In this document: positions 1 to 64,000 of the stretch, piece by piece
Numbering within the stretch: the stretch's first letter is position 1
How the letters are laid out: the number at the start of each line of letters is the position of its first letter
From: an uncultured bacterium
GTDB lineage: Bacteria > Patescibacteriota > Minisyncoccia > UBA6257 > 2-01-FULL-56-20
Assembly: GCA_963830935.1 (NCBI GenBank)
Contig: CAWHOC010000005.1
Location: 38,023 to 102,022, forward strand
DNA length: 64,000 nucleotides
Direction of reading: 5' to 3'
The notes under the pieces: generated by a model
Told to the model about the DNA's origin: nothing
Seen by the model: the letters and a program-made list of their open reading frames with translations, nothing else
Database searches by the model: none
Made by a program: the position numbers and the translations under genes

Positions 1-313
1 CTTTAACACTGAACGTTGCAGGTAAAATTCCACCGTTCCGCCAGGCTTCTCCGAGAGATAAATATTGATGGCCAAAATCTTCACCAGCTTTGGTGGTATG
101 CATGAGTTGGGCTGTGTACTTTACTGAAAACGTATCCGATGGGATTATGTCCTGATGAATCCTGATCAGCAAATACAGATCGGCCATTTCTACTGAAGAA
201 TATAGCTCTTCATAATCCTGCAAGAACATGGCCATATCCATACCGTCGGTCATGTCGAAGCTCACAAAGACGACGAGCGTAGGGAGGCCTTGATGATTGG
301 CTAATTGAGACAT
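1..313 (-). CDS. hypothetical protein, 3' part only (runs off window start)
   Basis: On the minus strand an ORF begins at about 313 with ATG (MSQLANHQGLPTLVVFVSFDMTDGMD...) and has no stop before position 1. It is absent from the ORF track because it is truncated. No recognisable motif. Confidence 0.3.
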   Translation of the reverse strand, partial: MSQLANHQGLPTLVVFVSFDMTDGMDMAMFLQDYEELYSSVEMADLYLLIRIHQDIIPSDTFSVKYTAQLMHTTKAGEDFGHQYLSLGEAWRNGGILPATFSVK

Positions 314-425
314 CGCCTTACCGTGATGCCTCTCTAGTTTGCTTCTGTGATTTCGGTCCCTCTTTTTTGAAATTGCTGCAAGTTCCTCATATGAGATCTC
401 CGGATTATACGTCGGCACATTTGCG

Positions 426-680
426 TCAACGCAGTGATTTGACCTCACATATGGCGATGACCTCCCCGGCACTATTCAGGACCTCATAGTCGGGCGTCCT
501 TGTATCCTTAACTTCCAACACTTTCTTGAGTGTCAGAGCATACCAACGCTCGAGCACAATTTTGATTGCCTTTTCACCAAGCTCACTTTGATATTGTTCG
601 AGTTTCTCCATATGGAGAATATTCTTCCTCCGAACTTCCGCCCTTGCAAGGCGGGTTGCCCGATCGCCTGCGCGGGTCAT
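426..680 (-). CDS. hypothetical small protein
   Basis: 84-aa track ORF ending ...DYEVLNSAGEVIAICEVKSLR, which weakly resembles a (D/E)xK nuclease core motif. This is a weak call. Confidence 0.3.
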   Translation of the reverse strand: MTRAGDRATRLARAEVRRKNILHMEKLEQYQSELGEKAIKIVLERWYALTLKKVLEVKDTRTPDYEVLNSAGEVIAICEVKSLR

Positions 681-795
681 GGACCAACGTCCCTTGAACC
701 GCGCCCTGACTTGTGCCCCCGCGAAGAATCGAACTTCGATTACAAGATCCGCAATCTTGCGTCCTATCCGTTGAACGACGAGGGCAAACGCAACC

Positions 796-854
796 GGATG
801 TCCTTTTGAGACGGAAATGCCACGTTGAAACGTGACCGTCTCAAAAGGACATCT
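796..854. repeat. long-stem hairpin, copy C of the conserved-loop hairpin family
   Basis: 18-bp perfect inverted repeat gatgtccttttgagacgg / ccgtctcaaaaggacatc with a 21-nt loop aaatgccacgttgaaacgtga. The loop shares AATGCCAC...GTGA with the reverse-complemented loop of copies A and B. It lies about 60 nt past the 3' end of the minus-strand gene 914..1363. Confidence 0.5.
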
Positions 855-913
855 GGTTGTTTATTGTTGATAATAAAAGAACAAGAGAAGGATACTAGAA
901 TCTCAGGAATTTT

Positions 914-1363
914 TCAATGGAATCGACGAGGGTCGGCTGGTGCTCGATCTCTTTGAGCACCAGCTTCAGGTTCGCGCGGATCTCCGCCACTTTCGGCGCC
1001 GGCACAATAAGCGAGAGCGCCGGCCGGATGCGCGAGCGGAAATAGAACGACCACATCCGCCCATTCCCCGTCGTCCAGGTCCGCGCTCCAGCTCTCGAAC
1101 TCCTTCATGGAGTATGACTTGTATCCCCCGATATTGAGCTCGGTGTCCGTCAGCGTAAACGTGAGCGTTCTCGGCGCCTTGTTCCCCCACACGATGAAAA
1201 GCATTTCCGCGATCACAATGAAAAAGCCGAATAGAAAATCTTTCTGCCACACCGAGAACGCGATGATGAGCGCGGCAGCGATGATGGAGATCCAATACCA
1301 CGAGACCTCCTTCTCGCGATACTCGAATTCCGGCGCCTCCCATGTTGTTTCGAACTTTGCCAT
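914..1363 (-). CDS. hypothetical membrane protein
   Basis: Track ORF with N-terminal hydrophobic segments (WYWISIIAAALIIAFSVW, FLFGFFIVIAEMLFIVWG). The C-terminal 50 aa look like read-through and may not be real. Confidence 0.4.
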   Translation of the reverse strand: MAKFETTWEAPEFEYREKEVSWYWISIIAAALIIAFSVWQKDFLFGFFIVIAEMLFIVWGNKAPRTLTFTLTDTELNIGGYKSYSMKEFESWSADLDDGEWADVVVLFPLAHPAGALAYCAGAESGGDPREPEAGAQRDRAPADPRRFH

Positions 1364-1378
1364 GATCCTATTTTACCA

Positions 1379-1915
1379 CTATTCTTTTCTGAATCCCATC
1401 AGTGGCTTATCGTCTTCCTCCGGCGGTGGCCCCATCAGCTGTTTTAGAACCTCAAACACGATTTTAAATTTTTTATCGTAATTCTTTTCCATTTCCATCA
1501 CCTTTTCCGCCAGCTCCTTATTACTGGCCAATAATTGGCGCAAACGGACGAACGTCCGTATGATAGCGATGTTCACCGCCACCGCGCGATCGCTCCGCAG
1601 GACACTTGATAACATTGCCACGCCCTGCTCGGTAAAAGCATAGGGCATATATTTGATGTTTTCGCCTTGCTTCAAGGTCGCAATTTGCGACCTTGAATGG
1701 AAAATTTTAGCCTCTTCCACGCTTAACTGAAACATAAAATCATCAGGGAATCGCTCTTAATTCCTTTTTACCGCTTCATTGAGCCGTTTGGTTGGTACGC
1801 GATACAATTCCGCCAAATCATAATCTGTCATGACCTTGCGCCCTCTTATTATAAATATCCGCCGCTCGATGATATCAAGCGGAATCACCATATTCTCATC
1901 TTTTAAATTTTCCAT
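1379..1915 (-). pseudogene. ORF6N (KilA-N/antirepressor-like) DNA-binding domain protein interrupted by an in-frame TAA
   Basis: The N-terminal piece (MENLKDENMVIPLDIIERRIFIIRGRKVMTDYDLAELYRVPTKRLNEAVKRN*) and the track ORF 1379..1735 (ERFPDDFMFQLSVEEAKIF...RSQIATLKQGENIKYMPYAFTEQGVAMLSSVLRSDRAV) are in the same frame, separated only by TAA at about 1757-1759. Together they match the ORF6N domain pattern. Confidence 0.6.
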
Positions 1916-1951
1916 AACCGGATTATTACACGACCCACATTAAATCATTCT

Positions 1952-1990
1952 AAAACTTGAAGTCACAGATTGTGACTTCAAGTTTTTTGA
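1952..1990. terminator. bidirectional rho-independent terminator-like hairpin
   Basis: aaacttgaagtcaca-gat-tgtgacttcaagtttttt: a 15-bp stem with a 3-nt loop, flanked by A and T runs on both sides. Confidence 0.5.
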
Positions 1991-2043
1991 GATCGCACAT
2001 TGCGACCCCAAACACGCCTCACCCCCACATCTGCGTACGCCCC

Positions 2044-2082
2044 AACACAAAAACGACCGCCTCACGCGGTCGTCTCTGTTCT
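2044..2082 (-). terminator. rho-independent terminator downstream of hup
   Basis: On the minus strand: gacgaccgc-gtgag-gcggtcgt followed by tttttgtgtt, immediately 3' of hup. Confidence 0.4.
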
Positions 2083-2114
2083 TAAGATACTGAAGAAGGA
2101 TCCTTTTTCAGCAA

Positions 2115-2390
2115 TTACAGCACTGCTTCCTTGAGAAGCTTTCCGGCGCGGAACTTCGGTTTGATCGAAGCCTTGATCTGGATCTTTTCGCCGGTCTTGG
2201 GGTTGCGGCCTTCGCGCGCTGCGCGCTTGGCGACGCGGAACGTACCGAAGCCCGTGATCGCGACTTCCTCGCCGCGGCCCATGGTCTTTACGATCGTATC
2301 AAACACCGCATCTACTGCCCTCTCCGCGGCCGCCTTCGTCTCGATGCCGGTGGCCTTCTGAACCGCTTCCACTAATCCTTTTTTATTCAT
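2115..2390 (-). CDS. hup: DNA-binding protein HU
   Basis: 91 aa, MNKKGLVEAV...GFGTFRVAKRAAREGRNPKTGEKIQIKASIKPKFRAGKLLKEAV. This is the canonical HU/IHF fold sequence. Confidence 0.9.
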   Translation of the reverse strand: MNKKGLVEAVQKATGIETKAAAERAVDAVFDTIVKTMGRGEEVAITGFGTFRVAKRAAREGRNPKTGEKIQIKASIKPKFRAGKLLKEAVL

Positions 2391-2810
2391 GATGATGATA
2401 ATTAGTTTATTTCGCGACCTTTTGTGCTTTTAGCTCCCCTTTAGTATAGCAAAATCAGGGTTTTCTTGCACAAGGGGCGTCAAGCGGGTTATTAAATAAT
2501 GATTAAAAGGAATTTGACGCCTATATGAGATTTGCTATCCTTTTATTAAGATAGGTTTCCTGATTTTTCTCTTGATGGCAGAAAGGCGACACTGCGGGCG
2601 CCGGGGAGATCCCGGTGATCGATGAGGGAACTGCCGCCCCTCCAAGAGAAAAATGAGGAAGCCTATTTTATTTCTCGATATTGCCCCCTCAGCTTCTTTT
2701 CTGGACGATAATAGCAATTAAAAACGCTCTTGGCGCTCCCGTGAGGATCATAGACCACGATCAGCGCCTCATGCTCCTTCCGCGCCCACAATCGCTTATA
2801 TTTACTGATT

Positions 2811-3932
2811 TTACAAAAGCGCGTCAAGATAATTTTTGCGATTGATGACTTGAAAAGATGCATCGGGATATGATTCGCGCCATGAAGCCGGCGGGGATGA
2901 GCGGGCCTCCGACCACTTACATTCGATTGCCGCAAGTGCTCCGTTTGATTCCTTAATGATGTCCACTTCTTGCCCGGCATGCGTTCTCCAGAAATAATAC
3001 GAATCGGATGCGCCTTCGATGGAACTTTTTTTTACCAACTCCATAAAAACGAAATTCTCCCAAAGAGCGCCGATGTCGTTGCGCAAAGCGAGTGGGTTGA
3101 ACTGCGCGATCACCGCATTGCGCACGCCATTATCAAGAAAATAATATTTTGACTTTTTCGATATTTCATTCCGCAAGTTGCGGCTGAATCCCCTGATCCT
3201 TTTGATGATGAACATTTTTTCCAAAAGATCGATGTATTTCGCAGCGGTCTTTGCATCCGTTCTCGCCGTGCGGGCAACTTCATTAATGGACACTTCGTTT
3301 CCCATCTGAAACGCAAGGCACTTTACGATATCAAGGAGTGTATCGGGAGACCGCACCGCCTCGAGCGCGAGCGCGTCCTTAAAAAGATATGACGAAATGA
3401 GCTCGCTCAAAATCTTCCTTTTTCTATCCACATCAGGTTCGTTTAACACTTCCGGGTATGAGCCATAGATGAGGAACCGTTCAAGATCGCCCTCAAGCTC
3501 AAAGCGGCTGCCTTCCATTTCTCCTTGCGAAAACGGCAGAAGGGTCAGCGTAAAATGGCGACCGGTCAAAGGTTCTCCCACTTTGTTGGATAAATCGAAA
3601 GAAGACGATCCTGTCAGGATGATATTTTTTTCAGGGAAGGCGTCTATCATCATTTTTGCCCCAAGCCCGATTGAGGGAATGGATTGCGCCTCATCAATAG
3701 CGATAATGTCGTACGGGCTGGCGAAGTCAAGGATTCCGTTTCGATCTTCGGACTGAAAGATATTGCGCAAACGGATATCATCGCCAGTCGAAGAAAAAAC
3801 GTTTTTGCCCGACTGTGTTTTTAAATATTCGCCGAGTAATGTTGTCTTTCCCACTCTCCGTGGTCCATAAACAACCAAAACTCTCTTTGGTTCCAAAGCC
3901 TCGACAATATTCTGCTTTCTCTTAAATTTCAT
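2811..3932 (-). CDS. AAA+ ATPase (COG1373-like, AAA_14 + DUF4143)
   Basis: Walker A YGPRRVGKTT, Walker B IIAIDEAQ, and a C-terminal DUF4143-like region (FFLDNG...YFWR...EVDII). Confidence 0.75.
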   Translation of the reverse strand: MKFKRKQNIVEALEPKRVLVVYGPRRVGKTTLLGEYLKTQSGKNVFSSTGDDIRLRNIFQSEDRNGILDFASPYDIIAIDEAQSIPSIGLGAKMMIDAFPEKNIILTGSSSFDLSNKVGEPLTGRHFTLTLLPFSQGEMEGSRFELEGDLERFLIYGSYPEVLNEPDVDRKRKILSELISSYLFKDALALEAVRSPDTLLDIVKCLAFQMGNEVSINEVARTARTDAKTAAKYIDLLEKMFIIKRIRGFSRNLRNEISKKSKYYFLDNGVRNAVIAQFNPLALRNDIGALWENFVFMELVKKSSIEGASDSYYFWRTHAGQEVDIIKESNGALAAIECKWSEARSSPPASWRESYPDASFQVINRKNYLDALL

Positions 3933-4066
3933 TGAATTTATGGTATCATGATACTTCGAATTAAGTCAAATTTGTTCCTAAAACTCCCCAAAACAAAACA
4001 GCCCCGAAGGGCTGTTTTGTTCTCTGATCCGAAAGTCACAAGCTATCGGATCATGTGAGCGAACGA

Positions 4067-7000
4067 CTAGTTGGTAAACCAGTGATGTTCGTGGCTAGGA
4101 ACCGGGAGCGCGATGGACGGGCTGAGGCGAAGCTGATGCTCGTGCCAGTGCGTCGCCATCGCTGCCAAGTCACAGCCCGTCAAGGAGGATCTGGTAGCTG
4201 CCCGTGCTGCCACCTGGTGCTGCCGAATTGAGCGCCGGTCCGGGGCGAGTAGGTCTTCACGAGCAAGGTCTTCGAAGAGCTGGACGGGATGACCCACTGG
4301 TGTGTTGACTCGGCACCATAGTTGAATGTCGCCGTGATCCGTGCCAGTCAGCGTCGTCGAAGCCAAAGAGCACTCGACGGAGCCGAGGCATCATAGAGGC
4401 CAAGTTTCTCGTCGTGCTCGTCGGTGCGACCAACGATCCTGCCGTCTCCAAGGTGCACTGATATCACCTGTCGGGTTCATGTTGCCACTGCCTGCCGTGA
4501 AGGTGAATTCACCAATGGTGTTACCAACAGCCAGGAGAGCTGTTCGGCGTTGACCATCCGGTCGTACCGGCGACATTCAACGTCGTCTGGTAGATCGTGA
4601 AGAGGTTACCCATACCACTTGAGAGGGAAACGTACGTCGTCGTCGCGTTGGTCGCGTTGGTGTACTGGTAGCTCTGCAAGTCATACGCGTGCGTTCCGCC
4701 TGATGTCGCATACGGGTATGCATTCGTATCCGCCACCAAGTTCACGTACGTCGTGCTGTTCACAGGAACCGAGAGACCGGACAAGTTGAAGGTCAACACG
4801 CCGCTCTGCTCGCTCGCCGTGCTCAACACGTTTCCGCTCGTATCCGTCAACCGATAGTTGAAGAGATCCGAAGCATTGCCCTGTGGTCGAGGTGATTCGT
4901 CGTGGTCGCAGCGTCGATGATCGTTACCTGCGTCAATGTCTCGCTGCCGTTATTATCAGCAGCAAACTGGTATTGAGCCACGTTCACGCCCGGAACATTC
5001 ATGCCAAGCTATGAGGCCTGCGACGTGCCTGCCGAGAGCGATCCGGTCAAGGTGCCTCCCGTGTTGAAGGCGAGATCCTGACCCGGAACCGGAGTGGCAA
5101 GCGAGATCGCGTTGCCCGCCTGGGTTGACGCATTCACTGCATAGAGATCCGTCGCGCCGCCGCGGTCGTGGTCGTGCTCGCATTCGAGCTGATGTTTGCA
5201 TAAACATCAAGCGTTACGGAGCCGTTCGCGGCGATCGAGATCGGCGCGTTGCTGTTGAAGCTGTAGACGCCCGTGCTCGCGACCGTTGCATAGGTCTGGC
5301 CGAGCTGCGTGCTGCCATCCATCACTTCAAGGTTGGTCAACCAGCTCGGGTACGCAGCGAGAACCGTGCTCGTTACCTGGATGGTAACGCCGGTCAAATT
5401 GACCGGGTTAACCTGTCCGGCAGTGAGCGTGTACGATCCGATCTTCACCTGCTGTGCGCCAGCCGAAGCCGACACCGGGGTACCCAAGCCATAGTTCTCG
5501 TTCACAACAAGATTCGTGCTTTGAGGCAAGAATGTGAAGGGTGTTGCCCGGAACCAGAAGATACTCGGCCCGGACCGGTCAATACGTCGTGTAGCTCTGC
5601 GCGGCAGTGCACCGGTCGTACCGTCAAACGTCACCTGCACAGAACCCGTGGAGGTCGCATTGATATCACCGTAGACCGTCAAGACGCGGGTCGTGTTGGC
5701 CGGGATGATGTAGTTCAAGTTGCCAGTGCCTTCAGGGACAGCTGTAGTGCCAGGTCGCGTTGACCGTGGTGCCGATCTGGGCGCCCTGATCGTCAATGAC
5801 GCGGAAGTTGTTGATCGTCTGAGCGACGGTCGGCGTGATAGTGAAGTTCATTTGAGTGAACTTGATGCTGTCGCCGGAAGCCAAGACGTCAAACTTCGCG
5901 AGCACCTGGTTGGTGTTCCCTGCCACCACATTGGTGGTCGGGCTCGCCGGATCCCTGGATACTACGACGCCGCCGTTGTTGATCTGAACGTTGGAGAAGG
6001 TAACCGGGAAGCCTCCATTGTTAAGAACGTTCTGGATGCTTGCGCCGATGCCGACTCCATACGTGGTGTCAACCGCCTGAATGTCAGACGACTGCTGTAT
6101 GGAGAACTGGAACGTGCGGTTTACGCCGCCAGTGATGTCCGCATAGAGCGACAACACCGCCGATTGGCCGGAGGTCAACATGAGCGGCGCGCCGGAAAGG
6201 TCGAACGTCGCGATATTGTTGCTGCCAAGCGAGGAAAGCGTCGCGCCAAGCTGGGTCGAACCATCCATCAGTTTGATGTTCTGGAGATAGCTCGGCGTTA
6301 CGCTTCCGATATTCGTGAAGGTCAACGCGGTCACCTTGACCGGGTTGTTGCCGGCCTGAACCGTTACCTGACCGACGAGATCATTCAACTGGCCCGCATT
6401 ACACCGTTGTTAAGCGATGACGTCGCGCTCGTGATATTAAGCGTCGCCAAGTTATTGACCGATGCAATCGTGAACTGGGCGCTGTTCAACGGGAAGTTGC
6501 CCGAGAACGTGCCGCCGGTTACGTTAGCCGCGGAAGCCAAGCCGATCTGGAAGATGTGGCCTGAGTTCGACGCAGCCTGCGATCCGGTCTCTCCGCCATT
6601 GTTGACATCAACCGTGACGGTGACGACCATCGTGGAATTCGCCGGGACCGTAAAGAGTCCTGCGCCATTCGAGAAGGTGATCGCGCCATTGTTGAAGCCG
6701 AGGTTTGACGCCAACTTGGTCGCGCCACTGTAGAGGTAGACGTTGTTCAAGTCGGAATCCTGCGAAAGTCCTGAACGGGTCAAGACCAAGTTCGTGACGG
6801 TGACGGGTGTCGCGCCAGCCGTGAAGTCAAGCTTCAGGACCGGAGTGTTCGACCGCGCCTGCCGCTACGTTGACCGAACCCGGGGTCTGCGTGGATCGAC
6901 GGAGCGATCGCGACAACGGAGCGCTGAGCCCTGTCGCGAAGCACCGTTACGTCCGTGAACCGTGGTCACCGTGGTCGTGTACCCGTGCTCATCGAATTGA

Positions 7001-7412
7001 TGAAAGCGCGGGTCTTAGGACCAAAGTAACCAACCGAAGGGGTGATGCCGTTCGCTGCCTGGAATTTTCCGAGCGCTGCTTGCGTCAGCGCGCCGAAGTA
7101 TTCGGTCGGAGTGGCGAGACCGCCGTGAGATATCCTTGTTGAATCAAAAACTTCTGGAGGGCCGTGACTGCGCGCCTGTGGAACCAACGGTGAGGTCGCT
7201 GGTAAAGTCATAGGTCGTGCGCCGACCGAGGGCCGCCAGAAGCATTCAATTGGACTCTGGAGTGTCTGGATCTGGGCGAGCAAAGCCGCGATCTGAGCCT
7301 GAAGGCTCGACGTGGTCTGTGCGCTTGCCACAGGTACCAGCGCAGCTGCTCCTACCATCCACAATACTGTGGTGGCGGTGAGTGCCGCTGAAACCAATTT
7401 TTTAGAATTCAT
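4067..7412 (-). pseudogene. large secreted surface protein (signal peptide, PG-binding-like motif, Thr/Ser/Asn-rich repeat domains) fragmented into at least 6 frames
   Basis: The 7412 ORF begins MNSKKLVSAALTATTVLWMVGAAALVPVASAQ (signal peptide), has a coiled segment LQAQIAALLAQIQTLQ and GYFGPKTRAFIN (PG_binding_1-like). The downstream ORFs 6789-6385, 6388-5732, 5796-5134 and 4850-4521 carry repeated ...LMDGSTQLG... beta-rich T/S/N-rich modules, all in different frames. Confidence 0.5.
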
Positions 7413-7853
7413 TTTTATTTAATTTATCGATTTAATTATTGGTATCGACCTGTTCGCCCGTTATGGGCACTTTCAGCCGTCGACCTTTCCGTGCACCAAA
7501 TCACGTTTTTATTTTTTGTTGTTCAGGACCGTTTCCGGCACTTCACTCTATTCGCTCGAGCGGCCGCCTCGTGAGGGAAAGCGACGACCGATCAAATAGA
7601 AGAGAGTGGCGAAAACGGGGTTGGTATCGTATAAAAGAAAAAACTCGCTTTTGGCGAGGCTGAAAATGAACAAACAAGAAATTCGACCATAAAAAGTCTC
7701 CTCTCCTGCCTGCTGCGTGCGGTTCAGCCTCACACCGAACCTGTTACTATTATACCCTTATGCTACGTTTGCTGCCGCGGAAAAGGTGTGGAAAAGTATC
7801 CAACACTCCCCTCTCTGATGGCACATAGATAGAACGTCCCGCCGGGCGAAAGG

Positions 7854-8562
7854 TTACCCCGCCTCCGGCATCTCGGCCATCACGTTCGCGCGGTAGAAAA
7901 CCGACGGCCCGGCATTGCCGATCCGCTCGATAAGGCCCTGCTCAAGGAGCGTCTGGAGATCGTAGCGGATGGTCCGCTCGCTCGTATTCGGCAAAACATC
8001 CTGTATTTCCTTCAACCGGCAATTGCCGGATTGCCGGATTCGCTCCAGTATCATATTTTGCCGGATTGCCGAATCGTTTGCCGATTGCCGGATTGCCGGA
8101 TTCGCGCTCAAGCGTCGCTGCGGGCATCGTCATAGAAACCATGGCGGGCGCCACCTCTGCCGAATGCTCGGCAATCTCCGGCTTGGAGAATATTTCCGCA
8201 ACGCTGACCTCGTCCGTCTTGACCGCCGCCTTCCGCTCCACTATTGCTGCATCAAGCGCGTAGATCTCCCGCATCATCACTTCCACGTTGGGGCTGCCGA
8301 TCATGCCCACGTCTCCCCCGAACTTGACGAGACATTCCGTCACGCGGAGCGGGCGTTCTGTGGCGGCATAATCCTCCGCCGCCGCGGCGGCGAGGAGCGC
8401 CGTGCCGGACGCCCGGAGCGATTCGGCAAAGTCCTTTTCCTGCATCCGCTCCGCCAAACGGAATACTGCGTAGACGACCTCGTATGTTTTCGTGAGGATA
8501 AAGCGCTCTTTGCCGGTCTCTTTCATATGCCGGATTATAATCCGGCAATCCGGCAATTGCAA
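7854..8562 (-). CDS. two-domain protein (N-terminal helical domain + C-terminal winged-HTH), with frames joined across an octanucleotide repeat tract
   Basis: Track ORFs 7942..8562 (frame A; helical N-terminus, then the repeat-encoded SGNPAIGKRFGNPAKYDTGANPAIRQ) and 7854..8111 (frame B; ILERIRQSGNCRLKEIQDVLPNTSERTIRYDLQTLLEQGLIERIG, a wHTH). The frame switch falls inside the (AATCCGGC)n tracts. Confidence 0.35.
8016..8103. repeat. octanucleotide tandem repeat tracts (TTGCCGGA / AATCCGGC)n, two clusters inside the coding sequence
   Basis: ccggcaattgccggattgccggatt (8016-8042) and ccggattgccgaatcgtttgccgattgccggattgccggatt (8058-8103). Further copies lie at 8529-8558 (start/5' region of the same gene) and 8795-8812 (inside the upstream gene). 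Confidence 0.6.
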
Positions 8563-8565
8563 GGT

Positions 8566-9168
8566 TTAATGGTGCTGGGGAGGAAGCGGATGCTCTTTTG
8601 CGTAATCATCGCGAACCATCCAGGATGCGATCTGGAAAATAAGCGTAAGTGATTCATCTTCGTGATTCACCACATAGTCCTTCACTCGATCCATAATTGG
8701 ATCGTTCCGAAATGAACCGATTGCTAGCTCTGCTTCTTTCTCGTAATCGTAGAGTGTTCGCAGACGCAGTGATTCCATGTGTTTGAAAATTCTTTGCCGG
8801 ATTGCCGGATAGATCTCATCAAATCCAGAATCTTTAAGCAACTCCTTTCCTTTCTCGCTTGGGGTAGTCGGACTATTTCTTATCTGATACATCGTGTGCG
8901 ATGAAAGTGTTGTCGCGTGTGCCGCGAGAAGTTCCCCCTGTTCCTTCAAAACACCTCTCATCTCTTTAAACTCTGTCTTCGTCTCGACCTTGAACTCCGT
9001 CATCTCAACAATAAAACTACTCAATCGCTCATCAATGCGTATGATAAGTTCCCGCGTGTTGCCCAAAAGCAACGTGGCAATCCAGTTCCCAACCTTTGTG
9101 AACCTTGATAGATTTTGATCCATGATAAAGATTGTTTTTTTACGACAATCCCACCCTAGCACACTCAC
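8566..9168 (-). CDS. hypothetical protein
   Basis: 200-aa track ORF with no recognisable motif. It contains one copy of the CCGGATTGCCGGAT repeat (...DEIYPAIRQRIF...). Confidence 0.4.
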   Translation of the reverse strand: MSVLGWDCRKKTIFIMDQNLSRFTKVGNWIATLLLGNTRELIIRIDERLSSFIVEMTEFKVETKTEFKEMRGVLKEQGELLAAHATTLSSHTMYQIRNSPTTPSEKGKELLKDSGFDEIYPAIRQRIFKHMESLRLRTLYDYEKEAELAIGSFRNDPIMDRVKDYVVNHEDESLTLIFQIASWMVRDDYAKEHPLPPQHH

Positions 9169-9209
9169 ATTAAAAATATATTAAAAGAACTATGTCGAAA
9201 ATGCGGAGC

Positions 9210-9860
9210 TTAGAGCGTCCAGCGGGCGGATGCGGCAACAATGACGAGCAGCGAGAAGAGCACACTCCCCGTGGCGAGCACTTTCGCGCGCGTGAGTTCA
9301 CCGAACACGTATTGCGGCACGAGATCGATCAGAATGGCGGCAAGGAGGAATATAATCGCCGACTGATAGAGGAAATCGAGGGGGAGGAACAGCCCGACGA
9401 TGATCAACTGCCACATAAGGATGAACGTCATCCAGCCGAGCATACGGCGGAACGGCTGGGGGGCTTCGGAAAAATTCTTTATAAAACTCGCGACCATCGC
9501 GCTGATGGCCACTGCAGCGACCAGGCCGTACAGGAGCGCGCGCAAGCCGAACGATCCGCCGACGGTCAGGAAAAAACTTCTGAGCAGCAGATACGACAAG
9601 AAAAGCATAAGGATTTCATACGCGGAACGCCGGTCGATGATGAGAAGGTCTTTTACAAGGAGAATGAAATAGAAGATGGCGACGAAGATGATCGCGTCCA
9701 GAATCCCCTGGCTCCCCAGTAAGGATATTAAAAGCAGTGCGAAAAAGGGCGTCGCAACTTTGCCGGCGCCCGTGATCGGAATGAAATAGAGGAAAAGCGC
9801 GACGATGAGAAAAAGCCAGAACGGCAACGCCCACCATGCGACACCAAAAATGACGGCCTT
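9210..9860 (-). CDS. polytopic membrane protein, function unknown
   Basis: About 7 hydrophobic helices. The track ORF 9210..9956 overlaps the clpB 3' end, so the true start probably lies downstream of 9956. Confidence 0.45.
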   Translation of the reverse strand, partial: KAVIFGVAWWALPFWLFLIVALFLYFIPITGAGKVATPFFALLLISLLGSQGILDAIIFVAIFYFILLVKDLLIIDRRSAYEILMLFLSYLLLRSFFLTVGGSFGLRALLYGLVAAVAISAMVASFIKNFSEAPQPFRRMLGWMTFILMWQLIIVGLFLPLDFLYQSAIIFLLAAILIDLVPQYVFGELTRAKVLATGSVLFSLLVIVAASARWTL

Positions 9861-12510
9861 AAGAAGTGAAGACCAGTTCGTTCGCTTTAAAGTTGACCTT
9901 AACTTTTCCACCATCTTTGAATTCGCCGCGGATGATCTTGTCCGCCAGCTTATCAAGGATAACCTTCTGCATCAATCGCTTCAAGGGGCGCGCGCCGTAT
10001 TCCGCGCTGAATCCTTCCTTGGCGAGGTGCGCGCGCGCCGCCGCCTCGACTTCCAGCTTGATCGCACGGTCCGCGAGGCGCTTCTCGATCAGCTTGATCT
10101 GGATGTCCACGATCTTGCCGATGTCCGCTTTATGGAGCGGATTGAAGATGACGACGTCGTCGATGCGGTTCAAAAACTCCGGACGGAAGCTGCCGCGCAA
10201 TGCCTCCATCACCTTTTCGCGGTAATCCCCTTCCTCAAGCGACGCCTGCTGGCTTTCCGCGCTGAACCCGATGCGCGACATGGCTTTGAGGTATTCGCTG
10301 CCAACGTTCGATGTCATGATGATGATCGAGTTCTTGAAGTTGACCACTTTGCCCTTGCTGTCGGTGAGGCGGCCGTTGTCCAACACCTGCAAAAGCAGGT
10401 TGAACACTTCGGGATGCGCTTTTTCTATCTCGTCAAAAAGGATCAAGCTGTACGGCCGGTGGCGAAGGATCTCGGTAAGCTGGCCGCCCTCCTCGTGGCC
10501 AACGTAGCCCGGCGGTGAGCCGATCAGCCGACTGACCGCGTGGCGCTCCATATACTCGGACATGTCCACGCGCACGAGCGCCTTTTCATCATTGAACATA
10601 AACTCCGCGAGCGTCCGGGCGAGCTCCGTCTTTCCAACCCCGGTGGGACCGAGGAACATGAATGAGCCGATCGGGCGGTTCTCGTCCGAAAGCCCCGCGC
10701 GGGAGCGGCGCAACGCGGAGGAAACCGAGGCGATCGCCTCATCCTGGCCGATCACGCGTTCGCGCAACACGTCCTCAATACGGATCAGCTTATCAGTATC
10801 CGTCTCGAGCATGCGCCGGAGGGGAATACCCGTCCAGACGGCCACGATGGCCGCCACGTCTTCCTTGTCCACGGATTCCTTGAGAAAACGCTCGCCGATT
10901 GCGCCTTTTGCCCGCTTGCCCGTCGACGGCCCGCCAAAATTCTTCTTTTCGAACATTTGAAAATCCTTCTCGGCGGCCGGCTGTTCGCCATACATGATCT
11001 GCGCCACGCGCTCGAGGTTGCCTTCACGCTCCGCGATCTCCGCCTCGCGCTTTAAGTTATCCACCTTTTGGCGAAGCTGGTGCAATGTCTCGAATTTGAT
11101 CTTCTCCGAATGCCACTTGCTCGAAAGCTCGTCGTTCTGCGTCTTCAGCTTCGCGAGCTCCTTCTCGATCGCCTTTAAACGATCGGTGGTGACCGACTTC
11201 TGCCCTTCCTGCGAAAGCGCCTGCTTCTCTATCTCCAGGCGCGTGATCTCGCGGCGCGCCTTGTCTATTTCCTTCGGCAAGCTCTCCGACTCCAACCGGC
11301 GCGCCGCGGCGGCCTCGTCGATGAGGTCAACTGCCTTGTCCGGCAAGAAACGGTCGGTGATGTAGCGCGCGGAAAGATTCACGGCCTCAACGATCGCCTC
11401 ATCGCTGATGCGCATGCCGTGGTGGATCTCATATTTTTCCTTGAGCCCGCGCAAAATGGAAATCGAGTCCTCAATGGACGGCTCCTCTACTATGATCGGC
11501 TGGAAGCGCCGCTCGAGCGCCGGGTCCTTCTCTATATACTTCTGATATTCGCGGATCGTGGTCGCGCCGATCGCGTGGAGCTCGCCGCGCGCGAGCGCGG
11601 GCTTGAGCAAATTGGACGCGTCGATCGCGCCTTCCGCGGCGCCGGCGCCGACGATCGTGTGGATCTCATCTATAAATAGGATGATGTTGCCGGAAGCATT
11701 CTTCACTTCCTTCATAAATGCCTTCAAGCGGTCCTCAAACTCGCCGCGGAACTTGGTTCCGGCGATGAGCGAGCCGAGATCTAACATTAATACTTGCTTG
11801 CCCTTAAGAAGCTCCGGCACGTCGCCCGAGGCGATGCGCTGGGCCAATCCTTCAACAATGGCGGTCTTTCCCACGCCCGGTTCGCCGATAAGGCACGGAT
11901 TGTTCTTGGTGCGGCGCGAGAGCACCTGCATAAGCCGGCGCAATTCTTCCTCGCGGCCGATGACCGGATCAAGCTCCCCCGCTTTGGCCTTATCGCTTAG
12001 ATTGATCGCGTATTTTTCCAACACCTGGAATTTGCTCTCCGGCGTCTCGTCCGTCACGCGCACGGAGCCGCGCAATTGCGCGAGCACGCGGAACGCGCTC
12101 TCGCGCCGCACGCCGAACTTCTCAAGCAACGACTTTGCCGTACCGGCGACATCAAGCAGAGCAAGCAAAAGATGCTCGCACGAGACGAACTCATCCTTCT
12201 GTTGCGCGGCCACCTTCGCCGCCTGGTCGAGTACTTTCATGAGCTCCTGAGAAAGATAGAGCTGCCCGAGCGCGCTGTTGCTCACGATAGGCGGAATGCG
12301 ATCAAGCTCTACCTCGATCTGTTCGTCCAATTGCTCAAGATTGACGCCGCAACGCTCCAACACCGGAATGACGAGCGACTGCTCGTCCTCAAGCAGGGCC
12401 GCGAGCAGATGCACCGACTTCAATTCTCCGTGATTCTTTTTTGCCGCGATCTCCTGCGCGTTCTGCAATGCTTCCTGGGCTTTTATAGTAAAACGATGAA
12501 AGTTTGGCAT
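9859..12510 (-). CDS. clpB: chaperone ClpB (Hsp100, two AAA+ domains with a middle coiled-coil)
   Basis: 883 aa. Clp_N, D1 Walker A GEPGVGKT, a long M-domain ([36 protein letters not shown]...), D2 GPTGVGKT, and the C-terminal Clp D2-small domain. Confidence 0.95.
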
Positions 12511-12680
12511 TTCTGGATTTAATTTTATTTCTGATAATACGCCGCAGGAGGTTAAAAAGTTCTTAACTAAATTATACCTTTAATACCGTACCTTGCGCCG
12601 ATATCTATCAATTATAGCCGGAAAACGGTCATTGTCAATCTCAAGGGGAGATTGCTAATGATAGTGCCTCCGGCAAGATG

Positions 12681-13418
12681 TCACTCGCTGGCAAGCTTGT
12701 TCCACAGGGAATCGAAGATCAACTTCTGCGTCTCGGCAAGCCCCGCGTCCTCAATGACCACGCTGTGCGGCCGTCCCTGACTGAGCGAGATGATAGCCAT
12801 CTTCTTGGCGTAAATGATGATGTACGCGGGTGCGCCGCGTTTGGTGGTGATCCAGCGGCGTTCATCCAACCCGCGCACATCGCCGCCCGCGCCGATCGCG
12901 ATCACCTTCGCTTTGACCTTCGCCTTGATGCGCCGCTCCGAAAAACTGCTGAAGTTATAGTAGAGGTACTCGCGGATATTCGCTGCGGAGTATACGCGAT
13001 ACACTTTGTCCGCCTCGCTCGTCATTGTTTTTAAAACGTCTTCCAGTACGAGGCGCGTGCCGGTATGCCCGTCGTGAATCTTGATGACGGGGTCCTCGCG
13101 CTTCGTCGCGTAAAACGCCTCGAGCGCGGGAAGCGATTTCGTCAGCTCTTTCCGCATGCCGACCAACTTCTGCCGTTCTTCTTTAAAAAACGATTTCAAG
13201 ATGGACGGATCCTCCGGCACAAACTGCTGCCTTTGTTTTTTCTGCGAGTGGCTCACGAGGCCGCGATCCGATAGCTCTTTTAGTGCCTCATACACCGTGC
13301 CGCGATTGATCCCCGTGTCCCCCGCAATCTGGCGGATGGAGCCGGAGCCATTCTTCAACAGATGGAGGTAGACCTTTTCTTCGTTGTCCGAAAACCCGAG
13401 TTGTTCGAATATTTTCAT
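12681..13418 (-). CDS. TrmB-family transcriptional regulator
   Basis: MKIFEQLGFSDNEEKVYLHLLKNGSGSIRQIAGDTGINRGTVYEALKELSDRGLV is an N-terminal TrmB-type HTH. Start taken at the internal ATG, about 13418. Confidence 0.6.
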   Translation of the reverse strand: MKIFEQLGFSDNEEKVYLHLLKNGSGSIRQIAGDTGINRGTVYEALKELSDRGLVSHSQKKQRQQFVPEDPSILKSFFKEERQKLVGMRKELTKSLPALEAFYATKREDPVIKIHDGHTGTRLVLEDVLKTMTSEADKVYRVYSAANIREYLYYNFSSFSERRIKAKVKAKVIAIGAGGDVRGLDERRWITTKRGAPAYIIIYAKKMAIISLSQGRPHSVVIEDAGLAETQKLIFDSLWNKLASE

Positions 13419-13551
13419 GTGCTTGATATTTTTATTGTGCGACCGTACTTTCCAGATTACTCCAGCACCATGGACTGTCAAATGTTTTATTGACAATAAA
13501 ATTGACAACGCGGGCGGTTCAAAAAAAGAGGCCCGCGATATTCAGCGAGCC

Positions 13552-13866
13552 TTATCTATCCGGAAACGCGAGAACTGTTGATCGTGCTTTTTTGAGCTCG
13601 ATCTGAGTAAGAGGCCTTATCGCCCTCAACTCCACATACAACGACTCCCATGGATGCGCAGCCGACAGCGTGCCGTCCGCAAGGATCACATATCCTCCAT
13701 CAATGAGAGCCTGATTGATTTTGGCTTTGGCTTCGTCGTCATTCGCGGCCTGGAGTTCCAGGCAAACATTGAGGGTGGCGCCGTGATCATCTTGACCGAA
13801 CTTGCAACGAGCCGTTCCGACAATCTGGTACAGCATAGCGTATTCCTTTCCGAGTGCTCGTTCCAT
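13552..13866 (-). CDS. hypothetical protein
   Basis: 104-aa track ORF, acidic, no motif recognised. Confidence 0.3.
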   Translation of the reverse strand: MERALGKEYAMLYQIVGTARCKFGQDDHGATLNVCLELQAANDDEAKAKINQALIDGGYVILADGTLSAAHPWESLYVELRAIRPLTQIELKKARSTVLAFPDR

Positions 13867-13923
13867 TATCAGGCGGCTGGTCCGTGTACCAAGGGTCTCA
13901 TTGTCAAATAAAATGACAATATT

Positions 13924-15167
13924 CTATTTGGATCCCAGTACCCTTTCTACGATTTTCGCCGCGGCGGCGACGCCTCCCTTCGTCGTTCCCTTTCCCAAAC
14001 TGAAGCGAATGCTTGATCCGGCACGTTCTTTTGAATATCCCAGTGCCTCGATCACATACGACGACTCGACGGCGCGGGAGCGGCACGCGGAACCGGAAGA
14101 TGCGGCGAGGCCGGCGCGATCGAAGCGCGTGAGCAGATCCTGCGCGGCGAGGCCGGGAAAATAAATGTTCAAAATATGCGGCGCCTTCGCGTCCCCCGCC
14201 GGGCCATTGATCTCCGCCGCGGGTGCGGCGAGTTTTATGCGGCGCCACAGTTCGTCGCGCAACGCAGCGACACGCGTGGATGTTGTGCCGCGAGCGGCGG
14301 CGGCGAGCTCCGCCGCTTTTGCGAATCCCACGATGCCCGGCACGTTCTCCGTGCCCGAGCGCACGCCGAACTCCTGCCCGCCGCCGCTCACCTGCGCGAC
14401 TCAACGGAAATCCACCACTCTCGGAAAATATTTTTCTCATCGCGGCGAACATATAACGCACCGACTCCTTTCGGCCCGTACATTTTGTGCGCGGAGAGCG
14501 TCATCATATCCACGCCGAGCAATGCGACGTCACAATATAAATAAGGAAATGACTGCGCGGCATCGGTGTGAAGAAGTGGATACGGATCGGGATGTTCCGC
14601 GTTCGCGCCCGGCGCGTTCTTGCGGAATTCGTCGATCATAAATTTGATCTCGCGCAGCGGCTGGATCGTGCCCGTCTCGTTATTCACGTGCATGACGGAT
14701 ACGATGACGGTGTCCGCGTTCAGCGCATCCTTCAGCGCCACGATATCGATAACGCCTTCTTTATTGACCGGCAGCCGCACGACCTCTACGCCATCCTGTT
14801 CCAAAACTTGTGCGGTCTCGAAGATGGATTCGTGCTCAATGGCGGAGATGATGATACGCGATCGTGCGCCCGTAGCGACGCCTTCGCCCGCCGGGTGGTT
14901 TTTTTTGTAGAACTCCACCGCGCCGCGGAGCGCGAGGTTGTTCGCCTCCGTCGCCCCGCTCGTGAAAACGATCTCGCGGAAATGTTTCGCGCCGATCAGC
15001 TTGCCCACGCTTTCGCGCGCGGCGTCCACCGCCGCGATCGCCTTTTGTCCGAACGAATGGAGCGAACCGGGATTCCCGAACTCGCGCGAAAAATACGGAC
15101 GCATTGCGCGAAGGACGCGCGGGTCGACGGGAGTCGACGCCGCATGATCAAAATAAAGTCGGCGCAT
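13924..15167 (-). CDS. cysteine desulfurase (IscS/NifS family), frameshifted near 14390-14410
   Basis: The 14388..15167 ORF has the class-V aminotransferase N-terminus ([33 protein letters not shown]). The 13924..14391 ORF continues [26 protein letters not shown]...SSGSACRS in another frame. Confidence 0.8.
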
Positions 15168-15182
15168 AAGGATATTCTAACA

Positions 15183-15764
15183 CTAAAGCAGCGCCGGCGT
15201 TATCGCCAAGTTCGCGAATTCCACTTTCTCCACCTCGCCTGTCTTCTTGCTCGGCACCATCAAAAAATTCTGCTTGCGATAGAGGTCGTACAATTCCTTC
15301 GTTAACTTTACATCGTTCAGACAATATTCTTTAAGCTCTTCGATCTTTCCATCTCGATAGAGAGCTCCCGCCTCCGAACTAGGATGGGTCTTGTTCTGGC
15401 CGAGGTTCGCGCCCGCGAGGCGGTCCAAACTGATGCGCGAGCCCGTTGCCATCTCGATCTCCTCCAAAAGGTCCACACGCTCCATCTCCCACAGGCGCGG
15501 CGCGTTCTTCAAGCGCTGGAAATAATTGTTCAGCACGGGAATATCGTAACGGTTCATGCTAAATCCCACGATCCGGCGCGCGTCGGCGAATAAAGCCGCG
15601 AGCTTATCCATCTCATTCTCCTCATAGCAATAGTACCGGTCCTCTATATATGAATAAACGCCGACGACGGAGATCTTGAGCGCCGCATAGTTATCCCAGC
15701 CGACGTCCGGATCGGTGAAAAAGTTCTGTGTTTCGATGTCGAATACAAGGGTGTCGAGTTTCAT
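15183..15764 (-). CDS. RNase H-like 3'-5' exonuclease-fold protein
   Basis: MKLDTLVFDIETQNFF...GFSMNRYDIPVL...YCLNDVKLTKELY shows DEDD-exonuclease-like acidic motifs. Start taken at the internal ATG, about 15764. Confidence 0.5.
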   Translation of the reverse strand: MKLDTLVFDIETQNFFTDPDVGWDNYAALKISVVGVYSYIEDRYYCYEENEMDKLAALFADARRIVGFSMNRYDIPVLNNYFQRLKNAPRLWEMERVDLLEEIEMATGSRISLDRLAGANLGQNKTHPSSEAGALYRDGKIEELKEYCLNDVKLTKELYDLYRKQNFLMVPSKKTGEVEKVEFANLAITPALL

Positions 15765-15811
15765 GGTTTGTAGTTCACTATTGCTTATTATGCGGGAGCC
15801 CATACCTAACT

Positions 15812-15848
15812 TACATTTTAAAATCCCAAATTGGGATTTCAAAATGTA
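15812..15848. repeat. palindromic repeat element, copy 1 (GAAATCCCAA-N-TTGGGATTTC core)
   Basis: tacattttaaaatcccaaattgggatttcaaaatgta. A near-identical copy in inverted orientation lies at about 51489-51518. Both are intergenic. Confidence 0.5.
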
Positions 15849-15850
15849 AA

Positions 15851-16330
15851 TCAGACGTGCCGATCTGCGACATTCGTTGCAGCGTAACTGTCCGGCTTGA
15901 TCTTCACTTCAAAATTATTGGCGCGAATCATGCCGACGATCTCGTTGATGACCGCCTTTGTGGGACCGTTCATACCGATGTCCGCGTGGATCTCGAACTC
16001 GAAATCCGGAAGCGGGAACTTTTTGAGCTCGGCGAGGAGGCCCTGCGCGACCTCGAGCGAGATCACCGCCTCGCGGATCATCCGGTCGCGAAGCGTGTGA
16101 AACTTCCCAAGCTCGAAGCGACGGTAGAAATAGCGGCCGCCGTTGCCGATGCGGTGCACGACGACCGCGTTCACGAAGTCGGCGTTCTTATTTGAGAGGA
16201 GCTGGGAGTCGGTGCCGATCGTCACGCGATATTTGCGCAAAAGATCCGTTCCCATGAACGCGATGATCTCAGCCACCACTTCCGGCACCGTAAGGCGCAT
16301 TCCGAGCGAACTGATAAAGGTATCTGGCAT
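15851..16330 (-). CDS. DUF458/YkuK-like RNase H-fold protein
   Basis: ...RVTIGTDSQ...ADFVNAVVVHRIGNGGRYFYRR...TLRDRMIREAVISLEVA... matches the YkuK family pattern. Confidence 0.5.
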   Translation of the reverse strand: MPDTFISSLGMRLTVPEVVAEIIAFMGTDLLRKYRVTIGTDSQLLSNKNADFVNAVVVHRIGNGGRYFYRRFELGKFHTLRDRMIREAVISLEVAQGLLAELKKFPLPDFEFEIHADIGMNGPTKAVINEIVGMIRANNFEVKIKPDSYAATNVADRHV

Positions 16331-17143
16331 TACCCAGAGAATATACGCTTTTGATCAGCTCTGTCAATTATTTTTTTAATAATTCTGATCGTCTCCTTCG
16401 GGCCGCTCGTTGCAATCGTCTGCACGCCGCTCTTTTTTGCCGCCGCATCATTGCCGCCTTTATACAGCGCGTCGCCGATGAACACCATGTCTTTTATCGG
16501 GACGTGTAAATATTTTTCGATCTGGCGCACGCCATATCCTTTATCGATCCCTGGCTTTGTGATATCAATTGTCGTGAATCCTGCGGCATGCACCTCAAGG
16601 TCCGGGAGTCGCTTCTGCAAGAGACGTGTAATCTTCATTTTAAGCGGCTTGTTTTTTTTGATCCATTCTTCTTTCAAGTGAACTCCTTTCTTCCCAAGCT
16701 GTGCAACAACATCCTGCCCAAGAAATGAATACGACATTTGGGATTTCCGATCTTCCAGGGTCTTACCATAGATCTTTTTGGGAGGAACATAATGGATCTC
16801 ATGGAACACATCCGTAACGGCTTGCCTGATCGTTCTCTTTTGGGCTGTGGACAAAAAATGGGCATACACGTTCGTCCACTTTCCGCCCTTGTAGCGGTAG
16901 AATGCAGTGGAGGTGGTGGGGAAAAGAAAAAGATTCGCAAGTAACGGCCTTGGGCACGTAAGATTCTTTACGAGCTGATTGGTAAACACTTCGTATAGAG
17001 CCGCCACCAATCACTGCAACTTTTTTCTGCTTCAACAACGCCGTCAGTGCCCGGTCCATGCTGGGCGTGAGCGGTGATTTGCTCGGCGCGAGCGTGCCGT
17101 CGAGATCAAAGACGATGAGGGATTTCTGGGAGAGTTTTGACAT
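16330..17143 (-). CDS. HAD-IIB family hydrolase (Cof/phosphomannomutase-like), frameshifted
   Basis: The N-terminal piece (16799..17182 ORF) has IVFDLDGTLAPSKSPLTPSMDRALTALLKQKKVAVIGGGS. The C-terminal piece (16330..17010, a different frame) has ...GFTTIDITKPGIDKGYGV...VFIGDALYKGGNDAA. Confidence 0.6.
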
Positions 17144-17181
17144 TCCTCTATTATAACGTATCGGGCGGGGAATCATTACCA

Positions 17182-19435
17182 ATGCATAAATCCCAAAGTG
17201 ATGTTAAAATAAATCACGTAATGGCGAAGAAAAAGAAGAAAGGGAACAAAGGGAAGAGTGGCGGGTCGAACTCCGGGAACGAGAACGTGGGAGTTGGACG
17301 AAACGGCGGCGCCTCTTCCAAGAACGCGCGCGAGCCGCGCCTCCATCCCGAGACCAAGAACAGCATCTGGGCGATCGCCTTCATCTGCGTGGCGATCATC
17401 CTCGTCCTCGCGCGGTTCGCCGAGGCAGGCCCGGCCGGAGCGCTTATCTATCAAGGCCTCGACGCTCTCGTTGGTTGGGGCTATTTGATATTGCCCGCCA
17501 CGCTCCTCTTTGCCTCGGCAGTCTTCCTTCTTTCACGCCAGAAGCGCATCCTCGCGACCACGCTGATCGGCTCCACGCTCCTTATTCTTTCCGTGCTCGG
17601 CCTCATTGAACTGCTTTCCCCCACCCATGGCGGCTGGCTCGGCCTGGTCTTCGGATCGCTCCGCATGCCGTTCGGCAACATCGCGGCGACCACGATCGAT
17701 ATCTTTATCCTTATTATCTCGGTGCTCGTAACGGCGAACGTGCCGATCAAAGTTGAATGGCCCTGGAATGATGAGACCGACGCCGACGAAGATGAGGCGG
17801 CCAGAGAAAACACGACACCACTTCTCGTGACGGGCTCGGATGGCGAAAAAACCACCACGGAAAAGGTGGCGGGTGAAAAAGACGAAAAGAAAAAAGAATC
17901 CACGGGCGACGAACCTGCCGTCGTGCACGCAAAAAACGGCGAGGAGCTTGCTAAAACAAAAAAGCCAGCAAAGGCGCCTGTGTTCGCAAATTATGTTCCG
18001 CCGCCGCTCTCGCTCCTTAAGTCCGACACAGTCAAAGCCCACCACCGGCGACCTGCTCGCGCACGCGAACATCATCAAGCGCACGCTCGACAGTTTCGGC
18101 ATCCCCGTCGAGATGGGAGAGATCAACGTCGGCCCGGCGGTGACGCGCTACACGCTGAAGCCCGCGGAGGGCGTCAAGCTCTCGCGCATCGTGGCGCTGA
18201 ATGCCGACCTTGCCCTCTCGCTCGCGGCGCACCCGATCCGCATCGAGGCGCCGATCCCGGGCAAATCGCTCGTCGGCATCGAGGTCCCGAACAAGTCCGC
18301 CGCGCTTGTGCGCCTTGGTTCGCTCATGAACTATCCGGAATTCAATCAGTCGGGATTGCTCGGCTTCGTGCTCGGCCGTGACGTTTCCGGCGAACCGATC
18401 TTCGCGAACATCGAAAAGATGCCGCACCTGCTCGTCGCCGGCGCCACCGGTTCCGGAAAATCCATTTTGGTCCACTCGCTCATCACATCGCTCCTCTATA
18501 AGAACTCGCCCGCGACGCTGCGCCTCGTGCTCATCGATCCGAAGCGGGTGGAACTTTCCATGTACGATGGCATCCCCCATTTGATAGCACCCGTCATCAC
18601 GGAGAACAAGAAGGCGCTCGGCGTGCTCAAGTGGGCGATCCAGGAAATGGACCGCCGCTACGAGATCCTTCAGCATTCCGGCAGCCGCGATCTTAAGAGC
18701 TTCAACGCAAAAAATAAACCGGAGGACCAGCTCCCCTTCATTCTGATCGGCATTGACGAGATGGCAGACCTGATGAGCTCGTTCGGCCGCGAGGTGGAGG
18801 GCGCGGTCGTGCGGCTTGCGCAGATGTCACGCGCAACCGGCATCCATCTACTACTCGCCACCCAGCGCCCGTCGGTGGAAGTGATCACGGGCCTCATCAA
18901 AGCGAACATCCCCGCACGCATCGCGCTCCAGGTGGCGTCGCAGGTGGACTCGCGTACGATCCTTGATGGCGCCGGCGCGGAAAAACTGCTCGGCCACGGC
19001 GACATGCTCTTCCTCTCCGCGGAACTTTCCAAACCAAAGCGCATCCAGGGTTCGTACATCACGGAAGAAGAGCTGAGGAGCGTCGTTGATTTCATAAAAG
19101 AGCATAACAAAGTGGAGGCACCCGAGCCGTCCTCCGATGGCGAGGAAAACATCGATAAGGCCGGCCCGATCATGCCGGCGGGATTCGATCACTTCATCAA
19201 CGCGAGCGGCGAGAGCGACGATGGAGATGGCGATGACATGTTCGACGAAGCGGTCGCCGTCGTTGCCGAAGCCAAGAAAGCATCCGCGTCATTGCTTCAG
19301 CGCCGCCTCAAAGTGGGCTACGCCCGCGCCGCGCGCCTGCTCGACCTCATGGAAGCCGCCGATCTCATCGGCCCCGGCGACGGCGCCAAGCCCCGCGACG
19401 TGAACGTGGAGAAGATAGAGCAGCGGCTGTCTTAA
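17182..19435 (+). CDS. ftsK: DNA translocase FtsK/SpoIIIE, frameshifted near 18030
   Basis: The 17137..18381 ORF carries the N-terminal transmembrane helices and a linker. The 17840..19435 ORF has the motor domain (GATGSGKS, IDEMADLM, LLATQRPSV) and the C-terminal gamma wHTH (LLQRRLKVGYARAARLLDLME). Confidence 0.85.
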
Positions 19436-19777
19436 TTAGCTATTGACATATATAGCTTTTATATAGTATAATGCAGTCTGCGAGGTAAATTATGGCACTC
19501 GAATTCAGGTGTCTCCAGGAACTTGCAGTGGCCCATCCTGAACTTGAAAGCGAACTGCTTGGGCTTCAGGAAGATGCAAAAGCAACTATCGGCGGAGACG
19601 TTGAAGGATTCGTTGAGTCCGCCCTAGGGCTTTTAATTTCCCCTGAATATACGCCGTTTGCCGAACCAGAACTTACGTTTGCACGTCCCGCAAAAAAGGC
19701 GGAGCTAGGGTGGCCAAGAATTATGACTCGGAACGATTGACGGCCGCACCACCATGACCCATTCATTGGGCAACAGG

Positions 19778-19818
19778 AAAGAACCTGTCTGCTTTAGTGG
19801 ATGGGTTCTTTTATTTTT
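19778..19818 (+). terminator. rho-independent terminator-like hairpin
   Basis: aaagaacc-tgtctgctttagtggat-ggttcttt followed by tatttttg. Confidence 0.45.
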
Positions 19819-19965
19819 GCTATCTATAGATCGCCATATGTGTCATTCGAAGTCCGGCCCGCCATGCCTGCGAAAAATTTTACCTAAATTTAATCGCCTC
19901 TATGCTAGTGTCCTCGCGTGGTGGGAGAGGCACGGTTGCGGAACTCTTCTCGCCAGTCGAGTTCA

Positions 19966-19993
19966 AGGGGTTCGACTCCCCTCTCTTCCACCA
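19966..19993 (+). other. tRNA-like 3' terminus (T-arm + acceptor 3' strand + CCA) without a recognisable tRNA body
   Basis: agggg-TTCGACT-cccct, then ctcttcc-a-CCA. The upstream 45 nt do not fold into an anticodon arm or D-arm. Confidence 0.3.
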
Positions 19994-20162
19994 CGGCGAG
20001 GAGTTATTAAAAAATTATTAAATATAATTTGACGGGATATTATTTCCTAGTAAAATAGAATTACCGACTGGCGAGGAGGAATCCGCAACGTGTTGAACAA
20101 GCGCAATAGGCCCAGCAATGGGTCTTTTGTGTTTTTTTGCCCGACGCCGTATCATCAGGGTA

Positions 20163-20915
20163 ATGCCTCCCAACGACCTTCCCTTCGAACAATTCTTCGC
20201 GGAAAAGATAAAAGAGCGCGGCGTGTCGCTCAAGAAACTGTCCGAAATAACGGGCATCGCGCCGGCGCATATCGAGAATCTTTTGCGCGGCGATTATGAG
20301 AACATGCCGTCGGCGCCGTACTTCCACGGATACATGCTCCACCTCGGCGCGGTGCTCGACTTCGACGGCGAAGAGTGGTGGGCGCGCCTCAGAAAAGAAG
20401 GTGTCGTAAAGAACTCCGGCGAGCTCGACACGATGCCGCGCAACCGGTTCATCAAACAATCCCCGCCGAAATATTTGTGGTGGATCGGCGCGGGCGTGCT
20501 CGTGCTCATCTATCTCGCGTTCCAGGCGCCGCACATTTTCGGAAAGCCGACGCTCACCGTGATCTCGCCCGACGCGAATCCGTACGTGACGACATCGAGC
20601 ACGTTCACGCTCGCCGGCACCGTGGCGGGCGCTGACTCGCTCTACCTTGTGGGCGCGAACGGCGGCCAGGAACAGATCATCATCGCCGCCGACGGCTCAT
20701 GGCAAAAGGGGGTATTGCTCGGCATCGGCCCAAATCCCTTCGAAATATTGGCGAAGAAGTTCCTGGGCGGCCAAACGACCGTCACAGAACAAATATTCTA
20801 CCAGCCCGCGGGCGGCACGGTGCCGACGTCGACGGCCAGCTCAACAACAACCGGCTCCGCCCCGAACGGCGGCACGCCAAGTACCTCCACCGCCTCCGGA
20901 ACCCCCGCTTTTTAA
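20163..20915 (+). CDS. RodZ-like protein (XRE-type HTH + single TM + C-terminal domain with a T/S-rich tail)
   Basis: LKKLSEITGIAPAHIENLLRGD (HTH), a TM segment YLWWIGAGVLVLIYLAF, and a C-terminal domain with a T/S-rich tail. Confidence 0.5.
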   Translation: MPPNDLPFEQFFAEKIKERGVSLKKLSEITGIAPAHIENLLRGDYENMPSAPYFHGYMLHLGAVLDFDGEEWWARLRKEGVVKNSGELDTMPRNRFIKQSPPKYLWWIGAGVLVLIYLAFQAPHIFGKPTLTVISPDANPYVTTSSTFTLAGTVAGADSLYLVGANGGQEQIIIAADGSWQKGVLLGIGPNPFEILAKKFLGGQTTVTEQIFYQPAGGTVPTSTASSTTTGSAPNGGTPSTSTASGTPAF

Positions 20916-20964
20916 CCAATTTTTAACCTTTTCTTAATATAAATTTAACCGTGGCTCTGATATA

Positions 20965-22053
20965 ATGAAGCACATGAAAACAACTAAAAAAGGCGCAGCG
21001 GAGCAGAAGCCGGCGGTGACGGAGAATAAAAACGCGAGCAATAAACAGGTGGACGAGCTTCTCTCTTCGCTCCAGGATAAATTCGGCGAGGGCGCGATCA
21101 TGAAGCTCGGCGAGATGACGCACGTGAACGTGTCCGTCATCCCGACGGGATCCTTCTCGCTTGACCTCGCGCTCGGCGTCGGCGGCTTGCCGCGCGGCCG
21201 CATCACGGAGATCTTCGGCCCCGAATCGTCGGGAAAGACGACGCTCGCGCTGAACGTCGTCGCGCAGGCGCAGAAGCAAGGCGGCAAGGCAGCGTTCATC
21301 GACGCGGAGCACGCGATGGATCCGGAGTATGCCGCCAAACTCGGCGTGAACGTGAACGAACTCCTTATCTCCCAGCCGGACAGTGGCGAGGAGGCGCTGA
21401 ACATTTTGGAAAGCATCGTGCGCTCGGGGATCATCTCCGTCGTCGTCGTGGATTCCGTCGCGGCGCTCACGCCGCGCGCGGAGCTCGAGGGCGAGATGGG
21501 CGAACAGCATGTCGGACGCCAGGCGCGCATGATGGGCCAGGCGCTCCGGAAGTTGACCGCGATCGCGGCGAACAGCGGAACGCTCATCATCTTCATCAAC
21601 CAGCTCCGCATGAAGATCGGCATCATGTTCGGCAATCCGGAAACGACGCCGGGCGGCCGCGCGCTCCCCTTCGCCGCATCGGTGCGCATCGACATCCGCC
21701 GCATCGCGCAGGTCAAGAAGGGCGATGCCGTCGTTGGCAACCGCGTCAAAGCAAAAGTGGCAAAGAACAAAGTGGCGCCGCCGTTCCGATCCGCGGAGTT
21801 CGACATCCTCTTCGGCGAAGGCATCTCGTACACCGGCGACGTCCTGAACGCAGCGGTCAATCACGGCGTGGTCAAGAAATCCGGCGCGAGCTTCAGCTAC
21901 AACGGCGAGCGCCTGGGCGTGGGATTCGAGAACTCAAAAACAAAGTTGAAGGAAGACAAAAAACTTTTTGAGGAAATAAAAAAGAAAACTGCCGAAGCGT
22001 ACAAGAGCGGCGATGGCGTGGCGGAGAAGGCGGCGACGGAGGAGAAAGAATAA
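20965..22053 (+). CDS. recA: recombinase RecA
   Basis: [16 protein letters not shown], and the conserved L1/L2 regions. 362 aa with an N-terminal extension. Confidence 0.95.
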
Positions 22054-22720
22054 AGAAAGGAGATTAGAAAATAATAAGGCCACGACTATAAATTTTTCAG
22101 ATACGCTATCTCGATAAACATCCCATTCCGCCATAGAATAGTCTTAATCGCCATAGAGCGATGGGGACGTCGCCAGTCAAAAAGTAATATAGTGGCTGCA
22201 ATAATTAGAGTCCCCCTATAAATATTCAGGGAATGTGGGATGGTTTCCGTCCGCCAATCTTGATACGACTTACGAATTCGAAAAGATAGCGGATAAATTA
22301 TCATGTTGCGAGTAACAAGAATATCGTTGGTATTCTCGGATCTTTGGTAATACCCAAAGAACAATAGCTGAAGGAGTACGCTGCGCAACTTGTCTTGTCT
22401 GACCAGCTGCCCAAAAAACTGGCAAGAACATAAAAACCGCAGAAATAAGAATATTCCTGATAGTCAATATCCATGTGGAGGGATGCGCAAACGTCGAACA
22501 AAAAACTATGGGCCGCCGCCCGAGATCCATTGCCCGATAAAAACGATCGGCATATGCGAAGGATACGAAAAAGATGTGGCTACGGCTCGTCTTTAAGCAT
22601 CAATGATATCAGAAATTCAGCCCGACAATTTGCCAACCCGGCGGCAACCGCCCCAATGGTATCTTTAATATTCATCATTGGTAGGTAAACTAATTCCCTG
22701 CTGGAGACGTCGTGCTGTTT

Positions 22721-23110
22721 CTATTTTACGAATATAGTGTAGGCAAAGTACCCCACCACCCCAAGCGCGACAAGCCCCACAAGCCCGACGATGAGTTTCG
22801 GCAGAAGATCGCTCCCCGGACCTGCGTCCGAGACCTCCTGACCGAGCACCGGCCGGTCAACCGGCTGGTAGGGCTGCGGCGTATTATCCTCCGGCATGAC
22901 GATGCGGCCCGCTTCCGGGATGGGCGTCTGGACGAAGGTCGTCGGTGCCTTGAACTTTTCCTCGAGCGATAGCCCGGTAACGGCGACGTTCTGATACGAC
23001 GGCGCGCCTCCCCCGCTCTTCATCATGGAATTGATGTCGGAGCGCATGGTGCGCACCTTCACCTCCGATGGCGGTGGCGGCGCGGTGGTGATGACGGTTT
23101 TGTCTTCCAT
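22721..23110 (-). CDS. hypothetical tail-anchored membrane protein
   Basis: 129 aa, Pro-rich, with a C-terminal TM segment LIVGLVGLVALGVVGYFAYTIFV. Confidence 0.4.
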   Translation of the reverse strand: MEDKTVITTAPPPPSEVKVRTMRSDINSMMKSGGGAPSYQNVAVTGLSLEEKFKAPTTFVQTPIPEAGRIVMPEDNTPQPYQPVDRPVLGQEVSDAGPGSDLLPKLIVGLVGLVALGVVGYFAYTIFVK

Positions 23111-23274
23111 GTATTTATTTTAACATACAAAAACGAAAGGGCTCTCCATAAAACAATGGCCAAATAACAAAAAACATCCTATTCGAGGGGCATCGCGGAG
23201 GCACGAAGGTGCCGAGCGCTGAGGCGGCCGGTCAGCAGGCCGGAACGCCGTTCCTGAGAATAGGATGTTTTTTG

Positions 23275-25415
23275 TTATTTGGTTTCCAATTGTTTTATGG
23301 AGAGCCCGATCTTGCCGTTCTCCGCTTTGATGATCTTCGCGCGGACGTGGTCGCCGAGATGGACGACGTCCTCCACCTGCTTCACAAAACCCTGCTTGAG
23401 CTCGGAGACGTGGATCATGCCGTCGGCACCGCCGCCGAGGTCGACGATCGCGCCGAATTCCAGGATCTTCACGATCGGGCCTTCCACGATCTCGCCAACT
23501 TTCCATTCTTTCGTCATGCCCAGGATCTCCGCGACGGCCGCCTCCACCTTTGCGAGGTCGACGCCGGAAACGTACACGCCGCCGTCCTCTTCGATGTCGA
23601 TGCCCGCGAGCTCGTACTTGGCGATGAGGCCGTTGATCATCTTTCCGCCGGGCCGATGACGGTGCCAATCTTCAGCGGATCGATCTTGAACTGGCGGATC
23701 TTCGGCACGAATGGCGAGATCGCCGTGCGCGGCGCGGGAAGCGTCGCCACGATCGTCTTCAAGATGTGCAACCGCGCGTCGCGCGCCTGCGCGAACGCCT
23801 TCTCGAGCAACTCGATCGTAAGCCCATCCACTTTGACGTCCATCTGCATGCCGGTCACGCCATCGTTCGTTCCCGCAACCTTGAGGTCCATGTCGCCATG
23901 ATGATCTTCCGGTCCCTGGATGTCGGTCAGCACTTTGTAGTTATTCACGTCCGAGTGCCGTCCGGCGTGGTGCCCATCATGAGTCCCATCGCGATGCCCG
24001 CGGCCGGTTTCTTAAGCGGCACGCCGGCGTCCATGAGCGAGAGCGCGGACGCGCAGACCGTCGCCTGCGAGGACGAACCGTTGGAAGACATGATCTCCGA
24101 AACGACGCGGATCGTGTACGGGAATTCCTCCTTGCTCGGGATCAAACGCTCGAGCGATTTGCGCGCGAGGTTGCCGTGGCCGATCTCGCGGCGCCCGGGG
24201 CCGCGGAACGAGCCGACTTCACCGACCGAGAACGGCGGGAAGTTGTAGTGCAGCATGAAGCGGCGCTTGCCGGTGGTCTCCATCGTCTCGATCATCTGCT
24301 CGGCGCCGGGCGCCGCGAGCGTCGTGATGGCGAGCGCCTGGGTGTTGCCACGGACGAACAAGGCCGAGCCGTGCGTGCGCGAGAACAATCCCACTTCGGC
24401 ATCGAGCGCGCGGACCTCGTCAAGCTTGCGTCCATCCGGGCGCTGCTCTTTTTCCAAAATATTTTTATGGACGAGGTCGTTCACCATCTCGTCGTACAAG
24501 AATTCAACTGCTTTCCAGTTTATCTTTTCCTTTGTGGCGCCAAATTTTTCTTTGATGTGCAGATTGAGCTCATGATTCAGCGCGCCAACGGCGGTCGTGT
24601 GCTCCACTTTCGTCGGCTTATAGATCGCCGCCTCCAGCTTGTCCGCTAGGAACGCGCGGATCTCTGTTTTGATATCCTCGTCCGGCTCCGCGAGCGCAAC
24701 CTCCGCCTTCGGTTTGCCGATCTCGGCGCGGATCTGTTCCTGGAACGCGATCAATTTGTTGATCTCCTGCTGCGCGAGTTTGAAGCCCGCGACGACATCC
24801 TTCTCCTGCGCATCCAAACCGCCAAGCTCGATCATATTGATGCGATCCTTGGAGCCGGAAACGAACGCGTCGAAGATCGGCAGGTTCGGTTCGGCAAGAG
24901 CGCTGTTATCGGGATTCACGATGAACTGCTTGTCTGCCCGTCTATATCTGCGCGACGCGCACGCCGGCGACCGGGCCGTTCCACGGAATGTCGGAGATAA
25001 AGAGCGCGGTCGAAACGCCAAGCAATCCAACGAACTCCGGATCGTTCTGCTCGTCGATCTGCAGCACGGTGACGACCACCTGGATCTCGCGGCGCATCTT
25101 GTCGTTGAAGAGCGGGCGGATGGTGCGGTCCACCAAGCGACCGGCGAGGATCGCCTCTTCGGACGAACGGCCTTCGCGGCGCACGTAGCGGCTGCCCAAA
25201 ATTTTTCCCGCAGCGTAGAACTTCTCTTCGTAATCCACCTTGAGCGGCAAGTAGTCGATATCGCTATCTTTGCGCGCCATCACTGCCGTCGCGAGCACGA
25301 CGGTCTCGCCGTACTTCGCGATCACCGCCGCGTTCGCCTGCTCGGCCAACGCGGAAACCTCTATCGTCAACGTCTTTCCTGCGATCTCAACGGAAAACTG
25401 CTTTTTCTGTAACAT
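23275..25415 (-). CDS. pnp: polynucleotide phosphorylase (PNPase), split into 4 ORFs by about 3 frameshifts
   Basis: Track ORFs 24942..25415 (RNase PH domain 1), 23945..25030 (alpha-helical region and PH domain 2), 23637..23948 (KH domain) and 23275..23640 (S1 domain) are collinear with PNPase. Confidence 0.9.
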
Positions 25416-25560
25416 ATTTTTTTGATAGAACCGCGAACCCGGAGAGTTCTATCATCCTGAGCTTTAGGAAAGATCGCTGCGGCGGCGCATTTCGCCGCGG
25501 GATCTCGCGCAAAGCTCGGAATGATATCCCCTTTATCGCGCTTCGTTAATTAATTATTTT

Positions 25561-26253
25561 TTAATGATTATCCGACTGCGGCCGCTTCGCCCGTGCCATG
25601 TACCGCGGCTTCATGATCGCGCGCGGAAGCGCCTCTATATTCACGAACTCATCGGCGGCCTCCACAAGCTTTGTTGATGCACTCCTTCGGAACGAGGCGA
25701 TCTCGACCACTCGCCCACCTGCCCATTTTACGTAATTGACCAAGGGAATATAATCGCCGTCGCCGGTCACCAAAATGATCACATCCAGGAATGGCATCAT
25801 ACGGATGACGTCCACCGTGAGGCCCACATCCCAGTCGCCCTTCTTCAATCCGCCGGCGTAGATCTGTAAATCCTTCATGCGCAGCTCAAGGCCGGCTTTC
25901 TCCAGCGCTTCAAAGAAGCTTGCCTCGGAAGACATGCCGCCGTTCGCGCCGTCGCCGTTGCCGTTGCCGTTCGCGCCGTTGCCGGATACTGCCGACGCCG
26001 GCACGATGGACATCGCCGCCGCCTGATCCTTTTCCGCCATGCGCACGTGCCCGCGCGCCTGCTGCGGTTCCACGCCTTCGCTGCGCACCACGTACGCCAT
26101 CGCGCGGATCAGCTGCCGCCCCGCCACAAGATGCTTGATGAGCTCCGCGTAGTTCACCCGGCCCTGGTACAGGTTTTTCGCCGAGTGGTACAGGTTCGAC
26201 ACATCAACAAAAATCCCAACACGCTGGTTGGAATGGTTCGTTCCCGCTGCCAT
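25561..26253 (-). CDS. NYN/LabA-like (DUF88) PIN-fold nuclease domain protein
   Basis: VGIFVDVSNLYHS...IILVTGDGDYIPLV...RVVEIASF, with a low-complexity GNGANGNGNGDGANGG insert. Confidence 0.65.
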   Translation of the reverse strand: MAAGTNHSNQRVGIFVDVSNLYHSAKNLYQGRVNYAELIKHLVAGRQLIRAMAYVVRSEGVEPQQARGHVRMAEKDQAAAMSIVPASAVSGNGANGNGNGDGANGGMSSEASFFEALEKAGLELRMKDLQIYAGGLKKGDWDVGLTVDVIRMMPFLDVIILVTGDGDYIPLVNYVKWAGGRVVEIASFRRSASTKLVEAADEFVNIEALPRAIMKPRYMARAKRPQSDNH

Positions 26254-26519
26254 TATTTTTTAAGATCGAGCTTCTTCAAAAGTTTTTCGTACGAAGAAGG
26301 CTCGTGCTTCTTCATATACGCGAGCAATTTTCTGCGTTTGGATACCATCTTCAAAAGACCGCGGCGGGAATGATTGTCCTTCGGGTTTTTCTTGAGATGG
26401 GTGGCCAGCTCGTCGATCTGGCGCGAGGTCATCGCGATCTGCACCTGGGCGGAGCCGGTGTCTTTCTCGTGCGTCTTATGTTCCCCCACGATGCGGGATT
26501 TTACTCTCTTAGTAAGCAT
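26253..26519 (-). CDS. rpsO: 30S ribosomal protein S15
   Basis: MLTKRVKSRIVGEHKTHEKDTGSAQVQIAMTSRQIDELATHLKKNPKDNHSRRGLLKMVSKRRKLLAYMKKHEPSSYEKLLKKLDL. It is in frame with the upstream ORF, with no stop between them. Confidence 0.85.
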   Translation of the reverse strand: MLTKRVKSRIVGEHKTHEKDTGSAQVQIAMTSRQIDELATHLKKNPKDNHSRRGLLKMVSKRRKLLAYMKKHEPSSYEKLLKKLDLKK

Positions 26520-26522
26520 TAT

Positions 26523-28574
26523 AAGTGATGATACATCATTATCTAATAACTTAGCAAGGGGCACGGCCACTTTTCTATAGAGATAAAGGAAGAGAAATAT
26601 GCCGCCGCCGATGATGGAGGCGGTGATCGGCTGGATGATATCGGGCATGAGCATGAGGATGGCACAGGCGATCACGAATATCCCCGGCGAAAAAACGAGG
26701 AGGAGGAGTGGCAATACCCAAAGGACATACCACGGCATGAACCATGATGTCCCAAAAAAGAACAAAAACAGGAATGGGATGGAAAAACTTTCCGGAAGTT
26801 TTTTCTTCCGCGCGAAGATGACGAGGGAAATATAAAAAATGAGAACGCCGATCACACGCAAGATCAGTTCATTCCCCGAAAGCTTGTGAAGGAGGTCCGT
26901 GCCCAGGAGGGCGAATATGGGATCAAAGATATCGAGGGTCTGGTGAAAAAATCCGCCAAGGCCGACGACGGGACCGCCGAACGGAAGGTAGAATATCGCA
27001 AAGCCCGCGAGGAGCAGTGCCCCCGCGACGAGCGCGCGCCGGACCACCGCGCGAACCGGAAGGAGACCTCCGGAAAAAGTCATGAACACCGGGATCGGGA
27101 TAAGGAGCCATGGCACATACTTGAAAAATCCTCCGATCACGAGCGCGAGGATGCTCGCCCAGCCCTCATCGTTCAAAAAGAAATAGAATGCCAAAACGAT
27201 GGACGCGAGAATGAACACGTCCGCGTGGAGATCGATAAAAATTTCCTGGAACAGGAACGGATTCCATAGGATGAGCATAAAATAGTGCGGCCGGTTTTCG
27301 GCAGGGATGTTCATCCGGGCAAGTATCTTCCAAAATATCACGAGGGCGAAGCACGCCACGGCAAAGAAAAGTATCTTGAGCGCGACGATCGCCGCGAGCG
27401 GCGTTCCGAGGAGTGATGGCAGGAAAAGAGAAAAGACCCACAACGGGCCCTGGGCCATGACGAGGGTCGTCCACTGAGAGACCGGAGCGCTCCAGATGTC
27501 CATCGGGAGCATCGCGGGAGTGGTCGTATAGGGATTGAGATGGAAAAGCGAAAAGCCGCGCGTGAGGAGCAGATTCCAATACACGTCCTGTGACCGGTCG
27601 GGAAGCATGAGGAGGGTGATCAGGAAATACAGCGCGAAGAAAACGATAATGATGGTCATCGCGGTGCGCCATCGGGGACCGTTCGCATATCGCGAGGCTT
27701 TGAAAAGCACAAAAAAATAAAGAGTCAGCGCGAGCACCACCGCAAGGACGCCCCATGGAAGCTGTCCCGTCAGCATATCGTACCCCTGCCCGTAGGCCGC
27801 GATCACGTTGGCCGCGAACAAGATCGCGAGAATGCTCCCCGCGGCGATCAACGCATTCATATGATGGGAAGCCATCCTCCCAAAAAATCGCAAGCCGTGC
27901 ACGATCTCGAGCGGAGGGTTGGCAACTTTGCTTTTCCTTCCGGGAAATCTGGTTTCAATCCAGGAGACAGGGACTTCCGTTATGCGCAGGCCGTTTTCCG
28001 TTCCGCGGATGATCACCTCCGAGTTCAAAAACCATCCGTTCTCGGTGCATGATGCCATGATCTCCGCCGCGCGGGCATTTGCGGCGAAGACCCCGCATTG
28101 AGCATCGGACAGGGTCACGCCGAAGAGCGCTTTCATAAAGAACGCCCAGCCCCGGGTCATGATCTTTCGGTACCACGTGCGAAAGCCGGTGCGTTTTCCA
28201 AAAACAAGATCCGCGGTCTTGTTTTCAAGCGGAGCGGAAAGTCTCTGATGATCCTCCAGCTCCACCGGCAGGTCGGCATCGACAAATAGATAGTAAGAAG
28301 CGGGGTAGGATGCTACCGGCTTGGCGAAAAGCCGCGCCGCGGCCCGCTGCGGGAAGATGAAGATAATGGACATGCCGATTCCGGGCGGCGATCTCCTTCC
28401 TATATCGCCCGTGCCATCGTGCGAACCGTTATCCGCGATGAGAATTGCCCAGGAGGCGTCCTTATCCTGCCACCGAGAGGTCAGGAACGATGAAAGCTCA
28501 TGGATCGATCTTTCGAGTACGGGCGCCTCGTTATGAACAGGCACGATGATCAGGTGTGAGATCTTTTGATCCAT
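26523..28574 (-). CDS. GT2-family glycosyltransferase fused to a large polytopic membrane domain; 3' boundary undefined (no stop codon before rpsO)
   Basis: The N-terminus LIIVPVHNEAPVLERSIHEL...ILIADNGSHDGTGDI is GT-A/GT2 (DPM1-like). It is followed by about 12 TM helices. The track ORF 26253..28574 reads straight into S15. Confidence 0.65.
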
Positions 28575-28626
28575 GTAATAAAAGAATTATACACCCGTTT
28601 TGCGACAGATGCGGTATAATGAAAAA

Positions 28627-29564
28627 ATGCCCGAGGAAAAGAAAGACCGAAAACGGAGATCGACCGCCTGCTCCAGGATTATTTGAATTATTTGGAGATC
28701 GAGAAGAACCGCTCGCCGCGGACAAGCGAGAACTATAAGCATTATCTCGTCGAGTTTTTGAACTTCGCGAAGATATCATCCCCTGCGGAGATCACGGACA
28801 GTGTGGTGCGCGAGTTCCGCGTGTCGCTCGCGCGGCGCGAAGGCCTCAAGCGCGTGACGCAGGGATATTACGCGATCGCCCTCCGCAATTTTTTGAAATA
28901 TATGGCGAAGCGCGACATCAAAACGTTGTCCGCGGAAAAGATCGAACTTCCAAAAGTGCCGGGGCGGCAGATCGACACGCTGGAATACGGCGACCTTGAA
29001 CGGCTCCTCGCCGCGCCGAAGGGCGACTCGCTCCGCGACCTGCGGGACAAAGCGATCTTGGAAATGTTCTTCTCCACCGGCCTGCGCCTCGCCGAGCTCT
29101 GCGCGCTCCCCCGCGGGATCGACCTCAAGCGCGGCGAGCTCTCCGTGCGCGGCAAGGGCGACAAGCTGCGCGTGGTGTTCATCTCCGACTCGGCCCGCGA
29201 GGCGGTCCAGCGCTATCTCGCCGCGCGCGCGCGCGCCGGCGGCGCGGGCGACGCCGAAGATAAATTGTTCATCAGCTTGGATCGCGTGGGCAACGTGATC
29301 GGCCCCATCACGCCGCGCGCCGTCCAGCGGCTCGTCGCCGCGCGCGCCACGCAGGCCGGCATCCCGAACCACATCCACGCGCATCTGCTCCGCCACAGCT
29401 TTGCCACCGATCTATTAATAAATGGCGCCGACCTCCGTTCCGTGCAGGAGCTCCTCGGCCACGCGAACATTTCCACCACGCAGGTCTACACGCACCTCAC
29501 CAACAAACAGCTGCGCGAAGTGCATAAAGCGTTTCATGGAGCGCGGAGGGAGAATGAGAAATAA
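28627..29564 (+). CDS. tyrosine site-specific recombinase XerC/XerD family
   Basis: N-terminal SAM-like domain (LQDYLNYLEIEKNRSPRTSENYKHYL) and catalytic residues (...RHSFATDLL..., HLLRHSFA, LLGHANISTTQVYTHL). The track ORF starts at TTG 28683; an ATG at about 28627 is in another frame, suggesting a 5' indel. Confidence 0.85.
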
Positions 29565-31072
29565 CATGGACGCCCCTCTGCGCTATCGCGTCGTTGCCGG
29601 CATCCTGATCTTCTTCGCATTCCTCGCGGTGATCGCGAAGACCGTCGATCCCGATTTTTATTGGCACCTCCAGGACGGCGAGACGATCCTCGCCACGCAC
29701 ATGGTGCCGCGCGTGGACACCTACAGCTTCACCATGGCGAACATGCCGTGGGTGGATCACGAATGGCTCGTGGAAGCGGGGTTTGCGTGGATGTGGAACC
29801 ATGACCTCATGTGGGCGCTCGCCATTATCTTCGCCATCATGGCGTTCATCCCTTTTGTTGTCTGGCTCAAGCGATACCGTTCGTGGCCGGCCCTCTGGGC
29901 CATCGCCGCGGGGGCGACGCTTTTTATGTCATTCCTTGCCATCAGACCACAGATACTCCCCTATCTTCTTTTTTTCATCGTTTTCGAGCTGCTCTCCCGC
30001 TACTACGGGAACGGGCATGATCGCAGGTCGCGGAAAAAAATATATCTTTTGGTGATGCCGCTCGTCATCTTTCTATGGGCGAACATCCACGCGCAGTTTG
30101 TCTCGGGACTCGCGCTCTTCGCCGTATTCATGCTGACGGATGCGGCCGTCGCGTGGTGGCGGGAGAAAAAGATCCCGTGGCGCGCCGTGCCGTTCGCGCC
30201 CGCCATGCTCATTGCGAGCACGCTCACGCCACTCCTGAATCCCTACGGCGCCGGGCTGTACGGAGAAGTATTCCGCGTGATGTTCTCGGCAAACACCATG
30301 AAGTATATCCAGGAATGGCAATCCCCCTTCACTATGCGAGCGGCTTTTTCTCCGCAGACCGTCGCGATCGCAATCGTATGTTCGTTGTTCATCCTGCTCG
30401 CCGTGAAATATTATAAGCGCATCGCTCCGACGCAACTCGCCGCGGGAATCGTATTTTTCCTCCTCTTCGCAAAGTCGATACGCATGGGGCCGCTTTTCGT
30501 GATCATTGCCATTCCCGTCATATATGGTGGCCTCACGTACGCTTCCGTTGAATTTTCTTCCCGGTGGCATCTCGTCACGCGTAAAATAAAAATGCTTATC
30601 AAAGGGATAGGCACCGCTGTCTCCGTGGGCATGCTCTGCCTCGTCCTCGCCGTCCCGGCCGCGCTTGGCGAAACACAGATCACCGCGGCGCAATATCCGG
30701 CGGCAGCCGTGAACTTTCTGAACCACAGCGCGGCGCAGGGAAATAAGATCGTTATCCTAAATACATATATCTGGGGCGGCTATCTCATCTGGGCGGCGCC
30801 GGAAATAAAAGTGTTCATCGACGGCAGGATGCCGCACTGGATCGCGCCGGACGGCGTTTCGGCGATGGAGGACTATATTAAACTCTTTTTGTCGCCAACG
30901 CCGCCCAACACACAGCTCGCGATCTTAAAAAAATGGGGCGTGAACACCGTGCTTATTTCGTTTCAGGACGCGACCGGCGGCGACGCGGGCGTTCGTCGCG
31001 ACGCTCAAGTCGGCGGGATGGATTATTACCTACCACGACGCCACCGCTGTCATCCTCCAATATCGGCCATAG
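29554..31072 (+). CDS. polytopic membrane protein (about 12 TM), frameshifted near 30960
   Basis: The track ORF 29422..31140 runs into the tRNA-Leu gene. An alternative frame from about 30960 gives a clean C-terminus ...RAFVATLKSAGWIITYHDATAVILQYRP* ending at about 31072. Confidence 0.5.
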
Positions 31073-31091
31073 AACCTTGGCGGCTCTCTTG

Positions 31092-31172
31092 TGCCCGGGA
31101 GAGGACTCGAACCTCCACGCCTTGCGGCATCAGCTCCTAAAGCTGACGTGTATGCCATTTCACCACCCGGGC
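31092..31172 (-). tRNA. tRNA-Leu (anticodon TAG), type II with long variable arm
   Basis: Reverse complement reads GCCCGGG-TG-GTGAAATGGCATACAC-G-TCAGC-TTTAGGA-GCTGA-TGCCGCAAGGCGTGG-AGG-TTCGAGT-CCTCT-CCCGGGC-A. CCA is not encoded. Confidence 0.8.
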
Positions 31173-31333
31173 ATTGAACGGCCCTGCGGGCCATTTCCTG
31201 CTTATAATACGCCCTTTCCCGGCCTTTGACAAGGTTCTATATTATATGGTAGTATTGGGCCAGCCGAGATAGGTTCGGCAATCTGTCTTTTTGACATCAA
31301 CATCAACCAGCACAACAGAAAACGGAGGTCCTT

Positions 31334-32638
31334 ATGGACACAGCATTATGGATCATTCTCTTGATGTTCCTGGTCGCGGGTGCCATAAGCATTCCCGTGA
31401 TCGCGGCATTCGCGTTGACTTACAAGATGTGGACGCCCGCACTGGCGAAACGCAAATTGTTCGTCGCCACACCACAGGAAGGTACCGGGATGTGGATCTT
31501 GAAAAATGGCAGAGCGTGGAGATTTATCACCACCGATGCGAAAAAAGATCCGGATCCGCTTCACTGCGATGTCACTGAAAAAGGCATGGCAAAGTGGCCT
31601 AACCCTCAGGGAAAACTTAGAAACTCTGACGGGGGCTGTGAACCATGGTGGGTTCAGTGGCTCGATAGTATCCTGCCCGGCGGCATGCGTTGGATAGGAG
31701 TACCGTGGATATACACCATCTACGAATACAACTTTCGATGGAGCGTGCTCCGACAGAGCAAGCCATCCATCGAAGATGGGCTCATTGATTCGTACCAGTT
31801 AGAGAGCGGGAAATGGGTAGCATGCTTTGCAAAAAAGCTTGACTACGTGTTCCTCCGCAACTCTGTCTACTACCTGCGTGCCAGCAATTCGGAAACACAG
31901 GGAGCGGACAATGACGCGGCGGACAAGTCCGTCGGCATGGCAATTGGGATGGATCTTGTGCCCACGGTAAGAGTCATAAATCCCTACACTTCCCACTTCG
32001 TCATACACGACTGGCTGGAAAGCTCTCTTGATTTGGTTGGTCCCGCGCTTCGAAGCTGGATCGCAAACAATCCTTATCAGGTGATCAACCGGAAGCCCGA
32101 ATCAGCGCAGCGGCAGTTTGATGAATTTTTACAAACCGCCCTGGCAAAAGAAAATGATCGATGTATCCTCGACGTCTTGGAAGACGATTATGGCGTCAGG
32201 TTTGAGAGCGTCGGGATCGACAACATCATTCCACCCACTGAATATGCCGAGGCCACCACACGGCGTGCCGCGGCAGTACAGGATGCAGTTCGGATCGAGA
32301 CGCTTGCGCTTGCGAATTCCAATCAGTTGGCCATTCTTGCAAGAGGCCAGGGAGAGGCAGTGAGAACGCTTGCGGATGCTGATGGTTACCGCATCACCAC
32401 GGTCAATGCAGCCATCGACGAGGCGCCAGGAGGGAACGCATTTGCCCTCGAAGCGCTCGCGACGCTTAAGGATATTGGCGAGAACGGCAACACCGTTGTA
32501 TTAGGTGGAACTAATCCTGTCAATATGTTGATCAACGCTTCCAAAAATCCACAAACTCCCCCGCCTCCACCGACGGCTCAACCGCCGCGGAATCGAGGGG
32601 GTAACCAATCGCCCAGACAAGCAGGAGGTGGGCAATGA
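31334..32638 (+). CDS. SPFH/band-7 (stomatin/prohibitin-like) domain membrane protein
   Basis: N-terminal TM, and a C-terminal region GVRFESVGIDNIIPPTEYAEATTRRAAAVQDAVRIETLALANSNQLAILARGQGEAVRTL typical of the SPFH C-terminus. Confidence 0.5.
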   Translation: MDTALWIILLMFLVAGAISIPVIAAFALTYKMWTPALAKRKLFVATPQEGTGMWILKNGRAWRFITTDAKKDPDPLHCDVTEKGMAKWPNPQGKLRNSDGGCEPWWVQWLDSILPGGMRWIGVPWIYTIYEYNFRWSVLRQSKPSIEDGLIDSYQLESGKWVACFAKKLDYVFLRNSVYYLRASNSETQGADNDAADKSVGMAIGMDLVPTVRVINPYTSHFVIHDWLESSLDLVGPALRSWIANNPYQVINRKPESAQRQFDEFLQTALAKENDRCILDVLEDDYGVRFESVGIDNIIPPTEYAEATTRRAAAVQDAVRIETLALANSNQLAILARGQGEAVRTLADADGYRITTVNAAIDEAPGGNAFALEALATLKDIGENGNTVVLGGTNPVNMLINASKNPQTPPPPPTAQPPRNRGGNQSPRQAGGGQ

Positions 32639-33450
32639 AGGCTTGGAAATTCTACTTGTGGGTGATCGGTGGTGGGAGCGCAGTATTCGCCCTCATCATC
32701 CTCGCCGCAATCAGCATCGTCCATCACCTCAATGGCAATGGCAGCTGGGCTGGGCTCGGAACATTCATATTGCTCGGCATTGTGATGTTCTTCGTGGGAC
32801 TTGTGGTGCTCGTTTTTCTGAGCACACGCAATTTCCTGCGAAAGGAAAAGTCAAAGCCGCAAGCCATCGCCGTAACAGCAACAACAACCCCATCCACGCC
32901 CCCTCCACCGGCACCAACCCCAAAAAAGAAGCATGGGGTCGGGTATTGGATCAAGGCGACGCTCGTATGGGCCATCCTCATCGGAGCGATCAGTGTGGTG
33001 GGGTTCGCGCTGAAGCAGTGCATTTTTACATCCGGCCCTATCTCCAATGGGCCGATCAACTGGTCGTGGCCGGGTCAGACCCTCGCGCCGCCGGACATCG
33101 GCCTCAACTGTCCTGGCGTGGAGGATTTAGACAAAAACCACGCCGAGGATCACAGCCGAGACGATATGGACCAACCAGTCTATATCAAAACGGTTCCGGC
33201 TCCGGGATCGGAGAAGGCGCTCTGTTGGTCAGCTCGGGTGACCCTACCGCCCTACCAGGCGGAATGGCACCCAAAATTCCTCGACCCCAACCAGGTCAAG
33301 GGCGGATGCCTTGCGTACGTGCAGTACCAAGGTATCTCCCGGATCTACGGCCCCTACAGAGGCACCGTAGATATCGGCGAAAGTAACATGCCACACAACG
33401 ACTGGTTCCGTGTGGCAACCAATTGTTCGATTTACGTGTACGGGAATTAG
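32635..33450 (+). CDS. membrane protein with extracytoplasmic Cys-containing domain, operonic with the SPFH gene (4-nt overlap)
   Basis: Two N-terminal TM helices, a Pro/Thr linker, and a C-terminal domain. ATGA start/stop overlap with the upstream gene. Confidence 0.4.
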   Translation: MKAWKFYLWVIGGGSAVFALIILAAISIVHHLNGNGSWAGLGTFILLGIVMFFVGLVVLVFLSTRNFLRKEKSKPQAIAVTATTTPSTPPPPAPTPKKKHGVGYWIKATLVWAILIGAISVVGFALKQCIFTSGPISNGPINWSWPGQTLAPPDIGLNCPGVEDLDKNHAEDHSRDDMDQPVYIKTVPAPGSEKALCWSARVTLPPYQAEWHPKFLDPNQVKGGCLAYVQYQGISRIYGPYRGTVDIGESNMPHNDWFRVATNCSIYVYGN

Positions 33451-33537
33451 AGCACATGCTCTCTCCCATCAGCCCGGCAGCTTAAAAACTGTCGGGCATT
33501 TTTTATCTTTTAAAAAAAAGTGCGTGGGGCGCGGAAT

Positions 33538-33567
33538 TCAAAAAAGGCCCCGTGGGGCCTTTTTTGA
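33538..33567. terminator. bidirectional rho-independent terminator
   Basis: aaaaaaggccccgtggggccttttttg, located between convergent genes. Confidence 0.6.
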
Positions 33568-33585
33568 TATCGCACAAAAGATCTG

Positions 33586-33978
33586 TTAGCAGGAGCTGAC
33601 GCCTTGTGCGCCGAGGAAGCTTCCCACGACGAGCGGAACCGCGCGGGCCAAGAGGGCCACGCCGATGGCGATCGCCGCGTAGAGCAACGTTGCTCCGGCG
33701 CTCTTTACCTTCTCCGGATCACCGGCTGCAGTGAGATACTTGAATGCCGCGACGATGACGAAGATGACGGCGATCACAATGAGGAAGTAGAACGCCCACG
33801 CGAAAACCGTGCAGAGCGTCTGAAGAACTCCCTGTAAGCTCGTGATCTGACCCTGCGGAACGCCTACGTTCGTCGGCGCGTTCGGGAGGGGGAGATTCTG
33901 CGCGAACGCCATCGCCGGCAAAACCAAGGCCGCGATCGCGGGGGTGAACTCCTTCGCTAAACTAATTACTTTCTTCAT
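33586..33978 (-). CDS. small secreted pilin-like protein (VirB2/TrbC-like), paralog 1
   Basis: Signal peptide MKKVISLAKEFTPAIAALVLPAMAFAQ, followed by a C-terminal two-helix hairpin ...IVAAFKYLTAAGDPEKVKSAGATLLYAAIAIGVALLA. Confidence 0.4.
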   Translation of the reverse strand: MKKVISLAKEFTPAIAALVLPAMAFAQNLPLPNAPTNVGVPQGQITSLQGVLQTLCTVFAWAFYFLIVIAVIFVIVAAFKYLTAAGDPEKVKSAGATLLYAAIAIGVALLARAVPLVVGSFLGAQGVSSC

Positions 33979-34069
33979 AATCAATGAATTTTGAGGATTT
34001 TCGACCTTTCTGATGTACCTAAAAATGCTACCATACCGCTCTTTTGCCCGCAATATTGCTAGATGAGGC

Positions 34070-34465
34070 CTACCCGAGGCATCCGATGGTGAATCCGCCC
34101 GTGCCGTTGCCAAATAACGATGCGACGATAGAGGGAACTCCGGCAGCGAGCAATGCCACCAGTATTCCGATCGCGGCGTACGTTATCGTCTTCCGGCCCG
34201 TGGCAACTTTCTCAGCATCATCGCCCGCGGTGGCGTACTCGAACGCCGCGTATACGATCATGATGACCGAAACGATGATCACCACCCAAATGAACCAGTC
34301 GATGATATTGCACAAGAGCTGTTGGATATCCGCGGCGGAGTTCACCGGAGACGTGATATTCCCAACTGAATTTACGGTAGCCAGGGCGACCGAAACAGAC
34401 AGACCAAGCGAGGCCGACACCAGTGCCATTGATGGCACGACAAGAAACTTCTTAATCGAGTTCAT
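34070..34465 (-). CDS. small secreted pilin-like protein, paralog 2
   Basis: Signal peptide, followed by ...IVYAAFEYATAGDDAEKVATGRKTITYAAIGILVALLAAG. Confidence 0.4.
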   Translation of the reverse strand: MNSIKKFLVVPSMALVSASLGLSVSVALATVNSVGNITSPVNSAADIQQLLCNIIDWFIWVVIIVSVIMIVYAAFEYATAGDDAEKVATGRKTITYAAIGILVALLAAGVPSIVASLFGNGTGGFTIGCLG

Positions 34466-34551
34466 GGTGAAGTTTTATTTTAGTTCGACCATTTATTCTC
34501 TTTAATATCCCATATTGTATCCTAAAACGCCAGCAGGATGGAATGCTGGCG

Positions 34552-34916
34552 TCAGCTGTTGCCAAATAAGCTCTTTATGATCGAGGTGACCCCGGTGGCG
34601 ATGATGGCGATCACAAAACCGATCGCGGCGTACAAGATGGTCTTCCTCCCCTGCGAAAATTTCTCCGGATCGCCGGCGGACGTCGTTATCTGAAAGGCGC
34701 CGACGAGTACCATGATCGCGGTAAGCGGGATCGCGATGGTGGTGGAGATGAAAAAGATAACGTTATTCGCCACGGAGGCGAAGGTCTCGCCGCCGCCGAG
34801 CGGGTCGTTGAGCGCGATCGTCGCGTTGCTCAACGCCAGCGCGGACGCCGCGCCCGTCGGACGAAGATCACCACACTCGCCCATCCCGCGTTCAGCTTTT
34901 TTGCGATCTTCATCAT
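34552..34916 (-). CDS. small secreted pilin-like protein, paralog 3 (frameshift within the signal peptide)
   Basis: MMKIAKKLNAGWASVVIF is in one frame. ...AASALALSNATIA...VGAFQITTSAGDPEKFSQGRKTILYAAIGFVIAII is in the track ORF frame. Confidence 0.35.
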
Positions 34917-34937
34917 TATTTTCATTATAGCAGGTTA

Positions 34938-35479
34938 TCACTGCGCCACGGGCAACGTGGATGAGCAGAAGCTCAGCCCGAACGAATCTCCGTAGTACGA
35001 GCTGTTCTTGTCGGTAACTCCTTCGTCGACATTCAGTTTGCACGCGTCGCTTTCCGAAACGCCCAGCTGGCTCATGAATGCCGCTTCAGCGGCGGCGCGG
35101 ACGTCCTGGAGCGAACTCGTCACTACGGTAAGATCGATGATGAAGCTGCTGCCGGCGCGGACATAGTCGTCGCTATAGTCGCTAGTCTCCGCAAGCACGA
35201 CGTTCTCGTTGTCCGCCGTGATGTAATCCATCGTCTTGTAGAAGTTGTTTACCGTGACGGTCCCCTGATTCGTCCCTATCTGGAACGTGCTTCCCGTAGG
35301 GAAAGAGCTCGTGCCGTTCTGAACGGTACTCGATGTCGACGTTGCCGCCGGTGGAAGATTTCCTGGGGTATTCGTGGGAATCGTGCTCGGAGCCGCGCCG
35401 CGCAAGATAAAATATACGATACGCCGATCACAATGGCAATGACTACCAGCACGATGAGAATGATGATCCCTTTTTTCAT
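34938..35479 (-). CDS. secreted Thr/Ser-rich protein with N-terminal anchor, frameshifted
   Basis: MKKGIIILIVLVVIAIVIGVSYIL (35276..35479 ORF) continues in another frame as ...TIPTNTPGNLPPAATSTSSTVQNGTSS... (34938..35405). Confidence 0.35.
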
Positions 35480-35519
35480 AATGTTTCTTCTATGTATATA
35501 TTTATTATATCTCTATACT

Positions 35520-36470
35520 TCAAAATCCGCATTTTTTCCCATCCGCTTTCCACGGACCGAGGTTCGATCCACCATTGGATAACGTACACGCGACAAGGAT
35601 ATTATTCGCGCCTTGCTGGGCGGCAGCTACGCAATCATTATAGAGTTCAAGCATGATCTCGCTTCCACATTGGCCGTTGGATATCTGACATGCGACACCG
35701 TTGCCTTTGGATGCTGTCGTACATGGCCGACTTGCATCGGGACAGGAAATCGCTTGGCCGGTGAACGCGGCGCCACAATTCTGGCCATCCACGGTCTGCT
35801 TCCATGAATTCGTAAGGTTGATCTGGAAAAGCCCCACCGAGACCGGATAGAGGCCCGTGCCGTTCGGCCCAAGACAATTGTCGCTGCCGCTTTTTAAGCC
35901 CGCGTTGCCCTGGCTCTCATTCTTGCATATCCCCGACCATAACGCCGTATTGTTGGAAAAACAGGTGTTCGCCAGATTCGCGGTGGTGCATAGCGATCCG
36001 GGGCTGGTAACTGGGGGGCAGGAGTTGGGCTGCGGCGAGGGGCCGTTGTTGGGCGCATTACTGGGCGGTGGATTGGTGGCTGCCGAGATCGCGTTCAGCG
36101 TGGGTAGGTTGAGATTGAGCAATTGGGGATTGATCACTTCTAATATCAAGTATGCCCCAGCAAGAAGGAGTAGTCCGATAAGCGCTCCCCAGATCCATTC
36201 CTTCCCATCGCTTTGCGCGGAAGGATTCCCTGCGGAAGCGACATATTTGACTCCTCCGAACACAATGGCGCCGAACGCAAGGATCCCTCCTATCAATAAT
36301 GCAAACTGATAGAAGTTGGCGATATACGCGCCGGGGGCCGTGGAAGTGTTGTTGGCATAGCTCCCCGGAATTCCGACGGAGATCTGCGTCTGGGCAAAAG
36401 CGAGCGCCGGGAGGGCGAGTATCGCGAGAAGCCCGAGCGCCGCTGAAAATTTTACGAGGTTGTTACGCAT
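35520..36470 (-). CDS. pilin-like N-terminal module fused to a Cys-rich C-terminal domain with a lytic-transglycosylase (SLT)-like motif
   Basis: Signal peptide, then YQFALLIGGILAFGAIVFGGVKYVASAGNPSAQSDGKEWIWGALIGLLLLAG (same two-helix motif as the paralogs), a P/N/S linker, then ...CKNESQGNAGL...GLYPVSVGLFQINLTNSW (ES...GLxQ is SLT-like), with many Cys. Confidence 0.45.
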   Translation of the reverse strand: MRNNLVKFSAALGLLAILALPALAFAQTQISVGIPGSYANNTSTAPGAYIANFYQFALLIGGILAFGAIVFGGVKYVASAGNPSAQSDGKEWIWGALIGLLLLAGAYLILEVINPQLLNLNLPTLNAISAATNPPPSNAPNNGPSPQPNSCPPVTSPGSLCTTANLANTCFSNNTALWSGICKNESQGNAGLKSGSDNCLGPNGTGLYPVSVGLFQINLTNSWKQTVDGQNCGAAFTGQAISCPDASRPCTTASKGNGVACQISNGQCGSEIMLELYNDCVAAAQQGANNILVACTLSNGGSNLGPWKADGKKCGF

Positions 36471-36940
36471 GCGTTATTGCCAAACCCACCGATGCCGGTT
36501 ATGCCGAGGACGGTGATCGTCGTATTTACAATGAGATACGCGCAGAGCACGATGGCAAGGCCGATGACGGTGGCGGTAAGCGTCTTCTTCCCGGACTCGA
36601 GCATGCCGGGATTCGCCCCCGCGAGCATGACCATCACCGCTCCCACCACGATCATCACCGGTGCGAGAATAAATATGGCGAGCGACATGCCGAAGTAGAT
36701 GATGTTGATCGCCGTATCAATAAGGTCGCACAGGCTGGTGCAAGGAGGGGCCGCCGGCGAGTTATCGGGATTGGTGGACGGCGCGCCGACGTAAATGCCC
36801 GTGCATGAAACGAGCGGGCCCCAAAAACCGGGCGGCGTTCCCCAAAGATTCGGTGTCGTCCACGCCGACGCGACGAGCGGAAGCGTGAGCGAAGATCCGA
36901 CGATCATGATGAGCAATATTTTTGCGGCGGTGGTGTTCAT
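36452..36940 (-). CDS. small secreted pilin-like protein, paralog 5
   Basis: Signal peptide, followed by ...IIYFGMSLAIFILAPVMIVVGAVMVMLAGANPGMLESGKKTLTATVIGLAIVLCAYLIV. Confidence 0.4.
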   Translation of the reverse strand: MNTTAAKILLIMIVGSSLTLPLVASAWTTPNLWGTPPGFWGPLVSCTGIYVGAPSTNPDNSPAAPPCTSLCDLIDTAINIIYFGMSLAIFILAPVMIVVGAVMVMLAGANPGMLESGKKTLTATVIGLAIVLCAYLIVNTTITVLGITGIGGFGNNACVTTS

Positions 36941-36949
36941 GGATGTTGT

Positions 36950-38268
36950 TTAGTTTCCCGCCGAGTTCATCGCGGCCTGCGCCTGGGTGAGCGCCGTCGT
37001 GGAATCGGCCGCGCCGTTCAGGACGTTCTCTATCGCGGTGTTCATAATACTGTCGTATTGCTCGCTCACGTTCTCGTGCCACGACTTCGCGGTGAGCGCC
37101 TGCGAGGCGAAGACCGCCGTCGTGGGACTCCCGAGGTCCGCCGCGATCACCGACCGCAGCGCCGGCGGCGCGCCCGTGTCCTTCTGGTATATGTTCTCAT
37201 CCGCGGGGGACGTCGTCAAACTGATGATGAAGTTCCAGGCGCCGGCAAGGTTCGTAGTGTCCCGCGAGACCGCAAGGCCGTTATACTTCGCGTAGTTAAC
37301 GGCCACCCCCGCGTTCGCCGGCTGCGGCATCGCCGCGACGCCATAATTGAGGAACGGCGCCGTCGCCTTTATCTCCGCGATCGCCGAAGAGTAATCAAAG
37401 ATGACCGCGGTCTTTCCCTGCGTGAAGCTCGCGAGCGCCGTTCCCATCCCGTCATTCCAGGTATAGTTCGAATTGGCGGCGTTCGAAAATTGCAGATAAT
37501 AATTGAATGCGTTGAGACCGGAGGTGTCGTTGCCGTTCCCGGCGGCGAAGGTCGCGGTGGACCCGCCGGGATACGTCATCTGCGTGCCGTTCTGCATCAT
37601 AAGGAGAAAGATGATGTCGGGCGCGTTCGGGATGCTGGTCTCCGAACCGCCGAGCGCGAGCGCTGCCTGCGTGATCTGGCCCTGCGCGTTCGTCACGCGG
37701 AGCGCCGGGAATGTCGGCCTGGAGCGCTTCCCACGTGCTGGGTATCGTCGCGATGTTCGCGCTATTGAACATGTCCTTGTTATAGATCATCGCGAGCGTG
37801 TCGATGGAAAGCGGCAACGCATAAATAGTAGCCGTTGGACACAAAGTCCTGCGAGACAATATCCGGGAAATCATTCTGCAATGTGACCTGATTGAACGTC
37901 GTCGCGAGCGCGGCGGGGATCGGTATGGCGACGCTCGTCCATTGCGAGAGATCCCGGTTCGGGATCTCGAAAATGTCCGGGCCGGTGCCGGCGGCAAGCG
38001 CCGCGAGCAACTTGGTCCGATATTGGCTTGGATCGATCTCCGTGTATCTGATCTGCGCCTGCGTTCCCGAGCCGGGGCCGGAATACGCCTGGATCATATC
38101 GTTGAATGCTTTGGAGCTGTCCGTGCCCCAAATAGTAAGCGAAACAGCAGAACCGCTTCCGCCGCCTCCCGTGCGGATGCTCAAAAAGAACACCACCGCG
38201 CCAACGATCACCAAAAGTACGGCGGCCCCGATGATGATGATCTGCTTTTGAGTAAAATGTGTTGGCAT
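36950..38268 (-). CDS. ABC transporter extracellular solute-binding protein (family 1), with 2 frameshifts
   Basis: The 37780..38268 ORF has an N-terminal TM, then LTIWGTDSSKAFNDMIQAYSG...IRYTEIDPSQYRTKLLAALAAGTGPDIFEI. It continues in ORFs 37452..37997 and 36950..37696 (MIYNKDMF...IPSTWEAL...). Confidence 0.7.
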
Positions 38269-38295
38269 CTGTTTATATCTTCACCGCTCGTCATC

Positions 38296-38378
38296 TGACC
38301 GTATGCGCATATCCTTTTTTATGCGCTCACCGTCCTCGTGTGGCATTCGCGCATAAAAAGGATATGCGCATACGGTCA
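38296..38378. repeat. long-stem hairpin, copy A of the conserved-loop family; overlaps the gyrA stop codon
   Basis: tgaccgtatgcgcatatccttttttatgcgc - TCACCGTCCTCGTGTGGCATT - cgcgcataaaaaggatatgcgcatacggtca: a stem of about 31 bp with one bulge, and a 21-nt loop identical to that of copy B. Confidence 0.55.
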
Positions 38379-40814
38379 GATCACCACTGTTCCTGCTACG
38401 CGATCGCCGCTCTTAAGATCCATGATGTGCACGCCTTGCGCGGAACGCCCCGTCTTCCGCACCGTCGAGATCTCCGTGCGGATCATCTGGCCTTTCGCCG
38501 AAAGCGCGAATATCTCCTTCTCTTCCGACACAACGTGCGCGGAAACGACCGGGCCCGTCTTCGGCGTCACCTCGGCGGTCTTGATCCCCGACCCGCCGCG
38601 GCTCTGTACTTTGTATTCCTTGAGCGACGTCTGCTTCGCGAAGCCGTGCTCCATGACGACGAGCAGCATTGCCGCATCTCCTCTTATTATATCAAAGCCG
38701 GCAACCTCGTCGTTCTGTTTTTTCAATTTGATCGCGCGAACACCCGCTGCGGTGCGGCCCATCGGGCGCACCTGCTTCTCATCAAAGCGGATGGACTGGC
38801 CCTGCCGCGTGGCGAGCACCACCTGCTCCGCGCCCGTGGTGAGCTTGGCCCACTTGAGGTGATCGCCCTTTTTGAGCGAGAGCGCGATGATGCCGGTGCG
38901 GCGGATGTTCTCAAAATCCTCTAGTGGCGTTTTTTTGATGACGCCCTGCTTGGTGACCATCATGAGATATTTCCGCCCGGTTTTTCCTTCGGCCTTCGCC
39001 CCCTTCGCGGAATAGCTGACGATCGCGCTCACGTTCTCGTCGGCGGGGAGCTCCAAAAAGTTCTGGATGGCTCTGCCTTTGGAGGTACGCGTCGCCTGCG
39101 GGATCTCGTAGACCTTCGTCTGGAACACGCGCCCGCGGTCGGTAAAGAAGAGCACGTTGTCGTGCGTGTTCGCACTGAAGAAGTGCGAGAGGAAATCCTC
39201 ATCGGCCACTTCGGAACCGATCAGCCCCTTGCCGCCACGCCGCTGCACCTTGAACGTGCCCGGCGGCAGGCGCTTGATGTATCCCCCGCCGGAAACGGTG
39301 ACGATCGCCTCCTCTTCCGGAATCAAATCCTCGTCGCTCATCGCCTCCACCGCGCGGCCGACCACCTTCGTGCGCCGCTCGTCGCCATACTTGTCCTTGA
39401 GCTCCGTCACTTCGTCCTTGACGATCTTCAGCACCCGCGCGGTGCTCTTTAATATCGCCTTGAGCTCGTCAATGAGCGCGTGCTTTTCCTTGAGTTCCGT
39501 CTCAATCTTCAACCGCTCGAGCGCGGCGAGCGTCTGCAGGCGCATTTCCAAAATTGCCGTCGCCTGGAGATCGCTCAACTTGAAGTTCTTCATCAGGTTC
39601 GCGTGCGCGACCTCTTTGTCTTCGGACTTGCGGATCGTCGCGATCACCCTATCGATCGCGTCGAGCGCGATCATGAGCCCTTCCAAAATATGCGCGCGTT
39701 CCTCTGCTTTGCGAAGGTCGAACTTCGTGCGGCGCGTGATGATCGTCTTCCGGTGCTCAAGATATTCCGCCAGAATATCCTTCAGCGTGAGCAGGCGCGG
39801 CTCGATGCCGTTCACAAGCGCGATCATGTTGAAGTTGAAGTTCTTTTCGAGGTCGGTGTGCTTGTAGAGCCAGTTTAACACTTTCTGCGGAGCGACGTCG
39901 TTCTTGAGCTCGATCACAATGCGCATGCCGTCGCGGTCGGACTCGTCGCGCAGGTCGCGGATGCCCTCGATCTTTTTGTCCTGCGCGAGCTCCGCGATCG
40001 TGCTGATGAGCTCGGACTTGTTCACCTGGTACGGGATCTCGGTGACGATGATGTCGAACTGGCGGCTATTCTTCTTCTCCACGATCTCCGCCTTCGCGCG
40101 CGTGATGATGCCGCCGCGTCCGGAGACGTACGCTTCTTTGATCGCCTTATTGTCGTAAATGATCCCGCCGGTCGGGAAATCCGGCCCTTTGACGAACTGC
40201 AAAAGGTCCTCGCTCGTGGCGTCGCCGTTATCGGCAAGATAAAGGATGGCGTCGGCGATCTCGCCCAGATTGTGCGGGGGAATGCTCGTCGCCATACCGA
40301 CGGCAATGCCGAGCGCACCGTTCAGTAAAAGGTTCGGCAGCTTCGCGGGAAGCACGGTCGGCTCGTTGCGCGTGCCGTCGTAGTTCGGGATCCAATCCAC
40401 CGTTTCCTTCTCAATGTCCGAGAGCATCTCGTTCGCGATCGCGGCGAGCTTGGCTTCGGTATAACGCATGGCGGCCGGCGGGTCACCGTCCACCGAACCA
40501 AAGTTCCCCTGCCCGCGCACGAGCGGATAGCGCAAGGAAAAGTTCTGCGCCATGCGGACCATCGTGTCATATATAGAGGAGTCGCCGTGCGGATGATACT
40601 TCGCCATCGTTTCGCCGACCACATACGCGGATTTGCGAAACTTGGCGGTGGAAAGCACGCCCATGTCCCACATCGCCCACAACACGCGGCGGTGCACCGG
40701 CTTCATGCCGTCACGAACGTCGGGCAGGGCGCGCGCGACGATCACCGACATCGCGTAGCTAAGATACGAATCGCCCAGCTCTTTGGTAATTTCCTGTGGT
40801 TCCATGTCTGCCAT
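38376..40814 (-). CDS. gyrA: DNA gyrase subunit A
   Basis: 812 aa, with the active-site region ...AAMRYTE... and C-terminal beta-pinwheel repeats. Confidence 0.95.
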
Positions 40815-40826
40815 GAAGATAGATGA

Positions 40827-41150
40827 TTATTTTGGTTGGATGGTATATTGCGACGGTTTTCGGAAGATGTTCATAAAGGCCGCGAAGCCGTTCTCTATAT
40901 CTTGCCATATGCCGGGGCCGCTCGCCTGCGCCGCAGGAGCGGGGGCGGGCGCTGGCGTGATCGCGATAGGTACTGCCCCCGTGCCCGTGGTGGTGGTCGC
41001 CGGCGCCGCGTTCTCTGCCGCCCTCCCGAGAAGGATGCTGTTAAAATACGTGATCCATACTCCGATGACGATGATCATAATGATGATGGTGGCGACGACG
41101 AGTAATCTTTTTTTGTTCGCCTCGCTGAGCGATTGCAGTTCCTGGAACAT
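40827..41150 (-). CDS. small membrane-anchored hypothetical protein
   Basis: An N-terminal TM segment LLVVATIIIMIIVIGVWITYF and an Ala/Pro/Thr-rich region. Confidence 0.4.
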   Translation of the reverse strand: MFQELQSLSEANKKRLLVVATIIIMIIVIGVWITYFNSILLGRAAENAAPATTTTGTGAVPIAITPAPAPAPAAQASGPGIWQDIENGFAAFMNIFRKPSQYTIQPK

Positions 41151-41734
41151 CAGCTTGCTTTGAGGATCACCGCCCGGCCGCGGTCGGCGGCGATATCCTT
41201 TTGTTTGAAGACGAACTTGTCCATCTCCTCGCCCTTTTTACCGAACGCTTTCAGGAATTCCGCCGGATCTTTATAGAAGCTCGGGATCACGACGCGCGCC
41301 TCGAGCTGCTTCGCGATCTTCGCCGCCACCTCCGGTTCCAAAAAATGTCCGCCGCCCACCGGCAAAAACAGAATATCCGGTTCGGAAAATTCCTCCATCA
41401 GCGTCGCGTCCATCGGCTTTGAAAGATGGCCAAGGAACACGAACTTCATCCCCTCCCACATCACCGCGTACGCGGTCTTCAAGAATTTTTCCGTGGATTC
41501 TTCCGTCACCGGGAATCCGACGATCTCTATTTCTTTTTCCTCATATTCACCGGCGAATGAGATCACGATCTCGCCTTCGCGTTCATCTCCGCCCGACGCC
41601 GCGTCCTCTCCAGCCGCCACGAGCGTCTTCAGCGTCACATCCGCTTTTAGCCTGTTATTATCGGGGTTCACGAGCACGGACGTTTCCCCGCTTTGCAATC
41701 GAAAACAGCCGTTTCCAAAATAGTTGATGACCAT
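41150..41734 (-). CDS. MBL-fold (UPF0173-like) metal-dependent hydrolase-like protein
   Basis: The N-terminus INYFGNGCFRLQSGETSVLVNP resembles the beta-lactamase-fold UPF0173 family. The metal-binding motif is not clearly seen. Confidence 0.45.
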   Translation of the reverse strand: MVINYFGNGCFRLQSGETSVLVNPDNNRLKADVTLKTLVAAGEDAASGGDEREGEIVISFAGEYEEKEIEIVGFPVTEESTEKFLKTAYAVMWEGMKFVFLGHLSKPMDATLMEEFSEPDILFLPVGGGHFLEPEVAAKIAKQLEARVVIPSFYKDPAEFLKAFGKKGEEMDKFVFKQKDIAADRGRAVILKAS

Positions 41735-41819
41735 ATATGGATAGATTTTACCAAACTTTGAGGCAAATTTCCAGCGCCGGATACCGCAAAAACCGGCTTT
41801 CGTTTACTATTATAACCAT

Positions 41820-43097
41820 ATGGCAAAGTTCGGCAGGAAGACGAAGCAATTACTCAAGATCGTAGGGCCGGGGCTCATCACGGGCGCGGCGGACGACGAC
41901 CCGTCGGGCATCGCCACGTACAGCCAGACCGGCGCGCAGTTCGGCTACGGCCAGTTGTGGACGGCGCTCTTTCTGCTCCCCTTCATGGTGGCGATCCAGG
42001 AGGCGTGCGCGCGCATCGGCGCGGTGACGGGCAAAGGCATCGCGGCGGTCGTCAAAGAAAATTACAACCGCAAAATTTTGTATGGCCTCTTGGCACTTAT
42101 CCTCGTCGCCAACACGATCAACATCGGCGCGGATCTTGGCGCGATGGGCGCGGCGGCGCAGCTCATCATTCCGGTCAACTTCACCCTGCTCACGCTTTTC
42201 TTCACGGCACTCATTTTATTGCTGGAGATATTCGTTTCCTATAAGAACTACGCGCGCATCCTGAAGTGGCTCGCACTCGTTTTACTCTCCTATCCGCTCA
42301 CCGTGTTTTTGATCAGCGAACCGTGGATGACGATCCTGCGCGCGACCGTCCTGCCGCATGTGCAGTTTTCGTTCGCATTCCTCTTTATCATCACTGGCGT
42401 CATGGGTACGACGATCTCGCCGTACATGTTCTTCTGGGAGGCGTCGGAGGAGGTGGAGGAGGAAAAAGAAAAGCATTTGATAAAAGATGGCGCGGCAAAA
42501 CCGACAAAGTCGTTCATGCGCCGCCTTCGCTGGGATAATTTCCTTGGGATGCTCGCATCCGAAGCGGCCACGTGGTGCATCATCGTGGTCGCGGCGACGG
42601 TGCTCGCGACGAACGGCGTGACGAACATCGGCACCGCGGCCGATGCCGCGCGCGCGCTCGAACCGCTTGTGCGCAGCTTCCCGGACGCCGGCTACATCGC
42701 CAAACTGCTTTTTGCGATCGGCATCATCGGCCTCGGCCTGCTCGCCGTGCCCGTGCTCTCCGCCAGCGCATCGTACGCGCTCTCGGAAACGCTCAATTGG
42801 AAGGAGGGCCTCAACTTGAAACTGAAGCGCGCGCACGGGTTCTACGGCGTGATCACGATCGCCACGATCGTCGGGCTTATGATCAACTTCATTGGCATCA
42901 ATCCGATCAAGGCGCTCGTCTTCACCGCCGTCTTCAACGGCGTGGCCGCGGTGCCCCTCATCTTCATCATCGCGCGCATGGCCGCGAGCAAAAAGATCAT
43001 GGGCGAATATAAGAGCGGCTGGCTTTCCAATATTTTCGTCTGGGCGACGTTCGTACTGATGGCCGCCGCGGCCATTGCGATGTTCGCGACGCTGTGA
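41820..43097 (+). CDS. mntH: NRAMP-family divalent metal (Mn2+/Fe2+) transporter
   Basis: GPGLITGAADDDPSGIATYSQTGAQFGY is an NRAMP signature. About 11 TM helices. Confidence 0.85.
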   Translation: MAKFGRKTKQLLKIVGPGLITGAADDDPSGIATYSQTGAQFGYGQLWTALFLLPFMVAIQEACARIGAVTGKGIAAVVKENYNRKILYGLLALILVANTINIGADLGAMGAAAQLIIPVNFTLLTLFFTALILLLEIFVSYKNYARILKWLALVLLSYPLTVFLISEPWMTILRATVLPHVQFSFAFLFIITGVMGTTISPYMFFWEASEEVEEEKEKHLIKDGAAKPTKSFMRRLRWDNFLGMLASEAATWCIIVVAATVLATNGVTNIGTAADAARALEPLVRSFPDAGYIAKLLFAIGIIGLGLLAVPVLSASASYALSETLNWKEGLNLKLKRAHGFYGVITIATIVGLMINFIGINPIKALVFTAVFNGVAAVPLIFIIARMAASKKIMGEYKSGWLSNIFVWATFVLMAAAAIAMFATL

Positions 43098-43178
43098 CAC
43101 TCGCGCATTGACGGGTTCGCCTCCTAGGACTATATTTATTCCTTGGGCGGTAACTTCACATCACGAGGCAGAACGGAC

Positions 43179-43580
43179 ATGGCGAGCCAGTTAGCGATCA
43201 AAGACGTAGAGAAGCTGGAGCAGCTTCACAGAGAGTATCAAAACGAAACCGACAGAGCGGAGCGCGAGAAACGGAGAAATCGCCTCGGGTGCTTTGTCAA
43301 AAGACTCATCCGCAAAACGGACACTTCGGCAGGACTGGAGTGCATCCAATTCCTTATGGATGCCTTCGACCCGAGCCAAAAGTTCGGCCCTCCGATAGTT
43401 TTCCCCGCCGGTCTCTGGAAACACCTGGGGAGCAAGATCGCCAGTTGCAGGGTGATCGAGCGGAAACCGACCACTGACGCGGAACGGCGGGCGCGCAAGG
43501 CGCTCCGGAGGAAAGATCGGCATCCTCAACAACAGGCGCCAGCACCACAACTCACGCCGGCGGCGGCGCAGGCACAATAA
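43179..43580 (+). CDS. hypothetical basic protein
   Basis: Track ORF 43143..43580, with the start taken at MASQLAIKD. No motif recognised. Confidence 0.35.
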   Translation: MASQLAIKDVEKLEQLHREYQNETDRAEREKRRNRLGCFVKRLIRKTDTSAGLECIQFLMDAFDPSQKFGPPIVFPAGLWKHLGSKIASCRVIERKPTTDAERRARKALRRKDRHPQQQAPAPQLTPAAAQAQ

Positions 43581-43629
43581 GCGCCACCACACCCCGGACC
43601 AGAGAGCTCCCGCTCTCCGGTCCATTTTT

Positions 43630-45219
43630 TTATTTTCGGATGACCCGATATTCGGGATGCACCTCGAGCGGCAGGTCCTTGAACCGCGCAACGAGCGCCG
43701 GGACTTCGGGCGCGATGAATCCCCACTGCTTTACGAACGCGACTGCCTTCGCGTAATCCCCCTCCAGCTGCACCTTCACAAACTCTTCGCCGAGCGCGAT
43801 CATCGCCGCGAGCGTCTTCGTGGGATCGATGTCAAAGAATCCCGTAGCCTCGTCGTACCGCACCGCACCGTAATGCGTGAGCCAGTTGTATTCAATGAGC
43901 GACCCCGCGGAATGCGCCTCGGTGTAACTCGTGCGCCATCCCGCCACCAAGCTCGCAACCTCGTACACGGCGCACATTTCGAGCTCGTCGCGAGTCAGCA
44001 ATCCTTTTTTGTAAAAATAGTCGAGCAACGCGACGCCCACCATATCCGCCTTCGCTTCTTCAAGCATGGAATGGAGGTCTTTCAATAGAATTTCAAAACT
44101 TACTTCCCTGCCATCCACCTCCCGCACGCCCGGACCGATACCATGCGCAAGCTCGTGGCCAAGAACAAAAAGCATTCTGTGCCGTTGTTCGCATTTTTTC
44201 AAAATATCGGGGGCAAGAAGTCGCTCAACAATGGGGCGCGTGAGCATGGAAAACTTCGCATCCATCATTGTTTTTGAAAAAACCTTCTTTGAACCCTTCA
44301 CTTCGTGGATCCTACGATCGTTCGGAAGATTATACGCGACGAATTGTCTGCCAAACGCCGCTTCGCCGCCGCGGTAGATGTCGCGGGCGACGACCATCGG
44401 CGTCGCGTTATTTTTCGCCTTATATCCCAAGCGCGCCGCAAGTATCGCGTCAAACTCCGGCAGCGCCGCCACAAATTTTTCCATCTCCGCAGTCGCCGCT
44501 TTGTCCGGCAGGGCGACGAACGCCTCAAACGTCGCCTTAATGCCGAACAATCCGTCCGCGTACACCTCGTACGGACCGATCGTCACCTCGAACGGCTGGC
44601 CCGTGGTATCCACCCACGCGACATCACTCTCCCAATAATCGTTCGAAAGGAACGCGGCGGCGCGCAGCATGAGAAATTTTTTGAGAGGTCCTGCGGGCAA
44701 AAGCGCCGCCGCGCTTTTGAGCTCGGCCGACGCCGCTTCCAAAAACTGTTTATATTCCACGCTATACGGAACGGCAACGAGGCCGGCGGCGGCGTCCGCG
44801 CCTCTCTTTATAATAGTGGTGCGGCTTTCAAAACTTTCCCGATCGGCGGAATGCGCCACCAGCCACTCGTTCCATTCTTTCTCAGTAAGGTCGGCGGGGT
44901 AGAATGAGGCCGCCTTTGGCTTCGGCCCGACGCCGGAGATGAATGGCTTGTCTCCGTCAAAGCCGTCCCACGGCCCACCGTTCACATTGAAATATTTAAA
45001 AAGGTCCTTGCCTTCCTCGTCGGTGCGCGCGGCGAGCGCGGCGAGCGAGGCGCGCAGTTCCAGATTCTTGGGATCCATCTGGAGCAGATAGATGTCGGTC
45101 ATGATCTCCGCGGCGCGCACGCAATGGCGCAACGCTTCGCGCTCATTGTCCGAGAGGCCGGACAGGTCTTGCGCGGCGTCAAAAAACACTATTTTCCTGA
45201 GCGATTGTTTTATATTCAT
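43630..45219 (-). CDS. zinc metallopeptidase (HExxH; DPP III / M49-like)
   Basis: FVLGHELAHGIGPG (HExxH) and a downstream EEAKAD second motif. 529 aa. Confidence 0.5.
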   Translation of the reverse strand: MNIKQSLRKIVFFDAAQDLSGLSDNEREALRHCVRAAEIMTDIYLLQMDPKNLELRASLAALAARTDEEGKDLFKYFNVNGGPWDGFDGDKPFISGVGPKPKAASFYPADLTEKEWNEWLVAHSADRESFESRTTIIKRGADAAAGLVAVPYSVEYKQFLEAASAELKSAAALLPAGPLKKFLMLRAAAFLSNDYWESDVAWVDTTGQPFEVTIGPYEVYADGLFGIKATFEAFVALPDKAATAEMEKFVAALPEFDAILAARLGYKAKNNATPMVVARDIYRGGEAAFGRQFVAYNLPNDRRIHEVKGSKKVFSKTMMDAKFSMLTRPIVERLLAPDILKKCEQRHRMLFVLGHELAHGIGPGVREVDGREVSFEILLKDLHSMLEEAKADMVGVALLDYFYKKGLLTRDELEMCAVYEVASLVAGWRTSYTEAHSAGSLIEYNWLTHYGAVRYDEATGFFDIDPTKTLAAMIALGEEFVKVQLEGDYAKAVAFVKQWGFIAPEVPALVARFKDLPLEVHPEYRVIRK

Positions 45220-45821
45220 CTCCCCGGCAGGATGAAGTGTTCGCGACAGCGCGGCTCGTACGATTCTCCCGGCATCTTGATCGGGCTGTCGAACGGAGCG
45301 GGTTGACCATCAATGAGCCGCTGAGAGAACAATGCCTGCGCGCCGCACGAGCAGTACGAGACGCACCAGCTGATCGCGCCGCCGTAATAGTTAACGAGCC
45401 ACGTGAGCCCCAGCATATCGCCGAACGGGATCGCGCGAAAATCGAGGTCGAGCCCCGCCACGAGCACGTCGTACCCCGACTCCATCAGGTCTTTCGTAAA
45501 AAGGAAAAGGCCGTCCACGAACTGGCCTTCGTCGATCGCGATCGATTCCACTTTCTTGCCGATGTTCTTCTCCTCCGCCGCGACGCACTTCATGATGCTC
45601 CACGGATCGCTCGATTTGAACTCGAGCGCTTGCATCTTGCCGTGTCCGTGCGGATTGCGGCTCGTGACGAGCCCAGGCGCGCTCTTTGTATCGTCGCTCG
45701 GCTTGAAGAGCATCACGCTCTGGTGCGCGAACTCGCGGCGCATCGCCACGCGGCGCAAGAGCTCCTCCGTCTTGTTACTCCGCATCGGCCCCATCAGCAG
45801 TTCCAATTTCCCCTTCTGCAT
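45216..45821 (-). CDS. tdk: thymidine kinase
   Basis: GPMRSNKTEELLRR (P-loop) and a C-terminal Zn ribbon (CVSYCSCGAQALFSQRL...CREHF). Confidence 0.85.
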   Translation of the reverse strand: MQKGKLELLMGPMRSNKTEELLRRVAMRREFAHQSVMLFKPSDDTKSAPGLVTSRNPHGHGKMQALEFKSSDPWSIMKCVAAEEKNIGKKVESIAIDEGQFVDGLFLFTKDLMESGYDVLVAGLDLDFRAIPFGDMLGLTWLVNYYGGAISWCVSYCSCGAQALFSQRLIDGQPAPFDSPIKMPGESYEPRCREHFILPGR

Positions 45822-45883
45822 ACCTCACAGTCTATCGCGAAGGGAGGGAATGTCAAAAGATAGAAAAACCCTGTAGACAACTA

Positions 45884-45925
45884 GTTTACAACTTTGAATT
45901 TCTAATATACACTAAAGTTGTAAAC
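45884..45925. promoter_or_regulatory. 12-bp perfect inverted repeat 3 nt upstream of the start codon
   Basis: gtttacaacttt - N18 - aaagttgtaaac, ending 3 nt before the ATG at 45928. A candidate operator or translational control hairpin. Confidence 0.35.
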
Positions 45926-45927
45926 AA

Positions 45928-46986
45928 ATGAACCCCATAAAACAAAAGGTTTTCGATATCATCAAGTCCGAAAGGGAAGTTAAAGCGAGCCGCCTTGAAG
46001 GCCGACTTAACGTCAGCCGACAATATCTCCACAGGTTTCTGAAAGAGTTACGCGAAGAGGGCAAGATCGCCCTTTTGGGAAAAGCAAATCGGGCCGTGTA
46101 TGTCTTTGCGAATAAAGAGGCCTTACTTACTGCACGAAAAAAAATAAAGAAATTCCATCGTTTCCTGCATAATAAAGATATTTCCGAAGATATCGTTCTC
46201 GATTCTATAAAACGTGATTCGGGAATCTTCATCGACGTGCCCGAGGACATCGGCCGCATACTCAACTACGCATTCACCGAAATGATGAACAACGCCATAG
46301 AACATTCTCGATCGAGAGAGATCGAGGTCCTCATGATGCGTGACAGGTCTTATATTCGTTTCGAGATCACCGACTCGGGAATTGGAATATTCCATCATAT
46401 TATGGCAACACGCCATCTGCGGAATGAGCTGGAAGCGATACAAGACCTCCTGAAAGGAAAACAAACAACCGATCCCCAACACCATACCGGGGAAGGGATT
46501 TTTTTTACATCAAAAGTCGCCGACGCATTTACTATAAAAAGTTCTACCAAGGAATTAACTTTTAATAACCTTATCGACGACGTATTTGTCCGGGATATCA
46601 AGAATCGTAGAGGTACCAAAGTGACATTTACGATTGCTATTGATTCATCCAGAGATCTGCAGGAGGTTTTTGGTGAATATAGCACGAGTTCATACGAATT
46701 CGATAAAACCAAGGTTGCAGTACGGTTATATAAAACGGGAACTCTTTATATTTCCCGTTCCCAAGCCCGCAGAATCATGACTGGTCTTGAGAAATTTAAA
46801 ACCGTCATCTTGGATTTCTCGCATATTAAATCGGCTGGCCAAGGATTTGCCGATGAGATATTCCGCGTATGGAGAATTCATAATCCGGAAGTGAAAGTGG
46901 AGGCCATCAACACCAATGAAAATATTGACTTCATGATAAAACGAGCCCTTAAGGAAGGAGCGAAAACTCAACAGGGACTTTTTTAG
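45928..46986 (+). CDS. wHTH + GHKL (HATPase_c, RsbW-like) + C-terminal STAS-like (DUF4325-like) domain protein
   Basis: The N-terminus QKVFDIIKSEREVKASRLEGRLNVSRQYLHRFLKELREEGKI is a winged HTH. The middle region IFIDVPEDIGRILNYAFTEMMNNAIEHS...ITDSGIGI is a GHKL N-box/G-box. The C-terminus ...TVILDFSHIKSAGQGFADEIF is STAS-like. Confidence 0.55.
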   Translation: MNPIKQKVFDIIKSEREVKASRLEGRLNVSRQYLHRFLKELREEGKIALLGKANRAVYVFANKEALLTARKKIKKFHRFLHNKDISEDIVLDSIKRDSGIFIDVPEDIGRILNYAFTEMMNNAIEHSRSREIEVLMMRDRSYIRFEITDSGIGIFHHIMATRHLRNELEAIQDLLKGKQTTDPQHHTGEGIFFTSKVADAFTIKSSTKELTFNNLIDDVFVRDIKNRRGTKVTFTIAIDSSRDLQEVFGEYSTSSYEFDKTKVAVRLYKTGTLYISRSQARRIMTGLEKFKTVILDFSHIKSAGQGFADEIFRVWRIHNPEVKVEAINTNENIDFMIKRALKEGAKTQQGLF

Positions 46987-47284
46987 AATTTAGGAGAAAA
47001 ACTTGCGCGTGCCATAGTTCTCTTGTTATCTCCTTCCGTTCAATACTTCTCTCTCCACGAACCCAATCCCCTTCAAATGCTAATGCCCCCTCAGGGCCAT
47101 CCACGCTCTCTCTTGGCTCATCGCGAAGATCAATTCCTTCATTAAAATTTCCCTGATTCATAACAAAACTTTATCTCTGTTTTACTTTAAATACAATCCA
47201 AAGTTTGCCATTCCGCTCAACTCCCCTGTTTTCTCAAAATCCGGCAAACTCAAAAAACTCAATATCCATAGGGATATCAAGCTA

Positions 47285-48148
47285 TTATGGCTTGGCTAAA
47301 ACAAAAAGCGACTGGCCGTTATTCACGTCTCGATCCTTAGGAAATCCAATAAATCGCTCTTTTAGAATAATGAAGCCTGCCTTTTTAAAAACCTCCGCCC
47401 ATTCCTCAAGGGTCCGAAATCCAAATGGCATCGGAATATTTCTGCGTCCCGCGAGAACCCTATTGGCAATCCAATCAAATGCACTCATGACTTTCATTTT
47501 ACCCTGTTTATCCAGCGCCATAAATCGGCTATAAATGGCCTTTCCTTGTTCCGGTCGCAACTTTTCACTATAAGAATCCTCGAGTACAACGAGCCGTGAT
47601 CCGGATTTCAAAGTGTTAAATATGACTCTCAGATATTCTTCTTGCTCGACATAATTCATATGGTGTAACACCCACGTCATCACTACTGAGTCCGGCACTT
47701 CCTTTTTCATAAAAGTTTCAAACTCGCTCTCTGCGACAACTGCGGTTTTTATACCAAGGCCGTTCAGTTCATTCCAAGCAGGATATAAATTAACATCAAT
47801 CCCAATAAGCGTGCCGCCTCCCCTCTTAATCAACTCTTTTAGAAGTGTTCCCGTGCCACATCCAAGATCTAAAATCTTCCCATCCTGAGGAACTTCCGGG
47901 ACTACATACTTCTCAAATAATTTACCCGCCAATTCGCCAAGAAAATGTACTGTCTGGCACTGATAAAGCTCCTCGGCATGTTGCGTCGAATATTGTTCGC
48001 ACCCTCCATTTTTTATGGCTATGAATAGATCACTGATGAGCCCAGCTGGATAGCCAATATCCGAAAGAGATTGTGTAAGACTGTTCTCAATAAAAGAATT
48101 GAGAGCCGGACCAAGGACGATATCTTGGATGATATTTTCACCTTCCAT
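47285..48148 (-). CDS. class I SAM-dependent methyltransferase
   Basis: ILDLGCGTGTL (motif I) and a downstream acidic motif II. Confidence 0.7.
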   Translation of the reverse strand: MEGENIIQDIVLGPALNSFIENSLTQSLSDIGYPAGLISDLFIAIKNGGCEQYSTQHAEELYQCQTVHFLGELAGKLFEKYVVPEVPQDGKILDLGCGTGTLLKELIKRGGGTLIGIDVNLYPAWNELNGLGIKTAVVAESEFETFMKKEVPDSVVMTWVLHHMNYVEQEEYLRVIFNTLKSGSRLVVLEDSYSEKLRPEQGKAIYSRFMALDKQGKMKVMSAFDWIANRVLAGRRNIPMPFGFRTLEEWAEVFKKAGFIILKERFIGFPKDRDVNNGQSLFVLAKP

Positions 48149-48197
48149 AAAGGCATTATAACAAAGACTTGAGATGATAGGCGGCCAAAATGACCAT

Positions 48198-48215
48198 CTG
48201 TGGAAGCGGGCGGAA
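48198..48215. repeat. 18-bp direct repeat of the tmRNA 3' end (att-like)
   Basis: ctgtggaagcgggcggaa is identical to 48413-48430, i.e. the tmRNA T-stem 3' strand + acceptor 3' strand + 3 nt beyond. Confidence 0.6.
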
Positions 48216-48337
48216 GCTCACGCGCTCACTGCGTTCGCTTTTGAGAACCCTCGGTTCTCAATACTCTCCTACACGGGAGGGGCAGCCTGCCCCTCCCGAC
48301 CCCACCCCTCTCGTTCGATTCCCGTCTGCATCGAGCA

Positions 48338-48413
48338 GCAAGAAAACAAAAACAGGCATATTCGCCGAACGGTCCATCTTCGGGAGGCGAATATGCTGTT
48401 TTTGTTTTCTTGC
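48338..48413. repeat. 27-bp-stem hairpin immediately 3' of the tmRNA gene
   Basis: gcaagaaaacaaaaacaggcatattcgcc - 20-nt loop - ggcgaatatgctgtttttgttttcttgc. Located between the tmRNA 3' end and the att-like repeat, near a 25-bp perfect palindrome cgggaggggcag-c-ctgcccctcccg at about 48274-48298. Confidence 0.5.
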
Positions 48414-48415
48414 TG

Positions 48416-48732
48416 TGGAAGCGGGCGGAATCGAACCGCCGTGTAAAGATAATGCCGATGGGCCGTCTACGAGTGTAGTTTAGCTAGGCTAAGCGAAGTG
48501 ATCATATTTTCGCGCCGGGCGTATGATCGTCAACCTGGCGCTAGTCCCCTTATATAAGACCGGTATCAGTCCAAGGAACCCGGACCGGCCGATCCCGAAG
48601 GGCTAGGCGTAAGCCAGAGCGAACTTCGGAGCTGCAACTTTGGAGTTGGCAGTTATAGGTTGTGCAACAATAACGACGTTGCCAACGACTCGCAAACCCA
48701 TGGATTATCTTTATCGAAGCCAATGCGCTCCC
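48416..48732 (-). ncRNA. ssrA: tmRNA (ssrA)
   Basis: Minus-strand 5' end GGGAGCG-CATTG-GCTTCGAT (tmRNA consensus GGGGnnGnnnnGGnUUCGAC...). The 3' end GGCGG-TTCGATT-CCGCC-CGCTTCC-A is a T-arm with an acceptor that pairs with the 5' end. About 317 nt. Candidate tag ORF ...GCC AAC TCC AAA GTT GCA GCT CCG AAG TTC GCT CTG GCT TAC GCC TAG (ANSKVAAPKFALAYA*). Confidence 0.75.
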
Positions 48733-48856
48733 AGCGCAAGCGGCGTGCCATAAGGCAGCCCCTATTATACCACGGCGCATGGTAGAATAAAAGGGTACAA
48801 AAACGCAGCGCGAAAGGTCGAAGAAATTTGATTTAATCAATTTTTAATCTCTATTT

Positions 48857-49069
48857 ATGGAAGAAACACATGTAATGCCCGGCAAGGGCATGACCTGCAA
48901 GTGCCCGCATCACAAAGCGATACCAGTACTCATCATCCTCATCGGTTTGGACTTCCTTTTGGGAGCGACGGGAACCCTCTCATGGAACTTCGTTGACGTC
49001 ACCTGGCCGATCCTCTTGATGATCGGCGGCATCGTGAAGCTGGTCCGCTGCGGCTGCTGCAGCAAGTAA
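48857..49069 (+). CDS. small membrane protein with C-terminal CGCC motif
   Basis: 70 aa with two hydrophobic helices (AIPVLIILIGLDFLLGA; WPILLMIGGIVKLV), ending ...VRCGCCSK. Confidence 0.4.
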   Translation: MEETHVMPGKGMTCKCPHHKAIPVLIILIGLDFLLGATGTLSWNFVDVTWPILLMIGGIVKLVRCGCCSK

Positions 49070-49071
49070 AT

Positions 49072-49172
49072 AAAAACAGTCCGTCATTGTCTCGTTCCGA
49101 CGTAGCGACCGCAGGAAGTCCCGCGGGAGGACGTCCACTCGCTCGACAACAACGGACTGTTTTTATTTTTGT
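49072..49172 (+). terminator. large structured terminator-like element (10-bp outer stem enclosing about 60 nt, then a T-run)
   Basis: aacagtccgt ... acggactgtt followed by tttatttttg. The interior contains the palindrome tcccgcggga. Confidence 0.45.
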
Positions 49173-49223
49173 GGCGTGGGAGATTCGGGGGCTTCTTCTG
49201 TGACTTTCTGGATGTTGGCGCGC

Positions 49224-49768
49224 TTAAGCAATTCCGCCTGCATCCATTCCGGCGAGGTCTTTGTCGAGTGCGGGAAGGATTCCTTCCGTATCGTCGTCGC
49301 CCGGCTTCTCGTTGTCTTCATGGCCGGCGGTCAGGATGACGATGCGGGAGAGGCCAAGCATCTGAAACGAAATGTCGCGCCGGATGTCGACATCCTGGAT
49401 CTGCCGGTATGGGATCGCCACTTCCTCTTTGTTCAAGATCCCGCGCTTTATTTTCAATGAATCATCTCCGAGGCAGTATTTGTAATTCGCGTAGATGAGC
49501 CACGCGACGAGGAATGTGATGAGGAGTGCCGACGATAAAAAGCGCGAGTGCGAGCCATGCGCCGAGCATCGTGTATGCGCGTCAAGTCGCCGATCGGCGT
49601 CGTGACGAGGAACGATTGCCCGCCGAGGGCGAAGAGCACGATCGTGAGCAAAAGCAAAACGAACGCGGCATGGACACGCTCCAGGAAAAATATCCAGAAC
49701 GTCTTCTTCCCCATGGTGTGGTAGACATCTTCGGGGACGCCGGGATGGGTTATTGGATTCTCGTCCAT
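49224..49768 (-). CDS. bacterial PH-domain (bPH_2/DUF304, YdbS/YdbT-like) membrane protein, frameshifted
   Basis: The 49454..49768 ORF has the N-terminal TM pair (FWIFFLERVHAAFVLLLLTIVLFALGG). The 49224..49457 ORF (TTG start) has GILNKEEVAIPYRQIQDVDIRRDISFQMLGLSRIVILTAG, a bPH_2 core. Confidence 0.5.
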
Positions 49769-49806
49769 TTTGATTATTCTACCACAGCTGATATAATGGA
49801 GGCATT

Positions 49807-50309
49807 ATTAAGCCCCGCATCAACAATCAAATAACCGCACCGGAGCTCCGCGTCATCGGCGAAAAGGGAGAGAATCTTGGCGTCATGCCGCGCGCCGACG
49901 CGCTCGCGCTCGCCCGCCCGGACGACGGCATCGACCTGATAGAGATCTCCGCTCCGCGACGCCGCCCGTCGTGCGCCTGATGAGCTACGACAAGTTCCGC
50001 TACGAGGAAGAAAAACGGATCAAGAAGGAGCGCGCCGCGCAGAAGACCGCGTCCATGAAGGCCGTGCAGATCACGGCAAAGGCCGCGCATAACGACCTGA
50101 TGGTCAAAGTGCGCCAAGTGGAAAAATTCTTTGCCGAAGGACATCCCGTGGAGGTCGTCATGCGCCTGCGCGGCCGCGAAAAGCGCAACAAGGATTGGGC
50201 GATGGAAAAACTGAAAGAATTTTTGACGCTGATTCCCGTGGAATACAAGAAGCTCAACGAGCCGCGTTTTTTGGGCAACGGCCCGGCCGTGCAGATCGCG
50301 AAGAAATAA
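49807..50309 (+). CDS. infC: translation initiation factor IF-3, probable AUU start, frameshift in a C-run near 49960
   Basis: The frame opening after TAA at about 49795 reads (ATT)(ATT)[51 protein letters not shown], which is the IF3 N-domain, with no ATG. Track ORF 49971..50309 = [16 protein letters not shown]...[14 protein letters not shown]... is the IF3 C-domain. The junction cgacgccgcccgtc would be in frame with one extra C. Confidence 0.8.
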
Positions 50310-50354
50310 AAAATGGGCGTACAGTTTTCTCCCGTATGCCCGTTCGAGATTTTG

Positions 50355-50726
50355 CTAAATAAGATGTGCCGGAATCTGTCCGTAAAGACGCGTCGCGTAT
50401 TCCAATTCGTAGGTCTCCCATGATTTCTCGAGTGTGGATGATGTCATTTTTATCAGCTTCCAATAATTTGCGATGAACACAGTGCCGTTGGCAGCATTGG
50501 TGCCGATGCATTCTTCAGCATTGCCCCTCTTATATTTCACAAGAATCTGGTCGCCATCAATGACGAGGATGGTAAGTGTTGCGCCCTTCATGATCCACAC
50601 GTGTTCATTGAAAGCAAAGAAAACCTTTCCGTCGTTACGAATTCCGTTCGGATTTTTGACACGAACTTTTCGCGGCTCAAGATTGATGAATGAATCGCCA
50701 ACCTCAATCTTAGGTAGGTCCTGCAT
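50355..50726 (-). CDS. hypothetical protein (antisense insertion between infC and rpmI)
   Basis: 123-aa track ORF in a locally AT-richer stretch. No motif recognised. Confidence 0.4.
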   Translation of the reverse strand: MQDLPKIEVGDSFINLEPRKVRVKNPNGIRNDGKVFFAFNEHVWIMKGATLTILVIDGDQILVKYKRGNAEECIGTNAANGTVFIANYWKLIKMTSSTLEKSWETYELEYATRLYGQIPAHLI

Positions 50727-50881
50727 TAGATACTCCTTGATTGCTGTCGGTAATTATATCATTTATAATGCGCTCGTCAATTTTATCGAGTAAAAGGGGC
50801 GTGAGGAACACAAGGTATTGCCAATCTCAAAAACATATAGTAAGCTTACTGTCATTGAGCCACCCGGCTCTTTTTACTGAA

Positions 50882-51052
50882 ATGCCTTCCAAGAGCGTCA
50901 CCAAGAGGATCAAGATCACAAAGAACGGGAAGATCGTCCGCCGCCGCGGAGGGGTGGGTCATTTTAAGACCCGCAAGAGCAGCAAAATGAACCGCGATTC
51001 GCGTAAGAGCCGTTCGCTCAACATGCAGCTCAAGACACTTTTGAACAATTAA
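50882..51052 (+). CDS. rpmI: 50S ribosomal protein L35
   Basis: MPSKSVTKRIKITKNGKIVRRRGGVGHFKTRKSSKMNRDSRKSRSLN... Start taken at the internal ATG of track ORF 50741..51052. Confidence 0.8.
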   Translation: MPSKSVTKRIKITKNGKIVRRRGGVGHFKTRKSSKMNRDSRKSRSLNMQLKTLLNN

Positions 51053-51079
51053 TTTTCTCGATCACTATCCACTACCACC

Positions 51080-51433
51080 ATGCCACGCGCAAAAAGAGGA
51101 GTAAACGCACACCAGCACCGCGAGAAAACCCTTAAGTACACAAAGGGATTCAAGTGGGGCCGCAAGTCCAAGGAGCGCGCCGCCAAGGAAGCATTGCTTC
51201 ACGCGTGGAGCCACGCCTTCCGCGGCCGCAAGGAAAAGAAGCGCACCTTCCGCCAGCTCTGGACCGTCAAGATCAACGCCGCCATCCGCCCCGAAGGGAT
51301 GAACTACAGCAACTTCATCGCGGCGCTCAAAAAGGCGGGCATCAAGATCGACCGCAAGATCCTGGCCGACCTCGCCGAACACGAACCGGAAGTTTTCAAG
51401 AAAGTGGTGGCCGCCACGAAATCGGCAAAATAG
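51080..51433 (+). CDS. rplT: 50S ribosomal protein L20
   Basis: MPRAKRGVNAHQHREKTLKYTKGFKWGRKSKERAAKEALLHAWSHAFRGRKEKKRTFRQLWTVKINAAIR... Confidence 0.95.
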   Translation: MPRAKRGVNAHQHREKTLKYTKGFKWGRKSKERAAKEALLHAWSHAFRGRKEKKRTFRQLWTVKINAAIRPEGMNYSNFIAALKKAGIKIDRKILADLAEHEPEVFKKVVAATKSAK

Positions 51434-51488
51434 AACGCTACCCCGCGGGCGTTCTTCGTGAATTTAATATAGCCAGCATAAATTCGGG

Positions 51489-51518
51489 TTTTTGAAATCC
51501 CAATTTGGGATTTCAAAA
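51489..51518. repeat. palindromic repeat element, copy 2 (inverted relative to copy 1)
   Basis: tttttgaaatcccaatttgggatttcaaaa lies between the convergent rplT and NUDIX genes. It matches the reverse complement of 15812-15848 over about 26 nt. Confidence 0.5.
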
Positions 51519-51552
51519 GACAATAATATCCGGCACCACGAGCCTTTTGCTT

Positions 51553-52107
51553 TTAATGATTCTTTGGCTCTCTCGTGGGCGCGCTTGGTATCGGGTGCGC
51601 CGCCGCGCTTGCAGCTCTTGGCGCCGGGCGCTTATGCGCCGGCTTCAGATAATCGCTCGCCTGCTTCAATACCTTCCGCGTGTCGCCATACTTTTTGCCA
51701 ATCACGTTCAGCGCGTCGTGATAAAGGAACCAGCCGTAGCCGCTGTGCTCGCGCGGCTCGATACGGATGTCCGCCTTGTGCGTCTCCGCCAAAAATAAAA
51801 TGACTGTATCGTAGATCCCCTGGTTGCCGATCTTAAAATAAAATCGTTCGTACGCGCGGAAGTTCGGGAGCATGCGAAGTTCCGTTTTTTTGATCCCCGT
51901 CTCTTCCTCGAGTTCGCGCAGGGCGGTGTCGATGCTCCGTTCGCCGGGCTTGAAGTGCCCTTTCGGGAAATTCCAGTAATTGCCGCGCCGATAGAGCAGC
52001 AGGAATTTTATTCCGTCCGTCGTTTTGCGGTATACCACGAAGCCGGCCACCACCTGCTTCTTGGTCGGGATGCGCTTCGATTCGTCTATCTCACGGCTTG
52101 ACGGCAT
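51553..52107 (-). CDS. NUDIX hydrolase
   Basis: Nudix box GHFKPGERSIDTALRELEEETGI (GX5EX7REUXEEXGU). Confidence 0.8.
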   Translation of the reverse strand: MPSSREIDESKRIPTKKQVVAGFVVYRKTTDGIKFLLLYRRGNYWNFPKGHFKPGERSIDTALRELEEETGIKKTELRMLPNFRAYERFYFKIGNQGIYDTVILFLAETHKADIRIEPREHSGYGWFLYHDALNVIGKKYGDTRKVLKQASDYLKPAHKRPAPRAASAAAHPIPSAPTREPKNH

Positions 52108-52164
52108 GGGGATAGTTTACCATAAAACTATATTATGTTATAATCCCGGGCAGGAGGTAACCCC

Positions 52165-52590
52165 ATGCATTTGTGGATGGTACCGGTCTCGGCAGTGGTT
52201 ACGATCCTGGTGGGCATAGCTATTGCGGGCCTGAGACTCACCACCCCAATGACCCTTGACGAGTTGTTTGAGCGGATTCCGGCCGGCGAAATCGATGTCT
52301 TGTCCAGAATATGCGAGGCGCGCATGTACCATATCCTTGCTGATGGCATCGATGAACGTTCGCACTGTTCTCTGGTGGGGCCAACCCAAAAGCTCGTTCT
52401 TAAAGGAGAACTTCACCGGGGAAGGCTCGAAGCGTTCTTTGATAACGGTGCGCTGGTCAGCTGGGAAATAAACGGCAAGGACATACCACTGGGCAAAACG
52501 GCCTATCGCGAAAAATCGATGATGGAAACGATTCTCACGCGGGTCATGATCGCCATCGATAAACAAGAGCCGCTCCCAAAAGGCGCCTGA
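52165..52590 (+). CDS. hypothetical membrane-anchored protein
   Basis: 141 aa with an N-terminal TM segment VPVSAVVTILVGIAIAGL. Confidence 0.35.
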   Translation: MHLWMVPVSAVVTILVGIAIAGLRLTTPMTLDELFERIPAGEIDVLSRICEARMYHILADGIDERSHCSLVGPTQKLVLKGELHRGRLEAFFDNGALVSWEINGKDIPLGKTAYREKSMMETILTRVMIAIDKQEPLPKGA

Positions 52591-52612
52591 TGATCTTCAT
52601 CGGACGCCTCTT

Positions 52613-54403
52613 TTATTTCTTTTTTAAAAACGCCAACATTTTTTCGAGAGGCCACGCGTTGACGATATCTTTGCGCTCCGCCCAGCCGCGGCGCGCCTGC
52701 GCGATGCCGCATTCGAGGAATGCGAAGTGCGCCACGGCGTGCGCGTCCGAATCGATGCTCATCTTCACTTCGGCCTCCACACACTTGCGGATGTGCTCAT
52801 CTTTGAGATCGCTGCGCTCGGGAAGCGCGTCGATCTCCATGATCGTGCCGGTCTTCTTTGCCGTCGCTGATGATCTCGTCAATATCGATATCGATCGGCG
52901 GCCGCTTGTTGATGAGTCGTCCGGTGGGATGGAAGAGTATGTCCACGTGCGGGTTCGATATCGCGCGAACGACGCGTGCGGTCTGTTCCGCGCGCGGTAA
53001 AGTAAAGAACGAGTGCACCGACACACCGACGACATCCAGTTTTGAAAGCGTCTCGTCATCCAAGTCGAGCGTGCCGTCTTTCAAAATATCGCACTCGGTG
53101 CCTTTCAATATTTTTATTTTGCCCGCCAGTTTTTTGTTGACCGCGTCGATCTCTTTCCATTGCGCGCGGATGCGTTTTTCGTCGAGGCCGTGCGTCATCG
53201 CAAGGCGCTTCGTATGATCCGTGATCACGATATACTTCAGCCCGCGCGCGGCGGCGGCTTTGGCCATCGCTTCAATAGAATCGGCGCCATCGGTCCAGTT
53301 GGTCTGCGTTTGGAGATCACCTTGGAGATCACCGTAGCCGATCAGCTTCGGCAGGCCAGGTTTCTTCGTTCGAACTCGCGATCGCGGCCTGCACTTCGCC
53401 GGTGTTCTCGCGCAATTCCGGCTCTGGGTATGCCATGCTTTAATGCTTTATAAACGTCTTCTTCCGTGCGGCCTGCCACGCGCGTGCCCTCCTGCTCCGC
53501 GCCTTTTTTGGTAGCCCTTTTTTGATCTTGAAGAGGCCGTACTCGTTGAGCGTGAGGCCGAGGTCGTTCGCGCGCTTGCGGATCACGACGTTGTGATCTT
53601 TGGAGCCGGTAAAATAGTTGAGCGCGGCGCCGTAACGACTCCGCCGGCACGACGCGCAAGTCGATGTTCAGTCCCGGCGTACTTTGATCGATGACTTCGT
53701 CGGACCTTTCGCGATGACCGTCATGATGCCGGCGATCTTCGTCGATAAAATAATCCATGATCGCTTCGGGTTTGGATGGACACGGCAAGGATGTCGAGAT
53801 CGCCCATCGTTTCCTTCCGCCGCCGCGCGGAACCGGCGACGGTCACCTTTGAAACGCCCGGCACGCTCGCCGATGCCGCTTCTCAAGGTTGCGCACTCGA
53901 TTAAACATGTAACCGATGATGAACCGCACGCCCGAGCCCTTCGCAAACTCGATCCCTTTCAAAATCTTCTCCTCGCTCTTTTTGCCGAATCCTTCAAGCA
54001 CACCGATCTTCCCCTTCTTCGCGGCGGCCTCGAGGTCTTTCAGATTCTTCACGCCGAGTTCTTGATATAACTTCTGGATGGATTTTGGCCCGAGCCCTTC
54101 CACGCGGGCGAGCTCGTCCAGGCGCACCGGCGTTGCCTTCTTCAACTTTTCATATTCCGTACTGCGCCCTTTCGTCACAAGCTCCTCTATTATCTCCGCG
54201 ATGGACTGTCCCACGCCGGGAATTTCTTTCAGCGCCTTGATACCGCCGCGCGCGTAGATTGCCGACACTTCTTCCTCTAGCGCGCCCACCGTCTCCGCCG
54301 CCTTCTCAAACGCGCGCGGCTTGAATTGCACGTGTTGCATCTCTAAATATTCGCCGATCTGGCGCAGGACTTCGGAGACGGATTGATTTGAGGCGGACAT
54401 CAT
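52613..54403 (-). CDS. DNA polymerase X family with C-terminal PHP domain, fragmented by at least 4 frameshifts
   Basis: 53843..54403 has the N-terminal HhH/8-kDa and fingers region ([13 protein letters not shown]..., [22 protein letters not shown]). 53342..53788 has the palm ([10 protein letters not shown]...). 52797..53267 and 52613..53059 carry the PHP motifs ([24 protein letters not shown]). Confidence 0.75.
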
Positions 54404-54406
54404 TTA

Positions 54407-55399
54407 TTAATTTGCACTACAAGTAACATTACTGCACAATATCCCCGTTTTGGCGTTATATGATTTATTCAATGAGGAACCCTGTATATTCACATTCCAT
54501 ACTGGTGCGCCGTTATATACATTCAAACTAACATATAATGAAATACTAGAATTACCATTAAGTGCCGTCTTGAGATACTCTAGTCCCCCGGTAGACATAA
54601 ATTCATTAACTACTTCTGACGAACCAATCGTCCATGGAGGTATTTCTGTTTCAAATCCCTGAGCAATAGGGGGAGTGGCAGTATATTGGTCGGGAACTGT
54701 TCCTCCATTATCATTCCACGCATATCCAATTCCATCGGTAGCGGTTGTCGGAAAATAAAATCCGTAAGTCCTCTGAATGCCCTGAAATGAACCTATAGTG
54801 CAACGATAATCCAGTTGGGTGAGAGCGCCATTCGTGGCATCCAAATGATAATTTTCCATTATATTTTTTAATGCGCCGGCAATGTTTGCCATATCTTGCG
54901 AATAAGTTTGCCCTAATGAGTCACATACTGAGATAGACGCACTCGTGTCCGGGGTTGCTACGATCTCCGTTTTAACCGTTGGAGCGGGGAAAACCCATCC
55001 TGTCCAGGCGAACGAAGCCCCATAAACAATGACTGAAGAAATAATAATTACCCCGATGGCACCGACCACTCTTACCCAAGACCGAATACTTTCCGATGTC
55101 AAAACCGCGAGAGGGATTGCAGGCGAGATGAGTAAAACACAAATTGGGAAAAGAATAATAAAAAGGAGCCCTCCTACCCCCTGAGCGCCATTGGGACCCA
55201 AAGAGTTTACGAGTTCCACAAAGACCATGAGGATGGCCGTTATAATAATACCGACCTCCGAAGCCCTCAATAGAGGGAGGGTTTCTTTATGCCTTTTTGC
55301 GAAAATATAGAAAGCAAGAATAGTAATGCCGTAGCCTAAAATAAAACTTATGGCGAGACCATCCCAAGAAAAAGCTCCCATTAGCTTGAATAATAACAC
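54407..55399 (-). CDS. membrane protein with large extracytoplasmic C-terminal domain, function unknown
   Basis: About 5 N-terminal TM helices, then a T/S/N/G-rich domain. AT-rich 3' half. Confidence 0.4.
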   Translation of the reverse strand: MLLFKLMGAFSWDGLAISFILGYGITILAFYIFAKRHKETLPLLRASEVGIIITAILMVFVELVNSLGPNGAQGVGGLLFIILFPICVLLISPAIPLAVLTSESIRSWVRVVGAIGVIIISSVIVYGASFAWTGWVFPAPTVKTEIVATPDTSASISVCDSLGQTYSQDMANIAGALKNIMENYHLDATNGALTQLDYRCTIGSFQGIQRTYGFYFPTTATDGIGYAWNDNGGTVPDQYTATPPIAQGFETEIPPWTIGSSEVVNEFMSTGGLEYLKTALNGNSSISLYVSLNVYNGAPVWNVNIQGSSLNKSYNAKTGILCSNVTCSAN

Positions 55400-55407
55400 A
55401 CTGAGAT

Positions 55408-56085
55408 TTACGCCACCGTGTCCCCCGGCTTCCGCTCCTCTGCGGTCTCGGCGGCGTTCACCGCGGCGCGCGTTGAGGTCGTCGGCTTCGGCAGGATCAG
55501 ATCCGGCACGGCAAGGAGCACGAACGCGGCGATGAATGCCATGATGCCGGCGCCCACAAAGACCACATTGTAACCAAGCGTGCCGGCGATGACACCGCCG
55601 AGGAATCCGGCGACGCCCGCGCCCACACCACTCACCGACGAATCAAGCGACCAATCGAGCGAGATCGCATTCTTGTCCAGGTGCCGCGAATAGATAGTGG
55701 GCCACGATGCGTAATAGAACGCGAAAGCGATGGCCTGGACCGCGTGGATAAGATAGAGTTCCCACACCCGCGTGACCCAGCACATCGCGATCGCGGAAAT
55801 GCCGACGAGCAGCAATCCGCCGACGAGCGCCATAAAATCGTCATGTTCGCCGGGCGTACTGTCGAGATAGTTCGCGATGGGAATTTGTGCGACGGAGCGG
55901 ACGATCCAGTAGATCGCCGCCGCGATGCCGATGACCATGAGCGATCCTCCCACCACACGCTGGATGATGAACACGGAGAACACCGGATCGATCAGCCCCC
56001 ATCCGGCAAGTAAAAAGAAATCCGAGATCACGAAAAACTTCACCACCCGGCCCACCTTTACATTGATATTTACTTTAATGCGCAT
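55408..56085 (-). CDS. 6-TM membrane protein (MFS-half-like)
   Basis: 225 aa with six predicted helices. No signature motif recognised. Confidence 0.4.
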   Translation of the reverse strand: MRIKVNINVKVGRVVKFFVISDFFLLAGWGLIDPVFSVFIIQRVVGGSLMVIGIAAAIYWIVRSVAQIPIANYLDSTPGEHDDFMALVGGLLLVGISAIAMCWVTRVWELYLIHAVQAIAFAFYYASWPTIYSRHLDKNAISLDWSLDSSVSGVGAGVAGFLGGVIAGTLGYNVVFVGAGIMAFIAAFVLLAVPDLILPKPTTSTRAAVNAAETAEERKPGDTVA

Positions 56086-56115
56086 AGTTTCTTTCTCTTA
56101 TTATACTGATTAGCG

Positions 56116-56193
56116 AAACAGAAGCGATGTCTTTTTATACGCTCACCGTCCTCGTGTGGCATTTGCGTATAAAAAGGACATCGCTTCTGTTTC
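56116..56193. repeat. long-stem hairpin, copy B of the conserved-loop family; overlaps the stop codon of the Clp ATPase gene
   Basis: gaaacagaagcgatgtctttttatacgc - TCACCGTCCTCGTGTGGCATT(t) - gcgtataaaaaggacatcgcttctgtttc. It has the same loop as copy A and an unrelated stem. Confidence 0.55.
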
Positions 56194-58708
56194 ACGCTTG
56201 GTTTACAAAATCGAATTTGTCATCTTTCACCACGCACTGCACCTTCGCGCCCTTTGCGATCTTCTTGGAGAGCAACGCCTCGGAGAGCGGCGCGCGGATG
56301 TATTCATCGATGGCGCGCCGGAGCGGCCGCGCGCCGTACGCGGGGTCGTAGCCAAGCTTGGCGATTTTCCCGACGGCATCGGGACTGAACGAAAGTATGA
56401 TTCCCTGCTCGTGCAGGGCGGCGGTGAGTTCGCTCAAATTGATGTTCACGATCTGCGGAAGCTGGGCAAGCTCCAGGTTCCGGAACACGATGATCTTCGA
56501 AAATCGGTTGAGAAGTTCCGGCTTCAGTACATCCACAAGCCGCGCCCTCAAATAATCCGCGATCTCCGCCATGGACTGCCCTTTCGCGAGCGCATCGTTG
56601 ATGATGTCCGAGTGCGCGTTCGAAGTGGCGATCACGATCGTGTTCGTAAAATCGATGACGCGGCTCATGTTGTCCGTGAGACGGCCGTCATCCAATACTT
56701 GCAGGAACAAATTTAAAATATCCGGGTACGCCTTCTCAAACTCGTCGAGGAGCACCAGGCTGTATGGCTTTTCGCGCACGGCGTCGGTGAGCGCGCCGCG
56801 CACGGTGCCGTCCGGCGATCCGATAAAGCGGAAGAAGCTCGTCTTATCCTGATACTCCGTCATGTCAAAACGGACCATCAGTTTCTCCGAGCCGAATTGG
56901 ATCTCCGCGAGCTGTTTCGCGAGCTCCGTTTTTCCGACGCCGGTCGGCCCCACAAAAAGGAAGCTCGCAATCGGACCGCCCTTGCGCGCGAGGCCGCTCC
57001 GGTATTCACGCAATGCCTGCGCGACGGCCTTGACCGCCTCGTCCTGCCCGATGATGCGCTCGTGGATGATGTCCTCCATGTGCAACAGCGTCTCCGCTTC
57101 ATTTCCCTCCGCCTCGTGCATAGGGATGTTCACCTTCTCTTCGGCGACGGCCGTCACGCGGTCGGGCGTCACCACTTTCTCCCCGCGCCGCTCGGCGTCC
57201 ACGACGGCGCTCTTCAGCAGCTCCTCGGCGCTCGAGGGAAGGTGCTTATCGTGCAGATATTTCTTCGCGAGCACCACCGCGCGCTTGATCGCGCCAAAGC
57301 TCACCGCGATCTTGGATCGCCGCTCAAGCAAAAAACTTTCGTAGATCAGGATCTTTTCGGCGTCCGCCTCATTGATCTCGTTCACCATGATCGTCTCGAA
57401 GTTCCCGACGAAGTCGCTGCGCGGCTCGATGAACTCCTTGAACTCGTGCGGGTAGGACGTGCCCACGATCGGGAACCGGTTCGAGGTGATGACGGACATC
57501 AAGGCATCCGCCGCGGAAAGGTACGCGGCGCCCGAGGTGCGTACAAGATTATGGATGTCGGGAATAAAGAGGATGATGTTCCCCGCGGTAAGGATCTCAT
57601 CCACCACGTTCTTTAGGCGGGCGTTCAATTCCTCCGGCGCGGCGCCAGCGATAAGGTTCTGCATCTGCAGACCGACGAGGCGCCGGTCGAACAGTCCTTC
57701 GGGAACATCGTCCTTCGTCAGGCAATAGGCAAGATGCCGGATGATGGCCTCCTTCCCGCTTCCCGGCTCGCCGATGAGGATCGCGTTCGGATCGATGGGC
57801 TTGCCGATCGCCTCGATGAGATGCTCGTACTCCTGTTCGTGGCCGATGAGAAATCCCGCCTGGGCGTCCCGCGCGAGATCGGTATAGTCAATGCCATACT
57901 TGTCGAGCACCGGCGTCGGGCGCGATGTCCACGCGCGGTTCATGATGCGATGCGGGATCACGCGGTGGGTCTCCATCGCGAATCCGCCCACCACGTCCGG
58001 GAGCCGCGAGAACGGCCCGATCCTCGTGGCGAGCGCGCTGAAAATGAGCGCGCGCTCAAGATCGCCTTCTTCTATATTGAACAGCGAGAAGAGCCGGTCG
58101 AGCGACTCGTCCGCCATCGCGGGGAGCGCCGAAAAGAGGTCCGACGGCGTGATGAACTCGTGCCCCGCGCCCGCCGCGGAGGCGAACGCGCGCGCGGCGA
58201 GCGGCGTCATAACGTCGGCATACGCCTTCCCCGGCGGCGCGGCGGGGTCTTGCATCAGCGTGTCGAGTTTTGCCTTGAATGCTTTCGGGTCCACGTCCAG
58301 GCGCTGAAGGCCGTTCTGCACCTGGGGAAGTTCGAACAGGCGGCCGGTGAGCTCAAGGATGAAGTTCTTTTTTGTGATGATGCAACGGTCTACCGCGCGC
58401 TCGAGCATGGCGAACGCCGCCGCGTTCATCGTTTCGGCAAGATTCACCCTTCCCGCTTTCGGCAGTTCGGAGATCGGCGTATCACCTTCGCCGCGGTGGA
58501 TCAGGAGGTCGATGAGCACGAGCACGAGAAATATCCCGACATAGAACAGGGTGGGAATATCGCGGGCAAGGAGGAACACGAATGTCGCGACGACGATCAC
58601 AAGGTAGGAAACATAACTGACCACGCGGACGAGCATCCTTCCCGCGATCGTCATGCGCAGGCGCGCGTCGTCAAAATAAAGATCGTACTTAGAGATGTTT
58701 TGCGGCAT
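56192..58708 (-). CDS. membrane-anchored Clp/Hsp100-family AAA+ ATPase with degenerate D1 and intact D2
   Basis: N-terminal hydrophobic helices (RMLVRVVSYVSYLVIVVATFVFLLA, LFYVGIFLVLVLIDLLI). D1 has Walker A GEPGSGKE and Walker B ILFIPDIH, both non-canonical. D2 has GPTGVGKT and LVLLDEFEKA. C-terminal Clp small domain (ARPLRRAI). Start taken at an internal ATG to limit overlap with the upstream gene. Confidence 0.75.
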   Translation of the reverse strand: MPQNISKYDLYFDDARLRMTIAGRMLVRVVSYVSYLVIVVATFVFLLARDIPTLFYVGIFLVLVLIDLLIHRGEGDTPISELPKAGRVNLAETMNAAAFAMLERAVDRCIITKKNFILELTGRLFELPQVQNGLQRLDVDPKAFKAKLDTLMQDPAAPPGKAYADVMTPLAARAFASAAGAGHEFITPSDLFSALPAMADESLDRLFSLFNIEEGDLERALIFSALATRIGPFSRLPDVVGGFAMETHRVIPHRIMNRAWTSRPTPVLDKYGIDYTDLARDAQAGFLIGHEQEYEHLIEAIGKPIDPNAILIGEPGSGKEAIIRHLAYCLTKDDVPEGLFDRRLVGLQMQNLIAGAAPEELNARLKNVVDEILTAGNIILFIPDIHNLVRTSGAAYLSAADALMSVITSNRFPIVGTSYPHEFKEFIEPRSDFVGNFETIMVNEINEADAEKILIYESFLLERRSKIAVSFGAIKRAVVLAKKYLHDKHLPSSAEELLKSAVVDAERRGEKVVTPDRVTAVAEEKVNIPMHEAEGNEAETLLHMEDIIHERIIGQDEAVKAVAQALREYRSGLARKGGPIASFLFVGPTGVGKTELAKQLAEIQFGSEKLMVRFDMTEYQDKTSFFRFIGSPDGTVRGALTDAVREKPYSLVLLDEFEKAYPDILNLFLQVLDDGRLTDNMSRVIDFTNTIVIATSNAHSDIINDALAKGQSMAEIADYLRARLVDVLKPELLNRFSKIIVFRNLELAQLPQIVNINLSELTAALHEQGIILSFSPDAVGKIAKLGYDPAYGARPLRRAIDEYIRAPLSEALLSKKIAKGAKVQCVVKDDKFDFVNQA

Positions 58709-59036
58709 AGAAAAGGATGACGGCGGGAATGGCAATCCATATGATGTAGATGAAGGCGAACACGATCGCAATCAAGAGATAAAATATGCCGCCGATCGCC
58801 ACACGCCCCGCCCGGAACACGATTCCGAGGATCCTGCCGATCACGCTGTAATCCTTATAGAGCGGCTCGAAGAAATGCCGCAGGGTGATGGCGACCGCGA
58901 ACGATTGGTCCGCGGCGGTGATCGCTCCCATAAAACGCCGCGCGATCATGCGCGACCCGTCAACATACCAATGATGAAAAAAGTCCACAAAGCGGTAGAA
59001 AAACCGCCGGGCAAGATAGACGACCGAAAAATCCAT
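58689..59036 (-). CDS. small membrane protein
   Basis: 115-aa track ORF with two C-terminal TM helices. Confidence 0.4.
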   Translation of the reverse strand: MDFSVVYLARRFFYRFVDFFHHWYVDGSRMIARRFMGAITAADQSFAVAITLRHFFEPLYKDYSVIGRILGIVFRAGRVAIGGIFYLLIAIVFAFIYIIWIAIPAVILFYAAKHL

Positions 59037-59039
59037 GCC

Positions 59040-59618
59040 TTAATGATACCACTCTATCGCCCCAAATTCGCCCGAAAGCACGCTCGGGATCTTCTTGAAA
59101 TCGCCGCGAAGCGTCTCCATCATTTGCGTGGAACGGAGCGCCGCAGCGGGGTGGTATACGGGGAATATCGTCCTGCCGTCCACAAGGAGCAGCCGGCCGT
59201 GGTCACGCGTGATCTTCGCTTCCGGCAAAAAATAATTCATCGAGAACCGCCCGAGCGTGACGATCAGTTTCGGGTCGATCACCTCGATCTGGCGCGTGAG
59301 ATAGGGTTTATACGCTTCGATCTCATCGGGGAACGGATCACGATTTTCCGGCGGCCGGCGCTTTACGATGTTCGTGATATAGACTTCTTCGCGCTTCCAG
59401 CCGAGTCCGCGGATCATGTCGTCGAGCAATTGTCCGCCGCGCCCGACGAACGGCCGGCGCAGGCGGTCTTCGTTCACGCCCGGCGCTTCGCCGATGAACA
59501 TCACCGCGCAATCAATATTCCCTTCCCCGAACACAAGGTTCGCCGTATCGCGGAGCGGGAGCGCGGCGTTGGCCGCCATCTCGCTCTCGATCTTTTTCAA
59601 TTCCGCCGCTTTATCCAT
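59040..59618 (-). CDS. uracil-DNA glycosylase, family 4
   Basis: GEGNIDCAVMFIGEAPG (GEAPG motif A) and ...HPAAALR (motif B-like). Start taken at MDKAAEL. Confidence 0.8.
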   Translation of the reverse strand: MDKAAELKKIESEMAANAALPLRDTANLVFGEGNIDCAVMFIGEAPGVNEDRLRRPFVGRGGQLLDDMIRGLGWKREEVYITNIVKRRPPENRDPFPDEIEAYKPYLTRQIEVIDPKLIVTLGRFSMNYFLPEAKITRDHGRLLLVDGRTIFPVYHPAAALRSTQMMETLRGDFKKIPSVLSGEFGAIEWYH

Positions 59619-59693
59619 ACGAGCATTATAGCGTACTCGCGCCGCGATCATAAAAACACCCGCTCCAAAGGAGCGGGCGTTTTATTTTTATTG

Positions 59694-59942
59694 CTATTGC
59701 TGATAGGCCTGAAGCTTTTGCGAAAATGCGCTGAGGTCGCCGGAGAGCTGTGCCTCGCCCTGCGGGCTCGGGTTCGCGCTGTACTGCGCGTCCCACTGCT
59801 GCAACTCCGCGCTGAACTGCGAAAGGTCGTTATTGAGCGCCACCGTATCCACCTGCTTCGGTCGGGTAAAGATGTAGACCAGCAATCCGATCACCACCAC
59901 CGCAAGCACGATCGAAGTGTACATATAGATATTTTTTGTCAT
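59694..59942 (-). CDS. small N-terminally anchored protein
   Basis: 82 aa with a TM segment IVLAVVVIGLLVYIF, followed by a Q-rich coiled segment. Confidence 0.35.
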   Translation of the reverse strand: MTKNIYMYTSIVLAVVVIGLLVYIFTRPKQVDTVALNNDLSQFSAELQQWDAQYSANPSPQGEAQLSGDLSAFSQKLQAYQQ

Positions 59943-59972
59943 GCTATGTAATACGACGCACCGGCAAAAACG

Positions 59973-60851
59973 TTAAAGGTCCAAGGTTGAGGTAACCGCC
60001 ACGTCGCTGTCGTCGGCGTGTATGGGCGAGGAAGTGGCGCTGCCACCCAATAAATGATGATCGTGCCGGGTTCCGCCATATCGCGATTGCGAAGTGGGCG
60101 GGATGAACGAGGCCGGGCGCCCGGACGACGACGCGCTGTCACACTGCTCATTGAACTCGGCGAATCCGTTCGCGCGATGGGCGAGCGTTGCTTCCAAGTG
60201 TCCGATGAGAACGCCCGACGTGCTCACGTCGAACGCATTGCAATAGACACCGAGCGACCCTTCATCAGCCGATGTTGATGCCACCACTGGCGATGATGTC
60301 GCGAGTGTGGCCGCCATAATAATGGAGGATGTTGACGACGTCGCTTCCCCGCCGCCGGTGGAAGTGTTTTCCGCGAGTGCGCCGAGTGATGTATTAATAT
60401 CTTGATCGAGGTCGGACGTCAGTTGCGGAATGAGCGTGCTCGACGGCGCCGCCACCTGGAGCGCCGCGATCTCATCCGCGCGGCGCACGGCAAAGGTCGC
60501 CTGCAGCTGGGGCTTTTCGGATGCGGGCGCAAGAGCAACTTGCACGTTCTCGCTAAGCCGCTTCAGCGGATAGAGTGGGTTCGTGGCGGAAACATTCGCG
60601 GTATCGGCATATGCGGAAAGCCCCACACCAACGCAGAACATAGCAAGGGCGCCGATGCCAACCTTAAAGAAAGCGCTTATATATGTCGGTCGATCGGCCA
60701 CAGAACGGCGCGCGTTGCGTGCGCCCTCGCTCGCATCAAAAGCCGCCAGGAATCGTTCCTTGCCCTGTGCGACGAATTCCTGCCGCGGCGCGAGGCTCTT
60801 TTTCGCGTCGCGCGGAAGGTTTTTAGTTTTTGATGAAGTGAAAAATCTCAT
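59973..60851 (-). CDS. putative anti-sigma factor (single-pass membrane protein with T/S-rich extracytoplasmic domain)
   Basis: Immediately downstream of, and overlapping, the ECF sigma factor gene. Central TM segment IGALAMFCVGVGL. Confidence 0.45.
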   Translation of the reverse strand: MRFFTSSKTKNLPRDAKKSLAPRQEFVAQGKERFLAAFDASEGARNARRSVADRPTYISAFFKVGIGALAMFCVGVGLSAYADTANVSATNPLYPLKRLSENVQVALAPASEKPQLQATFAVRRADEIAALQVAAPSSTLIPQLTSDLDQDINTSLGALAENTSTGGGEATSSTSSIIMAATLATSSPVVASTSADEGSLGVYCNAFDVSTSGVLIGHLEATLAHRANGFAEFNEQCDSASSSGRPASFIPPTSQSRYGGTRHDHHLLGGSATSSPIHADDSDVAVTSTLDL

Positions 60852-61404
60852 TTTGTGAATTCTTTATGTATCTTTTCCCGGAGACGTAGCGCCGCCACCC
60901 GCAGCGTTCCTTCCGGTTTCTCAAGGATGTGTGCGATGTCTTTATAGGACATCTCTGCGGCAAAGCGCAACTCGAACAATTCCTGTTCTTCGGGCGTGAA
61001 TGTGCCGACGACCAACCGTAAGCGGCGATAGGCCAGCACATTGTCCGTGTCGGGGATCTCCCCCACCGCCATTCCGGCGACCTCGTCATCTTCGAATTGT
61101 GAAAATGGCACGGCTTTCTTTTGGCGATAGTGATCGATGAGCGTGTTGCGCGCCATCCGCCAGAACCATACCGTGAATCTGCCTTTCTTGGGGTCGAAAC
61201 TGCCGACGCGCTCGATGAGCTTTATGAAAATTTCCTGCGAAAGATCTTCCGCGGCTTCCCGGGATCCGGTGCGCGAAAAGATGAACCCATAGAGCTTGGC
61301 GGCAAGCTCATCGTACAGCGCTGCCCGCGGCCGTCCGGTCGCCTTTCTGCATCTTGATCACAAGGCGGTCGAGGCGGTCTCGCTGTATGTCTTTGAGTTC
61401 CATA
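60848..61404 (-). CDS. ECF (sigma-70 family) RNA polymerase sigma factor, frameshifted near 61320
   Basis: Track ORF 60848..61156 is region 4 (...YKDIAHILEKPEGTLRVAALRLREKI). Upstream, in another frame, is region 2 (AALYDELAAKLYGFIFSRTGSREAAEDLSQEIFIKLIERVGSFDPKKGRFTVWFWRMARN), preceded by MELKDIQRDRLDRLVIKMQKGD. Confidence 0.7.
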
Positions 61405-61554
61405 AAGTGGTACGTAGTAGGCGCTTTTTTGTTACTCAAATCTTACCACGCTAATCGGCCAAGTGAAGCGTGATACTCTTTTTTAAATATACCATTTAGG
61501 GGATAAAAGGGTTCATTCCCCTACTAATAACGGCACAGCAAGAAAGGTGAAGTA

Positions 61555-62316
61555 CTAAGAATTTATAATTTTAAGCAATGTAGGATGCAAATAATTATTC
61601 GCGGCCAAAGCTTCTCTGTCTTTCAAGGACCATGGTTCGCCTTTAAAGTTCGTAACTTTGCATCCTGCCTCCGACAAGATTAGGGATGTGGGGGCATAAT
61701 CCCACAAACCGCCACCCCTTGAAACCCTCCAATCCCTCCTGCCGTCGGCTTGGTACATAGCGCTCACTCCACCAGATCCTAAAGCACTCACCCAAAAAAT
61801 TTCTTCCTTCGAATATTTCAAAAGTTTATCTATGACTACCGCATTCCTTTCCGACAGATTTGAGCTGATAAGACCCCAGCTATCTTTCCATGTTTTTTGT
61901 TTAGAACAGTGCACTTTTTTGTTGTTTAAAAAGGTACCCTTACCCTTTTGGGCAAAAAATAATTCATTTGTACATGGGTTGTAGACGGTTGCCATTTTCA
62001 TTTTATCGTTCCGAGCCAATCCGATCATCACGGCGAACATCGGCGTATGCGTAGAAAAATTTCTCGTCCCGTCCAAAGGATCAATAATCCAGCAATATTC
62101 TGCACCAACTTGATATTCGCCTGTCTCTTCGGAAATTATCGCATGATCTGGATACTTCTCCTTTATTGCATTTATTATTATTTTATTCGCGGTCAAATCA
62201 GCCTCGGTAACAACGTCAGTAGCATCTTTTTTTGTATATTTAACCCCAATCTTCCCAAATTTTTTTAGTATTGCGCCACCCGCCTTTTTAGTTATCTCTT
62301 TTATAAATTTTTCCAT
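61555..62316 (-). CDS. suhB: inositol monophosphatase family protein
   Basis: EETGE...WIIDPLDGTRNF is an IMPase motif, with a C-terminal WDYAP. The gene is AT-rich. Confidence 0.8.
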   Translation of the reverse strand: MEKFIKEITKKAGGAILKKFGKIGVKYTKKDATDVVTEADLTANKIIINAIKEKYPDHAIISEETGEYQVGAEYCWIIDPLDGTRNFSTHTPMFAVMIGLARNDKMKMATVYNPCTNELFFAQKGKGTFLNNKKVHCSKQKTWKDSWGLISSNLSERNAVVIDKLLKYSKEEIFWVSALGSGGVSAMYQADGRRDWRVSRGGGLWDYAPTSLILSEAGCKVTNFKGEPWSLKDREALAANNYLHPTLLKIINS

Positions 62317-62450
62317 ATAAAATCATTATAACCGAATAATATGATTATTCCCTTCTGTCGGCTCACTCCTGCGATTGTGTACGAACAGGGTCGTCCCGTC
62401 CGATCTTAAGAAAGATAGCCTTTAAGCACCCTGGTCGGCCTCACTGCGTG

Positions 62451-62522
62451 TGCTCTCGACAGGAATCGAACCTGTACCACCTCCTTCGGAGGGAGATATT
62501 CTATCCATTAAACTACGAGAGC
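62451..62522 (-). tRNA. tRNA-Arg (anticodon CCG)
   Basis: Reverse complement reads GCTCTCG-TA-GTTTAATGGATAGAAT-A-TCTCC-CTCCGAA-GGAGG-TGGT-ACAGG-TTCGATT-CCTGT-CGAGAGC-A. The acceptor and T-arm are perfect. CCA is not encoded. Confidence 0.75.
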
Positions 62523-62575
62523 AATACTGCGCTAGGGCGCGACGCGGCGCATAAGGCGCACCTGCCGCGTCCTCT

Positions 62576-63712
62576 TTATACTACGAAATGCCAGATTTCG
62601 TAAACCGCGGCGAGGATGAACGCGATCGCGACAACGTCGAGCAGTACCTTCTCGCGCCGCGCGAGTGCGAGCGTCCGGCGTCCGACGGAGAGGATCAAAA
62701 GATATTGCGTGCTGATGAACACGCCTCCGGCGAGGCCGACGATCGCGAGGAAATTATTGAATCCCAACAACACGGCGCCGAGCGGGAGCAGGATGATGAT
62801 CGCGCGGGAGAGATAGCTGTTCCACCCGAGATCTTTTTCCATCGCGCCGCGGATCTCCCGCGCGATCGGCACCGACACGACCGCCACCGAAAAGAGCCCG
62901 ACCGCGGCGAGAATATCTTTCCTCCATACGGGCCAGCTCGCGATGCCGGAGATCGTATCGGACGTCACGTGCGACACCGTTCCGATCACGCCGGCGGCAA
63001 AGAGCCAGTAGAGCAGCCCCGCGAAAGCGGTGCCAAGAGCAAAGAGCCAGAAGGCCCCGGGGATAGCCGGTTGCTTTTCGCCATCGTGGACGATCTCTTT
63101 TTTATACGCAAGTTCGTACACCGGCTCGACGGCCGTCCATCCGGCGAGCGCGAATATGGCAACGCCGAACGGGAGAAAAAAATTGACGACTCCGGGAACC
63201 GCGAGGGGCACGCTCGCGAACACCGCGCCGGGATGGCCGGAGAAGAAGATAAAAAGAATGGCGAATGAGACAAGCGCGATGCCCACGCCCTCGAACCACG
63301 CGATCCGCCCCTCGCTTCCCCACACGAGGACCGCGAGCAGGAACCAGAATATGCCGAGTGCGGCGCCATGCGAGATCCCCGGGAAGAGTATCTGCAGGAA
63401 CTGCGTTCCGAGCACGAGATAGGCGACGAAGCTGAGCAACAGGCCGATCACGATCGCGACGAAGCCGATCCAAAATCCCGTCATGCCGAAATAGTTCCGG
63501 GCGAGGCCGAGCAATCGCTCTTTTTCATCCACCGCGGCGAGCGTCCGCAGATAAAGAATATGGGCAACGGAGATGATCGCGATGATCGCGATGAAGTAGC
63601 CGAGCGCGATCAGCCATCCCGACGACTGAATGACGTACGGCACCGCAAAGACGCCTTCTCCGATCGTCGCCGCAGCGACGATCGCCGCGATGGTCACATA
63701 CTTCATAGACAT
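62576..63712 (-). CDS. amino-acid permease-like polytopic membrane transporter
   Basis: 378 aa with about 11 TM helices, Gly-rich helix 1 and an APC-like fold. No definitive signature. Confidence 0.5.
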   Translation of the reverse strand: MSMKYVTIAAIVAAATIGEGVFAVPYVIQSSGWLIALGYFIAIIAIISVAHILYLRTLAAVDEKERLLGLARNYFGMTGFWIGFVAIVIGLLLSFVAYLVLGTQFLQILFPGISHGAALGIFWFLLAVLVWGSEGRIAWFEGVGIALVSFAILFIFFSGHPGAVFASVPLAVPGVVNFFLPFGVAIFALAGWTAVEPVYELAYKKEIVHDGEKQPAIPGAFWLFALGTAFAGLLYWLFAAGVIGTVSHVTSDTISGIASWPVWRKDILAAVGLFSVAVVSVPIAREIRGAMEKDLGWNSYLSRAIIILLPLGAVLLGFNNFLAIVGLAGGVFISTQYLLILSVGRRTLALARREKVLLDVVAIAFILAAVYEIWHFVV

Positions 63713-63728
63713 GCCGCAGTAGAGGCCA

Positions 63729-64000
63729 TTACGCTTTATAGACCATATCCCCTTCCCGCACGCGCTTTTTGAGCTTGATGCCGATCTGTTTCTTCGGCAT
63801 CGCCGCGGCCACGGGCTGGTGGTCGAACTGCATGGACTTGGACGCTTCCTTAAAATCGGTGGTCGCGCCTTTGAAATATAATTCCGTGCCGGTCTTCACT
63901 TTGGTATTGAACTTTACGATCGCCACTTTGATGTGGGCGTAATAATGCGTCACCTTGCCGATGGGCTTTACCTTCTTCGCCGCCGGCTTCTTATTCGATT
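63729..64000 (-). CDS. hypothetical protein, C-terminal part (gene continues beyond window end)
   Basis: ...KKPAAKKVKPIGKVTHYYAHIKVAIVKFNTKVKTGTELYFKGATTDFKEASKSMQFDHQPV...GDMVYKA is a beta-barrel-like C-terminal domain. The N-terminus lies outside the window. Confidence 0.3.
   Translation of the reverse strand, partial: SNKKPAAKKVKPIGKVTHYYAHIKVAIVKFNTKVKTGTELYFKGATTDFKEASKSMQFDHQPVAAAMPKKQIGIKLKKRVREGDMVYKA

Follow-up and report, generated by a model that had tools for sequence, protein, structure and literature searches.

The minus-strand pilin-like array at positions 33586-36940, which comprises five T4SS_pilin open reading frames and one intervening gene (X), is probably best explained as a conserved satellite operon of a patescibacterial type IV secretion system (T4SS) whose VirB4/PrgI core is encoded elsewhere. 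The array belongs to an ultra-small, monoderm bacterium (Patescibacteria/CPR, with a genome of Paceibacteria type) and lies in what we call the window, i.e., the whole 64,000-nucleotide stretch of DNA that was analysed. All five genes are non-redundant members of the T4SS_pilin (VirB2-like) family that combine a Sec signal peptide with a two-helix membrane hairpin, and one of them is a chimera in which the pilin module is followed by a C-terminal, disulfide-rich, lysozyme-like SLT_3 domain that, judging from its alignment, keeps a Glu-Ser catalytic motif with Glu185 as the candidate catalytic residue. VirB2-like arrays in Patescibacteria have already been published, and the present locus is a good but largely ordinary example of them.

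Layout of the locus

Read along the minus strand, the array opens with pilin paralog U2 (36452..36940, 162 aa) and continues with the pilin-hydrolase chimera U1 (35520..36470, 316 aa), the Thr/Ser-rich protein X (34938..35479), and the pilin paralogs D1 (34552..34925), D2 (34070..34465, 131 aa) and D3 (33586..33978, 130 aa, with a probable ATG at 33978 in an open reading frame spanning 33586-34113), the last of which closes the array. The gene of a membrane-anchored orphan solute-binding protein (SBP; SBP_bac_1, minus strand, 36950..38268, assigned by Pfam and synteny) ends 9 nt upstream of U2 and was correctly placed beside the array in the preliminary description, which had also put the Thr/Ser-rich protein on a flank; X sits instead inside the array, between paralogs 3 and 4. 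The upstream landmark gyrA (minus strand, 38376..40814) is outside the system. The same gene order (gyrA, orphan SBP, pilin, pilin-hydrolase, X, 3-5 pilins) was found in 35 other loci from species-representative genomes, with the orphan SBP kept at the upstream side in all gyrA-linked (type-A) loci whose contigs extend that far. No VirB4, PrgI or other T4SS core gene was found within the 64-kb window, in agreement with the earlier observation that VirB4 and VirD4 ATPases are missing from it. A scan of the locus for promoters and terminators gave signals that were not above shuffled expectation, and an Rfam scan identified one tmRNA and three tRNAs, every one of them outside the pilin array.

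Family assignment of the five pilins

Scores against PF18895 (T4SS_pilin) were 34.6 bits for D3, 41.5 for D2, 30.7 for D1, 32.8 for U1 and 33.1 for U2 (E-values from 1e-10 to 3e-7), so that 5/5 array genes exceed the gathering score of 26.6 bits. An HMM made from the five array pilins matched those five alone among the 691 six-frame open reading frames of the window. Against PF04956 (TrbC/VirB2; gathering score 27.9 bits), D2 reached 18.8 bits and D1 12.5 bits, and the other three gave no match. The initial assignment to VirB2/TrbC-like pilins thus holds at the level of the Pfam T4SS_pilin family and fails for the TrbC/VirB2 model, in which formal membership of the array pilins is rejected because the scores are below threshold.

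The proteins have a pilin-type topology, i.e., a signal peptide and then two hydrophobic helices that form a hairpin around a short polar loop, as seen in their alignment and, for the 316-aa member, in an AlphaFold2 model. In D3, the signal peptide MKKVISLAKEFTPAIAALVLPAMAFAQ is followed by the hairpin with the loop AAGDPEK, and in U2 the hairpin is preceded by a Cys-containing N-terminal extension. The loop motif A(A/T)(A/S)GD(P/D)(E/A)K...YAAIG, previously ascribed to all paralogs, is present in 3/5 (the reading frames starting at 33586, 34070 and 34552), the other two carrying the variants AGNPS...GKEW and AGANPG...GKKT. A signal peptide, likewise described as shared, does occur in the array pilins, although that of paralog 3 (D1) is out of frame. 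Identity between paralogs within the array is 19-57% over partial lengths, and 19-34% to the first sequence.

The pilin-hydrolase chimera and protein X

The chimera U1 consists of a signal peptide (residues 1-27), the two hairpin helices (46-78 and 83-113), a disordered Pro/Asn linker (127-146) and a Cys-rich domain (148-316; minus strand, 35523..36029). The AlphaFold2 model of the whole protein (pLDDT 78.2) places helices at residues 2-24, 46-78 and 83-113, corresponding to a signal helix plus a helical hairpin, and a lysozyme fold is predicted for the C-terminal domain. We identified 240 homologues of the chimera, many of which are annotated with both PF18895 and PF18896. The window's own domain scores 17.6-18.1 bits against PF18896 (SLT_3), compared with a gathering score of 27, whereas 28/28 orthologous C-terminal domains match this model at E <= 1 (best E 9e-10) and 7/28 weakly match PF01464 (SLT; best E 0.0056). 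The ES...GLFQ region of the fused domain, noted at the outset from the window's letters, is real and conserved.

Within the SLT_3 domain, E185, S186, D197, S211, G213, L214, Q216, N218 and Y277 are invariant together with 8 Cys (invariance of E185, S186, G213, L214 and Q216, the catalytic-type Glu-Ser pair included, was scored over 32 homologues), and the conserved form of the second motif across chimera homologues is GL(F/W)QxN. The Glu185 codon occupies 35916-35918. Helix 25-39 of the domain has E185-S186 at its C-terminal end, which agrees with the place of the catalytic Glu in lysozyme-like enzymes (the end of the first long helix, followed by Ser). The third SLT motif (AYNxG) is absent from the alignment of chimera domains, a sequence profile search of the PDB with the SLT domain gave no meaningful match, and a Foldseek search of the domain model against the PDB gave no significant one (E >= 3.7).

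The C-terminal domain of the chimera is exchanged in close relatives (GyrA 90-97% identical), where a VanY-like, a CHAP-like or another Cys-rich domain takes its place, and position 2 of the array always bears a predicted extracellular domain. The VanY (E 6e-4) and CHAP (E 1.3e-3) matches of these swapped domains are below the Pfam thresholds and the remaining Cys-rich C-terminal domains have no Pfam match; we therefore do not hold that every swapped head is a peptidoglycan hydrolase.

Protein X is a bitopic protein outside any described family: an alignment of 29 orthologues shows an N-terminal membrane anchor, a Ser/Thr/Pro linker and a domain of ~110 aa with two invariant Cys. None of its 106 homologues has a Pfam domain, and its searches against Pfam and the PDB sequence profiles returned spurious matches only, such as the botulinum neurotoxin binding domain (E 0.006). 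A VirB8/PrgL-like role for X was considered and dropped, since its sequence pattern, in our reading a series of apparent strands followed by a single helix, does not look NTF2-like. Its gene follows the hydrolase gene both in type-A loci and in merged T4SS loci.

Relation of the array to a T4SS

Because 19 related assemblies with the gyrA-SBP-pilin array also hold a separate PrgI-VirB4-pilin cluster, and because the pilin-SLT gene and X are found directly downstream of virB4 in distant lineages (L070, L077 and L079), the array is best read as a T4SS satellite operon. The VirB4-type ATPase of the second locus is of the P-loop_TraG/AAA_10/TraC_F_IV type, and in one related genome (CAVOJZ010000002) the pilin array lies ~51 kb from virB4. 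Among its paralogs, the pilin module of the chimera is nearest to the pilin of this virB4 locus. In Saccharibacteria, an SLT gene next to virB4 is followed by X. For the window's own genome, the presence of VirB4 is inferred from these relatives.

Under this reading, each hairpin would, after Sec export, reside in the membrane with its two termini on the outer side, which would make the lysozyme domain extracellular. The small pilins would be extracted and assembled into a pilus or conduit by the VirB4/PrgI machinery of the other locus, and the chimera would serve as a VirB1-like muralytic component, either membrane-tethered or a minor pilus subunit, cutting the peptidoglycan of its own cell or, more likely, that of a host cell.

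It is unlikely, in our estimate, that the genes act independently of a T4SS and without a pilus, the hairpins serving to anchor or scaffold a module of the cell envelope in which a tethered muralytic enzyme, protein X and an SBP for sugars remodel the cell's own wall or collect sugars derived from it. Such a module would account for an array that is away from virB4 and yet invariably beside an orphan SBP_bac_1 gene; the hairpin fold is unspecific, and the constant place of the extracellular domain at position 2 would suit a membrane anchor. However, the pilin module of the chimera is most similar to the very pilin that accompanies virB4, other lineages have the pilin-SLT gene and X within the virB4 operon itself, and all five genes fall in a family that was defined on T4SS pilins.

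Conservation of array positions

In the comparison with the 35 other loci, three array genes have their best match at the equal array position in 35/35 (D1), 35/35 and 31/35 (U2) loci, and the other two at the same or a nearby position: D2 matches position D2 best in 22/35 loci, and the best match of D3 is the last or a late array position in the 35 related loci, with 58-83% identity. Identities of array genes to their relatives are 35-83%, compared with 80-97% for the neighbouring GyrA, and the array genes are closer to their matches in other genomes than to their own paralogs. The number of array genes is nearly fixed, at 5-7 across related loci. Elsewhere, each pilin finds its best counterpart at its own array position or, for two of the five, close to it, and the array pilins are, on this sequence evidence, old, non-redundant subunits and not a recent variable repertoire. 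The position-matched set of five suggests major and minor subunit roles, and the five positions would then correspond to distinct structural roles and not to interchangeable variants.

The opposite view, in which the genes are interchangeable major-pilin variants that form a repertoire for antigenic or host-range variation, has been suggested for the VirB2 paralogs of Bartonella and Anaplasma and proposed for Patescibacteria in PMC12102498, and it would fit both the low identity between paralogs (19-57% over partial lengths) and their fast evolution relative to gyrA. We consider it quite improbable here, as the position-specific best matches and the closer matches between genomes argue against it, the architectures differ by position (the N-terminal Cys extension of U2, the enzyme fusion of U1), and recent variation would show as lineage-specific duplications, whereas gene number is near-constant.

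Frameshifts and remaining alternatives

Three genes of the operon (SBP, X and paralog 3/D1) are broken by frameshifts in the window, with four frame-breaking insertions in 3.4 kb when compared with a contig of 97.8% identity in which the genes are intact. In D1, a 2-base insertion at ~34860-34861 puts the signal peptide MKIMMKIAKKLNAGWASVVIF in another frame; the open reading frame spans 34552-35043 and the true start is at 34925, and the intact counterpart in the 97.8% identical contig is 123 aa long. The frameshift in X is at ~35423-35427 (an intact 179-aa gene is present in relative L083), and the SBP gene is split by two 1-base insertions, at ~37827 and ~37711. Other genes in the window are also split: those for PNPase and cysteine desulfurase (the latter as two Aminotran_5 fragments) and, at 4-7.4 kb, that for a large secreted protein. 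We attribute the frameshifts to a likely assembly error, given that the nearly identical contig has all three genes intact, and the split housekeeping genes in other parts of the window likewise indicate an error in assembly or sequencing. The four insertions could also be taken to mean that the locus is decaying and that SBP, X and paralog 3 are true pseudogenes in this strain, but the disrupted genes are otherwise still well conserved and the damage extends to PNPase, cysteine desulfurase and the large secreted protein, which makes decay very improbable. GATC sites were considered as the locations of the frameshifts; two of the frameshifts fit, those in the SBP gene do not clearly do so, and the idea was dropped.

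Of the three options left by the preliminary description, a pilin repertoire of a T4SS with its core elsewhere fits best, as relatives hold the PrgI-VirB4-pilin cluster. Peptides that are secreted and act on membranes (bacteriocin- or holin-like toxins, for example) would likewise be small, hydrophobic, tandemly encoded and provided with signal peptides, but this option is unsupported and we give it almost no credence, as immunity and ABC-exporter genes are absent, the locus is part of the core chromosome and is retained next to gyrA across dozens of species, and the proteins are homologous to the virB4-adjacent pilin.

Significance and comparison with known systems

VirB2-like arrays of 2-11 genes have been reported from 383 Patescibacteria assemblies (Quinonero-Coronel et al. 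2025, PMC12102498), most abundantly from Microgenomatia and Saccharimonadia, and the locus adds little to their published existence. According to the summary given in PMC12102498, Southlakia epibionticum (Wang et al. 2023, PMC10633639) cannot do without its pilin array and the lysozyme/peptidase genes that lie downstream of virB4. What the essential patescibacterial T4SS does is 'completely unknown' according to the field's own review (PMC11665869), and a pilus has been shown in no patescibacterium, the wording being 'potential to elaborate conjugative pili' (PMC12857230); whether monoderm Patescibacteria build a conjugative-type pilus is the question on which the locus bears. Our literature search found no description of the pilin-hydrolase chimera, of its swapped C-terminal domains or of X, and two related assemblies are absent from the supplements of PMC12102498. 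A pilin-anchored lysozyme-like enzyme with an exchanged head might perform the wall-breaching step and might help to determine host range, and X, a conserved family-less partner that always follows the hydrolase gene, virB4 operons included, offers a testable handle. We suggest, tentatively and with considerable doubt, that the chimera represents a new class of component, a VirB2-like pilin module with an exchangeable peptidoglycan-degrading head, built together with X into the patescibacterial T4SS pilus or channel to breach the host wall; if so, rapid head exchange would follow host cell-wall chemistry and contribute to host range.

The array has the composition used to define arrays in PMC12102498 (2-11 PF18895/VirB2-like genes of low identity, in tandem or one gene apart). 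It resembles the patescibacterial arrays of PMC12102498 and PMC10633639 in its PF18895 assignment, its tandem genes with one non-pilin gene between them, a paralog identity of ~25%, its patescibacterial host and its tie to a Gram-positive-type (MPF-FATA-like) VirB4/PrgI system. Unlike them, it lies outside the T4SS cluster, in its own operon, preceded by gyrA and an orphan SBP, and one of its members is fused to a lysozyme-like domain; the position-specific matches argue against the 'variable repertoire' reading of PMC12102498. The best NCBIfam match for 4/5 genes (E 5e-9 to 3e-3) is the Mbov_0395 family of pilin-like conjugal transfer proteins from mycoplasma ICEs (NF045849), whose lineages are also wall-less or monoderm and have systems of the MPF-FATA type, although the scores (17-36 bits) are below the 40-bit cutoff and the ICE context is absent here. 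From TrbC/VirB2 pilins (PF04956; F TraA, T-pilus VirB2, archaeal Ced/Ted) the array pilins differ in their sub-threshold PF04956 scores and monoderm host, and they show no sign of filament formation, cyclisation, acetylation or lipid binding. Compared with VirB1 of Agrobacterium, the membrane-anchored PrgK, TraG-pIP501 and TcpG of Gram-positive systems, and EtgA of the T3SS, the anchor of the chimera is a VirB2-like hairpin and not a single N-terminal helix, and its domain, unlike those of VirB1-type hydrolases, is a divergent Cys-rich SLT_3; an invariant Asp, 12 residues beyond the Glu, is reminiscent of the hydrolytic c-type lysozymes, which makes lytic transglycosylase and muramidase the candidate chemistries.

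Pilin gene string

The minus-strand genes between 33.5 and 38.3 kb form a single tightly packed string, led in transcription order by a membrane-anchored solute-binding protein (SBP; 36950-38268) and followed by pilin U2 (162 aa; 36452-36940), the pilin-hydrolase chimera U1 (316 aa; 35520-36470, overlapping U2 by 19 nt), protein X (34938-35479), and pilins D1 (34552-34925), D2 (131 aa; 34070-34465) and, last, D3 (130 aa; 33586-33978). Each of the five pilin-like ORFs matched Pfam PF18895 'T4SS_pilin' at 30.7-41.5 bits, above its gathering threshold of 26.6 bits, which confirms the five-pilin array noted in the preliminary description. Matches of these ORFs to the classical TrbC/VirB2 model were sub-threshold only, and the closest NCBIfam model, the mycoplasma-ICE 'pilin-like conjugal transfer protein', scored under its cutoff. 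A search of the window with an HMM of all five genes found no additional copy. The loop motif that had been assigned to all five is exact in D1-D3 and takes a variant form in U1 and U2. Two plus-strand genes (31334-33450), encoding a 434-aa SPFH/Band-7 protein and a membrane protein of 271 aa, converge on the array end; opposite-strand genes of unknown kind follow the array in related loci (e.g., L001, 12818-15606).

L083, a short JGI contig with 97.8% identity, has every gene intact, with a 162-aa pilin, the 316-aa chimera, a 179-aa X and a 123-aa pilin. Relative to this contig, the window carries single-base insertions in the SBP gene (37827 and 37711), 2-base insertions in X (at about 35423-35427) and D1 (34860-34861), and a compensated indel pair inside the chimera gene. 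Such frameshifts could be read as decay into pseudogenes; because genes elsewhere in the window are split too (at 13924-15167 and 23100-25400: a cysteine desulfurase in two Aminotran_5 fragments, and PNPase in fragments), assembly or sequencing error is the more likely source. A 773-aa ORF (26253-28574) joins an N-terminal glycosyltransferase-2 to a C-terminal ribosomal protein S15 (residues 692-771), which is a separate 88-aa gene in relatives, and is probably an ORF-calling artefact or the product of another indel.

Elsewhere in the window, GATC occurs 583 times vs. about 245 expected from base composition. One tmRNA (48413-48732) and three tRNA genes (714-785, 31092-31172 and 62451-62522), all on the minus strand, matched Rfam at gathering thresholds. 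Two ClpB/ClpC-type AAA+ chaperone genes (9859-12510 and 56192-58771, the second with a divergent N-terminal half) occur together in these 64 kb of a reduced genome.

The pilin-hydrolase chimera

With the 316-aa chimera as query, we found 240 homologues. CPR/Patescibacteria metagenomes (Paceibacterota, Minisyncoccia, Parcubacteria) were the source of all of them, and a large number were already annotated with both PF18895 and PF18896. The window protein scored 18 bits against PF18896 (SLT_3), under the cutoff of 27 bits. When orthologous C-terminal domains were scanned singly, PF18896 was matched by 28 of 28 (best E = 9e-10) and PF01464 (SLT) weakly by 7 of 28. Across an alignment of 32 full-length homologues, E185, S186, D197, S211, G213, L214, Q216, N218 and Y277 are invariant, as are eight cysteines. 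The proposed SLT-like fusion is thus supported by the domain matches and the invariant Glu-Ser, and the catalytic Glu on which that proposal depended has an invariant candidate in E185.

AlphaFold2 modelled the whole chimera as a signal helix, a helical hairpin (46-78, 83-113), a disordered linker (127-146) and a compact domain; the C-terminal domain alone reached a pLDDT of 88.8 and a pTM of 0.85. E185 is positioned where the first long helix ends, which is the site of the catalytic Glu in lysozymes and lytic transglycosylases, and the invariant Asp 12 residues further on would be compatible with either transglycosylase or hydrolytic muramidase chemistry. Searching PDB sequences with a profile of the C-terminal domain gave no match, and Foldseek with the domain model gave no significant match, though lysozymes dominate its list.

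Synteny and divergence of the array

One gene order, gyrA, SBP, pilin, pilin-X-domain fusion, X and then 3-5 pilins, recurs in unchanged orientation on contigs of 0.1-0.9 Mb and altogether in 35 further loci from species-representative genomes, and the array is therefore a core chromosomal locus rather than an island. No T4SS ATPase is encoded within 10 kb of any of these gyrA-linked array loci. An orphan membrane-anchored SBP_bac_1 gene (36950-38268 in the window) is kept directly upstream wherever the contig reaches that far, with no permease or ATPase genes nearby; binding of wall-derived sugars by its product is conceivable.

Each window pilin has its best match at the same or a nearby position in the other loci of this order: D1 and U1 matched their own positions in 35/35 loci each, U2 in 31/35, D2 in 22/35 (later positions in the rest), and D3 in 22/35, with D4 in 11 and D5 in 2 (last or late positions). 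Median between-genome pilin identity (45-62%) exceeds within-genome paralog identity. In the same comparisons, the neighbouring GyrA is 80-97% identical, the pilins are 35-83% and the SLT domain is 35-55%. At position 2, a C-terminal domain, or head, other than SLT_3 is carried by several species whose GyrA is 90-97% identical. Among close relatives, other heads on the chimera's pilin module occur in the position-2 genes of L012, L017, L024, L025, L027, L028, L030, L033, L034, L038, L039, L046, L056 and L059 (further entries P0018, P0033, P0045, P0056 and P0058). These heads include one VanY-like (E = 6e-4, sub-threshold; SVYRP...HxAGIGID...DPVHF), one CHAP-like (E = 1.3e-3, sub-threshold; CAWAVN...GHVGIC), and several Cys-rich domains with H...D...H-type motifs and no Pfam match. 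Together, the position-specific matches, the identity gap and the head swaps indicate an old, non-redundant, fast-evolving set of five with an exchangeable chimera head, which argues against a recently amplified pilin repertoire for 'antigenic variation'. The pattern is consistent with extracellular proteins that have separate roles and probably face the host.

Protein X

Protein X is bitopic: a membrane helix at the N-terminus is followed by a Ser/Thr/Pro linker and a domain of ~110 residues, in which two cysteines are invariant and the motifs AE...L(G)IS..DACKL...GLSFC are conserved. No Pfam family or solved structure was matched by its sequence, and its 106 database homologues are all unnamed and lack Pfam domains. 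We found X in the window (34938-35479), in L001 (10920-11432) and in 47 other loci, always after the pilin-hydrolase gene, whether the array is gyrA-linked or the genes lie within a virB4 operon. Since X is homologous regardless of head type, a specific inhibitor or immunity role appears unlikely.

T4SS core locus

As the preliminary description had observed, no VirB4 is encoded within the 64-kb window; PrgI and other T4SS core genes are likewise absent from it. The scan that covered the gyrA-linked array loci also found a second locus type, with a T4SS core, in 19 of the assemblies carrying them, and from these relatives we infer that the window's organism has one. Gene content was read within L057 (CAVOJZ010000002.1, a 914-kb contig, 16-11661), which encodes two large unknown proteins, PrgI (VirB3-like, PF12666), a VirB4-type ATPase (PF19044, PF12846, PF11130), two more unknown proteins, a 141-aa T4SS_pilin and a 418-aa protein. 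The array lies about 51 kb away on that contig, and the paralog closest to the pilin module of the chimera is this core-cluster pilin. Five conserved Pfam-less proteins (796, 427, 230, 273/234 and 418 aa) surround PrgI, VirB4 and the pilin in the core clusters of these Paceibacteria-type genomes (L057 and about 20 similar); the first core-cluster gene product has a PKD domain.

In more distant lineages (L070, L077, L079) both loci are merged, in the order PrgI, VirB4, pilin-SLT, X, (pilin), 418-aa protein. In L069, L073 and L076 (some MAGs labelled Saccharibacteria and one labelled Doudnabacteria), SLT_3 occurs in a larger protein after virB4, again followed by X. These loci agree with the published statement that lysozyme and peptidase genes lying immediately after virB4 are essential in S. 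epibionticum (PMC12102498, citing PMC10633639).

Discussion

Family, fold, motifs and synteny show part of the mechanism and support the interpretation first offered, of VirB2/TrbC-like pilins with one fused to an SLT-like domain. The distant VirB4 system would assemble the small pilins into a pilus, and the chimera's lysozyme-like domain would be extracellular and muralytic, with the host wall as its putative target. We found no mention of PF18896 in the literature searched, nor of pilin-hydrolase fusions in the 2025 study (PMC12102498), and the chimera may supply part of the answer to a gap in published work. The exchangeable pilin-anchored hydrolase and protein X deserve follow-up; the array itself is known biology. 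Quinonero-Coronel et al. 2025 (PMC12102498) worked with PF18895 itself and found the pilin gene away from virB4 in about 40% of assemblies having both, and a 2025 review singles them out as T4SSs of monoderms that have the potential to build conjugative pili (PMC12857230). A pilin array of this kind is essential in a Saccharibacterium, according to Wang et al. 2023 (PMC10633639). Given the published PF18895 arrays and this essential one, the window array is thus a further case of a published kind.

Follow-up and report, generated by a model that had tools for sequence, protein, structure and literature searches.

A lineage-specific family of palindromic hairpins with a conserved tip and variable arms at gene 3' ends in Patescibacteria

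Long hairpins that abut the 3' ends of gyrA and of a clp-type ATPase gene in a stretch of Patescibacteria DNA (64,000 nucleotides, analysed here as a whole and referred to as the window) are members of a real repeat family, which is restricted to a small group of ultra-small Patescibacteria. The tip of the hairpin is conserved, and the arms diverge in a near-neutral manner yet remain compensated. The explanation we favour, with confidence that reaches an even chance and no further, is that the family is a lineage-specific REP/MITE-like nested palindrome, the arms of which would be kept perfect by arm-to-arm copying at the DNA level and which would act as a 3'-end hairpin when transcribed.

Three such hairpins, named copies A, B and C, are present in the window, all of them near-perfect and with stems of 24-33 bp (Table 1). 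RNA folding gave -64.7 kcal/mol for copy A (z = -11.3), -48.9 kcal/mol for copy B (z = -10.5) and, for copy C, -48.2 kcal/mol on the plus strand (z = -10.0) and -44.8 on the minus strand, the z-scores of the window hairpin folds being about -9 to -11 overall. The covariance model R1 scored the three copies at 68.5, 66.7 and 81.8 bits, respectively. When the whole window was searched against Rfam 15, only tRNA and tmRNA passed the gathering threshold and the hairpins matched no family; at E <= 10, the sole hits of locus A were to generic models of miRNA-precursor hairpins, with scores far short of the threshold. In the window there are exactly two occurrences of the 21-nt loop TCACCGTCCTCGTGTGGCATT, at 38327-38347 and at 56143-56163; the number expected from 100 shuffles is zero, even with three mismatches allowed. 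This "loop" is itself structured and comprises a 6/1-nt internal loop, a 5-bp helix and a tetraloop.

Table 1. Coordinates of the three hairpins and of the neighbouring genes in the window.
Feature	Position	Strand	Remarks
Copy A, whole hairpin	38293-38381	-	33 pairs, one bulged A
Copy A, 5' arm (gene sense)	38381-38349	-	
Copy A, tip	38327-38348 (gene sense 38348-38327)	-	GAATGCCACACGAGGACGGTGA; asymmetric internal loop (G/A)AAUGC opposite A, apical helix CAC-A-CG:CG-GUG, AGGA tetraloop
Copy A, 3' arm (gene sense)	38326-38293	-	
Copy B, whole hairpin	56115-56193	-	28-30 pairs, one bulge
Copy B, left arm	56115-56142		read on the + strand
Copy B, tip	56143-56164		read on the + strand
Copy B, right arm	56165-56193		read on the + strand
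Copy C	791-859	+	24-25 pairs
Copy C, tip	815-835	+	AAATGCCACGTTGAAACGTGA
gyrA	38376-40814	-	Pfam DNA_topoisoIV + DNA_gyraseA_C
Solute-binding-protein (SBP) gene	36950-38268	-	downstream of A
clpC/clpB-type AAA+ ATPase gene	56192-58771	-	TGA stop overlaps base of B
MFS transporter gene	55408-56085	-	downstream of B
tRNA-Arg(GCG)	713-785	-	copy C lies 5 nt upstream of its 5' end

The initial annotation had described three long hairpins at these loci, an identical 21-nt loop in A and B, an opposite orientation of C, an overlap of A and B with the gyrA and Clp stop codons, and a position of C about 60 nt past a minus-strand gene, and all of this holds. The tip of copy C is inverted relative to A and B and is antisense to the adjoining minus-strand genes, copy C lying 54 nt past the ORF 914-1363 (minus strand). 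The TGA stop of the GyrA ORF (38376-38378) is located inside hairpin A, where the last codon and the stop (38381-38376) constitute the outermost 6 bp, and the TGA of the Clp ATPase gene (56192-56194) overlaps copy B by 2 nt. The statement that the stems differ completely has to be corrected: the inner 12-18 bp are homologous among the copies, with compensated changes (CATATCC-T5-ATGCGC in A, GATGTCC-T5-ATACGC in B and GATGTCC-T4-GAGACGG in C). Similarity between A and B ends approximately 17 nt from the tip on both sides. The SBP gene starts 24 nt past hairpin A, and a TATAAT box lies 7 nt past hairpin B, before the MFS gene. The window SBP gene carries two frameshifts, and the SBP gene of one relative was called straight from the gyrA stop. 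The true start of clpC is probably near position 58699, because the homologues are 835 aa long.

The further copies expected if the family were a true one were found in related genomes and metagenomes. Among 185,579 species genomes scanned the pattern matched in five, giving 17 real copies in five MAGs (Minisyncoccia SPRUCE_130, Parcubacteria clean384, CAZXCH01, OY970358 and CAVVHF01), and a metagenome scan yielded 59 further loci. Both scans combined comprise 74 instances and 56 distinct hairpins, and all 56 are found either in Minisyncoccia/Paceibacterota MAGs or on uncharacterised metagenome contigs, the flanks of which are homologous to those MAGs. The copies are all intergenic and reach a density of three in the 64-kb window and at least nine in the SPRUCE_130 MAG, as counted with a restrictive pattern. 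The tip of copy A is identical at the orthologous clpC sites (L024, L055) and near-identical at the gyrA sites (L014, L099). The same A/B tip subtype is common to the window and SPRUCE_130, at gyrA and at clpC, which points to long vertical persistence rather than to frequent movement. No match to the family was found in the viral contigs searched, and a phage origin was rejected.

All copies follow one layout, in which a variable outer stem is succeeded by a T-run:A-run, a covarying inner helix of 5-7 bp and then the tip, composed of an asymmetric loop AAATGC/A, a 5-bp apical helix and an AGGA tetraloop. The stem under every tip is 20-38 bp long (mean 32 bp over the 56 distinct copies). The conserved unit is approximately 45 nt and includes a run of four to seven T, the inner helix, the AAATGC-opposite-A loop, the apical helix, AGGA and the complementary inner helix with its A-run; the constancy of the T-run and of AGGA is partly by construction, because the patterns used to retrieve copies required the T-run and that of the metagenome scan also AGGA. 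In a 20-copy alignment 93% of the cells are paired, and double changes are seen in 17 of the 23 lower-helix pairs. As the initial annotation had proposed a conserved tip, so it is, and its apical helix covaries (CACGT/ACGTG, CACAT/ATGTG, CACTG/CAGTG); the loop variants AGGA, GAGGA and GGAGGA are all still Shine-Dalgarno (SD)-like. The motif GTAG is present in the dominant tip, only inside the apical helix, and CGTC only in the commonest inner helix, and the A/B subtype (ATGCGC ... CACACGAGGACGGTG) contains neither. The scaffold is shared with at least five other tip families, and a companion family with the tip TTAATCTTC forms inverted, BIME-like pairs (L042 6801-6987, L047 180-354). Several functions for the tip were considered and rejected. 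A small ORF at the invariant AUG of AAAUGCC would give unrelated peptides in different subtypes (MPRRNVTVKK and MPHEDGERIKK) with the helix preserved; a promoter is improbable, as the TTGACG of TTTTTTGACGG lacks both conservation and a matching -10 element; and by inspection the GA/GA pairs of a kink-turn are missing on both strands.

Conservation is confined to the tip and some 12 bp beside it; in the outer 10-26 bp of each arm, different loci have unrelated sequences. Over the 56 copies the arms comprise 1766 Watson-Crick pairs, 11 G.U, 15 A.C, one other mismatch and 10 bulges, so that with 27 mismatches in total they are 98.5% Watson-Crick. Comparison of 37 orthologous pairs, which are statistically not independent of one another, gave identities of 82% for the flanks, 92% for the tip and 85% for the T-run and inner helix. 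The outer arms showed 65% (random expectation 52%) with complementarity kept, and the first 25 nt downstream 56% (random 45%). Loci L002 and L088 are 97% and 89% identical in the flanks, and their outer arms are unrelated. Changes between orthologues include transversions and indels. Where gyrA of the window and of L014 differ by a synonymous ATC/ATT change, the 3' arm shows the matching difference. The high Watson-Crick fraction, the near-unconstrained divergence and the fact that G.U does not exceed A.C mean that copying at the DNA level fits at least as well as selection at the RNA level. Compensatory stems had been taken as a sign of selection on structure, and this step does not follow; of the initial interpretation, the family, the conserved tip and the 3'-end position stand. 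No arm 13-mer was found outside its own locus or orthologues in 764 kb searched, except for low-complexity A-rich terminator sequence, and the idea that arms are captured from elsewhere like spacers was rejected on these grounds. Likewise, no flipped tip was seen in any of 16 orthologous clusters, orientation being stable throughout, which disposes of flip-flop inversion by inter-arm recombination.

Heuristic ORF calls place the stop of a tip-strand ORF between -10 and +12 nt from the hairpin base in 45 of the 56 copies; about 90% are in sense orientation, and just three to four loci are antisense only. The proposed location at gene 3' ends thus stands, mostly in the sense direction. Stop codons of all three kinds (TAA, TAG and TGA) precede the copies, and GyrA and ClpC end at their normal lengths, on which basis SECIS or stop-codon recoding was rejected. 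Orientation set by replication direction was also rejected, since GC skew indicates a single replichore for the window and copy C is inverted. The 3' base is T-rich in 30 of the 56 copies, and the arms of plain terminators in these genomes are built in the same manner, from A-tract, GC stem and T-tract. In about half of the copies the module replaces the loop of such an apparently ordinary terminator. The remaining ones, including A and B, which lack a U-tract and are absent from the consensus terminator scan, are located in otherwise tight gene junctions. Some copies are found 2-13 nt ahead of the ATG in a likely operon, where they separate HlyD-like and MFS genes; others are in a tRNA leader and a 23S leader, and one is directly 3' of tRNA-Pro.

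The hairpins come and go between close relatives. The junction between gyrA and the SBP gene is filled in the window, L014 and L099 and clean in L093, L094 and L097, where the SBP gene abuts or overlaps the gyrA stop (TAATG or TAAATG); L095 (ATCTGA|TCAGA...) and L100 carry deletion remnants in which the distal 3' arm and the spacer are kept. Similarly, the junction between clpC and the MFS gene is filled in the window, L024 and L055 and empty in L101-L104, with spacers of 2-14 nt and no hairpin. Shortened copies were found in L039, L087, L015 (3247-3389) and L002 (4836-4893), and in relatives the same junction is occupied by other tip families or palindromes (window 15806-15854, L068 7011-7157, L047 180-354). 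Empty sites, remnants, replacement by other families and shortened copies are hallmarks of a dispensable REP/MITE-like repeat and not of a fixed regulatory element. Comparison of filled and empty sites at the gyrA|SBP and clpC|MFS junctions revealed no direct target-site duplication; the sequence beyond the core is instead an inverted copy of the end of the upstream gene, and in L055 the core is flanked by an inverted copy of the neighbouring sequence (GCGAATGAGTGA...TCACTCATTCGC). No transposase or partner gene, including any Y1/HUH gene, was seen in the gene tables of the relatives' 2-22 kb fragments. Insertion always into a pre-existing terminator loop would fit about half of the copies and fails for A and B, the empty sites of which are tight junctions with no hairpin. 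The L075 allele is a hybrid that no longer forms a hairpin and the tip of which is decaying. It was not accepted as an ancestral non-palindromic state, since a complement of the gene end is still present in its 3' arm; more likely, two palindromic alleles recombined within the conserved core.

In the explanation we favour, a perfect palindrome around the core would be kept by copying between the two arms. Replication would probably switch template within the strand at the hairpin, as the patterns of arm divergence suggest; this is the process known as quasi-palindrome correction, through which a change in one arm would be transferred to the other. The palindrome could also extend outward into the final codons of the upstream gene, which nothing prevents the 3' arm from copying. 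Long palindromes of this kind are unstable and are frequently deleted. Once transcribed, the rod of 80-100 nt would form a 3'-end hairpin, presumably serving as a terminator where its base has a U-tract and elsewhere as a stabiliser or as an insulator between cistrons, and a trans-acting factor probably recognises the tip in its hairpin form. A bolder variant, which we rate as rather unlikely, makes the conserved tip the handle of a dedicated hairpin-processing system of these reduced genomes, one that would actively create and keep perfect palindromes from any flanking sequence. The processor could be a nuclease or an HUH enzyme with extruded DNA hairpins as its substrate, or else an enzyme of the RNase III type measuring from the AGNN-like tetraloop.

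The serious rival to arm-to-arm copying, possible in our opinion though short of probable, is a cis-acting RNA module that the host selects for at the 3' ends of mRNAs and tRNAs, its arm complementarity being due to selection at the RNA level. A protein or the 16S anti-SD would bind the rod and the tip, with its AAAUGC/A loop, 5-bp helix and SD-like AGGA, or an RNase III-type enzyme would cut them. This would serve to end transcription, to set or protect 3' ends, to break the coupling of neighbouring cistrons or to retain ribosomes for re-initiation. The strong sense bias, a tip conserved above the neighbouring coding sequence and its stable orientation are what such an element would show. The same can be said of ORFs ending at the hairpin base in 45 of 56 copies, of tips that are 92% identical between orthologues as compared to 56% in noncoding flanks and never flipped, of loops that stay invariant and SD-like while the apical helix covaries, of the copies in the likely HlyD-like/MFS operon and right after tRNA-Pro, and of tip decay in the L075 hybrid, where the hairpin is lost. 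However, G.U pairs on the sense strand are not favoured over A.C (11 vs 15), and near-randomised arms that are still 98.5% Watson-Crick would be hard to attain by stepwise compensatory substitution, even if strong RNA-level selection combined with a high mutation rate may be an alternative source of the pairing. The module is also dispensable, as gyrA and the SBP gene, and clpC and the MFS gene, directly abut in close relatives; it is distributed very narrowly, the pattern matching 5 of 185,579 species genomes, several unrelated tip families with a common scaffold swap at the same sites, and a few copies, including C, are antisense.

A strict REP element, that is, a single-stranded DNA hairpin nicked in or beside the tip by an HUH/Y1 enzyme of the RAYT or IS200/IS605 type, with the orientation bias reflecting the replication strand and not transcription, is in our view decidedly unlikely. 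It would account for an extragenic, multi-copy imperfect palindrome with a bulge and a core of 35-45 nt, for the hairpin recognition indicated by covariation, for GTAG in the dominant tip and CGTC in the commonest inner helix, and for the BIME-like pairs of the TTAATCTTC companion family. Yet these motifs are not terminal tags and are missing from the A/B subtype, stems are conserved within a REP family and variable here, no RAYT gene was seen in the relatives' fragments (2-22 kb), and copy C opposes A and B within a single replichore. Ordinary intrinsic terminators with loops similar by chance, with no separate element involved, would agree with the A-tract/T-tract base of 30 of the 56 copies, which is like that of plain terminators in the same genomes, and with the position between the stop codon and the next promoter. 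This view is very improbable and effectively refuted by the copy census: an identical 21-nt tip at dozens of non-homologous loci is beyond convergence, A and B have no U-tract and were missed by the terminator scan, and copies are located in a tRNA leader, a 23S leader and a likely operon, where termination would be harmful. Coincidence, or recent local duplication of a larger segment, could have been upheld had nothing been found beyond the first three copies. It is refuted by the 56 distinct copies in other genomes and by the end of A-B similarity some 17 nt from each side of the tip. As the initial annotation had held, the family is not a plain terminator, and it is not a MITE with full-length conservation either; a larger duplicated segment, which that annotation had named as a refuting scenario, is excluded.

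A large part of bacterial diversity belongs to the Patescibacteria (CPR), and to our knowledge their non-coding DNA is almost unstudied and their termination and RNA processing are unknown. Among phyla, those of the CPR are reported in a published survey to have the highest density of perfect inverted repeats, for which the survey gives no mechanism (PMC13155455). The family and its at least five companions provide a concrete and tractable case. The hairpins, which sit precisely at the stop codon, separate genes that used to be coupled, and close relatives differ by their gain and loss. Since they mimic covarying RNA structures, such hairpins can mislead both covariation-based RNA discovery and gene callers. 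If arm-to-arm copying is true, the family would be a natural, genome-wide example of palindrome maintenance by template switching, and if the tip binds a factor, it would be a new 3'-end signal in Patescibacteria. A dedicated processing system, if it existed, would define a new "self-perfecting" class of elements with a conserved centre and hypervariable arms that insulate Patescibacteria transcription units, and would help to explain the highest known inverted-repeat density, that of the CPR phyla.

Among known systems, several can be set aside. Integron attC sites were rejected, as there is no GTTRRRY core, the conserved part is the centre and the copies are dispersed after housekeeping genes; CRISPR/TIGR arrays were rejected, as the copies are single and tens of kb apart. 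In a parS or dimeric operator site, which CACGT-N4-ACGTG resembles only loosely, helix covariation would be needless, the site being double-stranded DNA. A CsrA site is no more than a tentative idea: the RGGA loop of the SELEX consensus is matched by the AGGA tetraloop, and the A that the consensus conserves two positions further upstream is absent here.

REPs are thought to be selfish, yet they are able to stabilise upstream mRNA or to terminate transcription. Similarly to the REP/BIME/REPIN repeats of Proteobacteria, the hairpins described here are short, extragenic imperfect palindromes that are multi-copy, lineage-specific and polymorphic between close relatives, and they are clustered after gene 3' ends and between cistrons. 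In REPs and REPINs, GTAG and CGTC are defined as terminal tags of the palindrome (PMC3733652). Neither was found at the palindrome terminus in the hairpin family. Furthermore, the REP/REPIN stem is conserved and the loop or spacer varies, whereas here the tip is conserved and a perfect stem of 20-30 bp varies, and the present family differs also in its sense bias (about 90%), its Patescibacteria host, and no RAYT gene was seen in the 2-22 kb fragments. MITE-like stem-loop repeats include ERIC/IRU, Correia, RUP/BOX and the Rickettsia RPE. Like these, the family is non-coding, foldable and dispersed in intergenic or co-transcribed regions, with presence/absence polymorphism and shortened remnants. 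MITEs, however, are conserved over the whole length and have defined terminal inverted repeats and direct target-site duplications, while only approximately 45 nt are conserved here and the core flanks are an inverted copy of neighbouring sequence. Bidirectional intrinsic terminators likewise occupy the space that directly follows the stop codon and precedes the next promoter, and about half of the copies have an indistinguishable A-tract/GC stem/T-tract base. Unlike terminators, the hairpins carry a 45-nt structured module instead of a tetraloop on stems of 20-38 bp, A and B are without a U-tract, and the T-run 5' and A-run 3' of the inner helix are in reversed order.

The repetitive hairpin-forming elements, double-hairpin elements and GC clusters of mitochondrial genomes are likewise selfish hairpins of small size, which insert into intergenic DNA and also into each other (PMC2800124). 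They resemble the present hairpins in that several families co-exist; they are organellar and unrelated in sequence, and they are not known to have the layout of conserved tip and variable arms. In the intercistronic RNase III sites of phage T7 and in the AGNN-tetraloop substrates of yeast Rnt1p it is the internal loop or the tetraloop, not the stem sequence, that specifies recognition. The present family has long intercistronic hairpins as well and AGGA fits AGNN, by way of analogy only, but the companion tip families have no AGNN loops. In E. coli, quasi-palindrome correction by intra-strand template switching turns imperfect inverted repeats into perfect ones, with paired changes made to both arms in a single event. 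It is known at single mutational hotspots, and we know of no description of it as the upkeep of a dispersed repeat family; it supplies what the data on the hairpin arms require.

The three long hairpins reported by the initial annotation were recovered at their positions (copies A, B and C in the table), and all genes adjoining them are on the minus strand. Copy A is found at the end of gyrA and copy B at the end of a gene for a ClpC/ClpB-type ATPase, with the TGA of each gene inside the stem as described; copy C is flanked by an unannotated ORF and by tRNA-Arg, whose 5' end is 5 nt away, and its loop-bearing end (the tip) is indeed inverted relative to A and B. The 21-nt loop is identical in A and B and has no other occurrence in the window with up to three mismatches allowed, the expectation from 100 shuffles being zero. 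Predicted RNA folding energies of A, B and C are -64.7, -48.9 and -48.2 kcal/mol, which is lower than in shuffled controls by 10-11 standard deviations. The stems had been said to differ completely, which is true of the unrelated outer halves but not of the parts next to the tip, where all three share one layout (YCC, then T4-5, then a helix of 6-7 bp) with compensated differences. The "loop" has a structure of its own, consisting of an internal loop of 6 nt against 1 nt (AAAUGC and A), a helix of 5 bp and a tetraloop. In the A/B subtype a bulged A breaks this apical helix, and not too much should be made of the single-base bulges in A and B, since the window may hold indel errors: the solute-binding-protein (SBP) gene after copy A has two frameshifts. 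Neither A nor B has a U-tract or was reported by a consensus terminator scan.

Coordinates of the hairpins and of other features observed in the window and in loci from relatives (L-numbers)
Feature	Location	Description
Copy A	window 38293-38381	33 pairs; one A is bulged
Copy B	window 56115-56193	hairpin
Copy C	window 791-859	hairpin
SBP gene	window 36950-38268 (minus)	spread over three frames, against an intact 440-aa orthologue in L097; either a pseudogene or assembly indel errors
Palindrome TTTTGAAATCCCAA(t)TTGGGATTTCAAAA	window 15806-15854, 51490-51518	first copy starts directly after the stop of an RNase H-like gene, exactly where L003 and L041 have the AAATGCCAC element
GC-rich-interior family	window 23160-23282; L005 6972-7104; L014 249-397; L015 477-597; L043 4015-4134; L068 6036-6145, 7011-7157; L096 8191-8292	both orientations
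A-tract/T-tract long hairpins	window 49068-49168, 2547-2670	interiors GC-rich and structured, 53 and 68 nt long; that of the first is similar to the one at L075 7841-7912 (tcgctccggcgtaagaacgcccactcgctc)
TTAATCTTC/GCAGATTAA-loop family	L002 620-711; L030 223-300; L038 6425-6520; L042 6801-6870, 6893-6987; L005 1452-1530; L047 180-246, 292-354; L022 330-406	
Two copies in one locus	L048 6244-6324, 6730-6810	400 nt apart, opposite orientation
tmRNA gene and terminator	window 48336-48415, 48413-48732	tag ANSKVAAPKFALAYA; 80-nt terminator directly after the gene
Rfam LOOT RNA match (RF03000)	L006 1481-1602	Parcubacteria MAG clean384; 53.2 bits, gathering score 46.4
T4SS_pilin/TrbC-like cluster	L093-L100, ~13.8-17.1 kb (locus coordinates)	five to six small genes after gyrA and SBP, conserved in every relative examined; XerC/D-type integrase gene a few kb beyond

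The initial annotation had proposed a genome-wide search for more copies. One genome from each of 185,579 species, a collection that excludes the window's own genome, was scanned with the pattern T-run/N8/AATGCCAC/N8-9/GTGA/N6-8/A-run. Among the 33 loci obtained, 16 were scattered chance matches without hairpins and 17 were long hairpins, confined to five MAGs of the candidate phyla radiation (CPR): Minisyncoccia SPRUCE_130 (nine copies), Parcubacteria clean384 and CAZXCH01 (three each), OY970358 and CAVVHF01 (one each). Metagenomes added 59 loci, and none was found in the viral contigs scanned. Altogether the census comprises 74 instances, or 56 distinct hairpins, from relatives and metagenomes, and GyrA homologues place the clade in Candidatus Paceibacterota/Minisyncoccia. 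The stem under the tip has 20-38 pairs in all copies (mean 32), and only a few copies are truncated. The dominant tip, AAATGCCACGTAGGAACGTGA, is present in 37 of 56 copies, followed by that of the A/B subtype, AAATGCCACACGAGGACGGTGA. Across tip variants the apical helix covaries (CACGT/ACGTG, CACAT/ATGTG, CACTG/CAGTG), while AAATGC and the AGGA-type loop are retained. When 20 copies are aligned, 93% of the cells are paired, and 17 of 23 lower-helix pairs are changed on both sides, far above shuffled and slid controls. The element matches no Rfam family. Constancy of the T-run and AGGA is partly by construction, because all search patterns demanded the former and the metagenome pattern also the latter; long stems, stem perfection and location at gene ends were demanded by none.

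With all copies oriented so that the tip reads AAATGCCAC, and with heuristic ORF calls, 45 of 56 have an ORF on the tip strand that stops between -10 and +12 nt relative to the hairpin start, in agreement with the siting at gene 3' ends noted before. All three stop codons are used, and three or four loci, copy C included, are antisense only. Downstream of many copies, within 5-30 nt, comes a TATAAT-like box, with the start codon of the next gene beyond it. Some copies are in a likely operon, where an HlyD-like adaptor gene adjoins the gene for an MFS pump, and here 2-13 nt separate the hairpin from the ATG. One of the two L048 copies directly follows tRNA-Pro; the other has a TTGACA-N17-TATACT promoter upstream of it and 23S rRNA beginning ~25 nt downstream, so that the rRNA leader holds a copy which probably does not terminate transcription. 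An A-rich 5' base together with a T-rich 3' base occurs in 30 of 56 copies, whose outer stems resemble plain bidirectional terminators of the same genomes, the 45-nt module replacing the tetraloop. The terminator style of the genome is also seen after the tmRNA gene, where long A-tract/T-tract pairing lengthens the stem.

The gyrA and clpC loci of relatives were fetched independently of the element and give an unbiased sample of both junctions. At gyrA|SBP, three relatives (GyrA 91-96% identical) have abutting or overlapping stop and start codons (TAAATG, TAATG). L095 has ATCTGA|TCAGA and then a short spacer, that is, the palindrome base with the interior wholly missing; in L100 the L099/L014 allele survives as its distal 3' arm and the spacer behind the hairpin, with a TAG that is now the gyrA stop; and in the spacer of the outgroup L096 (24 nt), a stretch of 9 nt matches the window arm. 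At clpC|MFS, four relatives (ClpC 78-91% identical), one of them the same genome as one empty at gyrA, have the two genes 2-14 nt apart, without a hairpin. Copies A and B therefore sit in junctions that are tight, operon-like and hairpin-free elsewhere, and the element is dispensable and lost by deletion. No direct target-site duplication was found at either junction; the sequence outside the core repeats the end of the upstream gene in inverted form. Different modules also occupy the same junction in different genomes. L003 and L041 carry this tip where the window has another palindrome, L002, L059, L062 and L088 where L068 has a GC-rich module, and L015 and L067 where two hairpins with a TTAATCTGC-type tip are found in L047. 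The L075 allele is a hybrid, the 5' arm being like one allele and the 3' arm like another, with no fold left and the tip decaying.

By homology of their flanks the copies fall into 16 orthologous clusters, and the tip is not flipped between orthologues in any of them. The window shares its gyrA copy with SPRUCE_130 (L014) and L099 and its clpC copy with L024 and L055, all with the A/B tip subtype, and the HlyD|MFS copy is known from six genomes, with tip variants in a graded series. In 37 orthologous pairs with flank identity below 93%, which are statistically non-independent, identity is 82% in the mostly coding flanks, 92% in the tip, 85% in the T-run and inner helix, 65% in the outer arm (random 52%) and 56% in the first 25 nt after the hairpin (random 45%). 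Thus, the tip is more conserved than the adjoining genes, and the outer arms drift almost at the rate of unconstrained DNA. Two genomes have unrelated outer arms despite flanks 97% and 89% identical. Differences between orthologous arms include transversions and indels, and the 3' arm tracks the coding 5' arm (ATC TGA/TCAGAT in the window, ATT TGA/TCAAAT in L014). The 56 stems contain 1766 Watson-Crick pairs, 11 G.U, 15 A.C, one other mismatch and 10 bulges, and on the sense strand G.U is not commoner than A.C. We infer that this pattern is explained more easily by DNA-level copying from arm to arm than by stepwise compensatory change under RNA selection. The earlier step from compensatory stems to selection on structure does not follow, as DNA copying would account for the perfection of the arms at least as well.

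When long perfect hairpins were catalogued across 562 kb of these genomes, at least five additional families of tip built on this scaffold came to light, several with window copies. A second hairpin family has a 25-bp perfect variable stem around a conserved GC-rich interior of 60-75 nt (...CGGAGGCNCGAAGGNGCCGAG...GGCCGG...CCGGAACGC...) with its own sub-hairpins, and has no Rfam match even at E <= 1. Another hairpin family has a loop of 9-10 nt (TTAATCTTC(C) or GCAGATTAA) and perfect stems 27-43 bp long; its members often form adjacent inverted pairs, as in BIMEs/REPINs. Two more tips are TTGTGATAAGAATAATTC and GTTGTTTCTTAACACTA. A published survey (PMC13155455) reports that perfect inverted repeats are denser in CPR phyla than in any others; it covered spacers of 0-8 nt only, and these families are not described there.

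The element is lineage-restricted and multi-copy, with a conserved, structurally constrained 45-nt centre and arms that are hypervariable yet perfect. It strongly prefers the site just 3' of a stop codon, in sense orientation, and displays presence/absence polymorphism, deletion remnants, truncated copies and replacement by sister families. Coincidence is excluded, and so is a plain terminator, as the initial annotation had held. With moderate confidence, we consider a REP/MITE-like selfish palindrome the most likely explanation. Template switching within the hairpin would keep the arms perfect and extend them over the gene end. When transcribed, the element would form a 3'-end hairpin, acting as a terminator if a U-tract is present at the base and otherwise as an insulator or stabiliser.

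The main alternative, a host-selected RNA module with a tip bound by a protein or anti-SD or guiding an RNase III-type cut, seems to us possible but distinctly less probable. The 90% sense bias, the conservation of the tip above coding level and its stable orientation speak for such a module, but it accords poorly with nearly randomised arms, the lack of G.U preference, dispensability, narrow distribution and the many interchangeable tip families. A strict REP of the type mobilised by RAYT, the REP-associated Y1/HUH enzyme, is quite improbable, since such REPs are defined by a terminal tag and by conserved stems, and this element has neither. The selfish palindrome and the RNA module are compatible with each other, and REPs themselves are selfish as well as functional.

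Follow-up and report, generated by a model that had tools for sequence, protein, structure and literature searches.

A solitary winged-helix–GHKL–STAS-like gene with a predicted autoregulatory operator array, and an unrelated methyltransferase gene, between tdk and ssrA

The interval between tdk and the tmRNA gene (ssrA) attracted attention in a 64-kb window, by which we mean the whole stretch of 64,000 nucleotides that was analysed, because a sequence-only reading had taken its two genes for one block of horizontally acquired cargo beside an integration hotspot. Do these genes form a single acquired unit, and what could the first of them, a DNA-binding domain joined to a kinase-like and an antagonist-like domain, be doing there? 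We addressed both questions by comparing the locus with close relatives, with homologs of both genes and with known regulatory and defence systems.

Two separate passengers beside ssrA

The thymidine kinase gene tdk (45216-45821, minus strand) forms the conserved left flank, and promoter scanning placed a promoter-like site for it at 45856-45829 on the same strand. The tmRNA gene occupies 48413-48732 on the minus strand (Rfam, 107.5 bits; ARAGORN gives 48415-48732) and encodes the tag ANSKVAAPKFALAYA. Between them, ORF A (352 aa, 45928-46986, plus strand) and ORF B (287 aa, 47285-48148, minus strand) converge, and both have lower GC than their surroundings, as described earlier. Over about 45750-48000, GC drops from about 0.58-0.60 to 0.39-0.44; no other trough in the window is as deep or as long (1-kb minimum 0.406; mean 0.548, sd 0.046). 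The composition signal shows at the codon level: GC3 is 0.459 in ORF A and 0.410 in ORF B, versus 0.822, 0.826, 0.687 and 0.770 in the flanking tdk, Nramp, M49 and IF3 genes, so that the foreign composition proposed for both genes (0.41-0.46 against 0.69-0.83) is borne out. Across the ORF A family, the gene has a lower GC than its flanks in 66 of 74 loci, with a median offset of −0.047 that tracks host GC, and the low GC is therefore partly intrinsic to the family. For this reason we rejected low GC as universal proof of recent transfer; the large GC3 gap in the window is the only strong compositional evidence of it.

Close relatives separate the two genes. Strain L166 is 99.2% identical to the window over 45000-46994, and the alignment then jumps to 48200: ORF A is kept, and a segment of 1,205 bp (46995-48199 by blastn breakpoints), comprising the methyltransferase gene ORF B and about 290 nt, is missing. 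The two flanks differ in their identity to L166 (99.2% and 93.2%). ORF A is likewise retained in place in an ENA contig, which together with L166 represents the closest strains. The relative L097 shows synteny (tmRNA 94%, tdk 87%); its interval contains 8 kb of different cargo, and both ORF A and ORF B are missing. The interval shows presence/absence polymorphism among close relatives as well as atypical composition. Methyltransferase homologs are situated in unrelated contexts, and homologs of the two genes were never found beside each other (0 of about 80 plus 5 contexts). The L166 indel and the homolog contexts led us to reject a two-gene operon or module, and the idea of a two-gene block did not survive: ORF A and ORF B are unrelated, separately acquired passengers. 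Between strains that are 99% identical, the window cleanly illustrates how genes are gained independently at a hotspot beside ssrA.

ORF B is a class I SAM-dependent methyltransferase of the small-molecule/O-methyltransferase type, with about 80 additional N-terminal residues, which agrees with the first description of it. It matches Pfam Methyltransf_23/11/31/25, and also UbiE and O-MT; its nearest PDB relatives are UbiG and O-methyltransferases (E about 1e-4). No DNA methyltransferase family matched and no nuclease gene was adjacent, and the match to PADLOC mad2 is a generic methyltransferase-domain match. A terminator-like hairpin with a T-run (47256-47283, minus strand) immediately follows the stop codon, inside a block (47190-47300) homologous to the sequence directly following tmRNA in L097.

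The last 18 nt of the tmRNA (48413-48430) are duplicated as an att-like direct repeat, CTGTGGAAGCGGGCGGAA, at 48198-48215; the window holds two exact copies, and 0 of 100 shuffles reached two matches. The methyltransferase indel abuts this distal copy. Between the copies lies a hairpin-rich spacer of 197 nt (48216-48412), present in L166 and absent in L097, with a perfect 20-nt inverted repeat (48336-55/48396-415) and a 12-nt one (48274-85/48287-98); it probably represents the tmRNA terminator, the residue of an ssrA-targeted element, or both. The variable, ssrA-adjacent location is supported, and the duplicated tmRNA 3′ end, the variable content downstream of ssrA and the foreign composition resemble those of ssrA-targeted islands. 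The locus differs from a classical integrase-borne island, as no tyrosine or serine integrase ORF was found in 45822-48412 or in the 8-kb L097 interval, and the repeats bracket only the 197 nt, with both genes beyond the distal copy. No third copy was found in the window with up to 3 mismatches allowed, and a degenerate third repeat bounding the AT-rich block was rejected, the candidate CTGTAGA at 45871 being part of a conserved operator rather than an att remnant. The interval resembles a collection of remnants, decayed or accreted, that recombination has shuffled.

Architecture and spread of the ORF A family

Domain and fold searches upheld the architecture first read from the sequence: a winged helix-turn-helix (residues ~1-60), an RsbW/SpoIIAB-like GHKL ATPase/kinase domain (~75-240) and a STAS-fold DUF4325 domain (~260-345). 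Fold searches were needed because sequence-level comparison with solved structures gave weak histidine-kinase matches only. ORF A has a winged-helix DNA-binding fold and a Bergerat ATP-binding fold with its N box (ExxxNAxxH), G1 (DxGxG) and G2 (GxG), and the ATP-binding boxes are invariant among 368 members (E118, N121, N122, D149xGxG, K176-G-K178, G188xG190). The C-terminal domain has the alpha/beta fold of STAS proteins; RsbV, RsbS, RsbR and SpoIIAA were among the top matches of the fold search, and Pfam DUF4325 (PF14213) matched residues 279-333 at 48.5 bits (gathering cut-off 23). Similarity to classical STAS domains was undetectable by sequence, and hhalign of this domain against SpoIIAA was uninformative. 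The proposal that a DNA-binding domain is joined to a kinase/antagonist partner-switching pair thus holds at the level of fold.

The canonical STAS phospho-acceptor, at the N-terminus of helix α2 (S58 of SpoIIAA), is not conserved in the family, which makes a classical phosphorylation-based switch doubtful. In a manual helix-start alignment its equivalent is Q305, invariant at the start of the helix and preceded by the invariant G304, while a Ser or Thr stands at the S302 position in 205 of 368 members (56%). The family has a different invariant motif, SRSQAR. Like the anti-sigma Ser kinases and STAS antagonists RsbW-RsbV and SpoIIAB-SpoIIAA, ORF A combines an RsbW-type GHKL domain with a STAS fold; in contrast to them, it carries both behind a winged helix, shows no PP2C phosphatase partner and has SRSQAR instead of the phospho-serine. 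A sigma-factor gene was absent beside ORF A and from the commonest Pfam families of 135 homolog neighbours. Rv1364c of Mycobacterium tuberculosis, which acts on SigF, is a single-chain RsbU-RsbW-RsbV-like fusion that contains PAS and PP2C domains but none for DNA binding, whereas ORF A has a winged helix, lacks a phosphatase and is a mobile solitary gene.

Membership of DUF4325, a STAS-like domain of unknown function, gives ORF A a database label only. Homologs are named "DUF4325 domain-containing protein" or "anti-sigma regulatory factor" in public sources, and a literature search for functional studies of DUF4325 or of the family returned only three passing mentions of DUF4325 among 8 million papers. 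In PADLOC-DB v2, residues 111-313 gave a partial, weak match to positions 139-357 of the 1,750-position DISARM DrmA model (PDLC02567, E 6.7e-6). No full system matched, and the locus has no partner genes (helicase, DUF1998 or PLD). This match suggests that a GHKL-DUF4325-like two-domain module may also serve in a defence helicase.

The family is large, with more than 7,983 matches in the protein collection and at least 2,187 clusters at 50% identity; length and architecture are identical across the best 150 of the representative matches. Its members are mostly from Patescibacteria and extend over many phyla (at least 587 species genomes) and 43 viral contigs. Patescibacteria/CPR genomes encode few recognisable regulators, and of the uncharacterised DNA-binding proteins found in them the family is one of the more abundant. 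Homologs with 80-88% identity lie in unrelated contexts, homology running from ~55 nt upstream of the ATG to the stop codon. No conserved neighbour was found in 74 loci: the largest neighbour cluster, a Fic/DOC protein, occurs in 7 of them at varying positions, and tRNA/tmRNA adjacency (about 7 of 60 loci) is near chance. The 135 immediate neighbours are mostly housekeeping genes (GidA, enolase, RNR, DnaE, LeuRS, RuvB), and ~11 of them (~8%, a raw count) match defence-type models (SoFic 4, MADS 2, PbeA 2, REase I 1, AbiEi 1, RT 1). Distant homologs occupy accessory-gene slots of phages: in 15 loci they immediately precede the small terminase, and others lie between tail genes and Ant. Searches of collections of cultured phages and plasmids gave no match. 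Collectively, ORF A is a solitary, horizontally spread cassette of about 1.1 kb (about 45873-46994), consisting of a promoter/operator and one ORF.

A phased site array at the ORF A promoter

The 5′ edge of the cassette falls on a predicted operator site (site 1, GTAGACAACT, 45873-45882, plus strand), where the homology among the 80-88%-identical copies begins; directly 5′ of it, synteny with L097 persists (45822-45861). Motif searching predicted two more sites, which are the arms of a perfect 12-bp inverted repeat with an 18-nt spacer: site 2 is the left arm (GTTTACAACTTT, 45884-45895, plus strand), and site 3, in inverted orientation over the predicted transcription start, is the right arm (AAAGTTGTAAAC in plus-strand letters, 45914-45925, minus strand). 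Two bases (AA) separate the repeat from the ATG at 45928. The sequence-only reading had noticed this repeat close to the start codon, and its conservation with the gene across unrelated genomic contexts makes it more than chance; it had been under-read, however, since it belongs to a conserved array of three sites overlapping the promoter.

A −35-like TTTACA (45885-45890) lies inside site 2, and a −10-like TACACT follows at 45908-45913 (plus strand, promoter scan). The combination TTTACA-17-TACACT is a weak consensus match (9/12), and promoter-like sites were no commoner in the scan than in shuffled sequence; homologs have TATAAT-like hexamers at the equivalent position. With transcription predicted to start ~7 nt 3′ of TACACT, the mRNA would be almost leaderless and lack a Shine-Dalgarno sequence. 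Sites of the array overlie both the −35-like box and this predicted start. The 11-bp distance between sites 1 and 2 is shared by most family members, and the ACAACT clade typically has an inverted third site some 31-33 bp beyond site 2. Family-wide, two to five helically phased sites are built on a −35-like TTGACA/TTTACA at spacings of 11, 21-22 and 31-33 bp; the large ACAATT clade has no other than direct repeats. At least three copies of a 9-mer occur in the upstream 110 nt at 68 of 83 loci, compared with 18 of 230 control windows.

The sites co-vary with the wing of the winged helix (Fisher p 2.8e-16, not corrected for phylogeny). KAN-like wings accompany ACAAC in all 30 loci, xTR wings accompany ACAAT in 30 of 37, and xGR(W) wings pair with ACATA. 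Four exceptions, all with the wing STA, use ACAAC and look like an independent switch. These comparisons suggest a recognition code between wing tip and operator, in which N or A at residue 54 pairs with ACAAC, R with ACAAT and GR(W) with ACATA, and they provide a predicted operator for nearly all family members. Proteins of the ORF A family very probably bind the repeats in their own promoters, and since site and wing change together, we strongly infer that ORF A is autoregulated through its array. The putative operator is unlike that of ArsR/MarR-type winged-helix repressors: two to five phased sites in direct or mixed orientation take the place of a single palindrome, an ATP-binding kinase-like domain with STAS serves as the sensor instead of a metal or ligand pocket, and no regulated gene is adjacent.

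The motif was found nowhere else in the window, and sampling of 774 kb of flanking sequence gave single sites away from the gene's own promoter at chance frequency (96 observed, about 89 expected). Extra arrays were detected 1.3 kb upstream in locus L048 and 2.7 kb downstream in L022. A search for a regulon ended with the rejection of the clustered extra sites, which are 3′ or duplicated arrays of the same gene. In eight or nine loci a second, complete array follows right after the stop codon, beginning 0-3 nt past it, an arrangement that simple promoter occlusion leaves unexplained.

A self-contained switch weighed against other readings

We consider it fairly probable that the hypervariable tdk-ssrA interval of this genome, which is from an uncultured organism and probably patescibacterial, received two independent insertions, an autorepressing switch cassette (ORF A) and an unrelated methyltransferase on a separate indel. 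The winged helix of ORF A would bind three 10-bp sites in its own promoter, two of them direct, 11 bp apart and at or next to the −35, and one inverted over the transcription start; occupancy of this promoter-overlapping array would repress the gene by promoter occlusion. ORF A may dimerise through its RsbW-like domain, and ATP binding, hydrolysis or autophosphorylation could alter the docking of the STAS-like domain with the kinase domain of its own chain or of the other subunit. The changed docking would toggle DNA binding, a partner switch within one polypeptide. The docking or acceptor surface probably comprises the invariant S276-R277-S278 and the G304-Q305 helix caps, and not the canonical STAS serine. 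The 1,205-bp indel bearing ORF B would have inserted exactly at the att-like duplicate of the tmRNA 3′ end. If the switch works in this way, it is a small, portable repressor that is gated by ATP and programmable in its specificity, and its single-chain partner-switching logic lacks the canonical phospho-serine. A regulator of itself alone brings no obvious benefit, which indicates that an output is missing from the autorepression picture.

Two other readings concern the locus itself. A single acquired unit, in which a sensor and a modification or defence module were delivered together by integration at ssrA, fits the adjacency, convergence and equally low GC and GC3 of the genes, the neighbouring ssrA with its att-like 18-nt repeat and the generic mad2 match. 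It is very improbable, and to a large extent refuted, given that L166 has ORF A without the methyltransferase across a clean 1,205-bp indel; moreover, the genes never co-occur in homolog contexts, ORF B resembles UbiG/O-methyltransferase-type enzymes rather than DNA methyltransferases, and no integrase accompanies genes that both lie outside the repeat-bounded 197 nt. The inverted repeat might instead function as a hairpin in the nucleic acid, whether an attenuator of translation or transcription, a bidirectional tdk terminator or a recombination site; its perfect 12-bp stem, 18-nt loop and end 2 nt before the ATG would allow this. Such a role is scarcely credible, because the left arm coincides with the −35 and would not be transcribed from ORF A's own promoter. 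Close homologs also show uncompensated arm changes (TTTACA versus TTGACA in L002, ACAACT versus ACGACT in L005), the arms are non-complementary in about half of the ACAACT-clade loci by our own reading of the sites, and the direct repeats of the ACAATT clade cannot pair.

The remaining readings concern the missing output. ORF A could be an autonomous conflict module, a single protein with an anti-phage/abortive-infection, superinfection-exclusion or addiction function; the winged helix would then serve tight autorepression only, as in type II toxin-antitoxin loci, and the RsbW-like kinase/ATPase would be the effector, restrained by the STAS-like domain until triggered. A solitary, self-promoted, cross-phylum gene suits a function that is active on arrival without an existing regulon, and the phage accessory slots of distant homologs, the partial DrmA match and the defence-type models among immediate neighbours point the same way, as do the reported coupling of DUF4325 genes to PIN.4 nucleases (PMC5499597) and a DUF4325 gene in a Francisella prophage (PMC7924643). 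Such a module would be a new single-gene system common to CPR bacteria, other phyla and phages. We nevertheless regard it as unlikely: PADLOC systems gave no full match, housekeeping genes predominate among the neighbours, no cultured phage or plasmid in the collections matched, and ORF A has no nuclease, pore or NADase-type effector domain. Quite unlikely, too, is an ordinary host one-component regulator, linked for example to energy or ATP stress, with its regulon elsewhere and its autoregulation incidental. Switches of the RsbW/SpoIIAB type respond to the ATP/ADP ratio, which favours such a role, as do the sequence-specific binding suggested by the operator arrays, the extra arrays near the L048 and L022 genes and the position kept in L166 and the ENA contig. 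On the other side, single sites are at chance in the flanks, the window has no further site, no neighbour or target gene is conserved, the syntenic L097 lacks ORF A, and cross-phylum spread with foreign GC3 is unusual for a regulator tied to a regulon.

More improbable still is a mobile single-gene cassette whose own product recognises the arrays marking its ends and whose payload is a kinase-domain conflict or defence activity. Where a second array follows the stop codon, direct copies of the binding array flank the ORF on both sides, and the protein could loop or synapse these arrays in a step controlled by the ATP-driven switch. If so, looping would give very tight self-silencing and possibly excision and insertion array by array, and such movement would account for the recombinase-less spread of a lone gene across phyla and phages. 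In two genomes, tandem arrays stand without an ORF between them and resemble empty or scar sites.

Composition and strain variation between tdk and ssrA

ORF A (45928-46986, + strand) encodes a 352-aa protein and is convergent with ORF B (47285-48148, − strand), which encodes a 287-aa methyltransferase. The pair is flanked by tdk on the left (45216-45821, − strand) and by the tmRNA gene, ssrA, on the right (48413/48415-48732, − strand). All coordinates and features that a sequence-only reading had assigned to this two-gene stretch were real and were found again. GC content is 0.39-0.44 over ~45750-48000, the deepest and longest trough of the window, with a 1-kb minimum of 0.406 against a window mean of 0.548 (sd 0.046). 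The low GC claimed for both genes was borne out at third codon positions: GC3 is 0.459 in ORF A and 0.410 in ORF B (0.41-0.46 for the pair) versus 0.69-0.83 in tdk and the Nramp, M49 peptidase and IF3 genes, so the deviation sits in codon usage and not in amino-acid content alone. Further low-GC stretches at ~1000-3500, 54000-55000 and 61000-62000 (1-kb GC 0.42-0.48) may be additional acquired segments.

Comparison with a near-identical strain (L166, a 335-kb contig from another sample) separated the two genes. Identity to the window is 99.2% over 45000-46994, ending 8 nt beyond the stop codon of ORF A, and the alignment then resumes at 48200; the window thus holds an additional 1,205 bp (46995-48199) bearing the methyltransferase. 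The idea that the two genes form one acquired module was therefore not supported, as L166 keeps ORF A and lacks this segment. The right junction of the segment is the distal copy (48198-48215) of an exact 18-nt direct repeat whose proximal copy (48413-48430) is the tmRNA 3′ end. On the ssrA side (48200-50000), identity to L166 is 93.2%, and this step from 99.2% indicates a recombination breakpoint at the att-like repeat. The two repeat copies flank merely 197 nt (48216-48412) of hairpin-rich sequence, including a 20-nt perfect inverted repeat with an inner stem (48336-55/48396-415) and a 12-nt perfect one (48274-85/48287-98). This spacer is found in L166 and missing from the further relative L097; it may be what is left of an integrated element, or else a MITE-like insert or the tmRNA terminator.

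L097 is syntenic with the window (tmRNA 94% nucleotide identity, tdk 87%, M49 76%), and the genes past ssrA are conserved. Its ssrA-tdk interval (1341-9372) holds ~8 kb of unrelated cargo, comprising DUF4396, an NHL-repeat pseudopilin-like protein, a HAD-like protein, a Tle3-like lipase fragment and a PMT-family glycosyltransferase; ORF A and the methyltransferase are both absent. The NHL-repeat protein (585 aa) combines an N-terminal prepilin-type methylation motif with NHL/beta-propeller repeats, and its DNA is internally repetitive. The ~110 nt directly after the L097 tmRNA correspond to window 47190-47300, on the far side of the methyltransferase. In another relative (L098:1-2411; M49 71%, Nramp 90%), M49 is immediately preceded on its own strand by an ORF A homolog (79%) and tdk is missing, apparently through local rearrangement or independent insertion at almost the same spot. 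No integrase is present in the tdk-ssrA interval. Collectively, these comparisons identify the interval as a hypervariable, recombination-prone spot adjoining ssrA, in which ORF A and the methyltransferase were gained or lost independently. The tmRNA tag peptides of close relatives also differ at the C-terminal end (ANSKVAAPKFALAYA, ANSKVAAPSFAFA, ANSKVAAPRAFAFA); the genes with differing tags lie at 48415-48732 in the window, L166:11281-11601 and L097:1026-1340.

ORF B encodes a class I, SAM-dependent methyltransferase (Methyltransf_23/11 type), with UbiG and O-methyltransferases as the closest solved structures (E ~1e-4). It belongs to a small family of 97 proteins, most of them from CPR, whose genes occur in unrelated contexts. 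Domain, structure and homolog-context comparisons connected it neither with DNA modification nor with ORF A.

Architecture and spread of the ORF A family

Pfam and fold searches were concordant on the architecture of ORF A, and the earlier three-domain reading (winged HTH, RsbW-like GHKL and STAS-like domains) was right at fold level. DUF4325, HATPase_c_2 and HATPase_c scored over thresholds, and HTH slightly under. For the C-terminal 98 residues, modelled separately (pLDDT 86), nearly all hits of a fold search were STAS domains (SLC26 STAS 7.6, RsbV 7.4, RsbR 7.4, RsbS 7.2, SpoIIAA 6.6). In 368 members of the family, the residues that bind ATP are virtually invariant (E118, N121, N122, H126, D149xG151xG153, K176-G177-K178 and G188xG190), and the STAS-like domain has invariant S276-R277-S278, A280, R282, D296-F297 and G304-Q305. 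The phospho-serine position of SpoIIAA/RsbV is not conserved in these members, S302 being Ser/Thr in 56%; by helix start, its counterpart is the invariant Q305, as placed by manual alignment, profile comparison having no power here.

ORF A belongs to a large and uniform family of solitary, mobile genes. More than 7,983 proteins in the collection searched matched ORF A, with the same domains in all matches listed. With the GHKL-STAS part as query, exhaustive HMMER scanning yielded 2,187 clusters at 50% identity; the best 150 of these are all ~335-355 aa long, with a ~100-residue domain preceding the GHKL-STAS module. Carriers span at least 587 species-level genomes, the majority Patescibacteria. 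Those outside this phylum, at 40-59% identity, belong to Omnitrophota, Planctomycetota, Syntrophia and other deltaproteobacteria, Actinomycetota, Gammaproteobacteria, Melainabacteria, Ignavibacteria and Verrucomicrobiota. Homologs at 30-55% identity also occur on 43 predicted viral contigs, directly upstream of the small terminase and after a phrog_36 regulator in 15 of them, and between tail genes and the Ant anti-repressor in others; no homolog was found in collections of cultured phages and plasmids. Phage-borne homologs of 33-35% identity (L132-L133, L140-L141, L145-L147, L149-L153 and others) occupy this fixed phrog_36 regulator/small terminase slot and have repeated upstream motifs of the AACTTTA/TAAAGTT types.

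Homologs 80-88% identical to ORF A have wholly different surroundings (SBP/RNase J; DGR and Schlafen-like; short-chain dehydrogenase and NT5C), and nucleotide homology among them extends from ~55 nt upstream of the ATG to the stop codon. No neighbouring family was common to more than 7 of 74 loci. Near an 82%-identical homolog (L005:1726-4681) lie a DGR-like pair (bAvd and an RVT_1 reverse transcriptase) and a Schlafen/AlbA_2-HATPase_c_4 protein. The GC content of the family gene is below that of its flanks in 66 of the 74 loci and follows host GC; the GC offset is thus partly intrinsic to the family.

A predicted operator array upstream of ORF A

The 12-bp perfect inverted repeat reported upstream of ORF A is present as described (45884-45895/45914-45925), ending 2 bases before the ATG, and it belongs to a conserved putative operator array. 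In nearly all members, a 9-12-nt motif recurs 2-5 times within 110 nt before the start codon, and three or more copies were found at 68 of 83 loci versus 18 of 230 control windows. The motif core is a −35-like TTGACA/TTTACA, and the spacings (11, 21-22 and 31-33 bp) are multiples of the helical turn. In the clade of the window, two direct sites 11 bp apart are followed by a TATAAT-like −10 and a single inverted site; other clades have direct repeats throughout. A motif search placed the predicted sites of ORF A at 45873-82, 45884-93 and 45916-25. The predicted promoter-like TTTACA-17-TACACT (45885-45913, + strand) is so positioned that a near-leaderless mRNA, starting at ~45920, is predicted. 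Two observations disfavour a hairpin role for the inverted repeat: some clades have direct repeats only, and in close homologs the arms differ without compensation.

The variable portion of the site follows wing-tip residues 52-54 of the winged helix (Fisher p 2.8e-16, uncorrected for phylogeny). KAN-like wings go with ACAAC in 30/30 loci, xTR wings with ACAAT in 30/37, and xGR(W) wings with ACATA; all four xT-clade loci with ACAAC have STA instead of STR. In the 64-kb window the array motif occurs solely at the promoter of ORF A, and isolated sites in 774 kb of flanks are at chance level only. From the array, the wing co-variation and this restriction to its own promoter, we strongly infer that ORF A is autoregulated through its winged helix. 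A promoter-like site for tdk (45829-45856, − strand) lies ~30 bp from that of ORF A, in divergent orientation. Because the ORF A cassette starts right after it, a protein bound at the first predicted operator site could affect tdk transcription too.

The stop codon of the homolog is followed, within 0-3 nt, by a second full array in 8-9 genomes, even with a convergent next gene. At these loci (L025, L026, L036, L037, L038, L041, L061 and L083) the ORF lies between direct copies ~1.1 kb apart; no 3′ array follows ORF A in the window. Two further loci (L023 and L046) have tandem upstream arrays, 111 and 97 nt apart, without an intervening ORF. Such arrangements suggest possible looping, insulation or cassette boundaries.

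Relation to partner switches and proposed mechanism

ORF A belongs to Pfam DUF4325, a label without function, and a literature search on the family found no paper. Among known systems it comes closest to the RsbW-RsbV and SpoIIAB-SpoIIAA partner switches and to the single-chain Rv1364c, with which it has its folds in common. Two defining features of these systems, an associated sigma factor and a conserved phospho-serine, are lacking in ORF A, and it adds a DNA-binding domain and a putative operator array. The sequence evidence strongly supports a solitary, self-promoted gene whose predicted winged helix matches the repeats of its own promoter, with an intact RsbW-type GHKL domain and a STAS-fold domain.

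The cross-phylum spread of the family, its autonomy and its carriage by phages suggest that it may have a self-sufficient accessory or conflict role; this is made less certain by the absence of an effector domain and by the 135 immediate neighbours of homologs, which are chiefly housekeeping genes (~8% match defence-type models). In the mechanism we propose, the protein would dimerise via its RsbW-like domain and would occlude its own promoter, with an ATP-dependent shift in STAS-kinase docking gating DNA binding. The S276-R277-S278 and G304-Q305 helix caps, which by topology lie on one shared edge of the alpha/beta sheet, would be the likely contact or acceptor surface.

Follow-up and report, generated by a model that had tools for sequence, protein, structure and literature searches.

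Genomic islands that target tRNA and tmRNA genes, and likewise phage 21 and e14 in icd, carry a replacement for the 3′ end of the gene that they enter. The CIMEs of Streptococcus lack an integrase, derive from ICEs by deletion and have att sites in common with them. MITEs are characterized by terminal inverted repeats of their own and by short duplications of fixed length. The R2 retrotransposon has its own reverse transcriptase and endonuclease, and its 5′ ribozyme, which belongs to a known class, contains 28S rRNA sequence in helix P1. Finally, the folded attP of CTX phage and IMEX, the attC site of integrons and the bridge RNA of IS110 operate with defined recombinases and with fixed targets or programmable loops. 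For R2 see also PMC3414825; the nearest paper found concerns group I introns in the anticodon loops of Patescibacteria tRNA genes (PMC13011429). No published description of the family reported here was found in the literature searched.

The locus described here lies in the window, that is, the whole 64-kb stretch of DNA that was analysed. It comprises a tmRNA (ssrA) gene on the minus strand followed by an insert, and this insert is an intact member of a small protein-less insertion family, about 150-250 nt in size, of Patescibacteria (CPR). ARAGORN places the tmRNA at 48415-48732 (-) with the tag peptide ANSKVAAPKFALAYA, and the Rfam model RF00023 matches 48413-48732 (-) with 107.5 bits (E 4.9e-41) over model positions 1-374. 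The model is thus covered end to end upstream of the insert, so the host gene is not interrupted. An earlier sequence-only reading of the window had recognised ssrA on the minus strand and had named both of these checks, which confirm it. The same reading had singled out the tag for its ending in ...ALAYA. This ending is present but not unusual for the clade, as the tag of the related genome locus L008 is identical and those of other relatives end in ...FAFA, ...LAYA or ...FAYA. The parts of the locus are as follows.

48413-48732, minus strand: complete, uninterrupted tmRNA (ssrA) gene (ARAGORN and Rfam RF00023).
48413-48432, minus strand: B1, the tmRNA 3′ end in current use, tRNA-like positions 57-76 and first copy of the repeat (exact 18-mer; numbering from the Rfam alignment).
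48198-48412, minus strand: whole inserted unit of 215 bp, made up of X, antiB, core and B2 (synteny with 10 empty relatives; homologous insert in L008).
48336-48415, minus strand: X, a long hairpin of about 30 bp whose loop has 19 nt, its 5′ arm being rich in A and its 3′ arm in T (inverted repeats, RNAfold).
48313-48335, minus strand: antiB, tmRNA positions 53 to about 76 copied in antisense, CTCGATGCAGACGGGAATCGAAC (read from the sequence).
48216-48312, minus strand: conserved core domain, with J1/2, P2, GUGUAGGAG, P3, P4 and the ...GUGA end (covariance model R1).
48299-48312, minus strand: J1/2 of the core, G-rich.
48274-48298, minus strand: P2 stem-loop of the core, the same as the 25-bp palindrome noticed in the sequence-only reading (covariation).
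48266-48274, minus strand: core strand GUGUAGGAG.
48243-48259, minus strand: P3 stem-loop, GAGAACCGAGGGUUCUC, with a nearly invariant apical part (covariation).
48222-48238, minus strand: P4, GCGAACGCAGUGAGCGC, a short hairpin with A.G/A.A mismatches inside it (RNAfold).
48198-48217, minus strand: B2, the second tmRNA 3′ end, a displaced copy whose first part pairs with antiB as P1 (exact 18-mer, P1 statistics).

The repeat is an exact 18-mer, CTGTGGAAGCGGGCGGAA, located at 48198-48215 and 48413-48430, 215 nt apart. These are its only two matches in the 64-kb window, even when up to 3 mismatches are allowed; the corresponding value for shuffles was 0.16, and none of 100 shuffles gave two. In tRNA numbering the 18-mer begins at T-loop base T59 and ends 3 nt beyond the discriminator, and the repeat reaches 20 nt (48198-48217 and 48413-48432) with one mismatch (A58 to C). 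The exact 18-bp copy of the tmRNA 3′ end had already been noticed in the sequence-only reading, and it is found at these two sites and nowhere else in the window. The search for further copies of the 18-mer and for a matching integrase, which that reading had proposed, covered the window and yielded neither a third copy nor, among the 30 ORFs scanned, an integrase. The arms of hairpin X (48336-48355 and 48396-48415) are 100% complementary, and the stem, which overlaps the final 3 nt of the B1 repeat, extends in RNAfold to about 30 bp with one bulge. A hairpin with a 27-bp stem at 48338-48413 had been proposed before; the hairpin exists, and only the length of its stem was set slightly short. 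The perfect 25-bp palindrome, CGGGAGGGGCAG-c-CTGCCCCTCCCG (12+1+12, 48274-48298), is present as described and is unique within the window.

The antisense segment antiB (48313-48335) and the conserved core were both overlooked in the sequence-only reading. The T-loop and T-stem portion of antiB is perfect and its acceptor portion has decayed, with 8/11 matches. A covariance model of the core, R1, was built from 45 copies; it gives 97.6 bits in the window (E 1.7e-22, 48208-48319), and this is its sole match there with E <0.1. The z-score of the core fold is -3.2, and the P4 subtype of the window copy is common to L021, L036, L047 and L081. Only two ORFs were called over the insert (90 and 97 aa, plus strand), and both run into the tmRNA gene.

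Related loci were retrieved with a 22-mer from the tmRNA 3′ end. They come from 11 genomes, all of Patescibacteria (Paceibacterota, Parcubacteria, Minisyncoccia and Saccharibacteria). The tmRNA and the genes on its 5′ side show 75-85% identity between the window and these relatives, and in 10 relatives the homology to the window ends at 48414/48415, the tmRNA's 3′ end. The orthologous tmRNA site is empty in 10 of the 11 related genome loci and is occupied only in L008 (Paceibacterota). The L008 insert is homologous to that of the window, has the same architecture and the same tmRNA site, and ends with a 16-nt repeat of the tmRNA 3′ end. To either side of the insert, L008 can be aligned with the empty locus L005, and the downstream flank is common to both loci. 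Two metagenome loci, L031 and L033, are also occupied at the tmRNA, and the flank past the second copy in L031 matches the one that directly follows the tmRNA in the empty L007. The flank beyond B2 corresponds to the post-tmRNA flank of empty sites. Three pairs of empty and occupied sites with exact junctions were obtained in all, namely L005/L008, L036/L078 at a tRNA-Thr gene and L042/L034 at a tRNA-Arg gene. Orthologous sites either have or lack the unit, and its boundaries there are exact. That the duplicated tmRNA 3′ end marks an insertion, as the sequence-only reading had proposed, is borne out by the site being empty in 10 relatives and occupied in L008; the comparison across relatives that it had suggested reveals a locus polymorphic for occupied and empty sites. 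The copy in the window is young and intact, and the CPR element that it represents is apparently undescribed.

Hairpin X appears terminator-like in form. It has a long stem and a T-rich 3′ arm (CTGTTTTTGTTTTCTTG), with no T run after the stem (48336-48415), and a simple terminator scan misses it because its loop is longer than 8 nt. The idea that X is a terminator native to the host gene was rejected: the empty L005 and L007 have no such hairpin, and their flanks match the post-B2 flanks of L008 and L031.

A motif derived from the alignment of the window with L008 (GTGTAGGAG...GAACCGAGGGTTC) was found in at least 100 metagenome stretches and in 0 viral contigs. Loci L030, L034, L044, L062 and L082 come from Hainich groundwater sets. 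The R1 model gave 119 matches in 653 kb of retrieved loci, with up to four per 10 kb. Among the matches listed, 67 of the 91 assessable distinct cores are located at most 200 nt downstream of a tRNA or tmRNA gene, on the same strand, and the host genes of these 67 cores comprise 18 tRNA isotypes and the tmRNA. A few copies sit behind protein genes, with a recoded replacement of the gene end. The repeats measure 6-41 nt overall, with modes at 15-18 nt (15-22 nt at tRNAs, 37-41 nt at protein genes). Their distal end varies, from positions 74 to 80 and beyond, into the flank, which weakens a retroviral-PBS-like origin, where the repeat would be the last 18 nt of the mature tRNA.

Among the matches listed, the nearest relatives of the window core are copies behind tRNA-Arg (L081, 87.8% over 115 nt). 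The L008 copy, found at the orthologous tmRNA, is not the closest one; its subtype has an additional hairpin. Seven pairs of cores are at least 90% identical and stand behind different tRNA species; their hairpins are unrelated and each antiB is matched to its own host, and these near-identical pairs with retargeted antiB hint at an active copying step. Copies on the same contig are often as divergent as unrelated ones (median 0.67 vs 0.64), so concerted evolution of the cores within a genome is not general. The data as a whole fit neither a recent burst nor general gene conversion. We are confident of the existence of the family, of its anatomy and of its site polymorphism, and the family is now defined by a model, by its boundaries and by the empty/occupied pairs.

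In the sense of the host gene, the order of the parts is B1, usually hairpin X, antiB, the core of about 100 nt, B2 and the native flank. The core comprises the G-rich GGGUCGG, P2, the invariant CCGUGUAGGAG, P3 (GAACCGAGGGUUC), a variable P4 and the ...GUGA end, with GGGUCGG, CCGUGUAGGAG, GAACCGAGGGUUC and ...GUGA as invariant joining strands. Over 103 distinct sequences, P2 is paired in 96.1% and 6 of its 7 pairs change on both sides, with GC-to-AU exchanges; the corresponding values for P3 are 98.2% and 6 of 9 pairs. When both helices are pooled, pairing reaches 97.4% and double-change cells number 335, compared with 107 in shuffles; 0 of 500 shuffles attained 335. Slid controls for P2 and P3 gave pairing of 38-71% only. 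The core is a selected single-strand fold with covarying helices. The palindrome, which had been regarded as a candidate binding site for a recombinase or regulator, is instead the covarying helix P2, whose sequence varies while its pairing is kept. A loop that takes part in a proposed UCGG:CCGA tertiary pairing is invariant across the family.

The closing helix, P1, is formed by antiB and the start of B2. It contains a tandem G.A/A.G, with the G.A in 54 of 54 copies and the A.G in 51 of 54, and its outer pairs lie above all 500 partner shuffles. The core shows a strand preference, with 22 G.U pairs against 7 A.C; together with the G.A pairs of P1, this excess indicates that the fold is on the strand with host-gene sense. 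The base that follows ...GUGA covaries with base 57 of the host T-loop (C-G in 39 cases, U-A in 8), and this switch places the junction between the element and B2 at position 57. The antisense segment fits its cognate host gene better than non-cognate genes in 56 of 67 cases, T-loop variants included; its match to its own host can reach 17 nt, even where the cores compared are 90-94% identical. Copies at sites other than tRNA genes (L013, L102, L104 and L106) have a site-specific P1 of 11 bp built from the sequence of the host gene, and the T-loop-derived inner 10 bp of P1 recur in tRNA-associated copies only. The acceptor part of B2 often decays (L030, L056, L066, L074) while its P1 part is kept, from which it follows that B2 is not a spare exon.

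The copies at protein genes bear on the role of the proximal repeat. In L106 the element lies in the end of gyrB and both copies of the repeat encode MGEEVEPRKKFIQTHAKAAKNIDI up to the stop; the first 41 nt of the gyrB copies show 0 differences and the last 11 codons show 11 synonymous differences. The C-terminus of GAPDH in L087 is duplicated in the same pattern. The recoding in both genes indicates that the proximal copy is a working replacement of the gene end, borne by the element. The hairpin is optional, as antiB abuts the tRNA end in L078 and L034. Where it is present, B1, the hairpin and antiB make up a long palindrome; in L072, L081 and L041 this is almost perfect along 33-45 bp. These long fold-back palindromes look like products of snap-back synthesis, not of simple recombination, and along with the matched antiB they point to a copying step, either snap-back or template switching. 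Some hairpins hold a second conserved module, and this module is found alone behind tRNA-Cys in L046.

We searched for an enzyme, a known family and a source of the element. In 30 ORFs of the 64-kb window, all neighbours of the insert included, Pfam scans detected no integrase, transposase or RT domain; the window ORFs include RecA, FtsK, GyrA, ClpB and other housekeeping genes. Clustering of the ORFs within 3.5 kb of about 100 copies revealed no recurrent protein partner, the best neighbour cluster being near 7 of about 100 loci and reflecting housekeeping synteny. The tmRNA 18-mer is absent from 2.9 million viral contigs, and the insert has no blastn match in phage or plasmid collections. 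A phage or plasmid origin was rejected on these grounds, with 0 viral-contig matches for both the 18-mer and the core motif. At the gathering threshold, the Rfam 15 families detect the tmRNA and tRNA only, and the element matches none of them. The best sub-threshold match, to Clostridiales-2, has 23.7 bits for a threshold of 58.6 and was not reproduced in L062 and L087. None of the HDV, hammerhead, twister, pistol, hatchet, HEARO and IS605-orfB RNA models of Rfam 15 reach threshold, in agreement with inspection by eye, where HDV-like, hammerhead and twister folds found no match. RF00028 (group I) has no match even at E<=10. The layout of sense, antisense and sense target copies around a conserved fold may thus be without a described counterpart, none having been found in Rfam 15 or in the literature searched.

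Two further known designs were considered and rejected. A group I intron, or a trans-splicing ribozyme with a spare 3′ exon, would fit the guide-like geometry, but the core is too small for this, an A precedes the junction, the next base follows host position 57, and the distal copy decays in the four loci named above. For a guide RNA of the TnpB/IscB type, no common target-adjacent motif was found, and an occupied site retains an intact target and hence would have no immunity.

We therefore favour, with a probability of roughly 0.55, a non-autonomous element that codes for a structured RNA, replaces the 3′ end of its target and uses the duplicated gene end to spread by recombination. The core would act as RNA, transcribed by read-through from the tmRNA promoter, and RNA is its probable form rather than folded single-stranded DNA. 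Passage between genomes would need no enzyme of the element's own. Of the two homology arms, the left would be the host gene and the right the short 3′ fragment that was displaced (B2); DNA uptake followed by RecA-type recombination, or such recombination between paralogous tRNA genes, would place a copy in any empty gene with the same 3′ end. The element could be lost by recombination between B1 and B2. Two tRNA-Gly genes on one contig, L029 and L055, carry units that differ once, inside B2, and their identity stops exactly at the end of B2. This is the pattern expected from a double crossover in which the tRNA body is the left arm and the 20-nt B2 the right one, which favours recombinational spread. 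We are moderately confident of spread by recombination alone. Homologous recombination accounts for spread among genes with a common 3′ end, and not for retargeting. As a tentative possibility, the core might be a new functional RNA class, catalytic or serving as guide or scaffold for an enzyme, that uses the antisense segment to steer its insertion into tRNA, tmRNA and some protein genes at their 3′ ends, with snap-back rewriting the matched antisense/sense pair each time.

Other explanations were weighed against this element that replaces the 3′ end of its target. Guided integration would rely on an antisense guide, or on a P1 that mimics the duplex target, and on a host or trans-acting recombinase or nuclease from elsewhere that performs the insertion, in a manner akin to IS110 bridge RNA, the folded attP of CTX phage and IMEX, or integron attC. 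Such a process would suit the match of up to 17 nt between the antisense segment and its own host even among cores 90-94% identical, the core|B2 junction constant at tRNA position 57, the rebuilding of the target by P1 as a duplex with a conserved 2-nt mismatch, and helices that fit one strand only. We consider it unlikely nonetheless, as no candidate enzyme is found in the 64-kb window or beside any copy examined, a guide borne by the element needs rewriting for each new target, for which the model gives no route, and the intact target (B1) that remains at occupied sites provides no obvious immunity. The unit could also be a cis-acting RNA module of the host, active in 3′-end processing of tRNA and tmRNA precursors, in termination or in quality control through a switch between B1:antiB and antiB:B2 pairing, its spread being secondary. 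Function alone would not generate the duplications, however; most tRNA genes and 10 of the 11 related tmRNA loci manage without the unit, and it also occurs behind gyrB and GAPDH. A host module is thus quite improbable, in spite of the core being under strong purifying selection in genomes that are very compact, the placing of copies behind host genes always on the same strand and directly 3′, the other three tRNA genes of the window, which have no comparable A/T-armed hairpins in an RNAfold comparison, and a distal B2 that decays with its P1 part retained.

A SINE-like retroelement was also considered, in which the core RNA would be copied into nicked tRNA genes by an RT acting in trans (target-primed reverse transcription), snap-back priming giving rise to the antisense copy. 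The recoded gene end that forms the proximal copy in L106 is an impossible product of target-site duplication, an A-rich 3′ tail is absent, and no RT is found among the 30 scanned ORFs of the window or among recurrent neighbours; moreover, one paper reports group II introns as absent from 95 complete Patescibacteria genomes (PMC13011429). These points make a SINE-like origin very improbable, even though it would explain the variable repeat length (15-22 nt at tRNAs, 37-41 nt at protein genes), the long near-perfect fold-back palindromes that begin at the gene 3′ end, and the microhomology between the T-loop (TTCGA) and the core ends (CGAA..., ...GUGA/GA). The sequence-only reading had instead suggested the attL/attR sites of an integrase island deleted to 200 bp, or a tandem att arrangement, with the palindrome as candidate recombinase site. 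The same 200-nt content in the same order is found at more than 100 sites and at 18 tRNA isotypes, which random deletion of islands cannot yield. As a unit of about 150-250 nt that recurs intact, it is no residue of an excised or deleted island, and insertion mediated by an integrase is not supported, such a gene being found neither among the 30 scanned ORFs of the window nor near other copies. The sequence of the palindrome varies with its pairing kept, like an RNA helix, and neither the 18-mer in the viral contigs nor the insert in the phage and plasmid collections found a match. T-loop-type integrases reportedly leave direct repeats that start in the T-loop, as the tmRNA 3′-end repeat does here, and beyond the second copy lies a low-GC segment with a methyltransferase gene; an att scar is extremely unlikely all the same. 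Of the options in that reading, the small non-autonomous integrative element comes closest.

The tiny, dense genomes of CPR bacteria (Patescibacteria) keep many copies of the unit under clear structural selection, and this retention suggests either an RNA with a real job or very efficient hitch-hiking on tRNA genes. The design of the element is possibly new and may show how movement can occur with the target gene kept working and with no encoded protein. Should the core indeed be a functional RNA that directs its own insertion, it would amount to a mobile RNA gene found in CPR bacteria alone, protein-less in cis and able to retarget itself. The partial tRNA and tmRNA duplicates made by these units resemble att sites and would be misread as island scars or pseudo-tRNAs in CPR annotation.

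Compared with the elements that carry a replacement 3′ end, the unit likewise has a direct repeat of the gene end that brackets the insert, with the proximal copy completing the gene and the distal copy being the displaced original. The copies in protein genes differ synonymously in those elements, and so they do here in L106. The unit differs from them in having no integrase, no cargo and only about 200 nt, in its extra antisense copy of the target and conserved folded core, and in that related cores serve many target genes. Set against a tyrosine-integrase island, it has the direct repeat of the gene end but no integrase gene, and its 215 bp are too short. Like CIMEs, the element is non-autonomous and bounded by target repeats, but no parent element is seen in the 64-kb window and what it contains is no remnant of a deletion but a conserved RNA-like domain. 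With MITE-like repeats (Correia, RUP, ERIC, REP/BIME) it has in common that it is small, multi-copy, non-coding, structured and located at gene ends. Unlike the terminal inverted repeats shared by MITEs, its closing helix is host-specific and built from the target (11 bp from the CDS in L013), and its duplication is not of fixed length but varies over 6-41 nt.

A group I intron in the T-loop of a Clostridium tmRNA (Williams 2002, as cited in PMC13011429) resembles the unit in having its junction in the T-loop, and the antisense segment here has the geometry of an internal guide that spans the junction. In contrast to that intron, the tmRNA is here complete upstream, no group I model matches, the core measures about 100 nt without a terminal G, and the distal copy decays in many members. 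As for R2, the likeness lies in a mobile element that would be co-transcribed with a structural-RNA gene, transcription being inferred here, and in a folded RNA that borrows target sequence for a helix; the difference is that no known ribozyme model matches the element. Finally, as with folded att sites and bridge RNA, the target in sense and antisense on one strand could present either a duplex or a guide.

Whole units occur in tandem behind a single tRNA in two of the fetched loci (L037, 58-322; L109, 8114-8555). The L037 tandem has a period of 151 nt, with 98% identity between its cores. Such tandem units are the product that would be expected from unequal recombination between the B repeats, the sense copies of the gene 3' end that delimit the unit.

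The tmRNA element of the window is followed by a segment, 45850-48200, with a GC content of 39-46%, whereas that of the surroundings is 52-63%. Two genes lie within this low-GC stretch:

45928-46986, plus strand, HTH/HATPase/DUF4325 gene
47285-48148, minus strand, SAM-methyltransferase gene

At 47200-47290 lies a block of approximately 90 nt that has counterparts with 83-88% identity in six related loci, where they are found downstream of the tmRNA at distances that differ from locus to locus. By-eye comparison places similar sequence about 60 nt past the tmRNA in L004 and L007, two related loci whose tmRNA site is empty. On these comparisons, the methyltransferase gene looks like a further insertion at the tmRNA hot spot.

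A second conserved module is observed at the apex of some of the X hairpins, the long hairpins that follow the gene 3' end in the unit (L023, L075, L111, L015, L081 and L027). Its consensus is about CTCTCGGCACC-TACG-TGCCTCCGAGAG, with an adjacent hairpin, and it is bracketed by perfect inverted arms that are site-specific. Behind the tRNA-Cys of L046, the module is present without the core. The module could be a small element in its own right, one targeting hairpin centres.

ORF calls appear split or fused at 23945-28574: PNPase domains are found in a 361-aa ORF (23945-25030), upstream of which lies a separate ORF of 230 aa, and a 773-aa call (26253-28574) fuses ribosomal protein S15 to a glycosyltransferase domain. 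Frameshifts or intervening sequences could account for this, as could an artefact of the ORF calling. In L106, where the unit lies at the end of gyrB, an in-frame stop at about 464 closes the gyrB frame upstream of the element, only 76 codons before the gyrB end; an intein, an intron or a frameshift may interrupt the gene further upstream, or there may be a flaw in the contig.

tRNA-Arg gcg (713-785, minus strand) has a downstream trailer, at about 590-712, that contains GAAGTTCGGAGGAAGAAT and GGAGAAACTCGAAC; these two sequences resemble sense and antisense pieces of the T-arm of this tRNA. The covariance model of the core, built from 45 copies, found no core in this trailer, and the T-arm-like pieces could be due to chance or be the remnant of a decayed element. 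A search of the window with the same model likewise found no core attached to an inverted repeat at 49068-49168, which comes after a small LiaF-like ORF (48857-49069). Its 24-nt arms are 92% complementary, A-rich then T-rich (AAATAAAAACAGTCCG...), a hairpin style like that of X.
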